Assembly (NCBI GenBank): GCA_965215675.1
Contig: OZ244112.1
Location: 2,994,352 to 3,058,351, forward strand
DNA: 64,000 nucleotides
DNA from: Dehalococcoidia bacterium
Lineage (GTDB): Bacteria > Chloroflexota > Dehalococcoidia > Lucifugimonadales > UBA3495
Direction of reading: 5' to 3'
Shown here: piece after piece, positions 1 to 64,000 of the stretch
Layout of the letters: every line of letters begins with the position of its first letter
Position numbering within the stretch: position 1 is the first letter of the stretch
Notes under the pieces: generated by a model
Databases searched by the model: none
Told to the model about the DNA's origin: nothing
What the model saw: the letters and a program-made list of their open reading frames with translations, nothing else
Translations under genes and position numbers: made by a program

Positions 1-1091
1 AGGGTCGACAGAGCGCATGCGGCCGTTACTCCCAGGCACAAATACCCGATGCCCTCGAAGCCTGTGCTGGCCAGCAAGATGCCCGCAAGGGCGGCCCCGA
101 ACACACCTCCACCCTGGTTACTCAAGCCCATCAGACCAACACCCGTAGCCCTGGATTCACCGGAATACAACGTGCTGATTGCTACCAGAGTGGGGAAAGT
201 CACACTGAGCAGTCCCGCCCCAATAGTTGCTACAGCCACCGCCGCCCATAGCGGCAGGTCCACAGAGAAGAACAGCAATCCGCAGGTGCCGCCCAGCAGA
301 GACACCCCGGCGATTAAGGCGTAACGATATCGGTTTCTAGCCAACACCCCCGTAGCATAACTCCCCGCCACCTGGCCCATGGCCAAGATAGCCAGTGGCA
401 GGGCCACATAGCCTACGCTCACCTCGTACTTGCCAATCAAGTATGCGGCGAAATAACTCACAATTGCCCAGAACGCAATACGATGGGTTATGTTCACCAA
501 GGCCGCCACCCGGAAGAAACGCAGGGACAGCAGCGACCAGAGTCTGGAGAAGAACGCGAAGTTGCGCACCCGTTCCCTGCTGTCAGCCGGGAACCAGAGC
601 CAGTTGGCCAAGAGTCCCGCGACGAGCATCAGGCCGGGGATCAGAACGGCAAATCTCCACCCTCCCCTGTCCGCCAGCAAGGCGATTACAGGGACGCTTA
701 TGGCCGACGACATCACGTTGATAGCCATGAGGCCCCCAACTGCCTGAGCCCGCTTCTGTGGGGAAATAACCTCAGACAGTGCTGCTATCGCGTTGGGCGG
801 CAGCATGCCACCTCCGAGACCAGTCGCCACTCTCAGCACCATCAGCAACTCGAAACTCGGAGCGAAAGCAGTCGCCATGACTGAAACGGAGAGCAGCAGC
901 AGACCCGCCAGCATAACCGGTCGCCGTCCGAAGGAATCGGACAGTGGACCCACCGAGACCACAGACACGGCCCATGCGGCGAAAGTGGCGGTGGCGAGTT
1001 GACCTGCCACCGGTACGGATATTTCGAAATCTCCCGCGATGTCCACCAACAAGGGTGGAATAATCAAAGCGGCGCTTTGAGCGGAGAACAC
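1..1091 (-). CDS. MFS transporter (partial; C-terminus runs off the left edge)
   Basis: Absent from the ORF track because it has no stop inside the window. My reverse-complement translation of 1-1133 is one open, very hydrophobic frame (..FFTILSFAVFSAQSAALIIPPLLVDIAGDF..GPLSDSFGRRPVMLAGLLLL..RVATGLGGG..) with the MFS D-x-x-G-R-R loop. The first canonical in-frame start is GTG at 1091. TM1-like sequence continues upstream to about 1133 without ATG/GTG/TTG, so the start is unresolved. Confidence 0.75.
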   Translation of the reverse strand, partial: MFSAQSAALIIPPLLVDIAGDFEISVPVAGQLATATFAAWAVSVVSVGPLSDSFGRRPVMLAGLLLLSVSVMATAFAPSFELLMVLRVATGLGGGMLPPNAIAALSEVISPQKRAQAVGGLMAINVMSSAISVPVIALLADRGGWRFAVLIPGLMLVAGLLANWLWFPADSRERVRNFAFFSRLWSLLSLRFFRVAALVNITHRIAFWAIVSYFAAYLIGKYEVSVGYVALPLAILAMGQVAGSYATGVLARNRYRYALIAGVSLLGGTCGLLFFSVDLPLWAAVAVATIGAGLLSVTFPTLVAISTLYSGESRATGVGLMGLSNQGGGVFGAALAGILLASTGFEGIGYLCLGVTAACALST

Positions 1092-1141
1092 AGCAAACGA
1101 GAGGATGGTAAAGAACCGGGCCTTGTTTACCTCTTTGTGTT

Positions 1142-1885
1142 CTAACTCTTCAGTTCGGGGGCCGATGTTGCTTTTTCCTCTTTCAACATAGCCGCTACTA
1201 TTGATTCCAGCTGTTCACGCTCAATGGCACCGGTCCAACTGCTGAAAACCTCGCCCTCAGCGGTGATGAAAATCGTGGTGGGCATCGCCCTGACCTCGTA
1301 GTCTCTGACGACCTGTCCGTCGTCGGTGAAGCCTGCGGGGTAGGTGATTCCCAGTGCGTCAAGCAGCTTGCTGGCGTCCTTTGGCAAGCCGAGCCCAGTA
1401 AACTGTCCCAAGTCGATCCCCAAGAGCTGCACTCTGTCTCCGTATTGTTCATAAAAGTCCTGCAATTCCGGCATTTCCGACCAGCAAGGACCGCAGAAAC
1501 GCGCCCAGAAATTCAGCACGAGGGGTTGGCCAGTTACGTCCGAAAGCCTAAGTTCCTCTGCTCCCAGAATATCAGCGCCTTGAAACAACTTGATCTCAAA
1601 GTCAGGGGCTACGGAACCCTGCAACTGCGCTGCAGGCGCGGACTCCGCGGCAACGGTGGAATCTGGAGCTGCCGTGAGGGCAATTGTGGGCGACGGCACG
1701 GGAGTCGCAGTGGGCAGTGCAGCACTGGTTGGGTCAGGCTCAAGGGTTGGACCGGGAGTATAGGCGGGAGCATTCTGACCGCTGCAAGTTGCGGCAAATG
1801 CGGAAAGAAAGAGTCCAACCACCAGAACCTTACCCAGAGAATCTCCCTTGCGTATTACATACAAAGAAAACGCGGAGAGTTTCAC
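1142..1885 (-). CDS. TlpA/ResA-like thiol-disulfide oxidoreductase (thioredoxin fold), exported
   Basis: 247-aa ORF with an N-terminal hydrophobic signal/anchor and a Pro/Thr/Ala linker. The redoxin domain carries FWARFCGPCWSEMPEL (CxxC). Confidence 0.8.
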   Translation of the reverse strand: MKLSAFSLYVIRKGDSLGKVLVVGLFLSAFAATCSGQNAPAYTPGPTLEPDPTSAALPTATPVPSPTIALTAAPDSTVAAESAPAAQLQGSVAPDFEIKLFQGADILGAEELRLSDVTGQPLVLNFWARFCGPCWSEMPELQDFYEQYGDRVQLLGIDLGQFTGLGLPKDASKLLDALGITYPAGFTDDGQVVRDYEVRAMPTTIFITAEGEVFSSWTGAIEREQLESIVAAMLKEEKATSAPELKS

Positions 1886-1949
1886 GACTGCGATTCCCTC
1901 CGCGCTCTCAAAAGATTCCTGTATTACGGCCTACGGGCGGGCAGGCGGT

Positions 1950-3353
1950 TTAGTTCTTTATTAATGTACCGTCTGCCTCAATGGTAATGCCAACGACGGG
2001 AGCGATAGCGTTGTTGAACACCTCGACAAACGGAGCGTCGGGTCCTCCCACTCGGTCGACCCAGTTGGGCACCACTTGGGTCAGCACCGCGTTGTCGCTG
2101 AGTGCTCGCATTTCCGGACCGAATTCAATATACGTCAACCCGGCGTCGATATTTTTCTGAAGGCCTAGTTCGTTTTGAATGGAACCAAGCCGGAGGGCCT
2201 CCAGCTCCATCTTGGCGGACTCTTCTTTCCAGATCTCCTGGAGGTCGGTCGGTATCGACTCCCAGACTTCCTGGTTGACCACGTTGTGGCTGGAAGGCCA
2301 CGATGAGAGCGGCCCGTTGATGTAGCTGATTACCTCGTACCAGCGCTGGCTGTGTCCGGCGTCGCCGCCGGTCACGCCTGCCTCGAGAATGCCGCGTTCC
2401 AGCGCCGTATACACTTCGGAGAAGGCCACGAACTGCGGCTCGCCACCCATTCCAGCGATCCAGTCGGATATGGACGTCCCAAAGGCCCGGGTCTTCATTC
2501 CCACCACGTCTTCGGGCAGGTTCAGGGGTTCTTTGGTGAACAGAAAGATGTCATCCCCATTGTGCCAGTTGACGTTGATGGGATACCCGCCTGTGTCATC
2601 GATCAAAAGCTGTTCAATGTCCGGCAGCATGGTGGCGGTTGCATCGAACTGTTGCGACCTCTCAGTATACAGGCCAAAGAGGTACTGAATCTCCAGCTGC
2701 GGCAGATCGCCAGCAACGTAGGGCCCCAGCACATTGACCATATCCAGTGTGCCGTCCCGCACCAGATTCAGGGTGTCGGGGCCGGCTACGCCCAACTCCG
2801 GAAACGACGTGGACTCGATCACGAGCTTGCCATTGGTCCGTTCTGTCAGCCTATCAATGAGGAACGTATCAACGATCTTGCAGAACACGATGGACCGGTT
2901 CACGCACGCATTCTGGATGACGAAGGGTTCTCCGTCGTAGGTCAACGGCGTCGGGTCGGTGAATTTGGCTCGTTCTAAAACGCTCTGGTAGTAGTCCGAG
3001 TCATAGACATACAGGTGCTTCTCCAAGGCGTCGAGCGGGACGTTGCCGTCGGCGTCGCCTTCCTCGGGCGTCGGGGCAGGGCCCACCAACATGCTGAGGT
3101 CTCCCACATAAATGGCGCCCGACTTGTTGGCCCGCTCAGCGGCGATAGCCAGCAACTCCGGACTGTAATCGCCCTCCATCTGCGCGGGGGCCCCCGTTGC
3201 CGGGGCCTGCGTTGGGGCGACGGTTGGCGCTTCGGTGGGTGCCGCTATAGGCGCCGTCGTTGCCGTCGGCGGCGCGGAAGTTGCAGCCTCGCCACATGCC
3301 AGAGCAAACGTTGCTACGATTACCAGTAATACCATGAGGGATAGTGTCCGCAT
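1950..3353 (-). CDS. TRAP-type transporter solute-binding lipoprotein (DctP family), paralog 1
   Basis: 467-aa ORF with lipobox FALAC and a long A/P/T-rich tether. The DctP-like core includes MKTRAF..FSEVYTALERGILEAGVTG..RWYEV. It is clearly homologous by eye to 16799..18031 and 53880..55493. Confidence 0.75.
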   Translation of the reverse strand: MRTLSLMVLLVIVATFALACGEAATSAPPTATTAPIAAPTEAPTVAPTQAPATGAPAQMEGDYSPELLAIAAERANKSGAIYVGDLSMLVGPAPTPEEGDADGNVPLDALEKHLYVYDSDYYQSVLERAKFTDPTPLTYDGEPFVIQNACVNRSIVFCKIVDTFLIDRLTERTNGKLVIESTSFPELGVAGPDTLNLVRDGTLDMVNVLGPYVAGDLPQLEIQYLFGLYTERSQQFDATATMLPDIEQLLIDDTGGYPINVNWHNGDDIFLFTKEPLNLPEDVVGMKTRAFGTSISDWIAGMGGEPQFVAFSEVYTALERGILEAGVTGGDAGHSQRWYEVISYINGPLSSWPSSHNVVNQEVWESIPTDLQEIWKEESAKMELEALRLGSIQNELGLQKNIDAGLTYIEFGPEMRALSDNAVLTQVVPNWVDRVGGPDAPFVEVFNNAIAPVVGITIEADGTLIKN

Positions 3354-3531
3354 TTAGACGCTCCTATGTCCAGATACCGTTTATCATTGCAATGAAAACA
3401 CAAACATAGATAGCTTTCCTCGCAATCAAGGCGGGATTATAGGTACAGCCCGCCGAATCGTCAACGGCCAAGCTGCAATACTCAGCAAGCAGGGTATGCG
3501 GAACTACCAGGGTCGCAGCAATTGCAGAGAG

Positions 3532-4149
3532 CTACGGAAAACTCCATTGAAATGGAGCGTAGTGGCCGTTTTTGCCGGTGTTGTCCCAGACCATGCCGTG
3601 GTCGGTGTACTCGGCGCGAACGCCGCGGGCCAAGTACAGGTCGCGGTTGACCCCGTGCCCGGTGTTGGACAACAGCATAGCGTCGTCCCGGCCTGGGATC
3701 TGGATCGGCTCGACACTGAAATCCATCACGCCCGGGACGTTCACCGAATGGACCTTGCCCTCAACCCGAAAGTCGATGGGTACGTAGCCAATGCCCATAA
3801 AGTTCTCGGTCATGGCGCGCCACCGTTCGGCAGGTCCGCCCATATCGCCCGACAGGATCTGCTCCAGCGCCGCCCTCTGCGACTCGTCGGCCCCCTCGTC
3901 TATGTACAGGGCCGAAGTCCAACCGCCGGCCGCCATCGGGCCCGGCGTGAAGTTGGCGGCAATGAAGTTCAGGCCATCGAGCGACACGCCGTTCAAATCG
4001 CCCTGCTCGATGTGGAATGCGAGGGCAACGTCGCAGTGACCCTCGGTGGGTTCGATGTTGGTTCCCCGAACGATGCAGGGACAGAGGATCTCGCAGTTGC
4101 AACTTTCGAAGTATTCGCCCTTGAGGTTCCAGCGACTGTCGGCTGCCAT
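3532..4149 (-). CDS. DUF1326 family protein
   Basis: N-terminus WNLKGEYFESCNCEILCPC matches the DUF1326 hallmark (W.L.G.Y.E.C.C...CPC). Internal ATG at 4149 (MAADSRW) is preferred over 4179 because of family length and a G-rich SD. Confidence 0.7.
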   Translation of the reverse strand: MAADSRWNLKGEYFESCNCEILCPCIVRGTNIEPTEGHCDVALAFHIEQGDLNGVSLDGLNFIAANFTPGPMAAGGWTSALYIDEGADESQRAALEQILSGDMGGPAERWRAMTENFMGIGYVPIDFRVEGKVHSVNVPGVMDFSVEPIQIPGRDDAMLLSNTGHGVNRDLYLARGVRAEYTDHGMVWDNTGKNGHYAPFQWSFP

Positions 4150-4240
4150 GTCTGCACCCCCGTGAATAGATGGGCGCATTGTAAACCATCACGTTAAATG
4201 GGGTCAGCGACCGGGAATACCGGGCTCTTTTTCAGTAACA

Positions 4241-4400
4241 AGTGGGAAAGAAATGTCCCACCGCTGTCCCATTTTGTCCCATTTTCCCCGCCGGCCGGCG
4301 GGGAATTCGCTGGAATTAAAGCTGAAAGACCGTCCCTCAAATGCGGTGGGACAAAAATTTTCTGTTTCCCGCCCCATTTTGTCCCATTTCTGCTTTCGGG
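4241..4400. repeat. Bipartite phased A/T-tract module with AAAATTTT core (copy A1)
   Basis: TGTCCCA boxes at 4254, 4265, 4275 and 4380 (direct) and TGGGACA at 4347 (inverted). Perfect GC palindrome CCCCGCCGGCCGGCGGGG at 4286-4303, and AAAAATTTT at 4353-4361. Homologous by eye to 40001-40135; its right half is homologous to 10378-10432 and 10891-10953. Confidence 0.6.
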
Positions 4401-4536
4401 CTTTTTTGCGGGTTTTTCAGTGTATTTAACCCGTTGCCCCAGAGGACATCCCTTGATCAGAGGGCCAACTGTAATAGAACATATACTCTTAAATAGAGTA
4501 CAGGGGATCATGCGGTCTGACAAGGGGGGAACGTCA

Positions 4537-4710
4537 CAGGGCGATCGTGTCCTAATTCTCAGCGCACAAAATTGGTCTGAATGGCGGTGGAGATGAGAGT
4601 GGCAGTGCCTCCTTCGGCTACGGGTGCGAGGGTAGACGGGGGTCTGGATTCCCGCCTGCGCGGCAATGACGACTTATAGGGCCTCCGGCGTTTAAGACGC
4701 GATTGCCCTG
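4537..4710. mobile_element. MITE-like 174-bp element, copy 1 (15-bp terminal inverted repeats, flanked by CGTCA)
   Basis: Left end is CAGGGCGATCGTGTC (4537-4551) and right end is GACGCGATTGCCCTG (4696-4710), which are near-perfect reverse complements. CGTCA lies immediately on both sides (4532-4536 and 4711-4715). An internal GGATTCCCGCCTGCGCGGCAATGAC hairpin sits at 4646-4670. Confidence 0.6.
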
Positions 4711-4715
4711 CGTCA

Positions 4716-4889
4716 CAGGGTAATCGCGTCTTATTACTCAGCACACGAAATTGGTCTGAATGGCGGTGGAGATGGGAGTGGCAGTGCCTCCTTCGGTTCC
4801 GGGTGTGAGGGTAGACGGGGGTTTGGATTCCCGCCTGCGCGGCAATGACGACTTATAGGGCCTCCGGCGTTTAAGACGCGATTGCCCTG
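4716..4889. mobile_element. MITE-like 174-bp element, copy 2 (tandem with copy 1, period 179 bp)
   Basis: Left end is CAGGGTAATCGCGTC (4716-4730) and right end is GACGCGATTGCCCTG (4875-4889). It is near-identical to copy 1 along its length, with a few substitutions. The internal hairpin is at 4825-4849. Confidence 0.6.
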
Positions 4890-5057
4890 GGGAGCGTCAC
4901 CAAATTGGCCCTGACGCACCCACTTGCGATGGAGGGGTTACTTCATTGCTATTGGACGATTCCGGGCAACCCGGTCCCACTGAATTCACGGGTACTGCGG
5001 AGGCATTACAATACGCGAACACAATAGGGCTACATTGAACGACGGGGGGCAAGAGGC

Positions 5058-5807
5058 ATGAGACTGGAAGGCAAGGTCGCGCTCATCAGCGGCGGGGCGA
5101 GAGGAATGGGGGCCACGGAGGCAAGGATGTTCGCGCAGGAGGGAGCGAAGGTCATTATTGGCGACGTCCTGGATGAGGAAGGTCGACAGACTGAGGCAGC
5201 CATCAATGAGAGCGGCGGAGAGTGCGTGTTCGTGAGGTTGGACGTGACCGACGAATCCGCTTGGGAATCGGCAGTCGAAACGGCGGTGAGCCGCTTTGGC
5301 AAGCTGGACATCCTAGTGAACAACGCTGGCATCGGCATCGTGAACAACGTGGAAGACACTAGCGGCGACGAGTGGGACCGGGTGATGGACATCAATGCCA
5401 AGGGGGTCTTCCTGGGAACAAAGGCGGCCATACCGGCGATGCGGGATGCGGGCGGCGGCTCGATCGTCAACATCTCATCCATCGCAGGGATCGTGGGCGG
5501 TCGAACCTCCTCCTATGCCGCCAGCAAAGGCGCCGTTCGGCTGCTCACCAAGTCCACGGCCATCCAGTATGCCCGCGAAGGCATCCGCTGCAACTCGGTG
5601 CACCCTGGAGTCATCGATACGCCGATGACGCAGCCCATGATGCTGAACAGCGCAGCCGGTCGCGAAGAGAACGCGGCCCGGCACCCCATGAATCGCATCG
5701 GCCAGCCGGAGGACATTGCCTTCGGCGTCCTGTTCCTGGCGTCGGACGAGGCGTCGTTCATGACCGGCAGCGAGCTGGTGATTGACGGCGGTCTTACCGC
5801 GCAGTAG
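5058..5807 (+). CDS. SDR family NAD(P)-dependent oxidoreductase (3-alpha/20-beta-hydroxysteroid or glucose dehydrogenase-like)
   Basis: GKVALISGGARGMG cofactor motif, NNAGI, and the YAASKGAV catalytic Y-x3-K. 249 aa. Confidence 0.9.
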   Translation: MRLEGKVALISGGARGMGATEARMFAQEGAKVIIGDVLDEEGRQTEAAINESGGECVFVRLDVTDESAWESAVETAVSRFGKLDILVNNAGIGIVNNVEDTSGDEWDRVMDINAKGVFLGTKAAIPAMRDAGGGSIVNISSIAGIVGGRTSSYAASKGAVRLLTKSTAIQYAREGIRCNSVHPGVIDTPMTQPMMLNSAAGREENAARHPMNRIGQPEDIAFGVLFLASDEASFMTGSELVIDGGLTAQ

Positions 5808-5929
5808 CCCGGTCGCTTTGCCGAGCATCGCAGGGAAGGCTGCGGGTGGGCGTTCCCGACCATGTCCAACGAGTGCCCGGTCCAATGAATGAACCGCGAT
5901 CCTGAGATACATCCAGAGAGGGATTAGCT

Positions 5930-6517
5930 ATGACAACTTCAAGTCCCATTGATCCGAATCGCCTGTTGCTCACTGGAGAGAACCCATATATCCGTCTCAG
6001 CGCCACCGACGACGGACCGGTCACCAGCGATGCCAGCTTCTGGCGCATCCTGTTCTCGCCGGGCGGGCCGGGGCACGTTCTTTTCCTACAGAGCGAGCTG
6101 ACCAACAACGAGCCAAGGATCTACACCGACAACATCCAGATGACCGGATGGCTGCAGGGCGAGATCCAAGGTCGGATCAACGCGACCTTCGGCAACCTGG
6201 AGATCCCGGCGACAGAGGCGAGCTTCCGGAGTTCGGGGGACCTGCGCTCGTTCTGGACGGAGTCGGCGAGCGCTCGTGGTGAGGACATCGCCCTGACGTG
6301 GTACGACCTTGGCGAACCGTTCATGAGCCACAGCTTCCCCGGCTCCAACCCGGAACGGCCTCACGGTGTAGCCACGATACTGATCCCGGCGAACGGGGCG
6401 CGAATCACTTTGAACGGTCAGCAGGCGTCGGGGCGGCCCTGGCCTCGGCAGCGCGACGCCCGTGCCCACAGCACCAGCGCGCTGGCCTTCTCAGAGTCCT
6501 GGACGATACCTTACTGA
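5930..6517 (+). CDS. hypothetical protein
   Basis: 195-aa ORF in which I recognise no motif. Composition resembles its neighbours, and it is followed by a GC hairpin at 6546-6567. Confidence 0.45.
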   Translation: MTTSSPIDPNRLLLTGENPYIRLSATDDGPVTSDASFWRILFSPGGPGHVLFLQSELTNNEPRIYTDNIQMTGWLQGEIQGRINATFGNLEIPATEASFRSSGDLRSFWTESASARGEDIALTWYDLGEPFMSHSFPGSNPERPHGVATILIPANGARITLNGQQASGRPWPRQRDARAHSTSALAFSESWTIPY

Positions 6518-6545
6518 CGGGCTGGGGAGTCCGGCTACTGATTGA

Positions 6546-6567
6546 GGGGCGCCTTCACCGGCGCCCC
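6546..6567. terminator. GC-rich hairpin between convergent genes (putative bidirectional terminator)
   Basis: GGGGCGCC-ttcacc-GGCGCCCC, a perfect 8-bp stem. It lies between the stop of 5930..6517 (+) and the stop of 6633..7589 (-). Confidence 0.5.
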
Positions 6568-6580
6568 TTGTACTTCCCTA

Positions 6581-6649
6581 TCCGACTTATCCGAGCAGCT
6601 TGATCCGACTTGTCCGAACAGCTTGATCCGACTTATCCGAGCAGCTTGC
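6581..6649. repeat. 23-bp tandem repeat x3 that includes the stop codon and last codons of the epimerase-family gene
   Basis: TCCGACTTATCCGAGCAGCTTGA (6581-6603), TCCGACTTGTCCGAACAGCTTGA (6604-6626), TCCGACTTATCCGAGCAGCTTGC (6627-6649). The third copy encodes ..RKLLG-stop on the minus strand. Confidence 0.85.
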
Positions 6650-7589
6650 GGGAGAGGTTCTCGTACATGTCGTCGACCATGGCCTCGAGGCCGTAGTCGG
6701 GACGCCAATCCCACTCCTGGCGGGCCACGGAGTCGTCGAGGGAGTTGGGCCAAGAGTCGGCGATGTACTGGCGCAGAGGGTCGACGTCGTAGTCCATTTC
6801 GAATCCCGGCATCCGCCGTCGGATAGCTTCGGCGAGCTCTGTGGGCTCGAAGCTCATGGAGTTGACGTTGTAATCGGCGTGGTGTTTGAGGCCGTCGACA
6901 TCGGCCTCGGCTACTTCGATCAGCGCCTTGATGGCGTCGGGGACGTACATCATTGGCAGGTAGGTGCCGGGGCGCAGATAGCAGGTGTAGCGGCCCTCCC
7001 TGATGGCTCCGTAGAAGGCGTCGACGGCGTAGTCGGTGGTGCCGCCGCCGGGCTCCACTTTCCAGCTGACCACGCCGGGGAGGCGGACGCCGCGGACGTC
7101 CAAGCCAACTCGCTCGAAGAAGTAGTTGCCCATCAGCTCGCCGAAGACCTTGGAGATACCGTACAGCGAGGTGGGCCGCTGCAGGGTCTCGTTGGGGGTG
7201 CTGTCGTGGGGGGTGTCGATGCCGAAGGCGGCTATGGAGCTGGGGATGACCACCCGCTCCAGGCCGGTGTCGCAGGCCGCCTCGAGGACGTTGAGCAGGC
7301 CGATGATGTTCACTCGATGGGCGAGCGGGCGGTTGGCTTCGGCGGCCACCGACAGCAGCGAGCCGAGGTGGTAGAGAGAGTCGATGTCGTAGTCGCGGAT
7401 GGCGCGTTCGACCGAGTCCTGCTCAGTCGCGTCAACCTGGGTGAAAGGACCGGAGTCCGCGACCTCCTCGGTCAAGGGACTGCGGTGCATGGCGGCGACG
7501 ACGTTGTCGCTGCCGTACCGCTCCCGCAGGGCGGGTATCAACTCGGAACCAAGCTGTCCGGCGGCGCCGGTGACCAGTATCCGTCTCAT
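6633..7589 (-). CDS. NAD-dependent epimerase/dehydratase family protein (short-chain L-threonine 3-dehydrogenase-like)
   Basis: MRRILVTGAAGQLGSELIPALRERYG.. N-terminal Rossmann motif, with extended-SDR YGISK (Y-x3-K). ATG at 7589 is preferred to the TTG at 7625 listed in the track. Confidence 0.8.
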   Translation of the reverse strand: MRRILVTGAAGQLGSELIPALRERYGSDNVVAAMHRSPLTEEVADSGPFTQVDATEQDSVERAIRDYDIDSLYHLGSLLSVAAEANRPLAHRVNIIGLLNVLEAACDTGLERVVIPSSIAAFGIDTPHDSTPNETLQRPTSLYGISKVFGELMGNYFFERVGLDVRGVRLPGVVSWKVEPGGGTTDYAVDAFYGAIREGRYTCYLRPGTYLPMMYVPDAIKALIEVAEADVDGLKHHADYNVNSMSFEPTELAEAIRRRMPGFEMDYDVDPLRQYIADSWPNSLDDSVARQEWDWRPDYGLEAMVDDMYENLSRKLLG

Positions 7590-7627
7590 TGGATTAGAAT
7601 AGCGGCATCTCGGCAGGAGGGGCAAGG

Positions 7628-8257
7628 ATGTCAGAGCACGAAAGCTCCCGAGAAGCGTGGGTGGCGATCCCGACGGAGGAGGAGCACCGGGCCAACCTGC
7701 CGCAGGGAGCGCGGGCGGGCAACTATGACTTCGGCTACCTGCCCGCGATGGGACGGCTGCAGGCCAGACACCGGGAGATCGGGCCGCTGTTCGGAGCTCT
7801 GTACCGGCAGGTTATGTTCGGCCCCGGGGAACTGGACCGCCAGGAGCGGGAGATGGTGGCTGCCGTCGCCGCCGCGGCCCAGGACTGCCGGTATTGAACC
7901 GTGTCTCACGCAGAGTTTCTGCGTGCCGAGGACGGAGACCCGGCCATCGTGGAGGCGGTGACGCACCAGCGGTGGCGGGAACTGCCGACGCTGACGGCCC
8001 GCCAGATGGCGCTGTGCACGGTGTCGGAGAAGCTGAGCGCCACCCCGACGCGGATGGTTGAGGCCGACTGGCAGCCGCTGCGGGACCTGGGCTTTGACGA
8101 CGTGGCCCTGCTTGAGGTCGGGCACATCGTCGGCATCTTCAACTACCTCACCCGCTTGGCGGACGGCTTCGGCCTGCAGCTTGACCGGCGCACCATCGAG
8201 GCCTCGGAGACCGGGGTTGCACTGAGCCGCCCGGTCGAGCAGGCGGCGGGAGATTAG
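7628..8257 (+). CDS. AhpD/carboxymuconolactone-decarboxylase family peroxidase-related protein, putative selenoprotein (in-frame UGA at 7895-7897)
   Basis: Track ORFs 7628..7897 and 7901..8257 share one frame and are separated only by TGA+ACC. The joined sequence reads ..AAQDCRY-U-TVSHAEF.., i.e. C-x-x-U-x3-H at the family CxxC..H redox motif. SD AGGAGGGG precedes ATG 7628, and a SECIS-like hairpin follows the TGA. Confidence 0.7.
7903..7933 (+). promoter_or_regulatory. putative bacterial SECIS hairpin
   Basis: Upper stem is CACGCAG(A) 7907-7914 pairing with (T)CTGCGTG 7918-7925, and the apical loop contains G-U-U (7915-7917) about 18 nt after the UGA. Lower stem is GTCT 7903-7906 pairing with A(G)GAC 7929-7933. 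Confidence 0.6.
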
Positions 8258-8266
8258 GAGGCGACC

Positions 8267-8704
8267 GTGATCCAACTCACCGAAGAGATGAAGCGCCTGG
8301 TCAACAACGCACGGGAGGACGGATTCCCGAGCATCGTGGCCACGTCCTCTCAGGACGGGACTCCCAACGCGGGCTATATCGGCACGGTACTGGCGGTGGA
8401 CGACTCGACCTTCGTTTACCGGGACCGCACTCGGCGGCAGCCCCTGGAGCATATCGAGGAGAACTCCAAGGTTATCGTGCTGTTCCGCAACGCCGCCGTG
8501 GACGCGGGCTGGAAGTTCCGATGCACGGCCAGCGTGGAGCGGCAAGGGGAGATCTACGACGATATGACTCGTCGCCTGGCCAACTCGGGGCTTATCTCCG
8601 ACCCGGAGATGGAGGGCGCGGCCATTGTGGTGCTGCGGGTCGACCAGGTGCTGACACTGTTCGGCGAGGTGCTGCAGGAACGCGAGCCGGGGATGCGCTG
8701 GTAG
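8267..8704 (+). CDS. pyridoxamine 5'-phosphate oxidase family (FMN/F420-binding split-barrel) protein
   Basis: 145 aa with the pattern ..FPSIVATSSQDGTPNAGYIG..VYRDR..KVIVLFRN.. typical of small PNPOx-like split-barrel proteins. GTG start with a GGAGG SD. Confidence 0.65.
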   Translation: MIQLTEEMKRLVNNAREDGFPSIVATSSQDGTPNAGYIGTVLAVDDSTFVYRDRTRRQPLEHIEENSKVIVLFRNAAVDAGWKFRCTASVERQGEIYDDMTRRLANSGLISDPEMEGAAIVVLRVDQVLTLFGEVLQEREPGMRW

Positions 8705-8714
8705 GAGCGTCGCG

Positions 8715-8960
8715 CTAGCTGGCGATCTTGACGCGGTCGAACTGGTCCGGGTTGAGGTTGAAGGTGCGGCCCAAGCGCTCCCACCTGACGACCAGCCAGT
8801 GCAGGCCGGCGCCAGTGCGGCGGACGATGGTAACTTCGCCGATATCGCCGACCTGGATCATGTGGCTGGCGCCCTCCACCGGGGCGCCCATGTTGACCCT
8901 GACGGGCATCTCGACGAGGCACTCCAGCTTGGTTCCGGGCTCAAACGCTTCGCAACTCAT
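8715..8960 (-). CDS. hypothetical small protein (81 aa)
   Basis: ORF only, with no recognised motif. It sits downstream of the 40-bp tandem repeat. Confidence 0.4.
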   Translation of the reverse strand: MSCEAFEPGTKLECLVEMPVRVNMGAPVEGASHMIQVGDIGEVTIVRRTGAGLHWLVVRWERLGRTFNLNPDQFDRVKIAS

Positions 8961-8985
8961 TTCGTCTACACCCTGTTCCGCCTTC

Positions 8986-9105
8986 CTTGAAACAGGGTAC
9001 TCCTTCTAAAGCTACTGGCTACGATCTTGAAACAGGGGGCTCCTCCCAAAGCTACTGGCTACGACCTTGAAACAGGGAGCTCCTCCCAAAGCTTCTGTCT
9101 ACGAC
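8986..9105. repeat. 40-bp tandem repeat x3 (intergenic)
   Basis: CTTGAAACAGGGnnCTCCTnCnAAAGCTnCTGnCTACGAn at 8986-9025, 9026-9065 and 9066-9105. It lies between the start of 8715..8960 (-) and the stop of the LLM gene. Confidence 0.85.
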
Positions 9106-9132
9106 CATTAACGGGGACAGAGGGCGCTTCGG

Positions 9133-10176
9133 TCAGGCCAGGTTGGGGGCAACCTCTTCCATCATCAACCGCAGGCTGTTGGCCTGGTTTTCCAAGGGGA
9201 TGAGGTTGCCGAAGTTGATCTCGAACATCACTTGGTCAAGGCCGAGTTCTTCGCCCAGCGACTTGAGCTTCTCGGTGACCGCTTCAGGGGTACCGTAGGC
9301 CACCTTGTCGCGCACCCAGTCGTCGTAGGTCATCTGGCGGACCCGCTCTGCCTGCGCGCCCCAGTCTCCCAGGGTACCGGCCCGGCCGGCATAGCTGCCC
9401 ACCCGGTCAGAGAGGCGGCCCATTGAGAACAGGGCGCTATCCATCGGCTCAGTGTGGGCCTTGTGCGCGTCGTGGGACAGGTAGACGGGAATGCGGAGGC
9501 CGACCTTGCCCTCGCCCTCATGTCCGGCGGCCTTCCAAGCCTCGCGGTACTCCTGGATGGAGGGCTTCAGCTCAGCGAGAGTGAAGACCCGCGACGGGTT
9601 GATCAGGATGTTCAAACCCATTCGGCCGAGGATGGGGAAGCTCTCAGCAGAGGTAACACCCACACGGATGGGTGGATGCGGCTGCTGGTATGGCTTGGGG
9701 TTAACCGACATTTCGGGGAGAGTGAAGTGCTCGCCCTCGAAGGAAAAGGTGTCGGTGGTCCAGGCCTTCAGGATGATCTCGATGCTTTCCTCGAACCGGC
9801 CCCGGCTCTCCTCGAAGGGGACGCCGAAGCCCTCGTGGACGTTGGGGAAGGTGCCCCGGCCCACGCCGAACTCGACGCGGCCGTCGCTTATCTGGTCGAG
9901 AGTGGCGATCTCCTCGGCGACACGGATGGGATTGGCCAAGGGCAGCAGCAGCACGGCGGTGCCGACGCGGATGTTCCGGGTGCGGCCGGCGATGGCGCTG
10001 AGGATGGTTACCGGGCTGGCCAAGACCCGGGCGGGGTTGAAGTGATACTCGGCCATCCAGACAGAGGATACGCCCAAGTTCTCGGCCTGGTCCACCAAGG
10101 CAAAGGACTCCTTAAAGGCCTCGTTTTCCGTGGTGCCTTCCCGCACGGGGAATTCAAGGAACAGTCCCAGTTCCAT
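9133..10176 (-). CDS. LLM-class (luciferase-like) flavin- or F420-dependent oxidoreductase
   Basis: MELGLFLEFP..LGVSSVWMAEYHF.. is a typical LLM N-terminus. ATG at 10176 with a GGGAGA SD is preferred over 10221. Confidence 0.85.
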   Translation of the reverse strand: MELGLFLEFPVREGTTENEAFKESFALVDQAENLGVSSVWMAEYHFNPARVLASPVTILSAIAGRTRNIRVGTAVLLLPLANPIRVAEEIATLDQISDGRVEFGVGRGTFPNVHEGFGVPFEESRGRFEESIEIILKAWTTDTFSFEGEHFTLPEMSVNPKPYQQPHPPIRVGVTSAESFPILGRMGLNILINPSRVFTLAELKPSIQEYREAWKAAGHEGEGKVGLRIPVYLSHDAHKAHTEPMDSALFSMGRLSDRVGSYAGRAGTLGDWGAQAERVRQMTYDDWVRDKVAYGTPEAVTEKLKSLGEELGLDQVMFEINFGNLIPLENQANSLRLMMEEVAPNLA

Positions 10177-10377
10177 AGCAACATCTCCCAAAGACGGCCG
10201 GATATTGGGTTGATTGTACATGGTAGGGGACGTCCGTCAAGCGACGGCACAGGCAGGGCAGGGGCTTTTGGCTTTCCCCTCTCCCGCCCGCAGGTAGAGG
10301 TTTGCCGATGGTGCTGGCGCCCCTGATTCATGCTCCCCGTTTTCGCTGGGACAAGCCTACGGGGATGGCGGTCGGGT

Positions 10378-10432
10378 GCTGAAAATTTTGCTATCCCCGC
10401 TCATTTCCGAGCATTTCCACTCATTTCCGAGC
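10378..10432. repeat. AAAATTTT / phased T-tract module (copy A3, right-half type)
   Basis: AAAATTTT at 10382-10389 is followed by GCTATCCCCGCTCATTTCCGAGCATTTCCACTCATTTCCGAGC, with CATTT recurring every 10 bp. Confidence 0.55.
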
Positions 10433-10510
10433 GTTGAGTGGCGGCCCCGTGGTCCGGCAGGGTCGTGGTTCGACAGGCTCGCGGTTCGACAGGCCCACCG
10501 GGAGCGGGGA

Positions 10511-10870
10511 TCAGGCGGTGCCGGGGATATTCCGTTCCAGGTTGTTCAGCCAGGAACCATTGGCGGTCCAGGGTAAGAGGGTGGTGATGATGCCCCTTAT
10601 TCCGGGACGCCTATCGTCGTCGATGCACCGCTGGAGGTATTTCTCGAAGGCCATATAGGTATGAAGTCGGAAGCCGGCGTCGGCCACCTTGCGGACGCAG
10701 GAGTAGGGTTCGGGCTTGGGCTGCTTGTTGGCAATGGCGATGTGCCAGAGCTGGGTGATCTCATTGGCTACGCGGCTGAGCCGGATGATGGCGAGTTCGG
10801 GGGCAAATTTGCGCTTGAGGGCCTCGACGGCGTTCCTGATCTGGCGCAACGACATATGGCGCGATGACAT
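10511..10870 (-). CDS. hypothetical protein (119 aa)
   Basis: ORF with SD AGGAGG upstream of the ATG and no recognised domain. It is bracketed by repeat copies A3 and A4. Confidence 0.5.
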   Translation of the reverse strand: MSSRHMSLRQIRNAVEALKRKFAPELAIIRLSRVANEITQLWHIAIANKQPKPEPYSCVRKVADAGFRLHTYMAFEKYLQRCIDDDRRPGIRGIITTLLPWTANGSWLNNLERNIPGTA

Positions 10871-10890
10871 GGTTCAGCCTCCTGGTGGTT

Positions 10891-10953
10891 TCCGAAAATT
10901 TGGATAATCCCCTTATTTCCGATCAAAACCGAGCATTTCCGATCATTTTTGCC
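10891..10953. repeat. AAAATTT / phased T-tract module (copy A4, right-half type)
   Basis: AAAATTT at 10895-10901 is followed by GGATAATCCCCTTATTTCCGATCAAAACCGAGCATTTCCGATCATTTTT. It lies immediately upstream of the start of 10511..10870 (-). Confidence 0.55.
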
Positions 10954-10955
10954 TT

Positions 10956-11552
10956 TTGCCCCTGGGAGTTGCGCGAGACTCCGCGTTGGAATCCGGCCTG
11001 CGCGGTGGGTTGTATTTCTATGTATTCAGGCTAGAGATGTGTCATGAGGCTTGTAAAGGGGCAAGTGTCAGCAATTTTGGGGACGGGCTTGCTCGGAGGC
11101 TTGGGGCTGTGGATTCCGGCCCTGCGCCTGCTTTTGTGGGTGTGACGGGGGTTTGGATTCCCGCTTTCGCGGGAATGACGATTAGGGGGCGGGAGTGACG
11201 GATGGGCACTGGATTCCCGCTTCCGCTGGAATGACGATTGGAGGCGATGCGGGATGACGGATGGGCGCTGGTGGTGGTGCGGGTTTGAGACCCGCCTTTA
11301 CGTTTTGCAGGCGAGTCTGACGGTCTTGGGACCGCGGACTCCGGCCCTGCGCCTGCTTTTGTGGGGGGGACGGGGGGTTGGATTCCCGCTTTCGCGGGAA
11401 TGACGGAACAGGCGGGAATGACGGAGGGGCGGGAGAGCTACGGTTAGGGGCGGTGGTGACGATTGGGGGCGATATGGGGTCACGCAGATGGGGGTGAGGC
11501 GGGGTGGCGGATGGGCGCTGATAGTGACGCGAGTATGAAACCCGCCCCCACA
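10956..11552. repeat. Composite intergenic repeat array (ATTCCCGC-N-GCGGGAAT hairpins; two roughly 220-bp macro-repeats)
   Basis: Hairpins GGATTCCCGCTTTCGCGGGAATGAC at 11155-11179 and 11380-11404, and GGATTCCCGCTTCCGCTGGAATGAC at 11211-11235. Blocks about 11104-11300 and 11330-11552 both begin GGA(T/C)TCCGGCCCTGCGCCTGCTTTTGTGGG and both end ..GATGGGCGCTG..T(T/A)TGA(G/A)ACCCGCC. Confidence 0.8.
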
Positions 11553-12581
11553 TTACCTTTGGGGTTCGACGATTACCTTGAGAGAGTCTGAGGCGCCGGC
11601 GGTGAGCTTGAATCCAAGATCGGTCTCCGCGAGGGGCAGGTGGTGGGAGATCATGTCGCCGATCTGGACGCGGCCGGAGGCTATGAGATCGAGGGCGGTG
11701 GTCAGGTCGCCGGGCGCGGCGGCGTAGGTGGTGGTAAAAGTGGCCCCATTCCGGAAGAATACATCGTTGATGGACACGGGGATCTCGACGCCGGGCTCGG
11801 TGGGGGCGTAGAAAAGCACGGTGCCGTCGCGGTCCACCGACTCGATGGCCTGCAGCAGGGCGGGACGGGCACCGGTGGCTACGATGACGAGGTCGGCAAG
11901 GCGTCCGTCGTTGACCTCACGGAGCCGGTCGGGGGTGTACTGGTCGGCGCGGAGAGTCTCGTCGGCACCAAGGCGGCGGGCCGCTTCGAGGCGGAAGTCC
12001 GACAGGTCGGTGGAGACTATGCGACCGGCGCCGAGGGCGCGGGCCAAGTTTATGTGGAGCATACCGGCGAGGCCGCTGCCCAGCACCAGGACAGTCTGCC
12101 CCGGCTGGATGTTGGCGCGGCGCTGGCCCCGATAGACGCAGGCGAGGGGCTCGGCGACGGATGCTTCGTCGAAGGGGACGCCGTCGGGAATGGGGATGGC
12201 CCCGCGGTCGACGTTGATGGCGGGCAGGCGGACGTACTCGCAGAATCCGCCCGGATCGTAGCTGGTGGCGCGCAGGGTGTCGCAGACGGTATGGCTGCCG
12301 CTAAGACAGTAGCGGCAGGCGTTGCAGGGCACGTGGTGAGTCACGACGAGGCGGTCGCCCTCGCGAAACTGGCTGACGCCGGAGCCGACCTGGGCGACTG
12401 TACCAGCGACCTCGTGGCCCAGCACCGTTGGAGCGCGCTGAATGCGGTACCACTCCATGACGTCGCTGCCGCAGATGCCGCTGGCCTCGATCCTGAGCAG
12501 CAACTCGCCGGGGCCTACCTCGGGTATCGGCAACTCCTCGAGACGGACGTCGTTGTTGTTGTAGTACATCGCTGCGCGCAT
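11553..12581 (-). CDS. zinc-dependent alcohol dehydrogenase (MDR family; sorbitol/threonine dehydrogenase-like)
   Basis: ASGICGSDVMEW..GHEVAGTV zinc motif, structural-Zn Cys cluster CNACRYCLSGSHTVC, and GLAG Rossmann motif. Confidence 0.9.
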   Translation of the reverse strand: MRAAMYYNNNDVRLEELPIPEVGPGELLLRIEASGICGSDVMEWYRIQRAPTVLGHEVAGTVAQVGSGVSQFREGDRLVVTHHVPCNACRYCLSGSHTVCDTLRATSYDPGGFCEYVRLPAINVDRGAIPIPDGVPFDEASVAEPLACVYRGQRRANIQPGQTVLVLGSGLAGMLHINLARALGAGRIVSTDLSDFRLEAARRLGADETLRADQYTPDRLREVNDGRLADLVIVATGARPALLQAIESVDRDGTVLFYAPTEPGVEIPVSINDVFFRNGATFTTTYAAAPGDLTTALDLIASGRVQIGDMISHHLPLAETDLGFKLTAGASDSLKVIVEPQR

Positions 12582-12760
12582 GGTGGCCTGCCTGTTATTT
12601 CAATTGGGGAGCCAAGCGGATTCCGCAGAACCAGTGTCCGCGAATCCGTTGGCGGTGCGCTCGTCGAACCACTGTCCTTCGACTAACTCAGGACTAACGA
12701 ACAATCTCAAAGGGCATTCGGCGAGGCCCGTATGCGGAATAGACAAGGAACCGGGGGTTT

Positions 12761-12807
12761 GGATTCCCGCTTCCGCAGGAATGACGGAAAACTCGCGGGA
12801 ATGACGG
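12761..12807. repeat. ATTCCCGC..GCGGGAAT hairpin repeat plus half-site
   Basis: GGATTCCCGCTTCCGCAGGAATGAC (12761-12785) is followed by GCGGGAATGACGG (12795-12807). Same family as 11155-11404 and the core of the MITE-like copies. Confidence 0.75.
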
Positions 12808-12851
12808 GAGATTTACGGTCGGCTTTGAGATAGTTGCCAACGGGAATGAAT

Positions 12852-13670
12852 CTAGTCGGGGACGCCGACGAGTTCGCCTGACTCGGCACGGGCGGCGTCG
12901 TAGATATCCTGGGCTTCGGCGACGGTGCCGTTGCCGTGGACGATGTGGCGGAGGGCGCGGATCATGGGGACGGGGTGGGGGCTCTGCCAGATGTTGCGGC
13001 CGAGGTTGATGCCGATGGCACCGTTCTGCATGCCGTCGCGGACGAACTCCAGCACCTCGCGCTCCGTGTCGGCCCTGGGACCACCGGCCATCACCACCGG
13101 CACCGGACAACCCTCCACGACGCGATCGAAGCCGTCGGCGCACCAGTAGGTCTTGACGACCTTGGCGCCCATCTCGGCGCAGATGCGGCAGGCCATGGCG
13201 AGGTAGCGGGAGTCGCGCTGGTCCAGCTCGCGGCCCACGGCGGTGACCGCCATGACCGGGATGCCGTATCGCTCGCCCTCGTCGACCAGCTTGCCGAGAT
13301 TGAGGATGGACTGCTTCTGGTACTCGGAGCCGACGAAGACCGATATGCCGACGGCGGACACATTCAGGCGAACGGCGTCGTCCATGGACGTGGTGATGCC
13401 CTCGTCGGCGAGGTCGCCGGAGGTCATGCTGGTGCCGCCGGAGACGCGGAGGATCAGCGGCTTGGTGTCGGCGGGGTCAACGACGGAGCGGACCACGCCG
13501 CGGGTGGCAAAGAGCGCGTCGGCATAGGGCATGAGCGGGGCGATGGTCTCGCCGGGGCGCTCGAGATTGCGGGTGGGGCCCTGGAAGTAGCCGTGGTCGA
13601 CGGGGAGGAACATGCACTTCCCGTCGGATTGAATCAGCTGCGCCAAGCGGTTGGCCATTCCCCAGTCCAT
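12852..13670 (-). CDS. DhnA/LsrF-type class I aldolase family protein
   Basis: MDWGMANRLAQL..MFLPVDHGYFQGP resembles the LsrF/FbaB-archaeal-type aldolase N-terminus (LDWGMQSRLSRIF..AFDHGYFQGP in E. coli LsrF, from memory). Internal ATG at 13670 preferred. Confidence 0.75.
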   Translation of the reverse strand: MDWGMANRLAQLIQSDGKCMFLPVDHGYFQGPTRNLERPGETIAPLMPYADALFATRGVVRSVVDPADTKPLILRVSGGTSMTSGDLADEGITTSMDDAVRLNVSAVGISVFVGSEYQKQSILNLGKLVDEGERYGIPVMAVTAVGRELDQRDSRYLAMACRICAEMGAKVVKTYWCADGFDRVVEGCPVPVVMAGGPRADTEREVLEFVRDGMQNGAIGINLGRNIWQSPHPVPMIRALRHIVHGNGTVAEAQDIYDAARAESGELVGVPD

Positions 13671-13784
13671 GTGAGTCCTCCAGCGCCGTTGGGCGCGGTT
13701 TATTGCGAAATTATCGAGGGCCATTATCGCCGTTGAGGGTGCGGGTGGGCAAGGATATCCAGTCGTGCCTGGAATCTCCGTTGC

Positions 13785-14510
13785 CTAATGAACGAGCACA
13801 TCCTCTTCGGACCCGGTGTAGGCGCACTCGCCCATCCTGGGTGAGTTCACCACGGGAAGAAACATACCCTCGTGCGAAGGCGACTGCACAGTATGATGCC
13901 CGGAACATCCTTCGCAGTAAAAGAACCCGCCATCGCCCCAATAGCACTCAGTACAGAAATTGGCGGCAGGCGAGTCGCATTTGACACACGGGATCGCCGG
14001 GGCGTCGTTTCGTGCCAGCGACCGGATGCCCTTGCGGTCTACTGAGACATCACCCTGAGAGACCACCCGCAGATTCAGTTCGGTAGTGGAGCCGAAATCG
14101 TACTCGTGGGCAAACTTCATTCCCGGACGGAGAACCTGGACCAGGGAAACTTCCATGTCCCCATCATCAGGGTCGGCGAATTCTTCCATGTCCTCAAGGA
14201 AATGGGTTGTGCCGTCGATGACGAAAGAACTCAAATGCCCGCAGCACTCCAGCCAGGTGAGTCGGAGAAAGCTGTCCAGCGCCGCAAGCGGAGCATCGCC
14301 TGCGATCTCGAGGTGCAGCCAGTATTCCGGGCGATAGCGGCCCTCCACGGCAAGATGAAAGCCCTGCCTCATTCGCTTGGGGCGGCGGCCCGAGCCGGCC
14401 TCAGCGCCCCTGCTGTTTTCCCGGCACGACTGCAAGTGTCGAGCAATTCCGGCTTTGCTAAAAGACCTGTCGCACAAAAAGCATTTCCCGCGGTTTGCTA
14501 CCGTCGCCAT
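13785..14510 (-). CDS. pRiA4b ORF-3-like (plasmid/IS-passenger family) domain protein with N- and C-terminal Cys-rich zinc-finger-like segments
   Basis: The core F.L.V..R..PEYWLHLEI.....L..LD.FLR..WLECCGHLSSF...G......YDFGSTTEL matches the pRiA4b_ORF3 pattern. N-terminus has CFLCDRSFSKAGIARHLQSC (C-x2-C-x12-H-x3-C) and C-terminus has CVKCDSPAANFCTEC..FYCEGC. Confidence 0.65.
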   Translation of the reverse strand: MATVANRGKCFLCDRSFSKAGIARHLQSCRENSRGAEAGSGRRPKRMRQGFHLAVEGRYRPEYWLHLEIAGDAPLAALDSFLRLTWLECCGHLSSFVIDGTTHFLEDMEEFADPDDGDMEVSLVQVLRPGMKFAHEYDFGSTTELNLRVVSQGDVSVDRKGIRSLARNDAPAIPCVKCDSPAANFCTECYWGDGGFFYCEGCSGHHTVQSPSHEGMFLPVVNSPRMGECAYTGSEEDVLVH

Positions 14511-14745
14511 CGTCGCTCTCCCAAGTGACGCGATATTGCAGATATTATGTAAACAAACGGGTTAACAAGGCAACCGTCTTGTAGATTATTGTCGAAGGGA
14601 ACGCTTCGCCTGCTGGGGCGCTCGGCCCGTTTGACTGTCCCCTCCGATCACTGTGGTTGCGATTTGGCCACAGAACAATCAAAATCCACGAAACGCGCCG
14701 CACCATCCTCTTCGATGGTCAAACAATCGGATATGGAGGCGCAAA

Positions 14746-14946
14746 ATGGCGGAGATACTGGGACTTGGCGTGACACACTCGCCGTCGCTGATTGCGCCGG
14801 ACGAGCTGAAGAACTACTCATTGACGCGGGCTCTCAGGAACGAGCGGATTCCCAGCGATCAGAAAAACCCGGAGAAATCGCCCGAGGCGATTCGCAAGGA
14901 ATTGGGCGACGACGAGGGGTATTCGTCGGCGCTGTACCAGCGCTAG
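14746..14946 (+). pseudogene. N-terminal fragment (66 codons) of a LigB-like extradiol dioxygenase paralog
   Basis: MAEILGLGVTHSPSLIAPDELKNYSLTRALRNERIPSDQKNPEKSPEAIRKELGDDEGYSSALYQR-stop parallels residues 1-66 of 15604..16662, including the same GGAGGCGCAAA-ATG leader. Homology ends at the TAG. Confidence 0.75.
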
Positions 14947-15036
14947 GGCAAGAGGGCCTGGAAATGGAGTGATTCCGGCGCCTTGGGGTGAGCTTGACAG
15001 CGCCTCAATGTGCGCTTCCTTATAAGGAGCGGATGA

Positions 15037-15125
15037 AGCGGCACGGCAGAGTGGTCGAATGCGACGATCTGAAAAACCGTTTGACATCCCAACCCATACA
15101 AGTTCGAGTCCTGTCGCCGCCTCCA
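15037..15125 (+). tRNA. tRNA-like sequence (long-variable-arm body, GAA at the anticodon position, encoded CCA); probably degenerate
   Basis: Canonical T-arm ACAAG-TTCGAGT-CCTGT, then CGCCGCC-T-CCA. D-arm is GCA-GAGTGGTCGAA-TGC and the anticodon arm is ACGAT-CTGAAAA-ACCGT (one mismatch). The acceptor stem has A:C mismatches at 1:72 and 7:66, and the 17-nt variable region has no obvious stem. Confidence 0.4.
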
Positions 15126-15603
15126 TCCCACCGCGATTCAAGACCCGCTAGAATGCCCGATGGAAGCAATCGTTCTGAAGCTGCTCTTAGTCTCGGTTGT
15201 CTCCCTAGGACTTTTCGTCACTGTCTGGGCTGCCGTGGCAATTAAGTTTCCTTGAGCGCATACGGGATTGTACGGGTCGGTCGGCCTGATGGTTCTGTGG
15301 TTGGGTATCTATTTGCCAGCCCTCAGTTGGGCGGTCTGATGGCCGGGGATTGGCGCGCGGATAAATACCCGACGCTGCTGCTGTTGGATTACGCTGGCTA
15401 TGCATACAAGGCGGCGGTGAGCGAAGGGGGTGGTTGTCGAGTTGCCGCATTGTGCGAAATGTCACTGTGAATTCCTTGAAAGGTTGAACATACACCACAG
15501 GATTGACCAGACTCCAATCGCATCGGTGCGTCAGCCCCATGGGTGATTCCGGGGTATAATCGCGGCAACTTCCACCGCCAATCCAGACGACAGGAGGCGC
15601 AAA

Positions 15604-16662
15604 ATGGCAGAGATATTGGGACTTGGGGTTACGCATTCGCCGTCACTGATCACGCCGGATGAGGTGAAGAATTATTCACTGACCCGTGCTCTCAGGAACG
15701 ATCGCATACCCAGCGAGCAGAAGAACCCCGAGAACTGGCCCGAGGCCATGCGAAAGGAGTGGGGCGACGACGAGGGGTATACCTCGGCGCTGTACCAGCG
15801 CGAGAAGCTGGTGGCTGGGTTCCGCAAGGTACGGGCTGAGCTGGACGCCTTCAAGCCGGACGTGGTGCTGGTGTGGGGCGACGACCAGTATGAGAATTTC
15901 AAGGAAGACATTATCCCCGCCTTCTGCGTGATGGCATACGACGAGTACGAGTGCCGTCCGTTTACGACCAAGGACGGCGGGGCTCGTCCCAATGTGTGGG
16001 GGGAGCCGTCCGAGAAGACCTTCCGGTACAAGGGACACCCAGCGGCGCGGCACCTGGCGGGAGCACTGATCGACGACGGGTTCGACGTGGCCTACGCCTA
16101 TAAGGCACTGCACGAGCCAGGGCTGGGGCACGCGTTCCTGAACACGCTACTTTACCTGGACTACGACCGCGCCGGGTTCGACTACCCTGTGATTCCCTTT
16201 GCCGTCAACTGCTACGGCAGCCGGATTATTCGCAACCGTGGTGGGGCCAGTCCGCAAACGGTGAACGGCGTGGAGGTCCCGCTGGACCCGCCCGGTCCCT
16301 CGCCCAAGCGCTGCATGGAGCTGGGAGCGGCGGCCGCGCGGGCCATGCTGGCCAGCCCGTGGCGGGTGGCGCTGATCGCGTCGTCGAGCTGGTCGCACGC
16401 GTTCCTGACGGAGAAGAACTGGTGGATGTACTGCGACGTCGAGTCTGACCGGCAACGGTTCGAGGAGTTCAAGGCCGGCGATTTCGAGGCGTGGCGGGGG
16501 CTTACCACGGCACAGGTGGAGGACGCGGGACAGCAGGAGATGCTGAACTGGATGTGCCTGGCTGGCGCGCTGGCCGAGCTGAAGCGGACGCCAGAGATCG
16601 TGGAGTTCCAGCAGACGTATGTGCATAACTCCAGCAAGTGCCTGGCGGTGGCGAGGCCGTAG
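15604..16662 (+). CDS. class III extradiol ring-cleavage dioxygenase (LigB family)-like protein
   Basis: 352 aa. The N-terminus MAEILGLGVTHSPSL resembles the LigB/GalA-type ..GIGTSH.P motif, and size and His pattern fit the family. Confidence 0.6.
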   Translation: MAEILGLGVTHSPSLITPDEVKNYSLTRALRNDRIPSEQKNPENWPEAMRKEWGDDEGYTSALYQREKLVAGFRKVRAELDAFKPDVVLVWGDDQYENFKEDIIPAFCVMAYDEYECRPFTTKDGGARPNVWGEPSEKTFRYKGHPAARHLAGALIDDGFDVAYAYKALHEPGLGHAFLNTLLYLDYDRAGFDYPVIPFAVNCYGSRIIRNRGGASPQTVNGVEVPLDPPGPSPKRCMELGAAAARAMLASPWRVALIASSSWSHAFLTEKNWWMYCDVESDRQRFEEFKAGDFEAWRGLTTAQVEDAGQQEMLNWMCLAGALAELKRTPEIVEFQQTYVHNSSKCLAVARP

Positions 16663-16716
16663 GGGGTAAGGTTGGTGGATAGCTAATCGCGGAGACGAAA
16701 TTCAGACCAACGACAC

Positions 16717-16750
16717 GGGGTGGTCCCTCTTCGAATGGAGGGACCACCCC
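16717..16750. terminator. strong hairpin terminator between convergent genes
   Basis: GGGGTGGTCCCTC-loop-GAGGGACCACCCC (13-bp perfect stem) followed by GTTGATTTT. Confidence 0.7.
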
Positions 16751-16798
16751 GTTGATTTTCCCCAGATCCCGGTTGGTGTGGTTGTCTCTTGTTCCCCT

Positions 16799-18031
16799 TT
16801 AGTTGACTGGGATGGATGTGACTGTGCCGTCGGGGTTGATTCTCATGCCCACTATGGGGCCGACTTTTTCGTTGAATATCCTGACTTCCTCAGTGTCCGC
16901 GCCGCCTACGCGTCCGACCCAGTTGGGCAGGGAGGAATTGATGGCGGTGTTCCGAATGGCCTCACGCATTTCCGGAGTGAATTCGCTGTAGATCATCCCT
17001 TCGGCCACGTTATTATCGACACCTTCCTGGTCCCAGGATTCAACAACGCGAAGATTTTCAGCCTCGGTTATGGCGCCTTCTTCTTTCAAGATGACCTGCA
17101 GGTGCGGTGGCAGGGAATTCCAGGTATCCGAATTCATGACTACGGCATTGTGGGGATGGGCGTAGAGTGGCCCCACAATGTACTTGGTGACCTCATACCA
17201 CCTCTGCCCGTACCCTGGCCCGCTGCCGGTGACGCCCGCGTCGAGGATGCCCCGCTCCAGTGAGGGGTACACGTCGGCGAAGGTCACGAATTGAGCCTCA
17301 GCGCCGAGGCCATTGATCAAGTCGGCCAAGGGAACGCTGTGAGCGCGGGTCTTGAGTCCCTCGAAGTCGCTAAGTGTTTCGAGGGGCCTCTTGCTGTAGA
17401 AGAACTGGTCGGGGTAGTAGTCGTAAAAGATGACCTCGCCACCAAAGCGGTCCCTGATGATCCTGACCTCGTCGTCCCGGACCGCTGCGAAAATCTTGTT
17501 CTGAGTAGGCGTATCCGGGAATAGTCCGTAGAGTTCCGCTATTTCAATGAAGGGCCAGGTCCCGCCAACAAAGTTGCCAGGTAGTTCGGTGAACTCCACG
17601 GTGCCGTCCTCAAGAAGGTCCAGCATATCGGTCCCGCTGATTCCCAGTTCGGGCAACGACGTGATGTCGAGCTTCAGTTGGCCGTTGCTGCGTTCCTCGA
17701 CCCGTGCGACGTACTCAGTGAACAAATCACAGGTCTGCAGGCTTCGGTTGATGCAGACGAACTGCATTGTGAAAACCTGGTCAGAGGCTCCGGTTGCTTG
17801 ATCGGTTGTCTCCGTGGCCTGTTCGGTGGGTACACTTGGTTGTTCGGTGGGCTCGATGGCCTGTTGGGTGGGCTCGATGGCCTCCTCGGTGGGTTCACTG
17901 GCCTGTTGGGTGGGTTCGCTTGGCTGTTCTGCGGTTGCCTGAGGTTGCGATGTAGCTGTGGGAGATGAGCCGCAGGCAACCAAAAGCAACATCAGGATCG
18001 CAGGTACGATGGCGAGGTACAAAGTCCGCAT
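16799..18031 (-). CDS. TRAP-type transporter solute-binding lipoprotein (DctP family), paralog 2
   Basis: Lipobox LLVAC. The tether has 7-aa repeats (EPT[QE][QE]A[IS]) encoded by 21-nt tandem repeats at about 17806-17940. DctP-like core LKTRAH..FADVYPSLERGILDAGVTG..RWYEV. ATG at 18031 with an AGGAGA SD. Confidence 0.75.
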   Translation of the reverse strand: MRTLYLAIVPAILMLLLVACGSSPTATSQPQATAEQPSEPTQQASEPTEEAIEPTQQAIEPTEQPSVPTEQATETTDQATGASDQVFTMQFVCINRSLQTCDLFTEYVARVEERSNGQLKLDITSLPELGISGTDMLDLLEDGTVEFTELPGNFVGGTWPFIEIAELYGLFPDTPTQNKIFAAVRDDEVRIIRDRFGGEVIFYDYYPDQFFYSKRPLETLSDFEGLKTRAHSVPLADLINGLGAEAQFVTFADVYPSLERGILDAGVTGSGPGYGQRWYEVTKYIVGPLYAHPHNAVVMNSDTWNSLPPHLQVILKEEGAITEAENLRVVESWDQEGVDNNVAEGMIYSEFTPEMREAIRNTAINSSLPNWVGRVGGADTEEVRIFNEKVGPIVGMRINPDGTVTSIPVN

Positions 18032-18666
18032 AGAAAGTCTCCTAGCGTTGATTACGAAACACAATCCACCTATCGCCGCTGGCTCCCCTCCAAGTAACGG
18101 ACAGTAATTCTCACATCAGGTTCCGGTCAGGGAAATCGCGCCGGTTGAAAGAGGCGCGGGGACAACCTACCGCTCCGACACAGCCGTGACGAGGTTGGGC
18201 AATCAATTTCCAGCCTGACGACATATTCCAGATATAGATGACTTATAGCACATAATATACCCATTGTCTCTTCTACAGTATATGTTTATATTCGTACACA
18301 TTGCTGATGCAGAAAACGATTTCGGACCGCTGATTCATTTCGTGATACGTCGCGATAACAGTAAGGGTGGCGAATGGGCGACAGGGTTCAGATCGCACGC
18401 GGCGAGCAATTACATCGGGTGTGAAACAGTTCGAGGATCCGCAATTGCTGTCGGGGCGCGGGCAGTAGCGGCTTACGGTTCCTCAGTGAGCAAGACTGCG
18501 AGGGCGAAGTTCCGCAACGGGACCCCGCAGCTTTGTTCTGTCTGCGACTTCACCTGACCTAAAACCAACGGCGTCGGGGCTGCTCCAGATACGTTTTCCG
18601 TGCTGCGGCGGAATGCAATCGTGTATACTTGGGCTTGCCTGCAATCGCAGCGGGGAGGGTGTCTCA

Positions 18667-19980
18667 ATGGCCGTAAATACGAGCCGTACCCTTGGCAGTA
18701 TCGTTGACCTTGACGGGGGGCAGATCAGCCGCGAAATCTTCGTCAACGGGGACATCTACGCGCAGGAGCAGGAGCAGGTCTTTTCCAAGGCCTGGTTGTT
18801 CGTGGGGCACGAGACACAGATACCCAAGCCCGGCGATTACTTTGTTTCCAGCATGGGGGAAGAGTCGGTCATTCTGTGCCGCGACCGGGAGGGCGAGATT
18901 CACGTCTTCCTGAATTCCTGCACCCACCGGGGCATGAAGGTCTGCCGGTATGACGAGGGCAACACCCCAGTGTTCAGTTGCCCCTACCACGGCTGGAGCT
19001 TTGCGACCGACGGCAAGCTCGTGGGTGTTCCTTACTTCAAAGACGCCTACAAGGGCGGGCTGGACAGGTCGCAGTGGGGCCTCATCGAAGTGCCGCAGAT
19101 GTACAACTACAAGGGCGGCATCTGGGCGTCGTGGGACAAGAACGGCCCCTCGTTCCAAGAATACGTGGGCGACTTCACAATGTACCTAGACCTGCTGCTG
19201 GACGGCCGGGACGGCAGCGAGGGCGGTTCGGAGATACTGGGAGGCGTCCAGAAATGGACCATGCCGAACAACTGGAAATTCGCGGCCGAGAACTTCGCGG
19301 GTGACGGCTACCACAACATCAGCCACCGCTCTGTGGACATGGTGGGCATAGGCCCCAGCGGGCTAGGACGACGCGACGACGCAGAGTACAAGGCGGCTCG
19401 CCGCATCAACGTGACATTCCCTCAGCGGGGTCATGCCGCGGTGGTGGAACTGTTCCCACCCGAAACGCCGCAGGTCGCCACCTACCAGAACAGAGAAGAC
19501 GTCGGCGAATACTTCCGAATGATGGAGTTTGAGCGACGTCGCCGGCTGGATGGAAAGGCAAACCTTCTGGGCGTCGTGGGAACCCTGTTCCCCAACATGT
19601 CATACCTGGCACGCCAGCCACGATCAATCGCCGTGTGGCACCCGCGGGGGCCGAACCTGACGGAGGCCTGGCGCTGGTTCCTGGTGGACAAGGACACGCC
19701 GGAGGAAGTGAAGGACGTGCTGCGGCACTACTACATCCGCTACTCCGGGCCGGGCGGAATGACCGAGCAGGACGACATGGAGAACTGGAACTACGCCCAC
19801 AAGGCAAGCCGGGGAGTCATCGCGCGGCGCAAGCCCTACAATTACCAGATGGGTATCGGTCACCTGGCCAACGACGTGGAGTTGCCCGGCGTTCTGACCG
19901 AGGGCATCTGCGAGGAAAACGCCCGCGGTTTCTACTCGGGATGGGTCAAGATGATGGATGCGCCCTCCAACGGGCACTAG
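18667..19980 (+). CDS. aromatic ring-hydroxylating dioxygenase alpha subunit (Rieske 2Fe-2S), paralog 1
   Basis: Rieske motif CTHRGMKVC..17 aa..CPYHGWSF, with a catalytic domain containing NWK..ENF.GD.YH..SH. ATG at 18667 with a GGGGAGGG SD. Confidence 0.9.
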   Translation: MAVNTSRTLGSIVDLDGGQISREIFVNGDIYAQEQEQVFSKAWLFVGHETQIPKPGDYFVSSMGEESVILCRDREGEIHVFLNSCTHRGMKVCRYDEGNTPVFSCPYHGWSFATDGKLVGVPYFKDAYKGGLDRSQWGLIEVPQMYNYKGGIWASWDKNGPSFQEYVGDFTMYLDLLLDGRDGSEGGSEILGGVQKWTMPNNWKFAAENFAGDGYHNISHRSVDMVGIGPSGLGRRDDAEYKAARRINVTFPQRGHAAVVELFPPETPQVATYQNREDVGEYFRMMEFERRRRLDGKANLLGVVGTLFPNMSYLARQPRSIAVWHPRGPNLTEAWRWFLVDKDTPEEVKDVLRHYYIRYSGPGGMTEQDDMENWNYAHKASRGVIARRKPYNYQMGIGHLANDVELPGVLTEGICEENARGFYSGWVKMMDAPSNGH

Positions 19981-20111
19981 CGGACCAATGGGATTGACAC
20001 GGTCCAATTATCAGCAAGTCGCATGACAAACGACAGGGTTTGTCTCTAATATCAGGCCAAGAGGAACCAAATCCAACAATTCCTAATCCCAACAAATTTA
20101 GGAGAGGAATC

Positions 20112-20990
20112 ATGGCCAGTGTTACCCAATTGGGATACATCGGTATCAGCGCAAGCAACCTCGAGGAATGGGAGCATTTCGGCACCGAGGTCCTGGGGCT
20201 GCAGTCGAACGGCGTTGACTCCAACGGCGTCCTGACGATGCGGATGGACGAGTACACACACCGCTTCATCGTCAGCCCGACGGGGAAGGACGACGTTGAC
20301 TTCGTGGGCTTCCAGGTCACTGATCAGGCGGGGCTGGCCGCGATGGCGGAGCAGCTTCGGGAGGCTGGCATCGAGGTGTCGATCGGCACTCCAGAAGAGG
20401 CAAAGGAACGGAGGGTCGAGGGGCTGATCAAGTTCGAAGACCCCGACGGGACACCGACCGAGGTCTACTACGGCCCGCCGGTCAGCTTCGACAACCCGTT
20501 CAATTCGCCCCGCCCCGTCAGCGGCTTCGTCACCGGTGAGCAGGGCCTGGGCCATGTGGTCTACCACGTCGAAGATCTGGACAGGGCGGTGGCGTTCTAC
20601 CGGGACGTGCTGGGGATGAGGATCAGCGACTACATTCGCAACCTGGTTTTCTTCCACTGCAACCCGCGTCACCACACCCTGGCGATCATCGAAGCCAAGG
20701 GGCGGAACACCAAGAAGCTCAACCACTTCATGGTGCAGACGCAGGGAATGAACGATGTGGGTCAGACCTACGACATGGTGCTGGACTCCGACATCAACGT
20801 AACCCGCGGACTGGGTCGTCATACCAACGACCATATGACCTCCTTCTACATGAAAACTCCGTCGGGCTTCGACGTGGAGTACGGCTGGGGCGCGCGGACT
20901 GTGGACGACGCGACTTGGCAGGTGGTACGCCACGAAAAGGGCAGCATCTGGGGCCACCGGCCTGTGCCGCAGCCTGCGGCGACCAGCTAG
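20112..20990 (+). CDS. extradiol dioxygenase, VOC superfamily (BphC / catechol 2,3-dioxygenase-like)
   Basis: MASVTQLGYIGISASNLEEWEHFGTEVLGLQ resembles the BphC N-terminus. Two VOC modules are present, including GLGHVVY and HTNDHMTSFY. ATG at 20112 with an AGGAGAGG SD. Confidence 0.85.
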   Translation: MASVTQLGYIGISASNLEEWEHFGTEVLGLQSNGVDSNGVLTMRMDEYTHRFIVSPTGKDDVDFVGFQVTDQAGLAAMAEQLREAGIEVSIGTPEEAKERRVEGLIKFEDPDGTPTEVYYGPPVSFDNPFNSPRPVSGFVTGEQGLGHVVYHVEDLDRAVAFYRDVLGMRISDYIRNLVFFHCNPRHHTLAIIEAKGRNTKKLNHFMVQTQGMNDVGQTYDMVLDSDINVTRGLGRHTNDHMTSFYMKTPSGFDVEYGWGARTVDDATWQVVRHEKGSIWGHRPVPQPAATS

Positions 20991-21012
20991 GGGCAGACAG
21001 GGCAGTTTCCAA

Positions 21013-21558
21013 ATGGCTGACCTGCCACCGTTGCCGGACCCAGGGTTTCAAAGCCCAGATGACCGCCGCACGATTGGACGGCGGTTTATCCTTCAGGCTC
21101 GCGACTACCTGGAAAAGGGCGACCGCCTGCAGGCCGGAGAGAAGGCCTGGGGGGCGATCGCCCATAACCTGAAGGCGATAGGCGAAGAGCGGGGTTGGAA
21201 ACACGGTAGTCATCAGCAAATCGAGAACATAGGCCGGCAAATCGTCGTCGAGTTCGAAAACCCCGAACTCGGAAACGCAATTGCAGAAGCCTTCCAAAAC
21301 GGTCACAGGAACTTCTATGAAAACCACCGCACCATTGAGGAGATGAGAATTACGATTGAGGCGGCGGAGGAAGCCTTGCCACTGCTGGAGGCTCTTCAGC
21401 GAGCCAGTCCTCATTCGTTCACGATCACTTCCAACACCCAGGTCAGGCGGTTGAGAGCGCTTACGGATAACGAGGAATTACAGATCGGTGAAACGTCCCC
21501 GGTGGGGTTCTCACTGAAACACTCGTCTGATGGCTACGACAGCACTTCGGAGACTTAG
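21013..21558 (+). CDS. PaREP1-like helical protein (family mostly known from archaea)
   Basis: A.DYLEKGDRLQAGEKAWGAIAHNLKAIGEERGWKHGSHQQI...A..NGHRNFYEN matches the PaREP1 pattern (..GD..QASEK.WGA...A.KA.A...G....SH..L...H..FYE). Its stop TAG abuts the next ATG (21559). Confidence 0.55.
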   Translation: MADLPPLPDPGFQSPDDRRTIGRRFILQARDYLEKGDRLQAGEKAWGAIAHNLKAIGEERGWKHGSHQQIENIGRQIVVEFENPELGNAIAEAFQNGHRNFYENHRTIEEMRITIEAAEEALPLLEALQRASPHSFTITSNTQVRRLRALTDNEELQIGETSPVGFSLKHSSDGYDSTSET

Positions 21559-22437
21559 ATGGACGTTGGATACATTGGCACTGGGACAATGGGCAATCCG
21601 ATGGCGCGCTGCCTGCTGGACGCGGGGCACAACGTCATGGTCTATGACGTGCGCCGGGAGGCAACCACCAACCTGTGCGAGCTTGGCGCTCACTGGGCCG
21701 ACAGTCCTCGGGCAGTGGCAGAGGCGGCGCCGGTGGTATTCACTTCGCTGCCTGGGCCAACGGAGGCGGAGCGCGTGGTGCTGGATCCGGACACCGGCAT
21801 CCTGGCCGGGCTGCCGCGGGGAGGAGCCTGGATCGACACGACCACCAACGCGCCGTCGCTGATACGTCGGCTGGCCGAGGAGTGCCAACGGCGTGGCATC
21901 GAAATGCTGGATTCACCGGTGAGCGGCCGGCCACCCGCGATGACCATGATGGTCGGGGGAGACCCGGCGGTCTTTGAGAAGCACCGTCCGGTGCTGGAGT
22001 GCATGGGCCGGGATGTCTTCTACGTCGGGGAGACGGCCTCGGGTTGCATCGCCAAGCTGGTCACGCAATACCTTGGGTACTGTGCCTTTATTGCGGGCGT
22101 CGAGGGCATGTTGATCGGCGCAAAGGCGGGGATCGACCTGGAAATCCTGGCTAAGATTATTCCGGTCAGCGCGGGATACAGCGGTGTGTTGAACCGGTCG
22201 ACCGAGGCCATCCTTGACCGGAGCTTCTATTCGAACGGCACGCTGGACATCGTGGCCAAGGACATACACCTGGCGTGTGAACTGGCCCGGGAGTCGCAGG
22301 CTCCTGCGTCCATCGGGGCCATAGCCGACGATATGTTCCAGAGAGCCCAGGCGCAGGGGATGGGGAAAGACGGATACCCCGCTGTGGCACGGATCCTGGA
22401 ACAGCTTGCAGGGGCGGAATTAAAGCCAAACGGCTAA
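21559..22437 (+). CDS. NAD(P)-dependent beta-hydroxyacid dehydrogenase (3-hydroxyisobutyrate / tartronate semialdehyde reductase family)
   Basis: VGYIGTGTMGNPMARCLLDAGHNVMVYD Rossmann motif, plus ..DSPVSG.. and the family-conserved central segment. Confidence 0.85.
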   Translation: MDVGYIGTGTMGNPMARCLLDAGHNVMVYDVRREATTNLCELGAHWADSPRAVAEAAPVVFTSLPGPTEAERVVLDPDTGILAGLPRGGAWIDTTTNAPSLIRRLAEECQRRGIEMLDSPVSGRPPAMTMMVGGDPAVFEKHRPVLECMGRDVFYVGETASGCIAKLVTQYLGYCAFIAGVEGMLIGAKAGIDLEILAKIIPVSAGYSGVLNRSTEAILDRSFYSNGTLDIVAKDIHLACELARESQAPASIGAIADDMFQRAQAQGMGKDGYPAVARILEQLAGAELKPNG

Positions 22438-22477
22438 TCGCTGGACTTAACCGCAGACCTGACAGGGGGAGAAGACG

Positions 22478-23914
22478 ATGCAGAACGGACACACGAACGG
22501 CACCGGTTCGCTGGCCGGGCTGGTGGACATGGCCGCCGGAACGGTGAGCCGCGAGATATTCGTCAACGAGGAAATCTACGCCCAGGAGCAGGAACTCCTG
22601 TTTGCCAGGGCCTGGCTCTTTGTTGGCCACGTGTCCCAGATTCCCAAGCCCGGCGACTTCTTTGTCTCCTGCATGGGCGAGGAATCGGTCATCCTCTGCC
22701 GCGACCGGGAGGGCGGGGTCCACGTCTTCCTCAACTCCTGCACCCACCGGGGTATGAAGGTCTGCCGCTACGACGAGGGCAACACGCCCGTCTTCAGTTG
22801 CCCCTACCACGGCTGGAGCTTCGCCACCGACGGCAAGCTGGTGGGCGTGCCATACTTCAAGGACGCCTACAAGGGTGAACTGGACAAGTCTGAGTGGGGC
22901 CTGATCGAGGTCCCGCAGCTCTGCATCTACAAGGGCACTGTGTGGGCCACCTGGGACAAGGACGCCCCCTCATTCGAGGAGTACCTGGGCGGGTACAAGA
23001 CTTACCTGGACTTCCTGCTGGACACTTGGGACGGAGCCGGCGGCGAGACCGAGGTCTTCGGCGGCATCGAAAAGTGGGTGATCCCGTGCAACTGGAAGTT
23101 CCCCTCGGAGAACTTCATCGGGGACCGCTATCACAACATCAGCCATCGTTCAGTGGACCTGGTGGGCGCAGGGCCCAGCGGGAGCGGACGGCGCGACACA
23201 CAGGAGCGGGTCGGGGCTACGGCGCTGGACTTCTCGTTCCCTGAGCGCGGACACGGAACCATCAGCTTCCTGCGGCCCGACGACTCGCCCATCGCCGGGT
23301 ACCAGCACTCCCAGATAGTCTCCGACTACTTCGCACATTGCGAGAACGAGCGCCGCAAGAACTACGGCCAGTGGGCGCGATTCATACCCGGGCCCGGCAC
23401 CGTATTCCCGAACTTCTCGTACCTGCCACGCCAGCCTCGCACCATCGCCGCCTGGCACCCGCGCACCCCGGAGAGCCACGAGGCCTGGCGCTGGTTCCTG
23501 GTGGACAAGAATGCGCCCGCAGAGGTCAAGGAATTCCTGCGCAAGTACTACATCAGCTACTCCGGCCCTGCCGGACTGACCGAGCAGGATGACATGGAGA
23601 ACTGGAACTATGCGCACAACGCCAGCCGGGGGGTGATCGCTCGGCGGCATCCGTACAACTACCAGATGGGAATGGGGCACGAGGCTCCTCCGTTCGATGC
23701 CGACGGGCTGGAACTGCCGGGGAAGATTCGCAACGTGACTGTCGCCAAGGCGGCCGAGCAGAACCAGCGCGGGTTCTATTCACGGTGGGCCGAGTTCCTG
23801 ACCGCTCCGAGTTGGGACGAGCTGGCGACGTGGCGCAACGGCCACGCCAACGGCGCCTCCTTCGACAAGCTCAGGATGAGCGACAGCGGCGCATCCATCG
23901 CTGCGGGGAACTGA
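22478..23914 (+). CDS. aromatic ring-hydroxylating dioxygenase alpha subunit (Rieske 2Fe-2S), paralog 2
   Basis: It carries the same CTHRGMKVCRYDEGNTPVFSCPYHGWSF block as paralog 1 and is collinear with it throughout. It has a C-terminal extension. Confidence 0.9.
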   Translation: MQNGHTNGTGSLAGLVDMAAGTVSREIFVNEEIYAQEQELLFARAWLFVGHVSQIPKPGDFFVSCMGEESVILCRDREGGVHVFLNSCTHRGMKVCRYDEGNTPVFSCPYHGWSFATDGKLVGVPYFKDAYKGELDKSEWGLIEVPQLCIYKGTVWATWDKDAPSFEEYLGGYKTYLDFLLDTWDGAGGETEVFGGIEKWVIPCNWKFPSENFIGDRYHNISHRSVDLVGAGPSGSGRRDTQERVGATALDFSFPERGHGTISFLRPDDSPIAGYQHSQIVSDYFAHCENERRKNYGQWARFIPGPGTVFPNFSYLPRQPRTIAAWHPRTPESHEAWRWFLVDKNAPAEVKEFLRKYYISYSGPAGLTEQDDMENWNYAHNASRGVIARRHPYNYQMGMGHEAPPFDADGLELPGKIRNVTVAKAAEQNQRGFYSRWAEFLTAPSWDELATWRNGHANGASFDKLRMSDSGASIAAGN

Positions 23915-23916
23915 CA

Positions 23917-24462
23917 ATGACGACCGTCGGGGCGAACGTGGCCCGGATGCTGCTGAAGAACGAGGTGGAGGAGTTCCTGTACCACGAGGCGGAGTTGCTG
24001 GATGACCGGCGATTCGCCGAGTGGCTGGAGTTGCTCAGCGACGACATCCGGTACTGGATGCCGATGCGGCGCAACGTCAAGTTCGGCGAGTTGGACCGGG
24101 AGTTCACCCGCGAGGGCCACGACATCAACTGGTTCGACGAGGGAAAGTCCACCTTGGAGCGGCGCGTCAGCCAGATCCTTACAGGGGTGCACTGGGCGGA
24201 GGAGCCACTGTCGCGCATCTGCCATATGGTGTCGAATGTGCAACTGCTGAACGCCACTCCGTCGGCGGAGGATGCGGCCGAGGTGGAGATCAAGTGCCGC
24301 TTCCTGATCTACCGGAACCGAGTGGAGACGGAGACGGATTTCCTGATCGGCAAGCGGGAGGACGTTCTGCGCCGGGAGGATGGCGAGTGGAAGATAGCGC
24401 AGCGCAAGGTGATTCTGGACCAGAACGTGCTGCTGGCCAAGAACCTGACTTTTTTCTTCTAG
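23917..24462 (+). CDS. aromatic ring-hydroxylating dioxygenase beta subunit (NTF2/SnoaL fold)
   Basis: EVEEFLYHEAELLDDRRFAEWLELLSDDIRYWMP is the classic beta-subunit N-terminus. ATG at 23917 lies 2 nt after the alpha stop. Confidence 0.85.
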   Translation: MTTVGANVARMLLKNEVEEFLYHEAELLDDRRFAEWLELLSDDIRYWMPMRRNVKFGELDREFTREGHDINWFDEGKSTLERRVSQILTGVHWAEEPLSRICHMVSNVQLLNATPSAEDAAEVEIKCRFLIYRNRVETETDFLIGKREDVLRREDGEWKIAQRKVILDQNVLLAKNLTFFF

Positions 24463-24575
24463 GGCGTTCCCCTGCTCAGCAAGCGGAGGGAATGCATGAA
24501 TTTGCTGTATCCCAGCTTCCACAGAGGAAATGGCGGAAGCTGCGGCACTGATGACAGACTTACGGAGATGGGCCC

Positions 24576-24782
24576 ATGGCCGATGTTATTAACCTGATTA
24601 CCATTGCGGAAGGCGCCACGATTTCGACCCTCAACGGCTCCACTGCCGAGGTGGTCACCAACCCAAAGGACGGCGTGTGGGTCTTCGCCAAGTACCTGAC
24701 CTCGCCGGACGACCCCGATCTGGTGGGGACGGAGGATATGATCTTCGCCCAGGACATCGCCGAAGTACTGACCGGGGAGTAA
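24576..24782 (+). CDS. hypothetical small protein (68 aa)
   Basis: ORF with a GGAGA SD, co-directional with the catabolic genes. No recognised motif. Confidence 0.4.
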   Translation: MADVINLITIAEGATISTLNGSTAEVVTNPKDGVWVFAKYLTSPDDPDLVGTEDMIFAQDIAEVLTGE

Positions 24783-24790
24783 CGCCTGCC

Positions 24791-24997
24791 ATGACCATGC
24801 CCACGCTTGAAGAACTCAGGGAAGCCTTCCTGGCCGGCTTCGATTCGATCGACGAAGGTGAGGGGTTCTACCCGGGGTTCCACGCCTTCCTTAAATACCA
24901 CGGATACACCCTGCGCGAAGATATGCCCTGCACGTGCATTGACCACGGCGCCCACGGCCATCAGCCCGAATGCCGCTGGGTGAAAGACCGGGTTTAA
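24791..24997 (+). CDS. hypothetical small protein (68 aa) with C-x-C-x2-H-x3-H-x3-C cluster
   Basis: Internal ATG of track ORF 24677..24997, starting 9 nt after the previous stop. Sequence is MTMPTLEELREAFLAGF..CTCIDHGAHGHQPEC. Confidence 0.4.
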   Translation: MTMPTLEELREAFLAGFDSIDEGEGFYPGFHAFLKYHGYTLREDMPCTCIDHGAHGHQPECRWVKDRV

Positions 24998-25031
24998 AGG
25001 GCCGGGTTCAAAAGAAAGCGGGAGATCTGCG

Positions 25032-26705
25032 ATGACGAAACGGTTGGACGGCGGCGACGCCATCCTCGAGGCACTCCGGAACCTTGACGTAGATTACATC
25101 ATCTCGTCGCCGGGCTCGGAGTGGCCGTCAGTCTGGGAGGCCCTCGCTCGTCAGAAGGTGAATGAGCAACCGGGCCCAGCGTACATCAACTGCTGGCACG
25201 AGACGCTGGCGGTGGCAATGGCGTCCGGTTATACCCGGATGACGGGTCGGATGCAGGCGGTACTGCTGCACGCTGGAGTGGGGGTGCTGCAGGGGTCCAT
25301 GGGCATCCACGGAGCCTACCAGAGCGAGGTGCCGATGCTGGTGTGCTCGGGCGAGTCGACCACCTATGGCGAGGTGGCGGAGATGGACCCTGGCCCTCAG
25401 TGGCTGCGCAATCTCAGCATCGTGGGCGGTCCGAACCGGTTGGTGGAGCCGTTCACCAAGTGGAGCAGCCGGATCACCAGCGGGGCGACCCTGTATGAGA
25501 TTGTGGCCCGCGCGGGTGAGCTGGCGCAGCGAACACCCAAGGGGCCGGCGTTCCTGAACGTACCCATCGAGACGATGCTGGAGGAATGGACGCCAAAGCA
25601 GCCGCTGAAGCATCGTCCCGCCGCGCCTGTCAGCCATCCGGATCCGTCAGAGGTGGCTCGAGTAGCGGACCTGGTCTGCCGCGCCGCCAACCCGGTCATT
25701 GTGGCCGACTCTGCTGGCCGCACCGCTGCCGGATTCAATGCCCTGATCTCGCTGGCTGAATCGCGGGGCATTCCGGTATTCGAGGGCGAGGGCCCGGCGT
25801 ACAACAACTTCCCTAAGAGCCACCCTCTGCACCACGGGTACGACCTGCGGCGGGAGATGGAACGCTTCGACCTGTTCTTGGTGATCGGCAACCGGGCGCC
25901 GTGGTACCCGCCCAGCGCCGGGCCGGCGGCAACCGTGGTGATCATCGACGAGTACCCTGTCAAGGAGTACATGGTCCACCAGGACCTGCAGGCCGATCTG
26001 TACCTGGAGGGTTCGCTGCCGGTGACCCTGGCCGCGCTTGACGCCGCGGTGCGAGAGCGGAGCGACGAACCGCCCGCCCTGCCGCCGCACCCCAACCCCG
26101 TGTGGGAGCGCTACAGTGCGCTGGATGCCGCCGCGTCCTCTGCATCGCCCATCGACCCCGGTTTCCTGTGCAACACCATCAGCGAGACGCTGCCGTCGAA
26201 CACGGTCTTCGTAGACGAGACGATCCTGCACCGGGCCCAGATCCTGCGGCGCATTGCGTGGGACAACCCGCTGTCGTACCTGCGTCCCGCCGGCGGGCTG
26301 GGGCAGGGGCTGGGAATCGCGCTGGGCGCGAAACTGGCAGCGCCAGAGCGGCCGGTGACAGCGCTGATCGGCGACGGCTCGTTCCTCTACAACCCCATCA
26401 CCCAGAGCCTGGGCGTGGCGCGGGAGAGCAACCTGCCCATCCTGATCGTGGTGTTCAACAACGCTAGCTACGCCGCGATGAAGAGCCTGCACCACTCCTT
26501 CTACCCGGAGGGCACCGCAGTGCAATCTGGCATCTACTACGGCGTGGACATTCCGGGCCCCGACTACTCCGATCTGGCCAGGCCCTTCGGAGGTCACGGC
26601 GAGCGGGTGGAGGACCCGGCGCGGCTCAAGGGCGCGCTGCTGGAGGCGCAGGCGGTTGTGGACTCGGGACGAGTCGCCATCGTGGACGTGGCACTGTCGG
26701 CCTGA
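25032..26705 (+). CDS. thiamine-diphosphate-dependent enzyme (acetolactate synthase / benzoylformate decarboxylase-like)
   Basis: N-terminal Pyr domain (GGDAILEALRNLDVDYIISSPGSE..) and C-terminal TPP motif GDGSFLYNP..VVFNNASY. Confidence 0.9.
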   Translation: MTKRLDGGDAILEALRNLDVDYIISSPGSEWPSVWEALARQKVNEQPGPAYINCWHETLAVAMASGYTRMTGRMQAVLLHAGVGVLQGSMGIHGAYQSEVPMLVCSGESTTYGEVAEMDPGPQWLRNLSIVGGPNRLVEPFTKWSSRITSGATLYEIVARAGELAQRTPKGPAFLNVPIETMLEEWTPKQPLKHRPAAPVSHPDPSEVARVADLVCRAANPVIVADSAGRTAAGFNALISLAESRGIPVFEGEGPAYNNFPKSHPLHHGYDLRREMERFDLFLVIGNRAPWYPPSAGPAATVVIIDEYPVKEYMVHQDLQADLYLEGSLPVTLAALDAAVRERSDEPPALPPHPNPVWERYSALDAAASSASPIDPGFLCNTISETLPSNTVFVDETILHRAQILRRIAWDNPLSYLRPAGGLGQGLGIALGAKLAAPERPVTALIGDGSFLYNPITQSLGVARESNLPILIVVFNNASYAAMKSLHHSFYPEGTAVQSGIYYGVDIPGPDYSDLARPFGGHGERVEDPARLKGALLEAQAVVDSGRVAIVDVALSA

Positions 26706-26792
26706 CCGCATTTTTTAAGACCCTTCCCCAAGGGAACTCGGCCGTTCTTCGAAAAGCTCAGGAGGGCCGGGTTTTTGCGTGTCAGTCGAGCA

Positions 26793-27914
26793 CTAGCTGA
26801 AGCGGTCAGCGCGGAAGGGCTCCAAAGGTTCGGCTGCGCTGTCGAGCAGCCAGTTGGCGACCAGTTCCGCGGTGCCGGGGCTGAGCATGATGCCAACGGC
26901 GTCGTGACCGGTGGCGATGGTGAGACCGTCAACCCCGGGGACAGGACCGATGATGGGGCGTCCGTCGAGCGTAGCGGGGCGGACGCCGGCGCGGGCAGAC
27001 ACGAAGGCAGCATCGGCGAGCGACGGGAAGGATCTGAGGCCCCCGCTGATGAGGGTAGCGACGCCCTCTGCAGTGACCGTCTCGTCGGTGCGACCCTCCT
27101 CCCGCGTGGACGCCACCAGGATGTTGCCGTCGAGGCGGGGCACCACGTAGACGCTGGAGTTCCGGATGGGCGTTTGGGGCATGAACCCGGGACGCCGCAA
27201 CAGGATCCGCTGTCCCTTGACGCCGCGCACGGGCAGGTCCAGCGGGCCCCCTGGCGCTGCCCAGCGACCGCCGATACCGCTGCCGGGACCCGCCGCCAGG
27301 ACCACTTGGCCCGTGGCGATGCTGCCGGCGGTGGTCTCGATTCCCGTGATCCGGATTCCGTCGTGGTTCAGACCGGTTACCTCGGTTCGTTCGTAGAGCC
27401 TGGCGCCCAACCGGCCCGCTGCGTGGACCAGGGAGTCGCAGAATCGCTGGCCGCGAACGCATCCCTCGTGCGGAGAAAAGAGGGCGGCTAGGACCTCGGG
27501 ACTGGCCTCGGGTTCGCGCCGCAGGATGTCTTCCCGCTCCAGCCATTCCACCCCGAAGTCGAGTTGGGACTGCCAGCGGTGATAACTGCGCAGTTCCGCA
27601 ACCTCGTCTTCTCTGAATGCCACCTTCATCACGCCGTTCTGCTGAAACTCCGGGTTGACGCCGGCCTCGGTCAGCTCGGCGGCCCACTGGGGGAACAGTT
27701 CAAGGCTGCGCAGGCCGAGTCGTAACATGGCCGTGTCGTCGGGGTCGAGGTGCCACAACGGGCCGACCACGCCGGCGGTGGCACCGGAGGCCCCTCCGCC
27801 GAATACGCCCTTTTCCACCAGCGCGCACGACACGTTGCGCCTGGCGAGCCGCCACGCAATGGCGCATCCCATAACGCCGCCACCTATGATTGCTACGTCG
27901 ACCGATTCCGGCAT
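26793..27914 (-). CDS. FAD-dependent oxidoreductase (glycine oxidase ThiO / DAO family)
   Basis: VDVAIIGGGVMGCAIAWRLARR dinucleotide-binding motif in a DAO-like protein of about 370 aa. ATG at 27914 has a GGAGG SD; the track start at 27932 is a TTG. Confidence 0.85.
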   Translation of the reverse strand: MPESVDVAIIGGGVMGCAIAWRLARRNVSCALVEKGVFGGGASGATAGVVGPLWHLDPDDTAMLRLGLRSLELFPQWAAELTEAGVNPEFQQNGVMKVAFREDEVAELRSYHRWQSQLDFGVEWLEREDILRREPEASPEVLAALFSPHEGCVRGQRFCDSLVHAAGRLGARLYERTEVTGLNHDGIRITGIETTAGSIATGQVVLAAGPGSGIGGRWAAPGGPLDLPVRGVKGQRILLRRPGFMPQTPIRNSSVYVVPRLDGNILVASTREEGRTDETVTAEGVATLISGGLRSFPSLADAAFVSARAGVRPATLDGRPIIGPVPGVDGLTIATGHDAVGIMLSPGTAELVANWLLDSAAEPLEPFRADRFS

Positions 27915-28607
27915 GGGGAGCGCCTCCAACAAAGATCGCGCGAGTGTAGGTTCAGTTCAAGGAGACTGTCAATGAGGGATACTTGGCGTCCGATAGCGTT
28001 CCACCTCAGGTGATTTGCGGGCTTGTGAGCGGTCGTAGCCGTGAGGCATGTCCCGGTGGGGCATTTCCCTCACAGAACAAGGGATCGAGGCCCGAAATGC
28101 CGTATGCCCCAGTTTCCGTTGCAACATCCCCGTCTCGCCCTTTGACTCTCTCGTCTGACAACTGACAGTAGCCCCTTGCCAAGCCTCATGACGCCTCTCT
28201 GCCATTGAATCCGGCGGACCCAGAGGTCAGCGATTCCAGCACCGCGGCCAACACATAGATTGCATCAATGCCAGGCGGCCCCGACCTCAGCCCCGACACA
28301 CTTCACCCCGGCGCAGAGCCTGTCCTCAAACAGCCACGGGGATAGGCGAGGCCAACGCCTGGGAAAGTGGCAAAGAGCACAGATATGCACAAAATTGCAC
28401 ACATCTCACCTCCTCATTTGGCCTCAACCCGAATTGCGGCACCCCCGCAGGGAAGTGGAAATCATGGGTCCCGCCCCTATGTCGGTCAAAGCCAGGACCA
28501 CTTCCATCGATGGTAGTGCCAGCAGCAGGGACCGGGCTGTCTTGGGGAGTGCCTAGATTGTCAGCGTACCGTCCTTCTGCTAGGCTTTCGCGAAAAGCGG
28601 GGACGGA

Positions 28608-29381
28608 ATGAGGCAGGGTAGAACAACCAGAGTAGACCTGTTTGCGACGTGCATCGTGGACCAGCTATTTCCGGATGTGGGGGTTAGCGTGGTGCGGGTG
28701 CTGCGGCGCCTTGGGGTAGAGGTGGGATATCCCGAGGGACAGACGTGCTGCGGGCAGGCGCTGTACAACTCGGGGTACCGTCGGGAAGCGCGTGAGATGG
28801 CGGTGCGGACGCTGGGAGAATTCGGGGACAGCGAGTACGTGGTGGTGCCGTCAGGGTCGTGCGCCGCAATGATGCGGGTGTTCTACCTCGACCTCTTCGA
28901 GGACGAACCGGAGATGCTGCGGCGGGCGGTGGCGATGTCGCACCGGGTGTACGAGTTCTCCGAGTTCTTGGTCAAAGTGCTCGGCGCGAACGACACAGCG
29001 GAGAGCGAGTCCGGGATCAGCGGCGGGTTCAAGGGGCAGGGAAGCGCGGCATTTCATCACGGGTGCCACCTGCTGCGGGAGATGGAAGTGCGGGACGAGC
29101 CGCGGGCGCTGCTGGGAGCGGTGGAGGGGCTGGAGGTGAGGGAGCTGCGGGACGCGGAAACGTGCTGCGGGTTCGGCGGGAGCTTCTCGGTCAAGCTGCC
29201 GCACATCTCAGAGGGGATGCTGGCGGACAAGGTGGCGAGCGTGCGGGAGTCGGGGGCGGACACGCTGGTATCGTGCGATATGAGCTGCCTGATGCACATT
29301 GGCGGGGCGCTGCGTCGCGAGGACCCTGACATCAAGATTCGCCACATCGCGCAGGTGCTGGACGAGGGCAGCCGGGGGTAA
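28608..29381 (+). CDS. lutA: L-lactate utilization protein LutA ((Fe-S)-binding CCG-domain oxidoreductase)
   Basis: VDLFATCIVDQLFPDVG..GYPEGQTCCGQALYNSGY..CCGFGGSFSVK closely parallels B. subtilis LutA (from memory). Confidence 0.9.
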   Translation: MRQGRTTRVDLFATCIVDQLFPDVGVSVVRVLRRLGVEVGYPEGQTCCGQALYNSGYRREAREMAVRTLGEFGDSEYVVVPSGSCAAMMRVFYLDLFEDEPEMLRRAVAMSHRVYEFSEFLVKVLGANDTAESESGISGGFKGQGSAAFHHGCHLLREMEVRDEPRALLGAVEGLEVRELRDAETCCGFGGSFSVKLPHISEGMLADKVASVRESGADTLVSCDMSCLMHIGGALRREDPDIKIRHIAQVLDEGSRG

Positions 29382-29443
29382 CCGGGGCCCTCGATTCCTA
29401 CTTTGGCGGGAATACGGGTTTAGGGTAATGCGAGAATGACGAT

Positions 29444-30925
29444 ATGCCGGAAATAAAGACGAGCCAGTTCGTGACGGCGTCGGCGTCGGCAATGCTGGAC
29501 CCGAAGCTGCGGCGGGCGTTGGACCGCGTGGGGTCTGGGTTCGACGTGGCGCGCCGCAACGCCATCGAGGAGGTCTCGTCGGAGGCGTGGGAGGAATGGC
29601 GGGAAGAGGCCCGGCAGATCAAGATCCACACCCTCGACCACCTCGACTATTACCTGGAACTGCTGTACGACAACGTAACCGCCGCCGGAGGGCAGGTCCA
29701 CTTCGCTGCCGACGCCGCCGAGGCCAACGCCATCGTGGGCCACCTGGCCCAGAGCCGGGGCGTCAAGGTGGCCACCAAGAGCAAGAGCATGGTGTCGGAG
29801 GAGCTGGAGCTGAACCCGGTGCTGGAGTCGCTGGGGATCGACGTCTACGAGACCGACCTGGGCGAGTACATCATCCAGCTCGCGGAGGAGACGCCGTCGC
29901 ACCTGGTTGCTCCGGCTCTGCACAAATCGAAAGAGGACGTGGCCGAGCTGTTCGCCGACAAGCTGGGCTTGCCGTACAACGAGGACATCGAGGTGATGGC
30001 CGCCGCGGCGCGGGTGGCATTGCGCGACAAGTTCATGCAGGCCGACCTTGGCATCAGCGGGGCCAACTTCGTGGTCGCCGAGACCGGGACGCTGGTGATC
30101 GTCACCAACGAGGGCAACGGGCGGCTCTGCACTTCGGCGCCGAGGATGCACATCGGCATCACGGGGATGGAAAAAGTGATCCCGTCGATGCAGGACCTGG
30201 CGGTCTTCCTGCGGCTGCTGCCCCGCTCCGCCACCGGGCAGCGCATTTCCAGCTACGTCAGCATGATCACCGGCCCGCGCCGGGAGGACGACGAGGACGG
30301 GCCGGAGGAGTTCCACCTCGTCCTGGTGGACAACGGCCGCTCCAGGATGCTGCGAGACCCCAAGCTGCGTGAAGCGCTGTACTGCATCCGCTGCGGGGCA
30401 TGCCTGAACATCTGCCCGGTGTACCAGCGGGTCGGCGGGCACGCCTACGGCTGGGTGTATCCCGGCCCCATCGGGGCGATAGTGTCGCCGATGCTGACCG
30501 GGCTCAAGGAATCGAAAATGCTGCCCCAGGCCTCCAGCCTGTGTGGCGCGTGCCGAGAGGCCTGTCCTGTCAAGATCAACATCCCGCGCATGCTGCTGGA
30601 GCTGCGCCACAGGACAGCGGAGAGCGAGGACCCGGCGGAGCGGGCATCATCCGGATCGGAGCGGTTCCTGGCGAGGATGTATTCCCGGCTGATGAGAAGT
30701 CCGGGGCGAATGGGATTCGCGGCGAGCATGGGGCGAATCGCGCAGAAGCTCGTGCCGGGGATGCCGAGGCGCGACGGCTGGATCAGGCGGGCGCCGCTTC
30801 CCCTGCTGTCCCGCTGGACCAGGGCACGGGACCTGCCGGAGCTGCCGCCCAAGTCCTTCCGGGACATCTGGCGGGATGAGCTTGGCGGCGAGGGCCGCAA
30901 CGGCGGAAGCCATGGCGACCGTTAA
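29444..30925 (+). CDS. lutB: L-lactate utilization protein LutB (4Fe-4S ferredoxin-type, LUD domain)
   Basis: CIRCGACLNICPVY and CGACREACPV cluster motifs. Size and position between lutA and lutC also fit. Confidence 0.9.
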   Translation: MPEIKTSQFVTASASAMLDPKLRRALDRVGSGFDVARRNAIEEVSSEAWEEWREEARQIKIHTLDHLDYYLELLYDNVTAAGGQVHFAADAAEANAIVGHLAQSRGVKVATKSKSMVSEELELNPVLESLGIDVYETDLGEYIIQLAEETPSHLVAPALHKSKEDVAELFADKLGLPYNEDIEVMAAAARVALRDKFMQADLGISGANFVVAETGTLVIVTNEGNGRLCTSAPRMHIGITGMEKVIPSMQDLAVFLRLLPRSATGQRISSYVSMITGPRREDDEDGPEEFHLVLVDNGRSRMLRDPKLREALYCIRCGACLNICPVYQRVGGHAYGWVYPGPIGAIVSPMLTGLKESKMLPQASSLCGACREACPVKINIPRMLLELRHRTAESEDPAERASSGSERFLARMYSRLMRSPGRMGFAASMGRIAQKLVPGMPRRDGWIRRAPLPLLSRWTRARDLPELPPKSFRDIWRDELGGEGRNGGSHGDR

Positions 30926-31670
30926 CTCCGGGGGAATGCCGGGGCGCCCCAAGGCCGAGTTCCTGCGCTCGGTAAGGGATGCGCTGGGTAGAGTCGAGGG
31001 GCCGCCGGAGCACCCGTATCACCGGCTGGAAGAGGAGCTTGATACCCTCGAGGAACGGGCCACCGAACTGGAAACGCGGCTGCGGGAAAACCGCCCGCAA
31101 CTGCTGGACCGATTCGTCGAAATGGCGGCCAAGGGCGGCTGGAATGTACACCGCGTTTCTGGGGCGGAGGCGGCCGTCGGGCAGGTCGATTCCATCATCG
31201 GAGAATTGGGCGCAACCCGCATAGTCCGCTCCGGGCAGCCGGTGTTCGACGATCTGCCGGTGGACACCGCGCTGGATTGGCGGGGCATCGAATTGGTTCC
31301 GGTCGTCAGGGACAGCTTGACCACCCGGGAGGAGTTGCGGGAAAAGATGCGCCATGCCGACGTCGGCCTTACCGGGACCGACTACGCCCTTGCTGAAACC
31401 GGGTCGCTGGTCATTATGCCCCGGCAGGGACTATCGCGGCTGGTCTCGCTGGTGCCGCCGGTGCACGTGGCCCTGGTCCGACCTGAGGAGGTGCTGGAGA
31501 GCCTGCATGACCTCTTCCTCCTGCGCCGCCTGGAGTACAAGCGCCGCGGGGGCGAGATGGGCAGCTACCTGAACTTCATCACCGGGCCCAGCCGCACCGC
31601 CGACATCGAGATGACCATTGTGCAGGGCGTACACGGGCCTCGCGCAGTGCATATGATATTGGTCGAATAG
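30912..31670 (+). CDS. lutC: L-lactate utilization protein LutC (LUD domain)
   Basis: LUD-domain pattern ..GLTGTDYALAETGSLVI... The start is either 30912 (ATG) or 30876; both overlap the lutB end. Confidence 0.8.
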   Translation: MATVNSGGMPGRPKAEFLRSVRDALGRVEGPPEHPYHRLEEELDTLEERATELETRLRENRPQLLDRFVEMAAKGGWNVHRVSGAEAAVGQVDSIIGELGATRIVRSGQPVFDDLPVDTALDWRGIELVPVVRDSLTTREELREKMRHADVGLTGTDYALAETGSLVIMPRQGLSRLVSLVPPVHVALVRPEEVLESLHDLFLLRRLEYKRRGGEMGSYLNFITGPSRTADIEMTIVQGVHGPRAVHMILVE

Positions 31671-31717
31671 TCGACCCTGGTCTACTGGCCACCGAAAATC
31701 GCTGAGGGGTTCTGAAA

Positions 31718-32059
31718 ATGCCAATGCGCGTGGGCTTTGCCCAATTCCGCAAGCAGATGCTTGAGCGGGAACTGGAGAGCATCCAGGAGGTCCTGCCCAT
31801 GCTCGGGGTGGAAAAGGTCATCCTGACTGGCGAGGTCGCGGCGGGCGAGTACACGCCGGAGAGCCGAATAGAGCTCATCGTGGTGCACGATACCGATCGG
31901 CCCTTCGGCAGGCGCTCAGACTTCTTTTCATACCACCTTGGAAGTTCGGTGGAAATTGACACCCAGGTCTACACCCCCGAGGAATTCGAGAATCTGAAGG
32001 ATGTTTTGCCGGCGTTGCGGCGTGCTTGTGCCGAAGGAAGGGAGATTTTTAATGCCTGA
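31718..32059 (+). CDS. MNT-type nucleotidyltransferase-domain protein (antitoxin-like partner of HEPN), degenerate active-site motif
   Basis: 113 aa. ..[26 protein letters not shown].. aligns to the minimal-NTase G-S-x(10-13)-D-x-D segment but reads G-E..R-I-E. It overlaps the HEPN gene by 8 nt. Confidence 0.65.
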
Positions 32060-32453
32060 TTACCTGTCTGAGGGCGCACGCTGGTTGCGGCAAGCCGAGA
32101 AGGATCTGGAGGATGCCAGGTTTCTGCGGGACAACGGGCGGCACAATCTGGCCTGTTTCCAGGGGCAGCAGGCGGCCGAGAAAGCGGTCAAGGCCTACCT
32201 GTACCACAAGCGGGTGGAGGACGTCTGGGGACACTCGCTGCTGGACCTTTGCGAGGATGCCAAGCTCTTCGACATGATGTTCGACACGGTTAAAAGCGAG
32301 GCGAGGCAGCTCGACAAGTACCACTACATCACGCGGTACCCTGAGTTCCTGCCAAGCGGTGCCAGCTTCGAGGCCTTCGACGAGGTGGACGCTGATCGCT
32401 CCATCGATCTCTCGAACCTGGTGCTGGAATTCGTTAAAGAGCGAATGGCCTGA
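32052..32453 (+). CDS. HEPN domain protein (toxin-like RNase of a HEPN-MNT pair)
   Basis: ..[29 protein letters not shown].. and [14 protein letters not shown] (R-x5-H followed by RYP), typical of HEPN. Confidence 0.75.
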
Positions 32454-32614
32454 GGACAACGGTTTCAGGTTAACGCGCCGCCAGTGCCCCGCCAGTGACC
32501 TTGGTTCCCAGCAGAGCCGGCGAGAACATCATTCAGTGGTTGACTCTATGACCCGGCTTCACAGTTCGGGCTGGACAGTTGACAGCGGCCTGCAGGTCCA
32601 ACAGTGCGCCGGGT

Positions 32615-33757
32615 TCAGGGCATCCGTTTTCCTGTCAGTATGAGCCGGAGGGTGTGCTCGGCGGCCGCCTCCAGCAGTTCGGCGGTCCGGGACAGGGAAA
32701 CGTCGAAGGTCATCGGGCGGTCAGCGATGCTGACGACGGCCGCCAGACCGTGGTCGTACAGTTCTTCGTACCCAGCACCCAGGCCGCCAGCCAGCAATAC
32801 CGTCGGAACGTCGTGGGCCCGAGCGTGGCGGGCGACTCCCACGGGGGCCTTGTTAAAGATGGTCGAATGGTCGGCGCGGCCTTCACCGGTAATCACCAGG
32901 TCGGCGCCATCCAGCAGTGAGTCAAAATCGATGACCTCGCAGACCATGTCGATTCCTGATTGCAGCGTGGCGCCGGTGAAGGCCATGAGGCCCGCCCCCA
33001 AGCCTCCCGCCGCCCCCGCGCCCGGTTGCTCCGCCACGGCACGCCCGAGATCGCGGGAGACGACGCGGGCGTAGTTGGCCAACGCGGCGTCGAGCTCCTG
33101 TACCATGTCAGGGTTCGCGCCCTTCTGTGGGCCGAATACAGCAGACGCACCATCCGGGCCGCACAACGGGTTGGTAACGTCGGTGGCAGCGATTACGGTT
33201 GCCTCACTGAGCCTGGGATGCAGACCATTGACCTCGATGCGAGCCAAGCGAGCCAAAGCGCTGCCACCTGAGGCAAGGGGATTCCCGGCAGCATCCAGGA
33301 AACGAGCTCCCAGCGCCGTGGCCATCCCAGCGCCGCCATCATTGGTGGCGCTCCCGCCGAGACCGACGATGATGCGCGTGTAGCCCCGGTCAAGGGCTTC
33401 CCTCAAAATCTCGCCGGTGCCGGCAGTGGTTGTGACCCGCGGGTTGCGACGGCGTTGGGGCACCAGGGCGAGACCCGACGCCAGCGCCATCTCTATCACA
33501 GCAGTCCGCCCATCTCCCATTACGCCCCACTGGGCGTCAATCGGCTGGCCCAATGGCCCGGTTACGGTGCTCGTGAACACTTCTCCACCAGTGCCGTCAA
33601 CCAGCGCATTCATCGTCCCGTCGCCGCCGTCGGCAACGGGGGCTAGGACCGTTTCGGCGTCCGGAACGGCGGCAGCAACGCCGCGAGCGATGGCGCGGGC
33701 GGCATCCATTCCCGAGATGCCCGCCTTGAATCCCTGCGGAGCTATGACGATCTTCAT
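32615..33757 (-). CDS. glycerate kinase
   Basis: MKIVIAPQGFKAGISG.. N-terminus, plus GGSATNDGGAGM and LVITGEGR motifs of the glycerate kinase family. Confidence 0.9.
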   Translation of the reverse strand: MKIVIAPQGFKAGISGMDAARAIARGVAAAVPDAETVLAPVADGGDGTMNALVDGTGGEVFTSTVTGPLGQPIDAQWGVMGDGRTAVIEMALASGLALVPQRRRNPRVTTTAGTGEILREALDRGYTRIIVGLGGSATNDGGAGMATALGARFLDAAGNPLASGGSALARLARIEVNGLHPRLSEATVIAATDVTNPLCGPDGASAVFGPQKGANPDMVQELDAALANYARVVSRDLGRAVAEQPGAGAAGGLGAGLMAFTGATLQSGIDMVCEVIDFDSLLDGADLVITGEGRADHSTIFNKAPVGVARHARAHDVPTVLLAGGLGAGYEELYDHGLAAVVSIADRPMTFDVSLSRTAELLEAAAEHTLRLILTGKRMP

Positions 33758-34025
33758 TCTTGGCTCTTACCCGTCCGGCCAGGAACGGTTTTGGGGTGCC
33801 GGGGACGCTCAATAAAGGTCGACGACCTCTGCGTCCCGCGATTATACACCGGCGGTTTTTAAACACTATTGTGTTATAGTGCTACAGTCGCCAATGGGCC
33901 CGTTGGTTGAAGAGCCGTGCCCAGAATCAATCAAAGATACCATCGTGCGCTTCCCGTTTTCCTGCTTTGATTCGCTGTCAATGTCTTGGCTTGCGCGCCT
34001 TTATTTCATGTCGGGAGTTGAGTTT

Positions 34026-35378
34026 ATGTCCACTGCCGGATCCGCCGGCCCGTCCAAAGAAGAACTGAAACGCAGAGCGACGGAGGCCATAGACTCACGC
34101 TCAGACGAACTGGTCTCATTGTCAAAGGCGATCCTGGAAAATCCGGAACCCGGATTTCGTGAGACCAAGACAGCACGGCTGGTGGCCAGCAAGTTCGCGG
34201 ACTTGGGAATGCCCTCAAGGGTTGGACTGGCATTGACCGGGGTGCGGGCCGACCTGGTGGGAGGGAGCCCGGGTCCAGCACTGGCAATCATCGGCGAGTT
34301 GGACTCCCTCATCGTAAACGAGCACCCCCACGCCGACAGTGGCACCGGCGCAGCGCACGCATGCGGCCACCACTGCCAGATAGGCATGATCGTGGGAGCG
34401 GCCATGGGACTGATTCAGTCCGACGTGCTGGAGTCTCTCAGCGGGAGGCTGGCATTCATGGCCGTTCCCGCCGAGGAATACATCGAGATCGAATACCGGG
34501 ATGGGTTGCGTCGGCAGGGCAAGCTGGAGTTCCTTGGCGGCAAGCCAGAGCTCGTGAAGCTGGGAGAGTTCGACGACATCGACCTGGCAATGATGTGCCA
34601 CACGACCTCCAACCCCGACGAAAGACAGCTCTGTATCAGCGGTGAGAACAACGGAACGCTGGCGAAGAAGATACAGTTCCTGGGCCGGGGGGCCCACGCG
34701 GGAGGCGCACCGCACCTCGGAATCAACGCGTTGAATGCGGCCAGCCTCGCAATTTCGGCGATTCACTACAACCGAGAAACGTTCAGAGACAGCGACAGCA
34801 TTCGGGTGCACCCCATCATCACCAAGGGTGGGGAGGCGGTCAGCGCGGTTCCAGCCGATGTAAGGATGGAAACGTTTGTGCGGGGCCGTACTCTGGACGC
34901 TATCATGGACGCCAACACCAAGGTGGACCGGGCTCTGAAGGCCGGGGCCATGGCCGTGGGGGGCGACGTGGTGATCCAGACTATTCCCGGATACCTCCCC
35001 CTGCGCCAGAACTCAACTATGAACGACGTGTTCCGGGCCAACGCTCACGCCTTGGTCGGAGAAGAAAACACCGGCCACGTGGCCTATCGGGGCGGCTCCA
35101 CGGATATGGGCGACATCAGCCATCTGATGCCTGCCATCCATCCCTACGTCGGGGGCGCAACAGGTATCGGGCATGGCGCGGACTACGTGGTGCAGGATTA
35201 CAGCCTGGCAGTGATCACAGCCGCGAAGGCGCTCGCCTGCACCACAATTGATCTGCTTGCAGATGGAGCGCAGGTTGGCGGGAACATTGTTTCCAATCAC
35301 CGGCCAGAAATGACGAGGCCCGAATACCTCAAGTTCATGCGAAGCATGGCCAAGGAAGAAAGCTTCAAGGGCGCTTAA
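34026..35378 (+). CDS. M20 family metallo-hydrolase (amidohydrolase / AbgB-like), paralog 1
   Basis: ..NPEPGFRETKTA.., AHACGHH metal-binding motif and GGSTDMGD. ATG at 34026 is preferred over the long leader from 33879. Confidence 0.8.
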   Translation: MSTAGSAGPSKEELKRRATEAIDSRSDELVSLSKAILENPEPGFRETKTARLVASKFADLGMPSRVGLALTGVRADLVGGSPGPALAIIGELDSLIVNEHPHADSGTGAAHACGHHCQIGMIVGAAMGLIQSDVLESLSGRLAFMAVPAEEYIEIEYRDGLRRQGKLEFLGGKPELVKLGEFDDIDLAMMCHTTSNPDERQLCISGENNGTLAKKIQFLGRGAHAGGAPHLGINALNAASLAISAIHYNRETFRDSDSIRVHPIITKGGEAVSAVPADVRMETFVRGRTLDAIMDANTKVDRALKAGAMAVGGDVVIQTIPGYLPLRQNSTMNDVFRANAHALVGEENTGHVAYRGGSTDMGDISHLMPAIHPYVGGATGIGHGADYVVQDYSLAVITAAKALACTTIDLLADGAQVGGNIVSNHRPEMTRPEYLKFMRSMAKEESFKGA

Positions 35379-35380
35379 TT

Positions 35381-36730
35381 ATGTTGACTGTTCAAGAGCT
35401 GAAGCAACGTGCCTGTGAGACCATCGACAAACGCAAGAGGGATATCATAGGAGTCGCTCAGCAGGCCCTTTCCCACCCCGAAGCCGGCTTCCGAGAGCAT
35501 CGCACGGCAGGCCTCGTTGCCCAGAAGTTCAACGAACTGCAGATCCCACACCAAAGTGGACTGGCCCTGACAGGACTCAAGGGCAGGATTCCGGGGGGAG
35601 CCGGTTCCGGCCCAAGGGTGGCCCTGATCGGCGAACTGGACTCGCTGGTGGTAACCGAGCATCCTCACGCCGACCCAGAGACGGGGGCAGCCCACGCTTG
35701 CGGCCATCACTGCCAGTTGGGCATGATGCTGGGGGCCACGATGGGTCTGCAGACCCCGGAAGTATTGTCGCAGCTGTCCGGCGAGATCGTGCCGTTCGCG
35801 GTGCCCGCCGAAGAATTCATCGAGGTCGAGCAGAGGCTGGAGCTGCGGTCACAGAAAAAGCTGGAGTTCATGGGAGGCAAGCAGGAACTCATCCGGCTAG
35901 GGCATTTCGACGATGTGGACATCGCCATGATGTGCCATACCGCAAGCGACATGGGCGAGCGCAAGTTCGCCATTGGTGGCACCAGCAACGGCCACGTAGT
36001 CAAGTACATCCGCTACATCGGTCGCGGAGCCCACGCCGGCAGTTCTCCACACCTGGGCATAAACGCGCTCAACGCCGCCTCTTTCGCAATGCAGGCCATC
36101 AACGCCACGAGGGAGACGCACCGCGCCGAAGACACTGTGCGCATCCACGGGATCATGACCAAGGGCGGAGAGGCCGTGAACGCCGTCCCTTCCGAAGTGA
36201 AACTGGAGTGGCGAGTCCGGTCATCCACTCCGCAGGTCGTAGTCAAAAACTCGCAGGTCGTAGACCGCTGCTTCAAGTCAGGCGCGCTGGCCGTGGGAGC
36301 CCAGGTTGAGATCACGACGATCCCAGGCTACATGCCGATGCGCAACGATTCCAGGCTTCAGGAGCTATTCCGGCGTAATGCGGCCACGGTCGTGGGCGAA
36401 AATGGAACGATGGTCATGCCCGCCGGGCGCAACCGAGGTGGTTCCACCGACATGGGCGACCTCTCCCAGCTCATTCCCGCCATCCATCCATACACCGGCG
36501 GTGCGACCGGTCCCGGCCACAGCAAGAGCTACATCGTCACCGACTACGAGGTGGCAGTGATCAATCCTGCCAAGATAATGGCAATGGCAGTCATCGATCT
36601 GCTTTACGACGGCGCGAAACAGGCAAAAGAGGTCAAGTCGTCGTTCAAGGCGGCGATGTCCCGAAGCGCCTACCTGCGATTTCAGCGGGAACAGGCGCAG
36701 TCGGCCCGCTTCGACGGCGCCGCTGCGTAG
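35381..36730 (+). CDS. M20 family metallo-hydrolase (amidohydrolase / AbgB-like), paralog 2
   Basis: Collinear with the upstream paralog (HPEAGFREHRTA, AHACGHH, GGSTDMGD). It starts 2 nt after the previous stop. Confidence 0.8.
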   Translation: MLTVQELKQRACETIDKRKRDIIGVAQQALSHPEAGFREHRTAGLVAQKFNELQIPHQSGLALTGLKGRIPGGAGSGPRVALIGELDSLVVTEHPHADPETGAAHACGHHCQLGMMLGATMGLQTPEVLSQLSGEIVPFAVPAEEFIEVEQRLELRSQKKLEFMGGKQELIRLGHFDDVDIAMMCHTASDMGERKFAIGGTSNGHVVKYIRYIGRGAHAGSSPHLGINALNAASFAMQAINATRETHRAEDTVRIHGIMTKGGEAVNAVPSEVKLEWRVRSSTPQVVVKNSQVVDRCFKSGALAVGAQVEITTIPGYMPMRNDSRLQELFRRNAATVVGENGTMVMPAGRNRGGSTDMGDLSQLIPAIHPYTGGATGPGHSKSYIVTDYEVAVINPAKIMAMAVIDLLYDGAKQAKEVKSSFKAAMSRSAYLRFQREQAQSARFDGAAA

Positions 36731-36841
36731 AAAGTCGACAGCCGGCTGGCTTTTAGAATTGCGCTGGCAGATTCAGGCGCTTGAATGATGGGTCGTACTC
36801 TCGTGTGCGACCTATTCAGCTTCCAGTGATGCCCTGTTCGA

Positions 36842-37477
36842 CTATGCTCCCATTGCCCACATGCCTACCCCAGCGATCAGAGGAATAGTCAGGTTGTCGT
36901 CGGGCGGGATTCCCGCGAGCTCCACCAGGGCTGCGATGGCTGCACTGGGCCACAGGGCCCAGTGGTGCACCAGGGCCCCGCTGGCCACGAGCACGCCTGC
37001 AATGGCGCATCCCGTGGCTGCGAATGCGATCGTCCCGCCGGGGGACTTTCCCTTCCACCGCGGGCCAGGCACTCGTCGGCCGACGAGTGCCGCCACTGGG
37101 TCGCCCAGCGCAAGGAAGAACATCACTGGAATGCCCACGTCCCTGCCGAAGAGCCAGAAAACCAACGTGGCCGCTATGAGCATATGCGTCGCCCCAGTCA
37201 GGCGCGCCTCCTCCTCGGTCTTGAGAAGGGGGGACATCAACTGCATATAGACGCGGTTTAGAGGACCTACGCCGAAGCGGGTGAGATCCAAGGCGATTGC
37301 TCCCCCAGCCAGGACCGCCAGAGCGATCAGAAATTCGCGTTCCGGGGTCCATATCGCCGCAGCGGGAACGGTGGAACCGGCGAGCAGGTGAAATAGGCGG
37401 CGCCAGATGGGAGGAGGCCCGGTCGGCCCGCTATGCTTCCTCCCCGCGTAAATCACCAGCTCGGCGAATTGCTTCAT
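36842..37477 (-). CDS. integral membrane polyprenol/diacylglycerol kinase-like protein (CdsA/dolichol-kinase superfamily)
   Basis: A multi-TM 211-aa protein with ..KGKSPGGTIAFAATG.. (the K-S-x-x-G-x-x-A-F motif of the CTP-transferase/kinase superfamily). Confidence 0.6.
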   Translation of the reverse strand: MKQFAELVIYAGRKHSGPTGPPPIWRRLFHLLAGSTVPAAAIWTPEREFLIALAVLAGGAIALDLTRFGVGPLNRVYMQLMSPLLKTEEEARLTGATHMLIAATLVFWLFGRDVGIPVMFFLALGDPVAALVGRRVPGPRWKGKSPGGTIAFAATGCAIAGVLVASGALVHHWALWPSAAIAALVELAGIPPDDNLTIPLIAGVGMWAMGA

Positions 37478-37605
37478 TGGATAGCATGCCCTGCTGGAGA
37501 GATTTGGGGGGCTACCGACGGCCCTGTGGAAAAACCGTCAGTCCCATTCAGGCCAGAAGCGATCGAGGGACAAGGATGGGAGACCTCCGTGGGTTCCGGG
37601 AGGTA

Positions 37606-38526
37606 TTAGAAATCAAAGGTGATTGAGTCGCCGGCCCGCCAGCGTATATCCCGAAACTCGGTGCCAACAGGGGCTTCGAAAATCAGGAACCCGTCCACAC
37701 CATGTCCTCGCTGCATCTCGAACGAGCCCTGGAGGAACCTCGTGGTACGGTCTATGTAGTCTCCATCCGCGACTGGGGCGGCCACCCGAAGTGCCGCGGG
37801 GCGCTCCGTGCCGTCCTCGCCACTGCATGCGTAACCGTACGTGCCCTCTTGGCCGAAGCTGTACGACAGCGAAGATTCCGGAGCAATGTCAACCTTTCCT
37901 TCAGGACCCACCGCTACGGACGAGTCCTCAAAGGCCACTACCTGGTTCTCAGCGGACTCGCTTTGCCACCTGACCGATGAGCCCACGTCTATGAGGGCGC
38001 GCGTACCATCGAAGCAGTCACCCTGGTTGATCCTGACGACCGCCTCTTCTGCTCCGCGAAAGTCTTGCCACGCGGTCTCGGAGACTGGCAGCGGGGAAAA
38101 GGTGGCGTTGGCAAAGTCTCGCAACTCTGCAGCTTCCCGACCCACGTTTATGATGGCGCTGACGGCGGTATGATTTTCCACCTTGGCCCTCACCAGCACT
38201 AGTTCCAGGCCAGGAGCCGAGGGGGAGATACTCCATTGGCGTTCCTCGCCGACGGGATCACAGACTGGCGGGGTTGACCCCTCCAGCACATCGCAGGTTG
38301 CGTAGCGCAACTCCGATGTCCGCTCCACGCTGACGACGCTGAAGTGGAGGGTCCTGCCCTGCCTGTATTGGCCCAGCGTCGAGGATTCCGAGGTGCACGA
38401 CATCAAGGCAGCTGCCGCCAGGCAGGCCAGCAAGACGGCAAAGGTGATCGCCACATATTTTCTGGGGATGGGGACGGCCATGGTGTTGCTTGCCTGGAGT
38501 TTCCTTGTAAGCCTGAGGAATATCAT
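37606..38526 (-). CDS. exported lipoprotein, DUF4352-like plus cupredoxin-like segments (hypothetical)
   Basis: Lipobox ALMSC. The stretch ..[12 protein letters not shown].. resembles DUF4352, and the C-terminal ..GTYGYACSG.. resembles cupredoxin. Its ATG overlaps the cysteine desulfurase stop (ATGA). Confidence 0.5.
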
Positions 38527-39728
38527 GAACCGGCAGTGGTCAGACTGGGCAACTGACGCAGCCGTTCCACCAGATCTACGAGAACGTCGAGCAGATAATC
38601 AACCTGCTCATCGGTGTTGTCCTTGCCCAGGGTGAGACGGAGGCTGCCCCTGGCCACCTCGGCCGATTGTCCCAGGGCCAAGAGGACGTGGGAGGGCTCC
38701 AGAGATCCCGAGCTGCAAGCGCTGCCGCTGGAGGCAGCGACTCCTGCCATGTCCAGCCCCAGCAGGATGGGCTCGCCCTCGACCCCGGGAAAGGAAAAGT
38801 TGGCGTTATTGGGGAGTCTCTGGGTCGGATGGCCGTTCAGGCGGCTACCCCGCACCCGCGCCAGTACCTGATCTACGATGCGGTCCCTCAGGGCAGCACA
38901 ATGGCGGCTGGACTCCTCTCGCTGCGAGTTGGCGGTCTCAAGCGCCACCGACAACCCCACTATTCCTGGGATGTTTTCGGTGCCGGAACGGCGTTCGCGT
39001 TCCTGTCCGCCGCCCAGCAGGAATGGGAGAAAGGGTGCCCCACGGCGTATGAACAGCACTCCCGTTCCCTTCGGGCCGTGAAACTTGTGCCCAGACAGGC
39101 TGAGCAAGTCGACCCCGAGCTTCCTCACGTCAAGGTCGAGGTAGCCGGCCGCCTGAACCGCATCGGTGTGAAACAGGATGGTGCGGGAGAGGTCGGCAGC
39201 CCGCTGCTTGACCACCTGGGCGATTTCGGGAATGGGGTTGACCACACCAATCTCGTTGTTGGCGTACATCACGGAGACGAGGGTGGTCCTGTCGGTAATC
39301 GCCCTCGATACGGCATCCGGCTGGACTATCCCGTCAGAATCCACAGGGAGGTAGGTAACATCGTAGCCCTGCGACTCAAGGTGCTGACAAGTGTGCAGAA
39401 CGGCGTGATGCTCCACGCTGGTCGTAATGATGTGGTTGCCGGTCTCCTGCAGGGCTGTGGCGACGCCCACGATAGCAGCGTTGTCCGATTCTGTGCCGCC
39501 GCCGGTGAACACCACCTCCCGGGCACGACAGTTAAGCACCCGCGCCACCCGGTCGCGCGCCTCGTCAAGGGCGTAGCGCGCCTGCTGGCCCACGGCGTGA
39601 ATACTTGAGGGATTGCCGAACAGTTCGGTGAAGTACGGGGTCATTGCCCGCAACACTTCGGGGGCAAGGGGAGTGGTGCCCGCGTGGTCCATGTAAACGA
39701 TGCCATCGGGAGCCCGGTTCTGCGTCAT
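38523..39728 (-). CDS. cysteine desulfurase (NifS/IscS class, PLP-dependent)
   Basis: YMDHAGTTP.., [12 protein letters not shown] (PLP lysine) and the SSGSACSS active-site Cys loop. Confidence 0.9.
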
Positions 39729-40000
39729 TCTCTTCAGCTATCTTCCAGTTTCAGGAAAGTAAAATCAAATGCAGGCGGTAACGACATTCTAGCACAGCGG
39801 GCCGACAGGCCCTAAGAATCAATCACTTAAAGCAGCGCTCATTCCAGGTGGTCGAGCGTTATTCCGGGACTGCATCCGGCCCTCTCAACCGTCATTGAGG
39901 CTCGACCCTTGGATCTACGCTATGGCTGGGATTATGGACAGTTCTGCGGGTCACGCCTGCTGGTTGGCCGGGTGCATTTGCCGGGCTGTGGCGTGGGGAT

Positions 40001-40135
40001 TTTGGGACAGACAATTTGGCCCTTTTTTCCATCCCATCCCATTTTTCCATTTTCACCCGTCCGTTAGTTACGGATTGGGCCGCGGGTGAATAAAATTTTG
40101 TTTCCGGCCCCATTCTGTACCATTGCGTGCCACTG
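40001..40135. repeat. Bipartite phased A/T-tract module with AAAATTTT core (copy A2)
   Basis: TTTTTTCCATCCCATCCCATTTTTCCATTTTCACCCG, then hairpin CACCCG..CGGGTG (40054-40088). AAAATTTT at 40092-40099 is followed by GTTTCCGGCCCCATTCTGTACCATTGCG. Collinear with 4241-4400. Confidence 0.55.
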
Positions 40136-40347
40136 GGCTTGTCCGGCCGGGCGACGGAGCCGTTGGGGGGTCTTGAGGGGCGTATGTCGGGGATCAAGCG
40201 CAGGATCCATGGTAGGGGCGCGTCATGCGGCTTGGTAAGGGGCACCTGTCAGCAGACTCTATTCGAGTTCCGAAGAGGAGCGGAGGGCGCGTCTCCTGTC
40301 GCGGTAGGTCTATTCTTAAAGCCGGCAAGCCGCTTCTTGAGAGATCC

Positions 40348-41094
40348 CTAGGGACGGTTTGACTTGGGATAGCTGCCGGTCGCCACGGACAGTAGGAAGA
40401 ATCCGATAACGGCGGCCCAGACGCCATCTATCCAGTTGTCCCAGACAACCACGTAGAGGACGCCCCCCACAATCATCAGCAGTCCGACCGCCTGTCCACA
40501 CCGGGCGGCCACCTGGGTGGCACGCAGGTGGCTTCCTGAACCGGCCCAGACTATGGCCCGCAACACGCGGCCGCCGTCGAGAGGAAAGCCCGGAATCATG
40601 TTAAAGACACCCACTGACAAATTACCCCAAGCCAGCATAAAGGCCACCATTTCGACCGGCGAGGCGTATCTCACGGACCACAGTCCGAACCCGGGGCTCA
40701 ACCAGATGAATATTCCTCCGGCTGCTATGGCCAGCGCGATGCTGGTCAGGGGGCCGACCACGGAAATCAGGAACTCCTCAGAGGGGCGTTCCGGTTCCCT
40801 GACCAAGTGGGAAACGCCGCCGAAAATGAACAGCGTGATCCCTGCTACCGGAATTCCCCGGCTGAGGGCCACAAGGCTGTGGGAGAGTTCGTGGGCCAGA
40901 ACCGACAGAAAGAACAGACACACTGTGATTATGGCCACCAGCCATTGCTGGTACACCGGCCACGGCGGGTAAAAGGAGTTGAAGCGGCTGGCCAGCAGAT
41001 AGGTCAGCAGCAGGAAAATGACAACCCAGGTGATATTGATCTCGACCGGGATGCCAAACACCCGGCCCAGCCTTAGGGACTTACCCATGTTCAA
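40348..41094 (-). CDS. site-2 protease family (M50) membrane metalloprotease
   Basis: HELSHSL (HExxH) in TM context, with multiple TM helices and a downstream ..NMIPGFPLDGG.. (LDG) motif. Confidence 0.85.
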   Translation of the reverse strand: MNMGKSLRLGRVFGIPVEINITWVVIFLLLTYLLASRFNSFYPPWPVYQQWLVAIITVCLFFLSVLAHELSHSLVALSRGIPVAGITLFIFGGVSHLVREPERPSEEFLISVVGPLTSIALAIAAGGIFIWLSPGFGLWSVRYASPVEMVAFMLAWGNLSVGVFNMIPGFPLDGGRVLRAIVWAGSGSHLRATQVAARCGQAVGLLMIVGGVLYVVVWDNWIDGVWAAVIGFFLLSVATGSYPKSNRP

Positions 41095-41211
41095 TAGAAA
41101 TCCAAAGGGGCGTTACTACCACAAGGATACCAAATCGAGGCAGCGGGAGAATCAACAGATTCTCAAGCACATTCGAATGAGTTAGCCGAGGAGTTGTAGG
41201 AAAGGAATTGC

Positions 41212-42198
41212 TCAGATGGAAGGGGGAAGGGCGGTGGAATATGCGGCCAGCTTGCCGACCAAGCGGGCGGCGGTATATGTGCACGCAACGGGCCCTTCGG
41301 CCGGCGCAAGTTCGCATACGTCGAACCCGACAATTCGCTTCGTCTCAGCGACCCTCCGTAAGAGAGAGGTAACCTGCATCCAAGTGAGGCCGCCGGGCTC
41401 AGGCGTGCCAACGGCTGCCATGACAGATGGGTCGAACACATCCAGGTCGACGCTGACATACACTTCATCGCCGAGGGCGGCGATTATGTCGTCCGCGGGG
41501 AGCGGGCGACCGTCGTCCGGGCACGGCCAGACCGGGATGTGGTTTTCGCGGATGAAGTCGCGCTCCTCGATGGAGAGGCTCCTCACACCAGCCAGAACGA
41601 CTGGGCAAAGGTCAAACACGCGGCGCGCGCCCGAGGCGTGGCCCCACTGTGTGCCCTGGTACTCGTCGCGCAGGTCAGCGTGAGCGTCGAGATAGAGGAC
41701 AGTAAGGGAGGGATAGGCGTCGAAGTGCGCCTCAACGCTGCCAGACGTCAAGGAGTGCTCGCCTCCCAACACACCGACCACGCGATTAGGCGCGATACAG
41801 GACGCGACGGCCCGGCGGACGCGTTCCTTCATCGCTTCCGGCCCAGCCATGTGCGGTTCCAGGGCCGGCGTTGTGTGGATACCCAGTTCCGCCACGTCCA
41901 GGTCCAGCTCTGGGTCATAGTCTTCCATCTGGGCGGAAGCAGTGATCATGCCTGCGGGACCATCCCGGGCGCCACCACGAAAGGAGGTGGTGCTGTCGTA
42001 GGGGACAGGGATGAGGATGATGCGAGCGGTTTCCAGGAAGGATTGTTCGGGGGTCAGGGCGAGGAAATTCGGGTGAACCCAGTGCAGTTCAGAGGCGGCA
42101 GCTCCGGAGGCCGCCGGGGCGGAGCGATCGTGCTCGCTCCGAGCAGGGGACGGAGGTTCAGGCACGAGAGATTCCGGGGCGTCCCATCTCAATCTCAT
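41212..42198 (-). CDS. speB: agmatinase / arginase-family ureohydrolase
   Basis: ..ILIPVPYDSTTSFRGGARDGP.., GGEHS and DAHADL Mn-binding motifs, and SVDLDVFDP. Confidence 0.85.
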   Translation of the reverse strand: MRLRWDAPESLVPEPPSPARSEHDRSAPAASGAAASELHWVHPNFLALTPEQSFLETARIILIPVPYDSTTSFRGGARDGPAGMITASAQMEDYDPELDLDVAELGIHTTPALEPHMAGPEAMKERVRRAVASCIAPNRVVGVLGGEHSLTSGSVEAHFDAYPSLTVLYLDAHADLRDEYQGTQWGHASGARRVFDLCPVVLAGVRSLSIEERDFIRENHIPVWPCPDDGRPLPADDIIAALGDEVYVSVDLDVFDPSVMAAVGTPEPGGLTWMQVTSLLRRVAETKRIVGFDVCELAPAEGPVACTYTAARLVGKLAAYSTALPPSI

Positions 42199-42601
42199 TC
42201 TCGAGGGCGGACCGCTGCGCCTGCGACTCCCTCAGTCCCTGGCGTTCGTCCAGCCACTCGAGGCCGCGGTCAAGCAGCCACGTTTGGATATCGTCAAGGT
42301 CGAAGAGCTTCTTGACGTCCTCCAGGGCACGGTCGTGGTCGAAGGGGCGGCAGGAGAAGATATCGATATTGACGTAGTTCTTCCTGGGAAAGGTGTGGAT
42401 GCTGATGTGGCTTTCGGCGATGATCACGAAACCGGTAACGCCTGAATCCTCCGGCTTGGGTGCGTCGTATACCAACACGCGGGGTTCGGTGATACGAGTC
42501 ATCTCCAGCGCGTCGGGGTAATCGGTCAAGAATTGACGAACCAGGGCATCGTCCCACATCTTGCTAGAATTTCCGCCGAATCCGTCAATTACCAGGTGCA
42601 T
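42158..42601 (-). CDS. pyruvoyl-dependent decarboxylase of the SpeH/AdoMetDC class 1 family (AdoMet or arginine decarboxylase)
   Basis: MHLVIDGFG..GFVIIAESHISIHTFP contains the E-S self-cleavage site. ATG at 42601 has a GGGGGTGAG SD. The 3' end overlaps the agmatinase start by 41 nt. Confidence 0.8.
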   Translation of the reverse strand: MHLVIDGFGGNSSKMWDDALVRQFLTDYPDALEMTRITEPRVLVYDAPKPEDSGVTGFVIIAESHISIHTFPRKNYVNIDIFSCRPFDHDRALEDVKKLFDLDDIQTWLLDRGLEWLDERQGLRESQAQRSALENEIEMGRPGISRA

Positions 42602-42768
42602 CTCACCCCCGCGCACGGTCTCAAAAGAAGACAATATCAAGATAGGTATGGTTGGCAAAAGCAGTTACATACAATATCATTTGTCGGATTCGAATACAAA
42701 CATTTCGGTTTTCGTGAGCCGAGCCTTCAACCCGGCCTCTCCATAGCGACAGGCGCAGGCAGGTTACC

Positions 42769-43716
42769 GTGCAAGCTCCAATGATCCAGGCAAACGATGT
42801 TACACATTACTATGGCCCTTACCCGGCCATACAGGACGTCAACTTCGACGTACGGAAGGGCGAGGTGCTGGGGTTTCTGGGTCCCAACGGCGCCGGAAAG
42901 ACCACAACAATGCGTATACTGACAGGGTTCCTGCCGCCGTCCAGAGGGTCGGTGACCCTGGACGGGTATGACGTGGTGGAGAAGTCGCTGGAGGTCCGCA
43001 GGCGGGTGGGCTACCTGCCCGAGACTGTGCCCCTATACACCGACATGACGGTTACCAACTATCTGAAATACATGGGAACTCTCCGTGGAATGCCGGGCGG
43101 GCGCATACGTTCGCGACTGGATGACGTCATCGGCGTGTGCCGCCTCGGGGACTATCGCAAGACGCAGATCGGCAAGCTCTCAAAGGGGTTCAGGCAGCGA
43201 GTGGGGATCGCCCAAGCCATCATCCACGAGCCGGAAGTGCTGGTACTGGACGAGCCGACCATTGGCATCGATCCGATCCAGGTGGTGGAGACTCGCAGCC
43301 TGATCCAGGAACTTGGACGGGAGCAGACGGTGGTGCTCAGCAGCCACATACTGCCTGAGGTGAGCATGATCTGCGAGCGGGTGCTCATCATCCACGAGGG
43401 CCGCATCGTAGCTGAGGATACCCCGCAAAACCTGGCGCAAGGGCTCCAGGGTGTGGAGCGTCTGGAGGTGGAGGTGGCCGGGCCGTCCGCCGAGGTGCTG
43501 CCTGCCCTGCAGAAAATCGACGGGGTGATCAGCGTGAACCATCGCAACGTGCAGGGCCGCCACACCTACATCATCCAGGCCCAGGCTGGCCGCGACCTGA
43601 GAGACGACATATCTCGTAACGTCATAAGCAACGGTTGGAGCCTGCGGGGGATGCAGATGGTCGGCATGAGCCTTGAGGAGATTTTTCTCCGCCTCACCAC
43701 CCAGGAGGACCTCTAA
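42769..43716 (+). CDS. ABC transporter ATP-binding protein (ABC-2 / GldA-like)
   Basis: Walker A GPNGAGKTT, signature LSKGFRQR and Walker B VLVLDEP. The start may be ATG 42781 rather than GTG 42769. Confidence 0.9.
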   Translation: MQAPMIQANDVTHYYGPYPAIQDVNFDVRKGEVLGFLGPNGAGKTTTMRILTGFLPPSRGSVTLDGYDVVEKSLEVRRRVGYLPETVPLYTDMTVTNYLKYMGTLRGMPGGRIRSRLDDVIGVCRLGDYRKTQIGKLSKGFRQRVGIAQAIIHEPEVLVLDEPTIGIDPIQVVETRSLIQELGREQTVVLSSHILPEVSMICERVLIIHEGRIVAEDTPQNLAQGLQGVERLEVEVAGPSAEVLPALQKIDGVISVNHRNVQGRHTYIIQAQAGRDLRDDISRNVISNGWSLRGMQMVGMSLEEIFLRLTTQEDL

Positions 43717-43718
43717 CG

Positions 43719-44432
43719 ATGCGAACAGTCCGGGCAGTAGCCTGGAAAGAAATCCAGATCTTTTTCCTGAGTCCCACGGCTTACATAGTTGGCCTGATAT
43801 TCCTAGCCCTCGCTGGTTTCTTCTTTTCCCGCGACCTCGGCGACCCGTTCCCCGAGGCGACCCTGACCCCCTTCTTCCAAGGGGCAGTGGTCATATTCAT
43901 CCTCCTGGCGCCGGCCCTTACCATGCGCCTGATCGCGGAAGAGGCGAAGCTGGGAACCATCGAGCTTCTGTTGACCTCGCCGGTGCGGGACTGGGAGATA
44001 ATTCTTGGCAAATACATCGCCAGCCTGGTGTTCTTCCTCGCGCTGCTGGCAATGTCCGGGTTCTACGTCATCCTGCTCTTCGTCTACGCCAGTCCAGATC
44101 CCGGCCCCATTTACGCCGGATACCTGGGGCTGGCGCTGTATGGAGCCTCCGCCCTGGCAGTCGGGCTGCTGGCATCCACTTTGACCAACAACCAGATAGT
44201 GGCCGCCGTGGTTGCCATGGGCATCCTGCTGGCCCTGTTCTTTGCCGATCTGGCCTTTGGAGCGGTGGGCGGCGTTCCCGGCGAAATAATCGGAGAAATG
44301 GGTATGAAGAGCCACTTCGACGACTTCGACCGGGGCGTTATCGACACCAAGCACATCGTGTACTACGTCAGCGTCATCGCCTTCTTCCTTTTCCTCTCGG
44401 TGCGAGCGCTGGAATCCAGGCGGTGGCGCTAG
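43719..44432 (+). CDS. ABC-2 type transporter permease (GldF-like)
   Basis: 237 aa with six hydrophobic segments, immediately after the ATPase gene. Confidence 0.8.
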   Translation: MRTVRAVAWKEIQIFFLSPTAYIVGLIFLALAGFFFSRDLGDPFPEATLTPFFQGAVVIFILLAPALTMRLIAEEAKLGTIELLLTSPVRDWEIILGKYIASLVFFLALLAMSGFYVILLFVYASPDPGPIYAGYLGLALYGASALAVGLLASTLTNNQIVAAVVAMGILLALFFADLAFGAVGGVPGEIIGEMGMKSHFDDFDRGVIDTKHIVYYVSVIAFFLFLSVRALESRRWR

Positions 44433-44433
44433 C

Positions 44434-46356
44434 ATGGCGGAAAACCAGACAACAGGCCGGGGCGACGAGGGACCACGCGACTGGCGCAGGCGCCGCGGGC
44501 GGCGGCAAGAGGCGCCGCAGACAGCGTCCGGGGAGCCGCAGCCTGATGCCATCGACGACGTAAGCGCGGATCTCGAGGAAGCCGGGGAGCAGACCTCCCG
44601 TCCCCTCATCAGCGTGCTGGAGCCAGCGGCTAACGCCATCGGGATCTTCGGTGCGCCCCTAGTGATTGCGGGCATCATTGGTCTCGTTACCGGCATCGTG
44701 GTGGTGGCGTTCGTCAGCTCGATGCGCCTGTACGGCATCATCGACATCATCATCGGCGCATCGCTGATCGCGCTGGTCGGAGCCGTCTTCATCAGTTCGG
44801 TCATAGCCGCTTTTCTGAGCCGGACCGGTCGATACGGCATCAACACGCTAATACTGCTTGTCGCATTCACTGCAATCGTAATAATTCTCAATTTGCTGTC
44901 ATTTGAGAACACGCAGCGGGTGGACGTCACGGCAACCAACCAGTTCAGCCTTTCGGAACGGACCCGGGACCTGCTGGGGGACCTGCAGGAAGACATTCGC
45001 GTGACCGCGTTCTACAAGGCCCTGGAGGACACCGCCGATGCGCAGGTGGCGGCTCGGCGCAACCAGGTGATTGACACGCTGGAGGAATTCGAGTCGCGTT
45101 CAGGGCGGTTTTCCTTCAGAGTGGTCGACCCCGACCTAGAACCGGGTATCGTGTCGGCATATTTCGGGGCCCGGCCCACCGGATTCGTAAGCGAGACCGT
45201 CGTGGTGGAAAACCTGGCCAGCGGCGATTTCGACTCGCTTCAGCCCACCGATCCCAGCTTCGGCCAACTGGAACAGGACCTTGTGACGGGGTTGTACGTG
45301 GTGACCGGGCAGGAGCAAAAGACGGTCTACTTCCTGGCCGGACACGGGGAACGGAACATCAACAGCGCGTCCGGGGAAGGTTACGCATTTTTGCGCCAGG
45401 CACTGGAGCAAGAGAACTACCAAGCCAGGGCGCTGGTCTGGTCCGTCGCCGACACCGATGTGTCGGTACCTGACGATGCGGCCCTGGTGGTGGTGGCCGG
45501 GCCGACATCGGACCTGCCGGAGCCCCACGGCACTGCGCTGGACCTCTTCCTGCTGGGGCGAGACGCCACTGGAGAAAGAAGGCGCGAAGGCGGCAGGGTG
45601 ATCTTCCTAGCCGAGCCGGACACCCCGGATTCCTGGCGCGAGTTTCTGATTCAGTGGGGAGTCCTGCTCAGCCCAGGTTACATCCGTGACCTGGATGCCT
45701 CTGTACCCGGTCTGCCCCAGACTCTGGCGCTGAACATTGACTTCAACACCCTGGTGAACTTCAACGTGCAGATCCTCGGCAGCAGCGAGACGGTCATCAA
45801 CAGCGCCTTCGAAGCGGCGCTGGAAATCGTGGCCCCCGACGGTCGTCAACTGCAGAACGTGTTCATGCCGGACGCTGCTACCCTGTTGCCATTTGACGAC
45901 GGAGCGCGGCTGCCGCTGGCACTGGGATTTACCTCACCCAACAGCTACATCATTTCCGACCCAGACCGCACAGACCCTGTTACCGAGGGAGATACGGCTG
46001 ACCCCCAGGGGCCCTTCATTCCCGTAATGCTGATGCGCGCGGCCTCAAAGGTCGGGGTGCCGCCACCGGAAGGCGACACCGCCGATTCCGACGTCTCCCT
46101 GCTCCTGACCTACGGCGACGCTGATTTTGTATCCAACGCCAACGTAGGGCGAGGCAGCGGCCTGGACATGTTCGTAAATTCAACCAACTATCTGCTTGGG
46201 GACTACTCGCTGGTGTCGATAAGGCCCAAGGCCTTCGCTTTCCGGGAATTCAACCTAGACAAGAACGAGTACGATTTCGTGCGCTTCTCGTCGTGGCTTT
46301 TCCTGCCCGGCCTTATGGCGCTGGCCGCCGGGCTGGTATGGTGGTTGCGGAGATAG
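44434..46356 (+). CDS. GldG-like ABC-transporter auxiliary component
   Basis: 640 aa with N-terminal TM segments after an R/E-rich extension, a large periplasm-like domain and a C-terminal TM anchor. The gene order ATPase-permease-GldG is conserved. Confidence 0.7.
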   Translation: MAENQTTGRGDEGPRDWRRRRGRRQEAPQTASGEPQPDAIDDVSADLEEAGEQTSRPLISVLEPAANAIGIFGAPLVIAGIIGLVTGIVVVAFVSSMRLYGIIDIIIGASLIALVGAVFISSVIAAFLSRTGRYGINTLILLVAFTAIVIILNLLSFENTQRVDVTATNQFSLSERTRDLLGDLQEDIRVTAFYKALEDTADAQVAARRNQVIDTLEEFESRSGRFSFRVVDPDLEPGIVSAYFGARPTGFVSETVVVENLASGDFDSLQPTDPSFGQLEQDLVTGLYVVTGQEQKTVYFLAGHGERNINSASGEGYAFLRQALEQENYQARALVWSVADTDVSVPDDAALVVVAGPTSDLPEPHGTALDLFLLGRDATGERRREGGRVIFLAEPDTPDSWREFLIQWGVLLSPGYIRDLDASVPGLPQTLALNIDFNTLVNFNVQILGSSETVINSAFEAALEIVAPDGRQLQNVFMPDAATLLPFDDGARLPLALGFTSPNSYIISDPDRTDPVTEGDTADPQGPFIPVMLMRAASKVGVPPPEGDTADSDVSLLLTYGDADFVSNANVGRGSGLDMFVNSTNYLLGDYSLVSIRPKAFAFREFNLDKNEYDFVRFSSWLFLPGLMALAAGLVWWLRR

Positions 46357-46517
46357 ATGCAGCCCCTGCATTTCGGCCGCCGGGTTGCGAGTGAGCCCGT
46401 GGTAGCGGGATTGATCGATCAGCCCATCAGAGAGCGGACCGGGATTTGGAATAGATCCATATCGGCCCGAGACACGTCCGGGACGCGACCGGCGGATTCT
46501 ACGGAACAGTCTGAATA

Positions 46518-47570
46518 ATGAACGTACGGCTTACTATACTACTGGCCGTCCTGGCGGCAATGATTGCTTCCACCTGGGCCATCATTGAGTTCACGGACCT
46601 GGTCTACAGGGAGGATGCCGCCCCGCAAGAGCCGTGGCTCTATCATTTCGAGGTGTCTGACATCACCGGCATTGAGGTAACGCACAAAGAGAACGCAGTC
46701 AAGTTTGGCCGGGATCCCGCCAGCAACCAGTGGATGATTATCGGAAACCCCGACTATCCAGTCTTCTCCCAGCGCTGGGGTGGCATACCGCTGCTGCTTA
46801 GCGGCCCCCGCGTCAACCGGGGCCTGAAGCAGACAATAGACGACGGTTCCCAATACGGACTGGAACCCCCTGAATCAGTCGTCCGTGTTTCCGATTTCGC
46901 GGGTAACACCTTCGAGTTCCATATGGGCATCCCCACGCCAGACGGTCAAAACCAATACGCCAGGCTGGTGGGGGACAACGCCCTCTACACCGTCCCGGCG
47001 ATCTGGGCGGAAGTCGTCAACCGGCTGGCCAATGAACCGCCGTGGGGAAGGCTCTTCGACCTGGCAATCCCTCAGATCACGGTGGTTGAGATCACCGCAA
47101 ATGACCAGACGACGGTCTATTTCCTCGATAACGAACGCTGGTTCGTGTACCCCGGGCCTCCCCCACCGGACCCGCAGACGATCGCCCCGGTGTCAGACGA
47201 ATGGCTTCCATGGCTGGAACGCCTCGCGTCGCCGAGGGTGGACACGATAGTGGACGCACGACTCGCTGACCGGGACACAGAGAGGCTGGAGGGATACGGC
47301 TTTGACCCGCCCGCCGTCCGGGTGGTCTTCGCCCGCCGAGGCGAGACCACCATCGAGATCCACTTGGCCGAGGGTCCACCGGGCAGCGACAGCTACTACG
47401 CCCGGACGATAAACAACGTCGATGAGGCACTCTATTCCTTAAAGAAGTCCAGGCTGGAAGGGATCGAGACACTCGTAACCGACCCACTGGTGTCGCCGGA
47501 CTGGGAACCACTTGACAGCGATGATGGTGAAGACCAGGAAGAAACGGAAGACGGGGAGTCAGGCAACTAA
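46518..47570 (+). CDS. DUF4340-like protein (usual neighbour of gldG-like genes), acidic C-terminus
   Basis: N-terminal TM anchor, 350 aa, located directly downstream of the GldG-like gene. Confidence 0.55.
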   Translation: MNVRLTILLAVLAAMIASTWAIIEFTDLVYREDAAPQEPWLYHFEVSDITGIEVTHKENAVKFGRDPASNQWMIIGNPDYPVFSQRWGGIPLLLSGPRVNRGLKQTIDDGSQYGLEPPESVVRVSDFAGNTFEFHMGIPTPDGQNQYARLVGDNALYTVPAIWAEVVNRLANEPPWGRLFDLAIPQITVVEITANDQTTVYFLDNERWFVYPGPPPPDPQTIAPVSDEWLPWLERLASPRVDTIVDARLADRDTERLEGYGFDPPAVRVVFARRGETTIEIHLAEGPPGSDSYYARTINNVDEALYSLKKSRLEGIETLVTDPLVSPDWEPLDSDDGEDQEETEDGESGN

Positions 47571-47596
47571 CGTGCCAGAAACTCAGACAACTTTCG

Positions 47597-47618
47597 GGGG
47601 CGCACGGCGGTGCGCCCC
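47597..47618 (+). terminator. rho-independent terminator-like hairpin
   Basis: GGGGCGCAC-ggcg-GTGCGCCCC followed by TGCGATTTATTT. It lies between the DUF4340 gene and cinA. Confidence 0.6.
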
Positions 47619-47669
47619 TGCGATTTATTTCCCCTCCCATGAAGACAACCGTACCTGCAGAGGAGCGAC

Positions 47670-48917
47670 ATGAAGGCCGAAATAATGGGTATCGGCACCG
47701 AACTGCTGATGGGCGAACTCAACGATACCAACGCTGGCTGGATTGCGACGCGACTGCCTCCATTGGGTATCACGCTGCAATGGGTAACACTGGTGGGAGA
47801 TGACTTGGGACAGCTGACCCACGCCTTCCAACAGGGTCTCGAGCGTTCAGACATCATATTCACCACAGGGGGCCTGGGACCGACGCAAGACGACTTGACC
47901 CGCGAGGCAGTGGCTGCGGCTCTCGGAGAGACCCCGGCGGTGCAGGAGGACATGGTCGAGGAGCTGAGAAAGTATTTCCTGAACCGCGGCCAGGACATGC
48001 CCACCCACAACATCAAGCAAGCCTGGCTGATTCCTTCAGCTGACTTCATACCCAACCGCAACGGGACCGCTCCCGGCTGGTGGGCGGAGCGAAACGGCAA
48101 GATCATCATTATCATGCCTGGGCCGCCAGTGGAAATGCAGGCCATTTTTCGCGACCACGTTGAGCCACGTCTAAAGGAACTGGTGACCGAGGAAGTCACC
48201 ATCACGCGAAACGTCAAGACCATGGGACTGGGCGAGGCTTCAGTGGACGAGATCATGTCGGAGTATTTCGGCCACGAGAATCCCTACCTCGGCATCTACT
48301 CCAAGGCCGACGGAATCCACCTGCGGGTGATCGCCAGGGCCGTCGACGAGGCGACCGCCCGCCACATGATCGAGCCGGTGGAACAGGCGGTCCACGATCG
48401 GCTGGGCGAGTACATCTGGGGCTACGACGACGAGACTCCCGAGCAGGCCATCGCCCAGGCACTGCAGTCGCGAGGAAGGACCCTGGCGGTGATGGAGTAC
48501 TGCACCGGCGGCTTCCTGACCAACGCCATCACCGAAGCCAACGACGCCTGGAAACACTTCCGGGGCGGCATCGTGGCCTTCGGCGCCGAGTCGATGGCGG
48601 CGTCGGGCGTTCCTCCGGCGCTAATGGACAATCACGGAGCGGTCAGCCAGGAGGCGGCCAACGCCATGGCCTCGTCGGCGCTGCTGCAGATGGAAGCCGA
48701 CTACGGAATTGGAATCACAGGCTCTCCCGGCCCCGCAGAGCTGGATGGCCGCCCCATGGGCCTGGCCTTCGTTGCCATTGCTCGCGCCACCGTCGCGGGT
48801 CCTCAGGTTATCAAGGAACTGGAGCTACGAGTGCCCCCTCGCCGCATCACCATCAAGCGCCGGATCAGCAACCAGGCGCTCATCGAACTTCGCAAGCTCG
48901 TTGACGCAGGGGAGTAG
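47670..48917 (+). CDS. cinA: CinA family protein (competence/damage-inducible; nicotinamide-nucleotide amidohydrolase PncC domain)
   Basis: MKAEIMGIGTELLMGELNDTN N-terminus, ..IFTTGGLGPTQDD.., and C-terminal ..EYCTGG... Confidence 0.9.
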   Translation: MKAEIMGIGTELLMGELNDTNAGWIATRLPPLGITLQWVTLVGDDLGQLTHAFQQGLERSDIIFTTGGLGPTQDDLTREAVAAALGETPAVQEDMVEELRKYFLNRGQDMPTHNIKQAWLIPSADFIPNRNGTAPGWWAERNGKIIIIMPGPPVEMQAIFRDHVEPRLKELVTEEVTITRNVKTMGLGEASVDEIMSEYFGHENPYLGIYSKADGIHLRVIARAVDEATARHMIEPVEQAVHDRLGEYIWGYDDETPEQAIAQALQSRGRTLAVMEYCTGGFLTNAITEANDAWKHFRGGIVAFGAESMAASGVPPALMDNHGAVSQEAANAMASSALLQMEADYGIGITGSPGPAELDGRPMGLAFVAIARATVAGPQVIKELELRVPPRRITIKRRISNQALIELRKLVDAGE

Positions 48918-48924
48918 AGTCGAA

Positions 48925-49800
48925 ATGAGGGTCATTGCCTCCATTCTGTTCCTTTTGCCAGTCCTCGTTCTTGCGGCGCTCGCCTGCGGCGGCGAGGAGG
49001 CCGATCCCGCTACCGTCGCGGCACCAACTCAGGTTGCAGTAGTCCAGGCTACGGCGAAACCCGAGACCGCCACTGAGGAGTCTCCTCAGGAAAGGCAAGA
49101 ACCCACGGAGCCCATCCCGACGGTGCAGCCAACTGCTGTCGCCACCCCCACTGAGCCTGCGCCTACCCCTGAAGCCACATCGGTTCCTCAACCAACGGAT
49201 ACGCCCCAGCCCACACCTAATCCGGAGGACACGCCGACACCGGCCCCGACGGAGGCGTCAGAGGATCCGTCGGCCGACAGTGGGGCAGGACCGAACTCGT
49301 TCATAGTGGGCGAGGGGTCGGAGATAAAGTTCATTGTGAAAGAGGAGACCAGTTTCGCGCCGGTGCGCTTTGACGCAGAGGTTTCCGGAACCGGGCTTTC
49401 GGGCTTCGCCAACCTCGACGGCAGCCCGTCGGTGATCCTGCTGGACCTGCATGCGCTGGAGAGCGACCAGAGCTTCCGTGACGGCTACATTCGTTCTCGA
49501 ATGTTCCCAAATACTCCAACTGCGACCGTAGTAGTGGAAAGCCTTCCCGACCTGCCCCAGAGTTTCTTTGATGGCGAAAAAACGACCGGCACGCTGGCAG
49601 GCTCTCTACAAATTGGAGAGACGGTTACCACACTGACTTTCGATGTTGAAGCGCGACACGACGGCAACGTGATAAACGTCCTGGGACGCACGACCTTTAC
49701 CTGGGACGACCTGGGCCTGGGAAAGCCAGTCTTCGGCCCCGTTACGTACCTGGGAGACGAGGTCCAGGTCCAAGTGCTGATAGTGGCCCGCGAGCGGTAA
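48925..49800 (+). CDS. YceI-like domain lipoprotein
   Basis: Signal peptide plus lipobox AALAC (ATG 48925), a P/T/E-rich tether, then a YceI-like beta-barrel pattern (..IKFIVKEE..VRFDAEVSG..G.L.IGETV..LTFDVEA..). Confidence 0.6.
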   Translation: MRVIASILFLLPVLVLAALACGGEEADPATVAAPTQVAVVQATAKPETATEESPQERQEPTEPIPTVQPTAVATPTEPAPTPEATSVPQPTDTPQPTPNPEDTPTPAPTEASEDPSADSGAGPNSFIVGEGSEIKFIVKEETSFAPVRFDAEVSGTGLSGFANLDGSPSVILLDLHALESDQSFRDGYIRSRMFPNTPTATVVVESLPDLPQSFFDGEKTTGTLAGSLQIGETVTTLTFDVEARHDGNVINVLGRTTFTWDDLGLGKPVFGPVTYLGDEVQVQVLIVARER

Positions 49801-49907
49801 GTAAACCTACCTTTTTTAGTAAGGTTTTAAGATAGGCCGACGGTTGAGCTAAGCAGCTTGGTGTAGGCAGGGCAGTAAAGGGGGAGCCAAGCATCAGAGA
49901 GTCAGGA

Positions 49908-51536
49908 TTAGTTACCTTGCTCGAACACAGTCGCCAGAGGTTGAACCCGAGCTTTTAGTCTGTCAGCGAATTCAGCGTCGCGTCCGATCCTTGAGATTAA
50001 CGCTCTACGATAATGTTGCTTGGAGATCTCCAGCGCCTTCTCTATTTCAGCAAACGCATTTGTGTGCCTTGCCGGGTAACGGGTTATGATTCCTGCCAGG
50101 TCGTTTTTCTCCAAGAGGCCGTGGAAGCGCTCTAATTCATCCCTGAACAATTGCTGGGCGTCCACTTGGATTGGTTGAATAGTGTCGTTCTGAATGGTCT
50201 CCCAGTTCGGCATTTGACTATGAGCCTTTTGTCGTACTTCGCGTTCACAGCGTCGAGCAGCCATCCTCTCTGGCACACCGGTGTCCTTTAGTGCGGCCAA
50301 AGCTGCGGACCTAGCGGCTTCCTTCAACTCATTTGCATCCCCACCCAGAAAATCAGCCTGCTGTTCTGCCAAAGCCGCGATCGCCTCTCCACAGTAATAG
50401 ATAGACTCCACGGAATAGCCATTTAATGCAAAAATCCCTTTCTGCGATAATTTGAAGATCTCGTCACTATTCCTGTTGTCCGCATCAATTAAGCCACAAG
50501 CTGTTACTTCGTGTAATTCATTAGCTTCCTGTAGGCTCTCCACAGACTTAATCACCCTATCGTAGTCCCCCACCGGAAATACAGAGATATCCGGAAACAG
50601 TGCCGAATAGAGCTGCTTGTCTAAGCTTTGCGATTCCCCCTCCACGAATAATACCCTCCGGCGAGACCCAAGTATGGCCCGCTTGACATCCTCAAGTAGA
50701 TCGGCATCCCCCTCTAGCAAGTTGGCGTCCCACGCAGCAGCTGAGTTGCCATTCCATTGGCAAGACCTCAGGATCAGAACTGCGGCATCGGGATCGGAAA
50801 TCGGCAGACCAATCTCATGAGTAGATACAACAAATGGGCAGTCAGGGCGCAAGGCGAACATCGCTGAAAGCAAGGGTTCAATGATTGATCTATGCAAGTG
50901 ACGTTCTGGTTCGTCGATGAGCAAGACCATACCTTCAGCCACTGTCAAGACTTCGGCTGCAAGCAAAACAGCATTACGCTCGCCATCGGACATTTGCGCC
51001 ATGTCGTATGGTTCACTGGAGCCTTGATGCCATGCCAGAATTTGTTCAGTGCCTGAATACTCAATCGAAACTTTCAATGTAGCGATTGTGAGCAGTTCAT
51101 TAATTGACTCGAACGGAGACTTTTCACCGCTAGGGATTCCGTCGGCTTCCTCTCGATAACCTGCCCTCATAAGGTCCCTAATGCGACGGGCTTGAGCGTT
51201 GTCTTTGGCTGTCAAACTGTACAAGACGGACGACAATCTTATCTGAGGGTCATATTCGCTATATCGGTATTGTGGGTTTCCCTCTCGTCTCTGAAGGTTT
51301 TGAAAAAATTGACTGGTGACTCGGGCCGTGGTATTGATCTCTGCACTTTCCAGAAAGGTCTGTCGGTGAGCTGACATGCGCCGAACTTTGCCAGAACCAA
51401 GTTGCGTAACAGCATGTTGGATAAGAGCGGACTTTCCCGATCCGTTGGGACCAACCACATAGAGGGGTCTTCCAGGTTCAAGAAGAATTGCCAGATCTAC
51501 ACCATTGGTTCGCTTGATCGCCAGTTCCATAGCCAC
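49908..51536 (-). CDS. ABC-type ATPase fused to DUF4435/OLD-type TOPRIM domain (PARIS AriA-AriB-fusion-like or class-1 OLD-like defence nuclease candidate)
   Basis: Walker A GPNGSGKS, signature-like MSDGERNAV, Walker B VLLIDEPERHLH, H-loop VVSTHE. The C-terminal half has RVLFVEGESQSLDKQLY..FPVGDYDRVI..GLIDADNR (TOPRIM E and D-x-D). The gene is visibly more A+T-rich than its flanks. Confidence 0.7.
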   Translation of the reverse strand: MAMELAIKRTNGVDLAILLEPGRPLYVVGPNGSGKSALIQHAVTQLGSGKVRRMSAHRQTFLESAEINTTARVTSQFFQNLQRREGNPQYRYSEYDPQIRLSSVLYSLTAKDNAQARRIRDLMRAGYREEADGIPSGEKSPFESINELLTIATLKVSIEYSGTEQILAWHQGSSEPYDMAQMSDGERNAVLLAAEVLTVAEGMVLLIDEPERHLHRSIIEPLLSAMFALRPDCPFVVSTHEIGLPISDPDAAVLILRSCQWNGNSAAAWDANLLEGDADLLEDVKRAILGSRRRVLFVEGESQSLDKQLYSALFPDISVFPVGDYDRVIKSVESLQEANELHEVTACGLIDADNRNSDEIFKLSQKGIFALNGYSVESIYYCGEAIAALAEQQADFLGGDANELKEAARSAALAALKDTGVPERMAARRCEREVRQKAHSQMPNWETIQNDTIQPIQVDAQQLFRDELERFHGLLEKNDLAGIITRYPARHTNAFAEIEKALEISKQHYRRALISRIGRDAEFADRLKARVQPLATVFEQGN

Positions 51537-51579
51537 AAATTGATGCCTCGTTTCAAGGATTGTAGGATACTATTCTACC

Positions 51580-52731
51580 TCAGTTGACCACCAGCCCCTG
51601 ACCGAGCTGCGTCAGCGTCTCGCAGCCGGCCGGGGTCGTGATGACGGTGTCGCCTACGGACATGGCGAGCTTGGTGTTGGAGTCGAGCAGGATCATGTGC
51701 AGGAACATGACCATGTTGGGCTGCACGACGACCGGGTTGTCGCGGTAGATCATGGGCCAGTCCATCCACGTAGGCGGGTAGAGGGCGCCCAGGCTGTAGC
51801 CGCAGGCGTTGAGCTTGTGATCGCCGAACCCGGCGTGGTCCAGGGCCTCGGCGTGGGCCTGAAAGATGTCGCCAAAGGTGGCGCCGGGAAGGCAGGCGTC
51901 CTTGCAGGCCTGCAGCGCATCTGCGCAGGCGGCGTGCATGGCCACGTGCCGAGGATCGGGCTTGCCGGTCAGGATGGTGCGCATCAGGCAGGCGTGGTAG
52001 TGGCGGTAGGCGCCGCCGAACTCCAACTGTAGTTGGTCGTTGTCGCCCAGGGTCCGGTAGCCAGTGAAATTGCGAACGTTCAGCGCGGTCTCGCCGGAAC
52101 CGATGATGAACCGCGTGGCCGTGTAGTCACCGCCTCCTTGAAAGACCGCCGAGGTCATCGCCGCCAGCACGTCCTGCTCCGGCGTGCCTGCTTTCGCCAT
52201 ACGCTGTGCTGCCAGCCACGCCTCGTCGGCCAAGACGCCCGCCTGACGCACATACTCGATTTCCGCGTCGCTCTTGACCAGGCGCAGGCGGCTGACCAGC
52301 TCCGAGGCGTCCTCCCAGTCGCACTTGCCCTCCATCGCAGCGCGGACGTACTCCCATCGACTGCCGGTGAGGCACCACGCCTCCAGCTCCACGCCGACCC
52401 TCTCGCCGCGACAGCCCTGCTCCTCGAGGATGCCCCACAGGTCCTGTCCGGGATTGACGCCGGCGCTGTCCACCCAGACGCGAATGTCCTCGATCACCGA
52501 CGTCAGGTGGGCCTGTCGAAGGTCCGCAGACCGGGTGAGCAAGACCAGTGTGCCGTCGGCACCCAAATAGAGGCACTGAAACTGGGAATAGCCGGTCGTG
52601 TCGTACCCGGTGAGGTAGTACATGCTCTCCTGTCGGAAGATTAGCAGGGCAGCCAAGCCACTGGCCTGCAGCTCAGCAACCACCCTGTCCCGGCGAGACT
52701 TGAGCTCCTGTTCGGTGAAATGCAGAGCCAA
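51580..52731 (-). CDS. M24 family metallopeptidase/hydrolase (creatinase / Xaa-Pro peptidase / ectoine hydrolase-like)
   Basis: Creatinase-N-like N-terminus (..EL..R..RV..EL...GL.ALLIF..ES..YLTGY) and a pita-bread C-terminal domain. Confidence 0.8.
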   Translation of the reverse strand: MALHFTEQELKSRRDRVVAELQASGLAALLIFRQESMYYLTGYDTTGYSQFQCLYLGADGTLVLLTRSADLRQAHLTSVIEDIRVWVDSAGVNPGQDLWGILEEQGCRGERVGVELEAWCLTGSRWEYVRAAMEGKCDWEDASELVSRLRLVKSDAEIEYVRQAGVLADEAWLAAQRMAKAGTPEQDVLAAMTSAVFQGGGDYTATRFIIGSGETALNVRNFTGYRTLGDNDQLQLEFGGAYRHYHACLMRTILTGKPDPRHVAMHAACADALQACKDACLPGATFGDIFQAHAEALDHAGFGDHKLNACGYSLGALYPPTWMDWPMIYRDNPVVVQPNMVMFLHMILLDSNTKLAMSVGDTVITTPAGCETLTQLGQGLVVN

Positions 52732-52837
52732 TTTACACCCCCATTTCGTCCTTCTATCAGTTCAGTCGGCGATGCCAGTATAATCTGCGCAAAACTGACC
52801 GCAATCACGCCGCGCGGCGAAGGCTGGAGGTCCGGAT

Positions 52838-53797
52838 ATGGCTACCGTCAATACCGTGCTGGGTACGATTGATTCCGCCGACATGGGGTTCACGCTGCCC
52901 CACGAGCACCTGATCGACTCGTCCGCCGGCATACGCATCAGCTACGGCGAGCTGGAGCTACGGGACCGGGCCCTGGAAATGGCGCTGGAGGACTTCCACA
53001 AGGCCAAGGCCGGCGGCGTCGACACCGTCGTCGAGGTTTCGCCCATGGATCTGGGCCGCGACGTGGCGCTGATGAGGGAGGTCTCGCGGGAGACAGGCGT
53101 CAACTTCGTCTGCTGCACCGGCTGCTGGCTGGACATCCCACGCAGCTTCTGGTGGCGCGACAAGGAGTTCATCGCCGACCTGTGGGTGCGCGAGATCGAG
53201 GAGGGCATCGACGGCACTGGCATCAGGGCTGGCATCATCAAAGTGGCCACCAGCGACCCCATCACCGAGCATGAGGAGCTGATGCTGCGCGCCTCGGCCC
53301 GCACCCACCTGCGCACCGGCGTGCCCATCACCACGCACACCCCGCCCATGTCCCGCGTCGGCGAGCGGCAGGTGCAGATCCTGACCGAGGAAGGTGTGGA
53401 GCCTCAGAACATCTACGTCGGCCACATCAACCAGACCCTCGACCCGGGCTACCACCGCGAACTGGCGCGCCTCGGCGTCTGGCTGGGCTGGGACATCAAC
53501 AACCCCAGGGGCCGCCCTCACCTGCCGCCTTGGGAGCAGCGGGCCGAGTACCTGAAGAACCTGCTGGACGAGGGCATCACGTCCAACATGATGCTTTCCC
53601 ACGACTGGAACGTGGTGCTCTCGAGGCTCGGGTCGTCAGGCTTCCCCAGCCGCGACGAGAACCCCGACGGCTTCCTGTGGCTAAGCCGCGCCTTCATCCC
53701 CAAGCTGCAGGAGCTGGGCGTCTCTGAGGCAGCGGTGGAGCGGATGATGGTCACCAATCCGCGCAAGCATTTCGAGGGTGTGCAGGCTGGGGACTGA
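52838..53797 (+). CDS. phosphotriesterase family (PTE/PHP) amidohydrolase-fold protein
   Basis: G.TLPHEHL metal-binding start motif, ..IKVA.., ..THT.. and ..LSHD.. motifs of the PTE family. Confidence 0.85.
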   Translation: MATVNTVLGTIDSADMGFTLPHEHLIDSSAGIRISYGELELRDRALEMALEDFHKAKAGGVDTVVEVSPMDLGRDVALMREVSRETGVNFVCCTGCWLDIPRSFWWRDKEFIADLWVREIEEGIDGTGIRAGIIKVATSDPITEHEELMLRASARTHLRTGVPITTHTPPMSRVGERQVQILTEEGVEPQNIYVGHINQTLDPGYHRELARLGVWLGWDINNPRGRPHLPPWEQRAEYLKNLLDEGITSNMMLSHDWNVVLSRLGSSGFPSRDENPDGFLWLSRAFIPKLQELGVSEAAVERMMVTNPRKHFEGVQAGD

Positions 53798-53879
53798 ACA
53801 GCCTATAGAGCGAGGTAGACCGGCGGCCACAACGAAAAAACTGGAGCGCGTCGGAATTTCCCAAAGGTAATAGGCTGAA

Positions 53880-55493
53880 ATGCGAATATTCGCAGCGTTT
53901 CTCGTGGCGATGTGTGTGGTGTCAGGCATCGCATGCGAAGGCTTCGAGGCTATGCCAACCAGGGACCTTGAAGCCAGGGTTGCAGCGGGGGTCCAAGCCA
54001 CGTTGGAGGCAAACGCCGCACTGGACGCCACCGTGGAGGCGCGAGTCGCTGCGACGCTGGCGGCACATCCTCCCTTGCCAACACCGGAGCCGACTGCGAT
54101 GCCACGAACAATCGCGACGCAACCTCCTACGGCCACACCCCTGCCAGCGACGGTACCCACACCAACTCCTCTGCCTATCTCGACTCAGCGCCTGTACCCA
54201 ACCGCAACGCCGTATCCAATTGCGATTCCGTTGCCGACAAGGACGCCAACCCCCGAAGTGCCTCCAGGACATTTGGAATCCGTTCAGGAATATGCGGCGC
54301 GAATGGCAGGCGGTCCAGGAGCGATCTACGTTGGCGACCTGAACCAACTGGCCGGTCCCGCCGTTGACCATGGGATGGGTGATTCCCAAGGTATGGTGCC
54401 GTTGGAATCGCTGGAGGGCCACCTATTTGTCTACGAGTCCCAGTACTACAAGAATCTGCTTGTCCGGGCAAGGCTAGACAATCCCACAGCAATGACCACC
54501 CGATTGAATGACCCCGTTCATATCAGTTACGCCTGCGTTAACCGCGCGTTGCTATGGTGCGATCTCGCGAAAAAATATCTTGCTCCCAACCTGTCGCGAC
54601 GCACCAGAGGGCAGATCGTCATCGAATTTGCGTCATACCGGGAACTGGCCATTGCGGGTTCCGACACGCTCGAGTTGTTGAGGGCCGGCCTACTTCCAAT
54701 GGCGGAAGTCTTCCCTGTTTTTGTATCAGGGGAGCTGCCCCAGATGGATATTCTCGGTCTTTACGGCCTATACACCGACCGGGCTCATTCATACGAAGCT
54801 GTAGTCGATGTAATGCCTGATCTTCAAGAACTCATTGTCCGAGAGACCGGTGGTTATCCAATCGGCGTGAACTGGCAAAACGGGGGCGACCTTTACTTGT
54901 TCAGCGAGAGGCCTGTGGAACAGCTGGCAGACTTCCAGGGTCTGAAAACGCGAAGCTTCAACGCGCCACTCTCCGACTGGATTGAGGGAATGGGTGGAAC
55001 CCCCCAATTCGTGGCAGTTTCGGAAGTATATACCGCTTTGGCTAGAGGCATCACCGACGCCTCTATTTCCACCGCGGAAACGGGCTACGGCCAGCAATGG
55101 TATGAGGTCTCGAGCTACTTCGGTGGCCCCATTGTCTCCTGGCCTGTGAGCTTCAATGTGATCAACGCGGAGGTATGGGACAGCATCCCCATAGACCTCC
55201 AGGAGATTATGAAAGAAGAGGTGGCGAAGCTCGAACTGGAAGCACTGCGACTGGCCGCCGTCCAGAATGACTACGGCCCTCAAAAACACTATGCCGTGGG
55301 TTTGGAGCACATCGAGTTCGGTCCGGAATTGAAAGCCCAGAGCGAACAGGCGGCGCTCGAATCCGTGATTCCCGGCTGGGTTAAGCGGCTGGGCGGTCCT
55401 TCGGCGCCTTTCGTTGACGTCTTCAACCGAATTCACGAGTCGCTGCTGGGTGTGCGTATCGAGGAGGACGGGACTGCGGTCAAAACCCGATAG
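53880..55493 (+). CDS. TRAP-type transporter solute-binding lipoprotein (DctP family), paralog 3
   Basis: Lipobox SGIAC and a long A/P/T tether. Core LKTRSF..VSEVYTALARGITDASIS..QWYEV..WDSIPIDLQEIMKEE is collinear with paralogs 1 and 2. Confidence 0.75.
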   Translation: MRIFAAFLVAMCVVSGIACEGFEAMPTRDLEARVAAGVQATLEANAALDATVEARVAATLAAHPPLPTPEPTAMPRTIATQPPTATPLPATVPTPTPLPISTQRLYPTATPYPIAIPLPTRTPTPEVPPGHLESVQEYAARMAGGPGAIYVGDLNQLAGPAVDHGMGDSQGMVPLESLEGHLFVYESQYYKNLLVRARLDNPTAMTTRLNDPVHISYACVNRALLWCDLAKKYLAPNLSRRTRGQIVIEFASYRELAIAGSDTLELLRAGLLPMAEVFPVFVSGELPQMDILGLYGLYTDRAHSYEAVVDVMPDLQELIVRETGGYPIGVNWQNGGDLYLFSERPVEQLADFQGLKTRSFNAPLSDWIEGMGGTPQFVAVSEVYTALARGITDASISTAETGYGQQWYEVSSYFGGPIVSWPVSFNVINAEVWDSIPIDLQEIMKEEVAKLELEALRLAAVQNDYGPQKHYAVGLEHIEFGPELKAQSEQAALESVIPGWVKRLGGPSAPFVDVFNRIHESLLGVRIEEDGTAVKTR

Positions 55494-55547
55494 AGGTTGT
55501 TTATGCCCTCAAGAGCCGGCAGAGCACCGCTACAAGACCAATTTAAG

Positions 55548-55583
55548 AAGGCCCGCCCCGAATAACCAGGGCGGGCCTTTTTT
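55548..55583. terminator. rho-independent terminator between convergent genes
   Basis: AAGGCCCGCCC-cgaataacca-GGGCGGGCCTT followed by TTTTGCC. Confidence 0.8.
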
Positions 55584-55615
55584 GCCAGTGCTACTGACGT
55601 CTTACCGGAGGTGCG

Positions 55616-58600
55616 CTACCGCCGGACGAACCTGCGGGCGGTGAGCTCGCGGTAGAGCATGGGCAGGCGCTCGGGGAGGGCCCAGATATCGCCCAGAACC
55701 TCGTAGCCCATGTCGCCGCACATGCTCTTCAGGTAGTCGTGCCCCGCCTTGTCCACCGTGAGGCAGAAGGGCGTGATGCCCAGGTTGCGGGCCTCCACCA
55801 GCGCCATGTGGGTGTCGTGGACGGCGTATTCCTTCTCCACGCCCTCGCGGCTGTAACCCCGGTCCTGGGGCCGCCCGTCGCTGACCAGGAACATGATCTT
55901 GGTGTGCGCGTCCTGGTTCTCCAGCTTGGTGATGGCGTGGCGGATGGCCGCCCCCATCCGGGTGGCGTGCAACGGCGTGATCTTGTCGATGCGCCGCTTG
56001 ACCTTGTCGTTGAAGTTTTCGGTAATGTCCTTGATCACGTAGAACTCGACGTTCTCACGGCCATAGCCGGAGAAGCCGTAGATGCCGTAGGTGTCCCCGA
56101 TTGACTCCAAGGCATTCACCAGCAGCGCCGTGCTCTCTTTTTCAAGGTCGATGATGCGCTTGTAGTTGCGGCGCACCAAGCCCTCGCGGCGACGGCGCAG
56201 CCAGACCATGTACTCGACGGGATCATCGGGCGCGTCGCGGTCGTCCACCATCTGGCGGCCTTCGTCGATGGCTTCGGCGGTGGATGCGCTCATGTCCAGC
56301 AGGAACACCACGGCCACGTCGCGGCGGTTGCGGTTGCGATGCCAGTAGATCTTGTCGTCCGGCGGGATGTTCATCTTGAGGTCGACCCATGCCTCAAGCG
56401 TCGCGTTGAGGTCCAGGTCTTCGCCGTCGATGAGCCGGTAGGTCTTGCGCATGCTCTCCGGCATGATCAGCTCGAACTGCCGCCGGATGTGGGCCGAGAG
56501 TGACGCGTAGTTCTTGAGAGAGTCCTGGTAGAAGTTTATGTCGCCCTCTTCTACCGTCTTTTCCTTGACGATGCACCAGCGAGGCTTGTAGTCGTTGGCG
56601 CGGAAGTCCCATTCGTCGTACAGGTAGGTTTGGGGCTCGCGCGTCTCCAGCTCGCCGCCCTGATCGTCGTCGTGCATGAGCGGGCCGTAGCCCTGACCGG
56701 GCTGGGAGTTGGGCGGCGGGGCGCCTGCCTCCTTCATGATGTTCTGGGCGAAGGTAGTCATGGCGTCAGTGATGTCGCCTTCCTCGGCATCCATCTCCAG
56801 CTCGTCGCTGTCCTGCAGGAGCTGTTCCAGCATTTCCTGGGTCATCGGCTGGGCCTCGCCCTCCTGATCGCCGCTGTCGGCCTGCAGGCGAGTGAGCAGC
56901 TGTACCATTTCGGGTTTGAAGTCGCCGCGGTAGTCAACGGGTTCGGGCGACTCGTAGGACTCATCGCCCTCCTGGTTCTCGGCGCGCTGGTCCATGTCGG
57001 CCTGCAACCGGTCGACCAGGTCCTGGTACTCCTCTTCGTTGAAGTCCCCGGGTTCCTCCAGGTCCTGCTCCTCCCAATCTTCCTCATCCTCGGTCTGGTT
57101 GGGCAGGCGGGTAATGATCTCGTAGGCACGCAGCGTGGCCTCGGCAGTGTCCTCCACGTTGGCCTCGGCAGTGCGAAGCTGGTGGAGGATGCGCGACAGC
57201 ATCTCGGCAACCTCTTCGTACTCCTCGGGAACGGGCAGGCCGGTGAATTTTTCAAGGCTCATGTGAATAAGCAACTCGACCATGGCTTGCTGCAGGGGCA
57301 TCTGCTGCAGGTCCGGTCGTCTGTCCAGCGTTTCGGTCTGCACCCGTGAGGAGGCACGGCTGATGCCGGGGTATTCCACCTTGATGCGGTAGTCGAGACG
57401 GCAGTCTTCCAGCACCGTGAACAGGTCGAAGGCAAGCTTGCCGTTCTCGAACAGGGACAGGAACCGCCCAATGTCGGTGTAGGCCCGCATGGACCCTGGG
57501 CTTTCCGGCACCGGGCTTTCCATGGCAGTCTGGGAACCGTCAGGCCCCACCTCCATGAAAGTGACTTCGACCTCAGCCTCGCCGCCGGCCATCTCGCGGG
57601 CCAGTTCGATCATCGCCTGGCGGGCCGCCAATTCCTCGGCGCGCTTGGCGTTGATCTCATCCTCCAGGGCATGGCGGCGGTCTTCGAACTGGGTCGCGGG
57701 AATTTCGAAATTGAACTCGAAGCTGCCGAATTCCAAGTGGCTGACCTGATGGGTGGAGACAACTTTGAACCAGGAGAAGTTGTCCTGCTTGTTCGAGTAA
57801 TGGTCAACGACGGGCGGCAGGAACACCCTGGACCCATCGGTGGAGGCGGTGTCCTCGTCCACCCAGCCGATGTTTCGGCGAACGAGTTCCTGGGTGTTCA
57901 TAATTTCGACGCCGGCGCCTGACAGGGCGCGGCAGTAGAGCCGCAGGATGCCCTTGACGCGGTCCAGTTCGAGGCTGGAGGAAAGGGTCTCGAGCATCTG
58001 CTCCGAGGTATTGGACTCGATCTTGAAGAATGCGATTCCGCTCTCAGGATTCTCCTGAAGCAACCGCATTCCGTGCTGGTACCAGGTGTCCAGTTGGCTT
58101 ACGGTGATGCGGGTGAGCACACTGTCAAGGCTGCGCAGGAAGGGCGGCACAGCCTCGGGTGCCACCGCGACCAGCTGGTCGCAGAGGTCGAGAATGTAGC
58201 CCTGGTTGCCCTGCGGTACGCGCCCCAAGGCTTGGGTTCCGTCGGCGAGGAACCGCGACGTGTCGCGCAGACCGACTTTGGCCAGACGTTCGCCCAGCTT
58301 GAGGAAGCGACCGGTCTGGGCCTCGTCCACGTGCTGCAGCGCCCGCGGCACCAGCTCAAGGCAGGTCTTCACCTCGCGCCAGCTCGTGTCGATCAGGGCG
58401 CGCGTCATCGCCAGGAAGGGCTCGCGTTCACGCCCCATTCCCGGGAGAACATCCTTACCCAGCGTCAGGCACTCGCTGGCCACATCGTAGGACTTGTATG
58501 ACAGCGCCTCTATGAGGGAGGCAAAGACTTCAACGTCCCAGAATGGCAGGCTGCGCACCAACTCAGGGGAGACCTCGAAAAACTTGGCAGCCAGGGTACT

Positions 58601-59005
58601 GGACTTCCAGGTGCCCTTGTACAGGCTGCGGCCCAGGCCCGCCCAGCGCGGAATGTACTGGGGCCGCAGGTTGGGCACGATGGCCACGCTGGACTTGAAG
58701 AAAGCCACCGCCAGCGTGGGCGAGTCCTGCGCCAGGTAGGTGCCGCAACGGGCCCACTGCATGTATGACGGGAACGACAGGAAACGACATATCTCGGGGC
58801 TGACCTTGTAATACTCAATTGCCGCCTCCCAGGACCGGATGGTCTGGGAGCCGATGGAGACCCCTTCCTTGGCCCAGAGACCAACTTCGTCGGGGCCGAA
58901 GGCCTGTTTCACAGCAGTTACGGATCCCTGATAGGCCTCGAGTACGGCCGGAGGCAGTTTGCCTAGTTCCTGTTCGATATCGGGTGTTGGAGCGCTGCTT
59001 GTCAA
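55616..59005 (-). CDS. giant vWA-domain protein, CbbO/NorD-like partner of the CbbQ/NorQ AAA+ ATPase
   Basis: 1129 aa. The C-terminal vWA has a MIDAS motif VVFLLDMSAST (D-x-S-x-S). The central region has a highly acidic stretch (..EDEEDWEEQDLEEPGDFNEEEYQD..) and CbbO/NorD-like helical repeats (..VVSTHQVSHLEFGSFEF..). Confidence 0.75.
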   Translation of the reverse strand: MTSSAPTPDIEQELGKLPPAVLEAYQGSVTAVKQAFGPDEVGLWAKEGVSIGSQTIRSWEAAIEYYKVSPEICRFLSFPSYMQWARCGTYLAQDSPTLAVAFFKSSVAIVPNLRPQYIPRWAGLGRSLYKGTWKSSTLAAKFFEVSPELVRSLPFWDVEVFASLIEALSYKSYDVASECLTLGKDVLPGMGREREPFLAMTRALIDTSWREVKTCLELVPRALQHVDEAQTGRFLKLGERLAKVGLRDTSRFLADGTQALGRVPQGNQGYILDLCDQLVAVAPEAVPPFLRSLDSVLTRITVSQLDTWYQHGMRLLQENPESGIAFFKIESNTSEQMLETLSSSLELDRVKGILRLYCRALSGAGVEIMNTQELVRRNIGWVDEDTASTDGSRVFLPPVVDHYSNKQDNFSWFKVVSTHQVSHLEFGSFEFNFEIPATQFEDRRHALEDEINAKRAEELAARQAMIELAREMAGGEAEVEVTFMEVGPDGSQTAMESPVPESPGSMRAYTDIGRFLSLFENGKLAFDLFTVLEDCRLDYRIKVEYPGISRASSRVQTETLDRRPDLQQMPLQQAMVELLIHMSLEKFTGLPVPEEYEEVAEMLSRILHQLRTAEANVEDTAEATLRAYEIITRLPNQTEDEEDWEEQDLEEPGDFNEEEYQDLVDRLQADMDQRAENQEGDESYESPEPVDYRGDFKPEMVQLLTRLQADSGDQEGEAQPMTQEMLEQLLQDSDELEMDAEEGDITDAMTTFAQNIMKEAGAPPPNSQPGQGYGPLMHDDDQGGELETREPQTYLYDEWDFRANDYKPRWCIVKEKTVEEGDINFYQDSLKNYASLSAHIRRQFELIMPESMRKTYRLIDGEDLDLNATLEAWVDLKMNIPPDDKIYWHRNRNRRDVAVVFLLDMSASTAEAIDEGRQMVDDRDAPDDPVEYMVWLRRRREGLVRRNYKRIIDLEKESTALLVNALESIGDTYGIYGFSGYGRENVEFYVIKDITENFNDKVKRRIDKITPLHATRMGAAIRHAITKLENQDAHTKIMFLVSDGRPQDRGYSREGVEKEYAVHDTHMALVEARNLGITPFCLTVDKAGHDYLKSMCGDMGYEVLGDIWALPERLPMLYRELTARRFVRR

Positions 59006-59532
59006 TTCAGACCCTCGCTTTCCAGCCCGTCCTCCAAAAGTTGCAGGAATTGCTGGAGGATTCTTGCGGTTGCGCCGAAGACCAGGTGCCTTCCGTAGGC
59101 ATATGAGTACACCGTGCTGGGACCATCGGCCTGCCAGTGAGTATCGACGCGAACGCTGGCAGGATCCCGCAGTGCGCTTACAGGGAACTCCACGATTTCC
59201 GCGATTTCGTCGGCGCTGGGCCGGAAGTCGTATGGGTGCCCTATGGTTCCAGTGAACACGCTGACGCGGAACTGGGAGCGGGTGGCAACCTCGTCCATCT
59301 CGCCGAGGACGATTATGTCCTCCCGGCGGATCCCCATTTCTTCCTCGGTTTCCCTGAGTGCCGTGTCCAAGGAATCACGGTCCTCAGGGTCGGTGGAGCC
59401 GCCTGGGAATGAGATCTCCCCCTTGTGGTGTTCAACTTCCTGGGACCGCTTGTTGAGCAGTACCCAGTGGTCACCATCCTTTGGGTACAGCAGGACCATA
59501 ACGGCAGCGGGCGTTAGACCATTCCCGGCCAC
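59002..59532 (-). CDS. Nudix hydrolase, CoA pyrophosphatase (NudL-like)
   Basis: VLLNKRSQEVEHHKGEISFPGGSTDPEDRDSLDTALRETEEEMGI is a Nudix box preceded by the L-L-x-x-R-S..H.G..SFPGG CoA-pyrophosphatase signature. The stop overlaps the vWA gene start by 4 nt. Confidence 0.8.
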   Translation of the reverse strand: MAGNGLTPAAVMVLLYPKDGDHWVLLNKRSQEVEHHKGEISFPGGSTDPEDRDSLDTALRETEEEMGIRREDIIVLGEMDEVATRSQFRVSVFTGTIGHPYDFRPSADEIAEIVEFPVSALRDPASVRVDTHWQADGPSTVYSYAYGRHLVFGATARILQQFLQLLEDGLESEGLN

Positions 59533-59640
59533 CCTGCTGGTGGAACGGTTGGCGAGCGCCCGCTTGACGAGTTCCGGAGGCGTCAGGACTGCCTACTCTC
59601 CCACTCCAGAATACTGCTCCTCTGAGAATAGCTCGAGTGG

Positions 59641-60567
59641 TTACTCGAATATGGAAGAGGTGACTTCCTCAAGACTGCGCTGCAACTCGGGGTCGTCGGT
59701 AAGCGTCCAGACGATGGCGACCTGGCATGCACGGCGGGCGGAAATGCCCTCGCACATCAGACGCCCAGCGTAGATCAGCAGCCGGGTGCTGGCGCCTTCC
59801 TGCAGGCCGTGGTCTTCCAGGTTGCGGATCTTCTCGCCCAGCTTGGCCAGCGAGTCGGCCTGCTCTTCGGTGCAGCCGGCCTCCGACTGAATGATCTCCC
59901 GCTCTATTTCCCGGGGCGGGTAATAGAATTCGATGGAGATGAAGCGCTGCCTCGTGCTGTGCTTTAGGTCCTTCAGGGCACTCTGGTAACCAGGGTTGTA
60001 GGAAATGCAGAGCAGGAACCGATCATCGGCCTCGATGATGGTGCCGGTCTTCTCCACCGGAAGAATCCGACGGTGGTCGGTCAGAGGGTGGATCAACACC
60101 GTGGTGTCCTTGCGGGCCTCAACAACCTCGTCGAGGTAAAGGATCGCCCCGGCCTTGACGGCGCGCGTCATCGGGCCGTCGATCCAGCGGGTCCCATTGG
60201 CGTCGAGGAGGTAGCGGCCTACCAGGTCGCTGGCCGTCAGGTCCTCGTGGCAGGCGATGGTGACCAGCGGCACGCGAACTTCGCCTTCGTGGATTTCCTG
60301 CACATCCTGGGGTGCACCGCCGCCCTTCTCCTCATCTCGAATTACGGTCAGGGGGCGCCCCAGCTTCCACGCCATGTATTCCACGAATCGGGTCTTTCCA
60401 CAGCCGGTCGGGCCCTTGAGCAGCACGGGGATGTGCTGCTGGTAAGCCGCGGCAAACAGTTCCATTTCGTCGCCCACGGCCCGGTAGTACGGCTCGGCCC
60501 GAACCAGGAACTCCTCGATTGCGTACTCACTGTAGTGTATTTGTTCTTGCTCTGCGGCTTCTACCAT
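59641..60567 (-). CDS. CbbQ/NirQ/NorQ/GpvN family AAA+ ATPase (MoxR class)
   Basis: VLLKGPTGCGKTRFVEYMA Walker A, ILYLDEV Walker B, 308 aa. The ATG overlaps the coaE stop (TAATG). Confidence 0.9.
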   Translation of the reverse strand: MVEAAEQEQIHYSEYAIEEFLVRAEPYYRAVGDEMELFAAAYQQHIPVLLKGPTGCGKTRFVEYMAWKLGRPLTVIRDEEKGGGAPQDVQEIHEGEVRVPLVTIACHEDLTASDLVGRYLLDANGTRWIDGPMTRAVKAGAILYLDEVVEARKDTTVLIHPLTDHRRILPVEKTGTIIEADDRFLLCISYNPGYQSALKDLKHSTRQRFISIEFYYPPREIEREIIQSEAGCTEEQADSLAKLGEKIRNLEDHGLQEGASTRLLIYAGRLMCEGISARRACQVAIVWTLTDDPELQRSLEEVTSSIFE

Positions 60568-61178
60568 TATGTCTGCTCTATCCTTTCTTTAACTCGGGTC
60601 GCCCACAACTCGTCAATCGCCCTGCACATCGCCTCGACATCGGCTGAGTTGTCAATCACGAAGTCCGCCCGCTCCAACCTTTCCTCTCGGCTCATCTGGG
60701 AGGATACTCGCCTGCGGGCTTCCTCTTCGTTCATCCCATTCCGGAGGGCCAACCGCTCCACTACCACGTCAACCGGCGAATCGGTGACCCAAACTTCCTG
60801 GACCAGCGAATTCCAACCCGCCTCGAAAAGAAGCGCCGCCTCCACCACCACTACTCCCGTTCCCCCATCGCGGTGAGTGTCAATCCTGTCCTGGACCATC
60901 CCCGCCATCAGCGGGTGCATAATGACGTTCAGGCGGGCAAGCTGTTCGGGATCTGAAAAAACGATGGCTCCAAGGCTGCGGCGGTCGATTTCGTTGTCGG
61001 GTCCAAGGATTCCCTCGCCGAACGCCTCGACGACTCTCGTCCACGCCTCGGCTTGAGGCCGGTAGGCTTCGTGGCCGACCACATCGGCGTCGATGAGCTT
61101 CGCGCCCAGGGCCACCATATGTCTGGCGGCCTCGCTCTTGCCTGTCCCGATGCCTCCGGTAAGGCCGATGACCAACAT
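60567..61178 (-). CDS. coaE: dephospho-CoA kinase
   Basis: MLVIGLTGGIGTGKSEAA..GAKLIDADVVGHE is the classic CoaE N-terminus. 203 aa. Confidence 0.9.
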   Translation of the reverse strand: MLVIGLTGGIGTGKSEAARHMVALGAKLIDADVVGHEAYRPQAEAWTRVVEAFGEGILGPDNEIDRRSLGAIVFSDPEQLARLNVIMHPLMAGMVQDRIDTHRDGGTGVVVVEAALLFEAGWNSLVQEVWVTDSPVDVVVERLALRNGMNEEEARRRVSSQMSREERLERADFVIDNSADVEAMCRAIDELWATRVKERIEQT

Positions 61179-61381
61179 AAGCCCCCAGTTACGTCACCTG
61201 GCAGCTGGTGCCAGTCATCGCGGCGCAGGCACACGTGCCTTCCGGACCCCACTTTTGCGATGCCAAGAAGGAATGCCGGAGATTACCGCACAGAGCGTAA
61301 TTCTAAAACCAGTTTCCGATATGGTCAACTTGAAGGAGGAGTGCTCCCGCGCGCTGGCAACCTGCACTCATTGGCCCGCTG

Positions 61382-62182
61382 TCAGTTCTCGATGATCATG
61401 GGGCCCCAGCGGGATTCCCAGGTCTCCTGCAGCCCTTGAAACATGCGACCGTACTCCTCCGAGTCGATGGGAGTGGTGGTCATTATCACCGCGTCCTCCC
61501 GGTTGTCGGCGTAGTAGGCCTTTCGGATGCCAACCGATTTGAAGCTGTATTTTTCGTACAGCCGCTGCGCGATGAAGTTGGACACTCGCGCCTCAAGCGT
61601 CATTACATGGGACCCATATTCGCGGGCAGCAATCAGGGAGCCGATCAACAGGAGTTCGCCGATGCCATTGCCTCTGAGGGTCTCCCGAACGGCGATTTCG
61701 GTAATGTGGGCTTCGTCTCCCTGGTACCAGACGCTGACGTATCCAGCAATTGCGGGGTTGAACTCGGTGGCGGGCTCAAGTTCTGGGGGAGATCCTCCAA
61801 GTCCAAGGCGTCCGGCCAGTCGAGACAACCAGGATTGGGGTGCTTCAGCTCCGCCTGGAACTGCCGAAGAAGAATCCGCCTGATCCCCGTCCTGCTCGAG
61901 GCAGGCAACGAAGTAGCTGGCGCGCTGGTTGTTCAGGTCCCGTCGAAAAGGCGAAGTCACCCAAGTGGGAGAGAACGCCTCCCTCTCTATCTCAACAACC
62001 TCGGTGATGTCATCTTTCTGCAGACGACGCAGAAAAACGGAGACCGACTGCAACAATCCGCTACGTTCCCGTGTCCAGCAGAGCGGTACAAACGGCCCTG
62101 CAAAAGTTGCCGGGATTGTAGCATAAGGCAATCCGTCCAAGGGGCTGTAAATTGGAAACCTGGAGCGCTTTTTCTGGCGCAT
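61382..62182 (-). CDS. GNAT family N-acetyltransferase (RimI-like) with N-terminal extension and internal insert
   Basis: ..IEREAFSPTW.. and ..IAVRETLRGNGIGELLL...A...G...M.LEARVSN..A..LYEK.GF.. (acetyl-CoA Q/R-x-x-G-x-G/A motif). The start is uncertain. Confidence 0.7.
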   Translation of the reverse strand: MRQKKRSRFPIYSPLDGLPYATIPATFAGPFVPLCWTRERSGLLQSVSVFLRRLQKDDITEVVEIEREAFSPTWVTSPFRRDLNNQRASYFVACLEQDGDQADSSSAVPGGAEAPQSWLSRLAGRLGLGGSPPELEPATEFNPAIAGYVSVWYQGDEAHITEIAVRETLRGNGIGELLLIGSLIAAREYGSHVMTLEARVSNFIAQRLYEKYSFKSVGIRKAYYADNREDAVIMTTTPIDSEEYGRMFQGLQETWESRWGPMIIEN

Positions 62183-62239
62183 TCCTGGGGCAATCCAACG
62201 GAACCGCCGCGGCCCGTGGAATGTCCGGTTCTGGGAGCA

Positions 62240-63484
62240 CTACGGCTTCACCCGAACCGTCCCGTATTGGCCGTCAAAGCCGGGCTGGACCAGCACCTGC
62301 CCTCTGCGGGATTTCATGACCGCCGCCGCCACTGGTTCGCCCGCCACCCGGAGCAATTCGGATGCCTCTGCCTTGGCCAGCACCTCCAGCTCATTCCCGA
62401 ATTCGTCGCAGAGTTTCTGATAGACCTTGGCCACGCCCCTGGTGCGCCGTCCCATTCCCAGGGCCCCAGCCAGCAGTTCCTCCAGCGGGACCAGCCTCAT
62501 AAAGGGCGGACGCTGAACGGATGAGTGAATCAATCCATCCGCCGCCGCCATGTGCTCCTCATCGGACGCGGCAAGGTCATCGGAAGCGAGGGAGTTCACC
62601 TGGTGCAGCACCCCGAGGGTCAAGGGGCGGCCACACGCAGGGCAGGCCGTACTGCCTTGCTCGACCGTTTCCTCCGGGGCCATCCTCACGCCGCACTTGC
62701 GGTGGCCGTCGTGGTGGTATTTGCCCTCCTCGGGGTAGAACTCGACGGTGTGGGCGACGGCGTTGCTCTCCACCGCCTGCCTCAGTCCCGCATAGGTGGC
62801 TCGCCCCCTGAAGACGGTGGACTCGCGTCCCAGGTTGGGTAACGAGTGGGCGTCGGAGAATGAAACGATGCAACGGTCGGTGAGTTCCTCGACACCCCAG
62901 TTCATCGCCGGGTCGCTGGACAGGCCGGTCTCCACCGCCCGCACCAGGGGCGTCATCTCGCCAAAGCACTCCTCCAGCCCGTCAAACCCTGATACCGATC
63001 CCAGCATCCCGTACCAGGGGGTCCAGATATGGGCCGGAATGACCATCGCTTCCGGGTCGATGTCGAAGACCAGCGATGTCAGGTCTGATGCGGACATTCG
63101 AACGGAGGGCCTGCCGTCACCTTCCAGTTTGACTCCTCTGGCCGAAAGTTCGCCGTTGAAGCGGCTCACGGCCTGTAGCGACGACAGAAATAACAGCAGG
63201 TGAATCCGCCTGGAACGGCCTCCCTGCTTGAAAACGCAACTCACCTCTGTCCCCAGCACGAAGGTCACCCCGCCGTGCCGGAACGTACCCCCCTCCACCT
63301 CCGCAAGCCCGGCTTCGAGTTCGGCGAGCCACGCCGGATGGGTGAAATCTCCGGTGGCCAGCATCTCGATGCCCTTGGTTTTTGCGGATGCGGCGAGGTT
63401 GGACAGGGTGAGGTTTTTGCTGCAGGCGTAGGCGTAACGGGAGTGGATGTGGAGGTCGGCAACGAATTCCTGCGGGTCGGCCAT
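62240..63484 (-). CDS. endonuclease Q (EndoQ) family PHP-domain protein
   Basis: ADLHIHSRYAYACSK....A..KGIEMLATGDFTHPAWL, ..IPAHIWTPW.., ..FSDAHS.., the zinc-finger CPACGRPLTLGVLHQV and C-terminal ..GFDGQYG are collinear with Pyrococcus EndoQ (from memory). Confidence 0.8.
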   Translation of the reverse strand: MADPQEFVADLHIHSRYAYACSKNLTLSNLAASAKTKGIEMLATGDFTHPAWLAELEAGLAEVEGGTFRHGGVTFVLGTEVSCVFKQGGRSRRIHLLLFLSSLQAVSRFNGELSARGVKLEGDGRPSVRMSASDLTSLVFDIDPEAMVIPAHIWTPWYGMLGSVSGFDGLEECFGEMTPLVRAVETGLSSDPAMNWGVEELTDRCIVSFSDAHSLPNLGRESTVFRGRATYAGLRQAVESNAVAHTVEFYPEEGKYHHDGHRKCGVRMAPEETVEQGSTACPACGRPLTLGVLHQVNSLASDDLAASDEEHMAAADGLIHSSVQRPPFMRLVPLEELLAGALGMGRRTRGVAKVYQKLCDEFGNELEVLAKAEASELLRVAGEPVAAAVMKSRRGQVLVQPGFDGQYGTVRVKP

Positions 63485-63713
63485 GGGCCGAGTCTAGCAT
63501 AGTGCTCAATTTCGGTATTTGGGCCATGGTGCACTTCAGGTAGCGCCGTAACCCCGGGCAAAAATAAGAGGAGAGCCCTCGTTTGAGGACTCTCCTGGTT
63601 TCCCGATCTGTGGGGCTCCTGGCCTAGGCAGTGGCTTGTAATGAAATGCACGAGCGTCTATCTATCCGGCCGCGACAATTCAAAGCACCACTTGCCATAT
63701 GTCGAGGCCAAGG

Positions 63714-63818
63714 CTACCGGGCTTGCCTCCTGCGCTTCCAGTAGCGAAATCCCCCATAGGCCGCAAGGGCCAGAGCGGTCGTACCCAGGGCAATACCGAT
63801 CTTCGCTTTGGTAGTCAT
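63714..63818 (-). CDS. putative 34-aa single-TM peptide
   Basis: Not in the track (under 60 aa). GGAGGTGGGAATC-ATG, encoding MTTKAKIGIALGTTALALAAYGGFRYWKRRRQAR-stop: a hydrophobic helix with a basic tail. Confidence 0.35.
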   Translation of the reverse strand: MTTKAKIGIALGTTALALAAYGGFRYWKRRRQAR

Positions 63819-64000
63819 GATTCCCACCTCCGGTGTATATCTCCCATCCGGCGGGCCGTCTTATTGTCCCGCCAGTCTGTGGTCGTTAATTGTTGATGAG
63901 GTCTGCATCATTTATATCAATATTAGTTATACTTGTCAACGTTGTGAGACAATTCACAATATAACATATCTCAATATAACATGGTTGTTGCACTGTGCCG

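Follow-up and report, generated by a model that had tools for sequence, protein, structure and literature searches.

An AhpD-like gene from a Dehalococcoidia bacterium with an in-frame UGA codon very probably decoded as selenocysteine

Segment 7628–8257 (plus strand) of the analyzed window, i.e., of the whole 64-kb stretch of Dehalococcoidia DNA, is very probably one gene encoding a 209-residue AhpD-like, peroxidase-related protein of the CMD superfamily, with the UGA codon at 7895–7897 decoded as selenocysteine. Gene callers cut this gene into ORFs of 89 and 118 aa, and dozens of C-terminal fragments are present in public databases, some of them as "hypothetical protein". Once the two ORFs are joined, the redox enzyme is whole again, with C-x-x-U as its active site; the finding matters chiefly for annotation.

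Reading frame, gene layout and protein family

The ORFs 7628..7897 (89 aa) and 7901..8257 (118 aa, GTG start) were found in the same frame, separated only by TGA (7895–7897) and ACC, exactly as the first-pass annotation had placed them. Together they form a frame of 210 codons on the plus strand, in which this TGA is the sole internal stop and TAG (8255–8257) is the terminal one. The joined product of 209 aa reads ...AAAAQDCRY-[TGA]-TVSHAEFLRAED... The features of the gene and of its downstream neighbor are as follows:

7615..7620, plus strand: Shine–Dalgarno sequence AGGAGG, 7 nt before the ATG (7628) of the full-length gene, read from the sequence
7628..8257, plus strand: CDS of the probable AhpD-like selenoprotein (TIGR01926 / COG2128 / Pfam CMD), 209 aa, Sec as residue 90, stop TAG at 8255–8257
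7850..7852, plus strand: codon of Glu75, the Glu of the E-x11-C-x2-C/U-x3-H AhpD motif with a putative proton-relay role, aligned with ERE of 6K40 and 2OYO
7886..7888, plus strand: codon TGC of Cys87, which opens the C-x-x-U redox motif and is the presumed resolving Cys
7895..7897, plus strand: UGA, probable selenocysteine codon (U90), in the column that holds the second CxxC Cys in Cys homologs; TGA conserved
8267..8704, plus strand: PNPOx-like gene (PF01243), Pfam 50.8 bits

The GC3 values on the two sides of the TGA were 0.82 and 0.88, and in a coding-signal scan of the window for read-through TGA codons this gene was the top candidate; the same scan revealed no further convincing selenoprotein gene in the window. 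The PNPOx-like gene follows directly, and its AGGAGG (8256–8261) overlaps the stop codon of the AhpD-like gene, which suggests an operon. It occupies this position, in the same orientation, in 33 loci, none of them outside the Dehalococcoidia clade. In this clade, the AhpD-like gene and the gene of the PNPOx-like (flavin/deazaflavin) protein are probably co-transcribed.

With Cys put in place of the stop, the joined protein matched the NCBIfam model TIGR01926, "peroxidase-related enzyme", with 110.9 bits (cutoff 81.8). It also matched TIGR00778 ahpD_dom (31.3 bits, cutoff 27.8) and PF02627 CMD (37.5 bits, cutoff 23). The latter match covers residues 55–110 and thus spans position 90, and no Pfam match was obtained for the C-terminal ORF by itself. 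Membership in NF041238 (AhpD_rel_CFYUT) was rejected for the 209-aa protein, which scored 59.3 bits against a cutoff of 175 and matched only profile positions 148–343. The two-domain relatives P0018, P0024, and P0026 are probably members of that family.

The active-site constellation of the joined protein is E75-x11-C87-x2-U90-x3-H94. Cys87 was seen in the motif of every locus scored, the search pattern itself having demanded that Cys. The nearest solved structure was 6K40 (E = 1.9e-24 over residues 8–183), followed by 2OYO (E = 1.2e-22). Their segment ...ERE-x-x-A-V-V-x-G-x-N-R-C-x-Y-C-A-V-S-H... puts the second Cys on the TGA, and homology to these structures points to an all-alpha AhpD fold of the window protein. 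In the alignment of homologs the TGA column was occupied by Cys in nine full-length proteins (D-C-x-Y-C), by W in four (the stored translations P0003, P0006, P0022, and P0035), and by G in one. The assignment of the UGA to the second Cys of the CxxC motif, proposed from the letters of this DNA alone, agrees with these nine Cys homologs and with both structures.

A search of a collection of 5.8 billion proteins returned full-length proteins of about 200 aa together with many C-terminal-half fragments of 114–124 aa, the latter being expected if orthologs are cut at the same TGA. Three two-domain proteins of the homolog alignment stop exactly at ...AAAAQDCHY. The C-terminal half contains 11 columns invariant across homologs; this conservation indicates that the part downstream of the TGA is translated.

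Conservation of the TGA codon

When one genome of each GTDB species was scanned, all 80 ortholog loci had TGA at this codon. The orthologs from Dehalococcoidia MAGs had 83–96% identity, while those from other Chloroflexota, Thermomicrobiales, Candidatus Binatia, Thermodesulfobacteriota, and "Deltaproteobacteria" had about 63–71%. The in-frame TGA was found in 84 of the 85 loci scored and in all 79 scorable metagenome loci. The metagenome scan had been seeded with a Cys-type alignment in order to widen the Cys control; it returned TGA-type genes only, and the control stayed at n = 5. The pooled set of distinct sequences comprised 143 TGA-type genes, 5 Cys-type genes, and 1 gene with Gly.

A sequencing or assembly error, or a pseudogene, would mean that TGC or TGT had turned into TGA, inactivating a Cys-type gene and leaving the downstream half untranslated. 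Such an event requires a single base change, and gene callers do see two ORFs here; however, the same TGA recurs in the independent loci counted above, from several phyla, and the downstream half is intact, with its invariant columns and a coding-like GC3. The retention of TGA across the 143 distinct sequences rules this explanation out for all practical purposes.

The DNA behind the deviating residues was inspected as well. Locus L003, which corresponds to the W-type entry P0003, has TGA, and the stored protein disagrees with the code-11 translation; the W of this entry is therefore an artefact of the translation table. The G of P0001 (locus L004) is encoded by a genuine GGA codon. A gene with an EF-Tu domain was noted downstream of this Gly variant on a weak match. 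In the Mb-scale MAG contigs L001 and L002, TGA was present and the gene was called as two, of 89 + 118 aa and 87 + 120 aa, respectively, which is the splitting by standard callers that had been predicted for this locus.

Termination at the UGA could also be real, with the 89-aa piece and a separately initiated 118-aa piece (GTG 7901) assembling non-covalently. The GTG lying two codons past the TGA in the window and the many C-terminal "proteins" of 114–124 aa in databases speak for such a split gene, but we assign it a very small probability. No Shine–Dalgarno sequence was read ahead of 7901, in line with the first-pass annotation, and in 71 of 83 TGA-type loci no ATG, GTG, or TTG occurs within 7 codons after the TGA. 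The codon at +2 is CAG, TCC, GAG, and others in other lineages. With two pieces, the C-x-x-[C/U]-x3-H active site would be interrupted and its nucleophile missing, and the conservation of a SECIS-type hairpin would have no explanation. Decoding of the UGA as selenocysteine in one continuous protein remains the preferred reading.

SECIS hairpin downstream of the UGA

Two nested hairpin features were delimited downstream of the UGA:

7907..7925, plus strand: bacterial SECIS core, 8-bp stem CACGCAGA/UCUGCGUG, apical loop GUU at 7915–7917
7899..7935, plus strand: extended hairpin with the lower stem (7899–7906 with 7929–7935), part of the MFE fold in the window

The G of the loop is located 18 nt after the A of the UGA, and the first three bases of the stem are the codon of the putatively catalytic His94. 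The spacing in the bSECISearch model is about 16–37 nt. A small apical loop with G is a published hallmark of bacterial SECIS elements (PMC1088965). Folding of the single sequence gave −20.3 kcal/mol with z = −1.32, and 23 of 200 shuffled sequences folded equally well, so on the single sequence the hairpin does not exceed chance, and its significance comes through comparative data only. An Rfam scan of 7600–8300 at permissive E-values gave chance-level matches and no SECIS family.

Among 83 non-redundant TGA-type genes, 97.3% of the cells of the 8-bp stem (alignment columns 13–20 with 24–31) were paired, and sliding of the 3′ arm by 1–3 nt lowered this value to 14–74%. All eight pairs were formed in 66 of these genes and seven in the other 17. 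Covariation was limited to one compensatory change of C-G to U-A (locus L066) and 15 wobble changes, and the RNAalifold consensus contained 5 of 8 pairs with a negligible covariation term. This scarcity arises from the near-invariance of the stem and from its overlap with the conserved peptide H-A-E-F-L-R. What supports the stem is its invariance together with the codon bias, and not covariation. The codon bias within this peptide is as follows, TGA-type genes being compared with the well-supported genes of the window:

Phe codon TTT: 80 of 83 TGA-type genes (96%), 17% in window genes
Arg codon CGT: 80 of 83 TGA-type genes (96%), 7% in window genes
Ala codon GCA or GCG: 81 of 83 TGA-type genes, 41% in window genes
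Ala codon GCC: 0 of 83 TGA-type genes, 49% in window genes

Cys-type genes with the same HAEFLR peptide use GCC, TTC, CTC/CTA, and CGG. At least seven of the eight pairs were formed in all 137 TGA-type genes with HAEFLR versus 1 of 4 Cys-type genes with this peptide (Fisher p = 8.75e-6); the hairpin is thereby shown to be conserved in TGA-type genes. The other three of these Cys-type genes form 4–5 of the 8 pairs. Over the whole Cys-type control, which is small and includes one gene (L089) that keeps the hairpin, the stem was broken in 4 of 5 genes. Most of the hairpin is still present in the Cys gene L089 and in the Gly variant L004, consistent with recent conversions of a single base. Synonymous sites of H-A-E-F-L-R are accordingly frozen by RNA structure, a case of dual coding, and the contrast with Cys-type paralogs can be reused as a test of SECIS function.

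The hairpin proposed in the first-pass annotation stood in its upper part, with the stem 7907–7925, the GUU loop, and the distance of the G from the UGA as described there. Its lower stem (GUCU/AGGAC) was rejected as a conserved SECIS element: only 59.7% of its cells were paired across orthologs, and it is a lineage-specific feature.

Selenocysteine machinery and proposed mechanism

No tRNA-Sec was found inside the 64-kb window. The only tRNA of the window (15037–15125, 89 nt, "tRNA-Phe(GAA)") was rejected as a tRNA-Sec; it has a GAA anticodon and a poor cloverleaf and scored 30 bits against a gathering threshold of 29. In 18 Dehalococcoidia relatives, a tRNA-Sec(UCA) was detected 6–10 kb upstream of the AhpD-like ortholog by ARAGORN, run on all loci, and confirmed by Rfam RF01852 with 65–68 bits. 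Synteny mapping puts the corresponding site 135–400 nt to the left of base 1 of the window.

The leftmost complete gene of the window, encoding a TlpA-like thioredoxin-fold protein (1142–1885, minus strand), led to L171, a 249-kb contig with 99.966% identity to positions 1–5885 of the window (5,885 bp). A canonical tRNA-Sec with the UCA anticodon (RF01852, 69.8 bits) is located in this contig 239–335 nt beyond the left edge of the window, with the same orientation as the AhpD-like gene. The tRNA-Sec on which the first-pass reading depended is therefore present in a 99.97% identical contig as well as at the syntenic site of the 18 relatives. In Dehalococcoidia, the AhpD-like gene and selC remain syntenic at a distance of about 8 kb. 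These data mark the lineage of the source Dehalococcoidia MAG as a probable selenocysteine user. Dehalococcoidia MAGs with 46–49 selenoproteins are listed in BSepDB, including UBA1141 (PMC13326102), which is the genome of our locus L044; the probable use of selenocysteine here agrees with recent catalogues, in which such MAGs are among the richest bacterial selenoproteomes.

By Pfam search, selA, selB, and selD were not found among the 23 ORFs of the window or in the flanks of the tRNA-Sec genes of the relatives, and a regex scan of 1.5 Mb of loci revealed no signature motifs of SelA or SelD. The ORFs flanking tRNA-Sec in the relatives encode an MFS transporter, a tRNA methyltransferase–Maf fusion, TatC, and thymidylate kinases.

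Read-through of the UGA with an amino acid other than selenocysteine might proceed via a tRNA-Sec-like tRNA charged with Cys, via hairpin-stimulated near-cognate insertion of Trp or Cys, or via local reassignment of TGA to Trp or Gly. We consider this improbable. The W in four stored homolog translations and the fact that selA and selD were not observed would be compatible with it, but the sole W entry checked in DNA has TGA, the G of L004 is a real GGA codon, and homologs show Cys at the TGA column, not Trp or Gly. Global reassignment of TGA is excluded, since TGA ends 3 of the 15 Pfam-supported genes of the window. The adjoining tRNA is a canonical tRNA-Sec, and the related Dehalococcoidia MAGs are documented as rich in selenoproteins. 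Insertion of selenocysteine is thus the reading with which we proceed.

In the standard bacterial pathway, SelB-GTP with Sec-tRNA(Sec) would bind the 7907–7925 hairpin, with its G-loop 18 nt after the UGA, and would deliver Sec at the UGA in competition with RF2. The tRNA-Sec would come from the gene about 7.9 kb upstream, which lies a short way beyond the window edge. In the protein, U90, activated through H94 and E75, may attack a peroxide or an oxidized partner (peroxiredoxin sulfenate or disulfide). C87 may then resolve the adduct to give a selenenylsulfide within the molecule, and re-reduction may come from a thiol or lipoyl donor. A hydroperoxidase or a disulfide/peroxiredoxin reductase activity may be supposed from the analogy to DR1765 and to M. 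tuberculosis AhpD. In the latter enzyme, the role of the attacking nucleophile reportedly falls to the second CxxC Cys (Koshkin et al. 2003).

It is possible, but in our opinion rather doubtful, that the TIGR01926 ortholog group is almost obligately Sec-dependent, with a 19-nt SECIS near-invariant across at least four phyla, and that either the gene was horizontally spread together with its SECIS or recognition by SelB is unusually sequence-specific. If the clade is indeed near-obligate in its Sec use, the Cys variant L089 and the Gly variant L004 would be very recent conversions.

Comparison with known systems

The AhpD-like gene is an ordinary member of a selenoprotein family known since 2005, and its locus in Dehalococcoidia opens no new question. 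The "AhpD-like protein" (COG2128, CxxU) was described in that year as a new selenoprotein family of the Sargasso Sea, comprising 27 sequences, for which a SECIS was predicted (PMC1088965). In the GOS survey, AhpD-like proteins ranked fourth in abundance among selenoprotein families, with 299 sequences (PMC2398784). The AhpD-like TIGR01926 family with CxxU is catalogued in a selenoproteome review of 2026 (PMC13188914), and BSepDB takes the AhpD-like family as its browsing example (PMC13326102). The statement in the first-pass annotation that such proteins are known from marine surveys was thus correct.

The closest counterpart is the "AhpD-like 1" family (Zhang & Gladyshev 2005/2008), which fits the same NCBIfam model as the window protein and, like it, has one Sec in a CxxU motif, a SECIS that follows the UGA directly and has G in its loop, and an origin mainly in uncultured marine and environmental bacteria. 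No substantial difference was seen; the window copy belongs to a Dehalococcoidia MAG lineage, in whose clade the gene and a PNPOx-like gene apparently form an operon of two genes. NF041238 (AhpD_rel_CFYUT, "hypothetical protein 1" of the Sargasso Sea) has a homologous C-terminal domain with C-x-Y-U-T; however, its proteins have two domains and about 357 residues, while the window protein is single-domain.

DR1765 (6K40) and the D. geothermalis protein 2OYO match the window protein over nearly its full length and have the same E-x11-C-x-Y-C-x-x-S-H active-site segment, but they are Cys proteins without UGA or SECIS and resemble it only moderately overall. A DR1765 mutant of Deinococcus radiodurans is sensitive to H2O2, and its complementation needs CxxC; proteins of the DR1765 type share about 12% identity with M. 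tuberculosis AhpD (PMC8945050). The latter enzyme (Rv2429) has the CMD/AhpD fold that is also expected of the window protein and the E-x11-C-x2-C-x3-H motif, in which its second Cys corresponds to the Sec position here; unlike the window protein, it is a Cys enzyme with defined partners, AhpC and lipoamide (DlaT/Lpd).

The SelB-binding SECIS of E. coli fdhF likewise lies within the CDS, directly 3′ of the UGA, and is a stem–loop with a G at a fixed distance in its small apical loop. The window SECIS, a candidate SelB site, differs from it in sequence and has a GUU loop of 3 nt (or 5 nt).

The tRNA-Sec gene and its surroundings

A canonical selenocysteine tRNA gene (selC) was found just beyond the edge of the window, on a contig (L171) that is 99.97% identical to it. 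In this contig, the tRNA gene is followed by DDE transposase genes. The spacing between selC and the gene of the AhpD-like selenoprotein (6–10 kb) was kept in 18 Dehalococcoidia relatives.

L171:6124-6220 (239–335 nt to the left of window base 1): canonical tRNA-Sec (UCA), RF01852, 69.8 bits
1142-1885 (-): TlpA/AhpC-TSA-like thioredoxin-fold protein; CGPC motif, N-terminus resembling that of lipoproteins

The latter is a second thiol-redox gene, located 6 kb from the AhpD-like selenoprotein; it is adjoined by the MFS gene that abuts selC.

Variants at the selenocysteine position

A Cys-type ortholog (L089, TGC) of the AhpD-like gene retained the full SECIS stem (8/8), and a Gly variant (L004, GGA) retained 7 of the 8 pairs; both may represent recent single-base conversions from TGA. 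The small ORF following the L004 gene had a weak match to EF-Tu domain 2. Three homologous proteins (P0018, P0024, and P0026) have two domains, with Leu at the Sec/Cys column of the first AhpD-like domain, and their sequences end at ...AAAAQDCHY within the second. Judging by these sequences, they are presumably members of the NF041238 (CFYUT) family cut off at a putative Sec-UGA.

Repeats and a probable insertion at a LigB-family gene

4532-4889: tandem duplication, 179 bp, 2.0 copies, 92% matches
14735-14946 and 15593-15804: 212-nt direct repeat, copies 85% identical
15037-15125: "tRNA-Phe(GAA)" call, 89 nt, 30 bits vs. a gathering score of 29

The tandem duplication lies in a stretch of about 900 bp without genes and had no Rfam match. 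Segments of it (35–58 nt) recur at 11135-11190, 11360-11405, and 12752-12786, as well as in locus L007; this points to a short repeat dispersed among intergenic regions.

An insert of about 646 bp lies between the two copies of the direct repeat, and the gene of a LigB-family dioxygenase (15604-16662) has the right copy as its 5′ end. Four related loci (L005, L006, L025, and L011) lack the insert, and three others (L015, L024, and L026) have it at about 75% identity; the arrangement resembles an old insertion event in which the 5′ end of the LigB-family gene was duplicated. In the tRNA call within the insert, the acceptor stem is mismatched, the D stem is 3 bp long, and the variable region (about 20 nt) is unpaired; ARAGORN identified no similarly long tRNA (at least 86 nt) in the insert-bearing relatives. 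Either a decayed tRNA-like sequence or a false positive is the probable explanation of this call.

Other genes of the window

18613-19980 and 22478-23914: Rieske ring-hydroxylating dioxygenase alpha subunits
49908-51536 (-): 542-aa ORF; domains AAA_21 (AbiEii-like ATPase) and DUF4435

TRAP DctP solute-binding proteins were encoded in four copies in the window. Because regions 16799-23914 and 53880-55493 are rich in genes of TRAP DctP and Rieske dioxygenase alpha subunits, together with a LigB dioxygenase, they suggest a neighbourhood for the catabolism of aromatic compounds. As for the 542-aa ORF, its combination of AAA_21 and DUF4435 domains is one typically seen in defence nucleases of the OLD family or of a Gabija-like kind.

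Follow-up and report, generated by a model that had tools for sequence, protein, structure and literature searches.

What is a lone ATPase-nuclease gene doing between a peptidase gene and a lipoprotein-like gene in an uncultured member of the Dehalococcoidia, and how did it come to lie there? The gene is found within a stretch of 64,000 nucleotides of contig OZ244112.1 (henceforth the window), and it catches the eye first by its composition, then by the company that it does not keep.

A solitary gene of deviating composition

From 49801 to 51579 the G+C content is 0.496, the minimum among all stretches of that length in the window. The mean over non-overlapping stretches is 0.615 (sd 0.025), placing the islet at z = -4.7, and the next-lowest reaches 0.554. 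The preliminary description had taken the gene to be richer in A+T than both flanks, and so it proves when computed (G+C of about 0.50 against 0.62±0.03). The same deviation is seen in GC3, which is 0.50 in the gene and 0.63-0.90 in eight neighbouring genes. The features of the islet and of the protein that it encodes, with what they rest on in brackets, are these:

51537..51579, minus strand: upstream spacer of 43 nt (-10-like hexamer, GAGG)
49908..51536, minus strand: ariAB, fused PARIS gene, 542 aa (list of open reading frames)
51327..51536, minus strand: ATPase N-lobe with Walker A (GPNGSGKS, K35), residues 1-70 (invariance; AAA_21, ABC_tran)
51084..51326, minus strand: short helical insert, residues 71-151 (helices in the AF2 model; variability)
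50787..51083, minus strand: ATPase C-lobe with MSDGER (182-187), LLIDE (D208, E209) and H240 (invariant columns)
50661..50786, minus strand: beta-hairpin and linker to the nuclease, residues 251-292 (AF2 model)
50391..50660, minus strand: TOPRIM/DUF4435 core, residues 293-382 (Pfam DUF4435, PADLOC AriB)
49911..50390, minus strand: all-helical C-terminal domain, residues 383-542 (PADLOC AriAB profile; confident model)
49801..49907, minus strand: downstream spacer of 107 nt between convergent stops (sequence)

The gene opens with GTG at 51536, with an alternative in-frame ATG two codons further on at 51530, and closes with a stop codon at 49908-49910. It stands alone, without partner genes: the locus has a single ORF, with no second DUF4435 or ATPase gene adjoining it. 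Upstream lies the gene for an M24/creatinase-type peptidase (51580..52731, minus strand), and 2 nt past its stop codon there is a -10-like TAGAAT (51572-51577), followed by GAGG, 9 nt ahead of the GTG. Similar hexamers (TAGAAT, TATACT, TATAAT, TACAAT) come after the stop of the M24 gene, or of a remnant of it, in eight other alleles of ariAB; at L084 the nearest counterpart is a CAGAAT further off, and L106 offers no clear hexamer. Since a scan of the islet for promoters found no sigma-70 consensus site, the hexamer can be taken only tentatively. In the downstream spacer, predicted folding is no better than that of shuffled sequence (z -0.61), and the sole terminator-like site that a scan of the islet found is inside the ORF, with none in the spacer.

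The neighbour on that side, about 48925..49800 on the plus strand, encodes a lipoprotein-like protein of 291 aa. It had been called YceI-like, a label that finds no support in Pfam (no match at E<=0.01). As was also noticed beforehand, no integrase lies at the locus, and a search for flanking repeats or att sites turned up only short repeats at the level of chance.

The family to which the protein belongs

All the motifs quoted in the preliminary description are present in the translation. In the ATPase half these are GPNGSGKS (28-35), MSDGERNAV (182-190), LLIDEPERHLH (205-215) and VVSTHE (236-241), and in the nuclease half RVLFVEGESQSLDKQLY (294-310), FPVGDYDRVI (320-329) and GLIDADNR (348-355). 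An architecture of this sort is shared by several groups of proteins, and it is the profiles that name the family. PADLOC's model for fused AriAB (PDLC02982) matches with an E value of 1.7e-59 (199.9 bits), aligning residues 22-534 with profile positions 45-563 of 570, the C-terminal helical region included. The models for the separate proteins match as well, AriA with E 1.5e-11 and AriB (PDLC02983) likewise with E 1.5e-11, the latter over positions 1-102 of 236 only. From Pfam, DUF4435 covers residues 295-392 (E 3.6e-13; score 50.3 bits, cutoff 27), which is where, near residues 290-400, such a domain had been expected, although the match spans only positions 4-101 of the 238 in the profile. 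AAA_21 covers residues 27-244 (E 4.8e-11; score 43.7 bits, cutoff 27), and ABC_tran also matches the N-lobe of the ATPase. For the ATPase domain (AAA_21 or AAA_15), the Pfam gathering score, 27 bits, is the rule of Rousset 2022. Finally, PHROG 25246 spans the full length of the protein (E 2.6e-49).

[quoted passage not shown] A literature search turned up no experimental work with a fused AriAB; as far as it showed, the class is known only from bioinformatics and that one model. Relatives of the present protein fall into at least 719 clusters at 50% identity (E<=1e-30), and about 540 aa is the typical length in the family. It is therefore no longer tenable to regard the protein as an undescribed single-protein variant: the gene belongs to the fused PARIS class already catalogued, with its own PADLOC model matching over full length, and what is new is its genomic context. 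Annotation is routine, in that DefenseFinder or PADLOC would report a single-gene PARIS. Nothing structural separates the protein from other fused AriAB.

The preliminary description had offered two affinities for its single-gene defence candidate, PARIS-like and OLD-like. The first holds, by DUF4435, AriB and AriAB; the second fails at the level of profiles but deserves a hearing at the level of folds. The alternative would be a single-chain DNA nuclease of OLD or Gabija type, gated by nucleotides or by the state of host DNA repair and degrading DNA rather than tRNA. The best whole-chain match to the predicted fold is indeed the class 2 OLD protein of Thermus scotoductus (PDB 6P74, E 9.4e-9), with GajA second (8U7I, 8X5I; E about 6e-7), and neither AriA nor AriB is among the 50 PDB matches listed for the whole chain or for the nuclease half. 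The family profile meets GajA across the junction of Walker B and TOPRIM (E 1e-4). AriA in the PDB is reached by phmmer with E 0.06 and by the profile of 58 sequences with E of about 1e-3, over the signature/Walker B stretch only, and the profile of the nuclease half finds 0 matches among PDB sequences at E<=10. One may add that OLD and GajA are likewise fused chains with a short, dimerisation-type insert. Yet OLD and GajA yield low TM-scores, just 0.30-0.34 (0.30-0.32 for 6P74), Pfam calls the nuclease DUF4435 and lists no OLD-type TOPRIM model at E<=1, and AAA_15 stays under its cutoff (20.4 against 32.1 bits). The 25 best PADLOC families include AriAB, AriB, AriA, AbiLi (E 1.5e-10, a partial match to the ATPase half) and PtuA, but no GajA or Old. 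Then there is the origin of the fused clades within two-gene PARIS (PMC11464382). The similarity of the modelled fold to OLD and GajA is best read as a likeness of architecture, not proof of family membership, and a DNA nuclease of this type I consider unlikely.

Conserved catalytic modules, variable helices

If the protein works as an ATPase joined to a nuclease, both active sites ought to be intact, and they are. Among 58 homologues with 46-74% identity, invariant residues are found in Walker A (G29, N31, G34, K35, S36), in the signature, Walker B and H-loop (S183, D208, E209, H240), and in the TOPRIM domain (E299, D306, D351, D353, E377), where the structure model gives a beta-alpha-beta topology. 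Conservation peaks in the ATPase C-lobe, where residues 181-220 have an entropy of 0.4.

Variability, in turn, concentrates in two places, the helical insert and the C-terminal helical domain. In the AF2 model (mean pLDDT 88.5 for the whole protein) the insert is a bundle of about 80 aa with helices at 71-84, 97-124, 128-137 and 141-151, and two stretches of it, 81-100 (entropy 2.0) and 121-140 (2.3), rank with the protein's most variable 20-aa blocks. It is a candidate sensor or oligomerisation module. The ATPase is compact, as had been said of it: Walker A and signature are separated by about 148 aa here and about 325 aa in AriA, leaving this insert some 175 aa short of the AriA insertions. 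Two strands (252-262, 265-274) and a helix (282-290) are modelled between ATPase and nuclease, and pLDDT falls to 67-80 across residues 271-300.

The C-terminal domain was set aside at the outset as a helical region that could not be assigned, and its 160 or so residues still have neither a Pfam nor a fold match: a Foldseek search of the PDB with the isolated model of the nuclease half gave nothing at E<=0.001, and BFVD nothing significant. The model itself is confident (pLDDT 90.3, pTM 0.85). Conserved motifs within the domain (MAARRCE at 425-431, P443/W445, RYP at 486-488) alternate with highly variable stretches (401-420, 441-480), and this family-specific domain could be a real sensor or a module for substrate specificity.

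A slot in which alleles are exchanged

How did the gene come to lie where it does? The preliminary description saw an old horizontal insertion. That it is foreign in composition stands, but the view is too simple, for the gene belongs to a polymorphic clade, resident in one slot, whose alleles have been exchanged. All 11 of the nearest relatives examined (window included) lie in the slot between the M24 peptidase gene and cinA in related Dehalococcoidia, and the nearest 10 relatives of the window's gene make up one clade. Presence varies, as it would not for a housekeeping gene: of 18 syntenic species representatives only 3 have ariAB, and the slot is empty in L005, L007 and L010. The gene belongs to the flexible genome of its Dehalococcoidia lineage. 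A recent, one-off insertion of foreign DNA was considered and rejected, given that the nearest 10 share both slot and clade and that the M24 remnants described below come from the same lineage.

The near-identical backgrounds L083 and L003 show how deep this polymorphism goes. In nucleotide sequence their flanks match at 99-100%, whereas their AriAB proteins are 58% identical and dS is saturated. In L004, L084 and L106, 3′ remnants of an M24 gene, 87-395 nt long and 80-83% identical to the resident M24 gene, lie directly upstream of ariAB. These foreign ends, travelling with the gene, indicate that the cassette is swapped by homologous recombination; exchange through homologous flanks leaves remnants of the donor's M24 gene behind. 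Slot alleles are thus gained, lost and exchanged via the flanking genes, without integrases, and the locus offers a single-gene view of the turnover of defence alleles in uncultured, slow-growing Chloroflexota.

Might the gene be no more than a selfish or decaying passenger, a toxin-like cassette that stays in the slot through addiction or hitch-hikes on recombination and currently brings this host no benefit against phages? Its patchy presence and foreign composition would fit, as would the frameshift-split copy on a Campylobacter plasmid and the IS and unrelated cargo that the slot also bears. A decaying gene does not look like this, however: the ORF is intact in 11/11 slot alleles, the catalytic residues are invariant, and dN lies well under dS between alleles (e.g. 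0.16 against 1.14 and 0.25 against 2.64), which points to purifying selection on a functional protein. I regard a passenger as very improbable. As for a housekeeping ATPase of ABC/SMC type (serving, say, DNA repair or translation) that is A+T-rich by chance, generic ABC ATPases do top the matches in NCBIfam and among PDB sequences (ABC-F, EttA, BtuD), but the NCBIfam matches are all far under their cutoffs and confined to P-loop or signature segments, the gene is missing from most close relatives, it carries a DUF4435 nuclease domain, and near-identical genomes hold hyper-divergent alleles of it, so the idea is effectively refuted.

The slot is not a pure defence hotspot, an idea that was tried and dropped: most of its other occupants are DctP-type binding proteins, with IS among the rest. 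With such non-defence cargo in the slot, location alone is no proof of a role in defence.

Composition presents a puzzle of its own. All slot alleles of ariAB keep a G+C content near 50%, a GC3 of 0.5 within a genome at 0.85, despite saturated synonymous divergence among them. Possible reasons are that GC-biased gene conversion bypasses the gene, or that poor codons are selected because they limit how much of a toxic effector is made.

Outside the slot, plasmids both conjugative and small harbour relatives, as do 11 viral contigs; the only cultured phage found with one is Oenococcus phage phi9805 (22.5% identity). The "DUF4435 domain-containing proteins" that tblastn finds on plasmids are not stand-alone AriB: they are fused proteins of about 500-540 aa, aligned over 89-95% of the C-terminal half of AriAB, the remaining matches being one fragment and the Campylobacter copy, which is probably what frameshift has left of a fused gene. 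Inside a defence island, a relative with 49% identity follows a type I restriction-modification methylase/specificity gene at a distance of 20 nt. Its place in such a locus is the sole contextual hint of a trigger of anti-restriction type.

A proposed model for a tethered effector

I propose that the gene encodes an anti-phage protein of PARIS type in a single chain, an ATPase sensor with a tethered TOPRIM effector, lodged in a slot of exchanged alleles, and I think this reading probable. What I infer for AriAB, from its anti-phage role and trigger to its oligomeric state, route of activation and substrate, would run as follows. The ABC/Rad50-like ATPase would act as an ATP-dependent sensor of a trigger encoded by phage, and the covalently tethered DUF4435/TOPRIM domain, a two-metal nuclease, as the effector. 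At rest, the ATPase head would keep the nuclease inactive. A trigger would bind, probably at the variable helical insert, the variable C-terminal helical domain, or both, and binding would be coupled to that of ATP or to its hydrolysis. The oligomer would then re-arrange so that two TOPRIM domains pair, and the pair would cut tRNA of the host or some other nucleic acid that it cannot do without. With translation and phage replication halted, the outcome would be abortive infection or growth arrest. AriB can leave its complex, but a tethered nuclease cannot, so activation must take place inside the chain or the oligomer.

The protein would thus be a test case of how a PARIS-type system fires with its nuclease tethered and without those insertions through which AriA binds Ocr and assembles its hexamer. 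It is also compact, at 542 aa, and confidently modelled, and 11 alleles that differ mainly in two helical regions make a convenient panel for trigger specificity. One may tentatively go further: perhaps the slot clade is an ancient balanced polymorphism, with an activation independent of release and in that unlike canonical PARIS. A balanced polymorphism would fit two observations: the allele lineages predate the species in which they occur, and exchange is mediated by flanks.

Comparison with known systems

The more distant systems can be taken first. AbiL of lactococci (AbiLi/AbiLii) belongs to the same group of defence systems with an OLD-like ATPase and a nuclease. It has two genes where ariAB is one, and the likeness is limited to the ATPase half. 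Gabija GajA partners the helicase GajB and is gated by nucleotide concentration. Like AriAB it joins an ABC ATPase and a TOPRIM nuclease in one defence protein (8U7I, 8X5I, 8SM3), and no GajB-like gene adjoins ariAB at the locus. OLD proteins act on DNA, and P2 Old responds to inactivation of RecBCD. Class 2 OLD has, in a single chain as here, an N-terminal ABC ATPase, a short helical insert for dimerisation and a C-terminal TOPRIM domain, but the C-terminal helical domain of AriAB has no OLD counterpart among the Foldseek matches.

Nearer stands two-gene PARIS (E. coli B185; PDB 8UX9, 8V45-49), an AriA6:AriB3 complex whose mechanism is described in PMC11464382, PMC10802264 and PMC12409363. 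Triggered by anti-restriction proteins of the Ocr type, it cleaves the anticodon loop of tRNA-Lys/Thr/Asn (PMC11464382, PMC12409363). Like the present protein it pairs an ABC/Rad50-like ATPase with a DUF4435 TOPRIM nuclease, and by homology the present protein would be expected to follow a similar logic, abortive infection set off by a phage protein. AriA residues 357-429 align with AriAB residues 171-245, and the Walker A lysine is K39 in AriA (PMC11464382) and K35 here. The acidic site of AriB, E26/D30/D88/E90/E122 (PMC11464382), corresponds approximately to E299/D306/D351/D353/E377, mapped by pattern and not by alignment. There are differences too. AriB is a separate protein whose release on trigger binding is the crucial step, and in a single ORF release is impossible. 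In AriA, the insertions IS1 and IS2 build the propeller-shaped hexamer and its trigger pores, and with about 175 aa of those insertions missing here, the assembly and the sensing of PARIS cannot simply be copied. The regions of AriA that contact the trigger are, like the variable helices here, poorly conserved according to Burman et al. (PMC11464382).

Closest of all is fused AriAB, the "merged" PARIS, which has the same AAA_21 and DUF4435 domains in a single polypeptide. What the present locus adds to it is a setting, that of an uncultured Dehalococcoidia host and a fixed slot in which alleles are swapped.

A fused PARIS gene on an A+T-rich islet

The gene under study encodes a protein of 542 aa that begins with GTG (an alternative ATG lies two codons downstream, at 51530), and its translation contains every motif quoted in the preliminary description. 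The gene and its immediate neighbours are:

49908..51536, minus strand: ariAB
51580..52731, minus strand: M24/creatinase-type peptidase gene, upstream of ariAB
about 48925..49800, plus strand: lipoprotein-like gene, 291 aa, convergent with ariAB, as called in L081, a 10.5-kb ENA contig identical to the window

The islet, 49801-51579, has a G+C content of 0.496, the minimum among stretches of equal length in the 64-kb window (mean of the others 0.615, sd 0.025; z = -4.7), so the A+T-richness seen by eye is real. GC3 is 0.50 in ariAB, versus 0.63-0.90 in eight neighbours. The stretch of lowered G+C runs from immediately past the stop codon of the M24 gene to that of the convergent gene. That gene begins MRVIASILF, a lipoprotein-like signal with Cys, followed by a Pro/Thr-rich linker. 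It finds no Pfam match at E<=0.01, which leaves its earlier label, "YceI-like", unsupported. A mechanical list of ORFs starts it instead at a TTG at 48709 (48709-49800), overlapping CinA. No integrase is found near ariAB and the repeats around it are at chance level only, as first described. The window has only one tRNA gene, tRNA-Phe(GAA) at 15037-15125, and as none adjoins the islet, a tRNA-targeted insertion is ruled out.

What the protein is can be read from profiles. Pfam AAA_21 (residues 27-244, 43.7 bits) and DUF4435 (residues 295-392, 50.3 bits, covering only profile positions 4-101 of 238) both score above gathering, and no OLD-type TOPRIM model is among the Pfam matches. The fused PADLOC model 'AriAB' (PDLC02982) matches residues 22-534 over profile positions 45-563 of 570 (E 1.7e-59), while its separate AriB and AriA models each match one half at about 1e-11. 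Another match spanning the whole protein is a PHROG with the label 'ABC transporter'; no NCBIfam model exceeds its cutoff. The fused form of PARIS was reported by Rousset et al. (PMC9122126). Burman et al. 2024 (PMC11464382) distinguished eleven clades of PARIS, two of them with fused genes that arose once, from the two-gene clade 9, and modelled the fused members only with ESMfold; a literature search found no experimental work on any of them. AriAB of the window is a further member of this known, computationally catalogued class. The idea of a single-gene defence candidate of PARIS type, on a low-G+C islet whose presence varies, thus stands; that of an undescribed variant does not.

The family is large: 3080 matches among the scored candidates of a 90%-identity collection, the best 120 of them mostly proteins of ~540 aa with the same two domains, and 719 clusters at E<=1e-30 in a 50%-identity library. 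Plasmids carry relatives too, both small ones of E. coli/Salmonella and conjugative ones of Campylobacter and Rhizobium, where PGAP names them 'AAA family ATPase' or 'DUF4435 domain-containing protein'. Among viruses, relatives are found on 11 contigs of IMG/VR and in the Oenococcus phage phi9805. The gene is fused (502 aa) in the conjugative Campylobacter plasmid pCJ14980A (L099:2733-4241). A sister plasmid, pCCDM224L of Campylobacter coli (L103:2219-3726), is annotated with two genes overlapping by 28 nt, an AAA ATPase (273 aa) and a DUF4435 protein (237 aa). This is probably a frameshift, though it could be a natural fission.

A flexible slot between M24 and CinA

Homologues of the M24 gene, 76-91% identical, are found in many Dehalococcoidia MAGs, so that the genes beside ariAB place its host in an uncultured lineage of that class, and the gene order is kept: vWA (1129 aa), a variable interval, PTE, M24, a second variable interval, in some cases the lipoprotein gene, CinA, DUF4340. 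Among 18 species-representative genomes with M24 and CinA within 21 kb, AriAB follows M24 in three (loci L003, L022 and L004), so its presence is variable. In two others (L005, L007) M24 directly adjoins the lipoprotein gene, an empty site, and in L010 the M24-CinA gap is just 313 nt. Elsewhere the occupants are DctP-type binding proteins, Uma2-family proteins, an IS transposase and a proteasome-like gene. This makes the interval a flexible slot for cargo in general and not an island given over to defence. The Uma2-family (putative restriction-endonuclease-like) genes lie in L011 (11225-12058) and L013 (11215-11976), and another is close to the AriAB of L085 (1134-2066).

All the nearest protein relatives looked up (P0002, P0003, P0004, P0005, P0006, P0009, P0029) occupy the same slot; 11 genomes in total, the window included, have AriAB there. 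In a neighbour-joining tree without bootstrap support, the slot alleles group together as a single clade, separate from those at other loci. At one of these loci (L104:3804-4955) M24 is called as two ORFs, Creatinase_N (175 aa) and Peptidase_M24 (192 aa), which points to a frameshift/pseudogene or else to an assembly error beside a recombination-prone slot.

The other variable slot, at 53800-55600 in the window between the 1129-aa vWA gene (55616-59005) and PTE (52838-53797), holds a DctP-type binding-protein gene (53880-55493) whose GC3, 0.63, is below that of its neighbours. Its occupants in other AriAB-bearing genomes include a GmrSD type IV restriction enzyme (L082), an IS, DctP and a Phd/YefM antitoxin (L083), cytochrome c (L104) and an SDH-family protease (L105).

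Alleles are exchanged, probably through the flanks

Among the AriAB-bearing genomes, flanking genes have 87-97% protein identity (dS 0.4-1.0). AriAB itself has 56-74%; its dS ranges from 1.1 up to saturation, and dN remains much lower than dS. L083 and L003 make the decisive comparison. Their CinA and DUF4340 genes are 100% identical in nucleotides (dS 0.01-0.02), the CinA-side flank overall is 99-100% identical, and M24 and PTE are 95% and 97% identical. Their AriAB genes (L083:9890-11900; L003:11040-12860) share 58% protein and 61% nucleotide identity, with dS saturated. Identity breaks in the final ~100 nt of M24 and returns just past the AriAB stop.

Then there are the loci where other genes sit between the resident M24 and AriAB. 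In each, a 3′-end remnant of M24 lies directly upstream of AriAB: 87 nt in L004 (12955-13041), ~262 nt in L084 (7578-7953) and 395 nt in L106 (4568-4959). Each is just 80-83% identical to its genome's own M24, so the cassette moves between genomes of the lineage, taking part of the donor's M24 with it. The remnants look like donor-genome footprints of recombination through the flanks, and their travelling with the cassette indicates homologous recombination rather than a dedicated recombinase.

After the stop of M24 or its remnant comes a -10-like hexamer (TAGAAT, TATACT, TATAAT or TACAAT) in the window and in 8 of the 10 other slot alleles; L084 has just a more distant CAGAAT and L106 no clear hexamer. 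A consensus promoter scan does not call it, and it is offered here as a tentative promoter element.

The donors belong to the same lineage as the recipients, and the clade appears to have long resided in it. All the slot alleles measured (window 49908-51536, L003, L004, L022, L082-L084 and L104-L107) have G+C of 0.48-0.52 and GC3 of 0.47-0.56, against GC3 of 0.84-0.89 in the adjacent M24 genes. Synonymous sites between alleles are saturated, yet none of the alleles has drifted towards the GC3 of its host (the lineage has 61% G+C). Low GC3 may reflect selection for poor codons in a toxic effector, or escape from GC-biased gene conversion, since hyper-divergent alleles cannot recombine internally, or an unsampled reservoir of lower G+C.

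Structure, function and activation

Over 58 full-length homologues (46-74% identical to the window's AriAB), the invariant residues include those of Walker A (G29, N31, G34, K35, S36), the signature M182-R187, Walker B D208 and E209, H-loop H240 and the nuclease acidic residues E299, D306, D351, D353 and E377. A confident AlphaFold2 model (pLDDT 88.5, pTM 0.66) divides the chain as follows:

N-terminal part: ABC head
residues 71-151: helical insert, ~80 aa
residues 251-292: beta-hairpin and linker
residues 293-382: beta-alpha-beta TOPRIM-like core
after the core: all-helical C-terminal domain, ~160 aa

The catalytic cores are the most conserved portions of the family; sequence variation clusters in the helical insert (81-100 and 121-140) and in the C-terminal domain (401-420 and 441-480). 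The latter lies inside the fused PADLOC profile and outside the DUF4435 match. A second confident model, of residues 285-542 alone (pLDDT 90.3, pTM 0.85), matches no fold significantly in PDB or BFVD, and the profile of these residues has no PDB sequence match, in keeping with the preliminary description, which could not assign the C-terminal region.

I propose, by homology, that AriAB most likely acts as a PARIS-type abortive-infection system, in which ATP-dependent sensing of a phage protein by the ATPase would set the TOPRIM nuclease to cleave host tRNA; E. coli PARIS targets tRNA-Lys(UUU), Thr(UGU) and Asn(GUU) (PMC11464382, PMC12409363). The main rival is a DNA-directed mechanism like that of OLD or Gabija. 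Two single-chain ATPase-TOPRIM defence nucleases, Ts OLD (6P74, E 9.4e-9) and GajA, do head the whole-chain fold search, with Rad50/SMC heads, PtuA and retron ATPases further down, but the profile assignments, DUF4435 and AriAB with no OLD-type TOPRIM model, go against it. Variable presence, catalytic residues that are both intact and invariant, and a dN much lower than dS speak against a housekeeping gene or a decaying passenger.

Context supports an anti-anti-restriction role for the family. In L086:1-17644, an AriAB with 49% identity sits 20 nt downstream from a gene that fuses type I R-M methylase and specificity functions, with HsdR and Fic upstream and AAA_15+DUF3226, AAA_16, HIRAN and NYN genes downstream. 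This is a defence island, in line with such a role for PARIS. What makes the window's AriAB informative is its population context: a fixed slot, swapping of alleles with donor-gene footprints, and persistently low G+C. That a release-independent route of activation is here combined with an ancient balanced polymorphism is an idea I would advance only tentatively.

Comparison with the two-gene system bears on that route. The acidic residues of AriAB parallel E26, D30, D88, E90 and E122 of the two-metal TOPRIM site of AriB (PMC11464382), an enzyme of two-metal RNase chemistry (PMC12409363), the correspondence being one of pattern rather than alignment. In the ATPase, residues 357-429 of AriA align with 171-245 of AriAB and Walker A K39 corresponds to K35, but the segment from Walker A to the signature is about 175 aa shorter in AriAB, in line with the compactness noted at the outset. 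What is absent is equivalent to the insertions with which AriA forms its propeller hexamer and contacts Ocr (PMC11464382, PMC10802264). In canonical PARIS, AriB leaves the complex before it dimerises, a step not open to the nuclease domain of a fused protein, and the AriA hexamer and its Ocr-binding surfaces need insertions that AriAB is without. With the nuclease tethered and those insertions missing, I infer that activation occurs within an oligomer, where a trigger- and ATP-dependent re-arrangement would let two tethered TOPRIM domains pair, and where the variable helical insert, the C-terminal helical domain or both may serve as the sensor or specificity surfaces.
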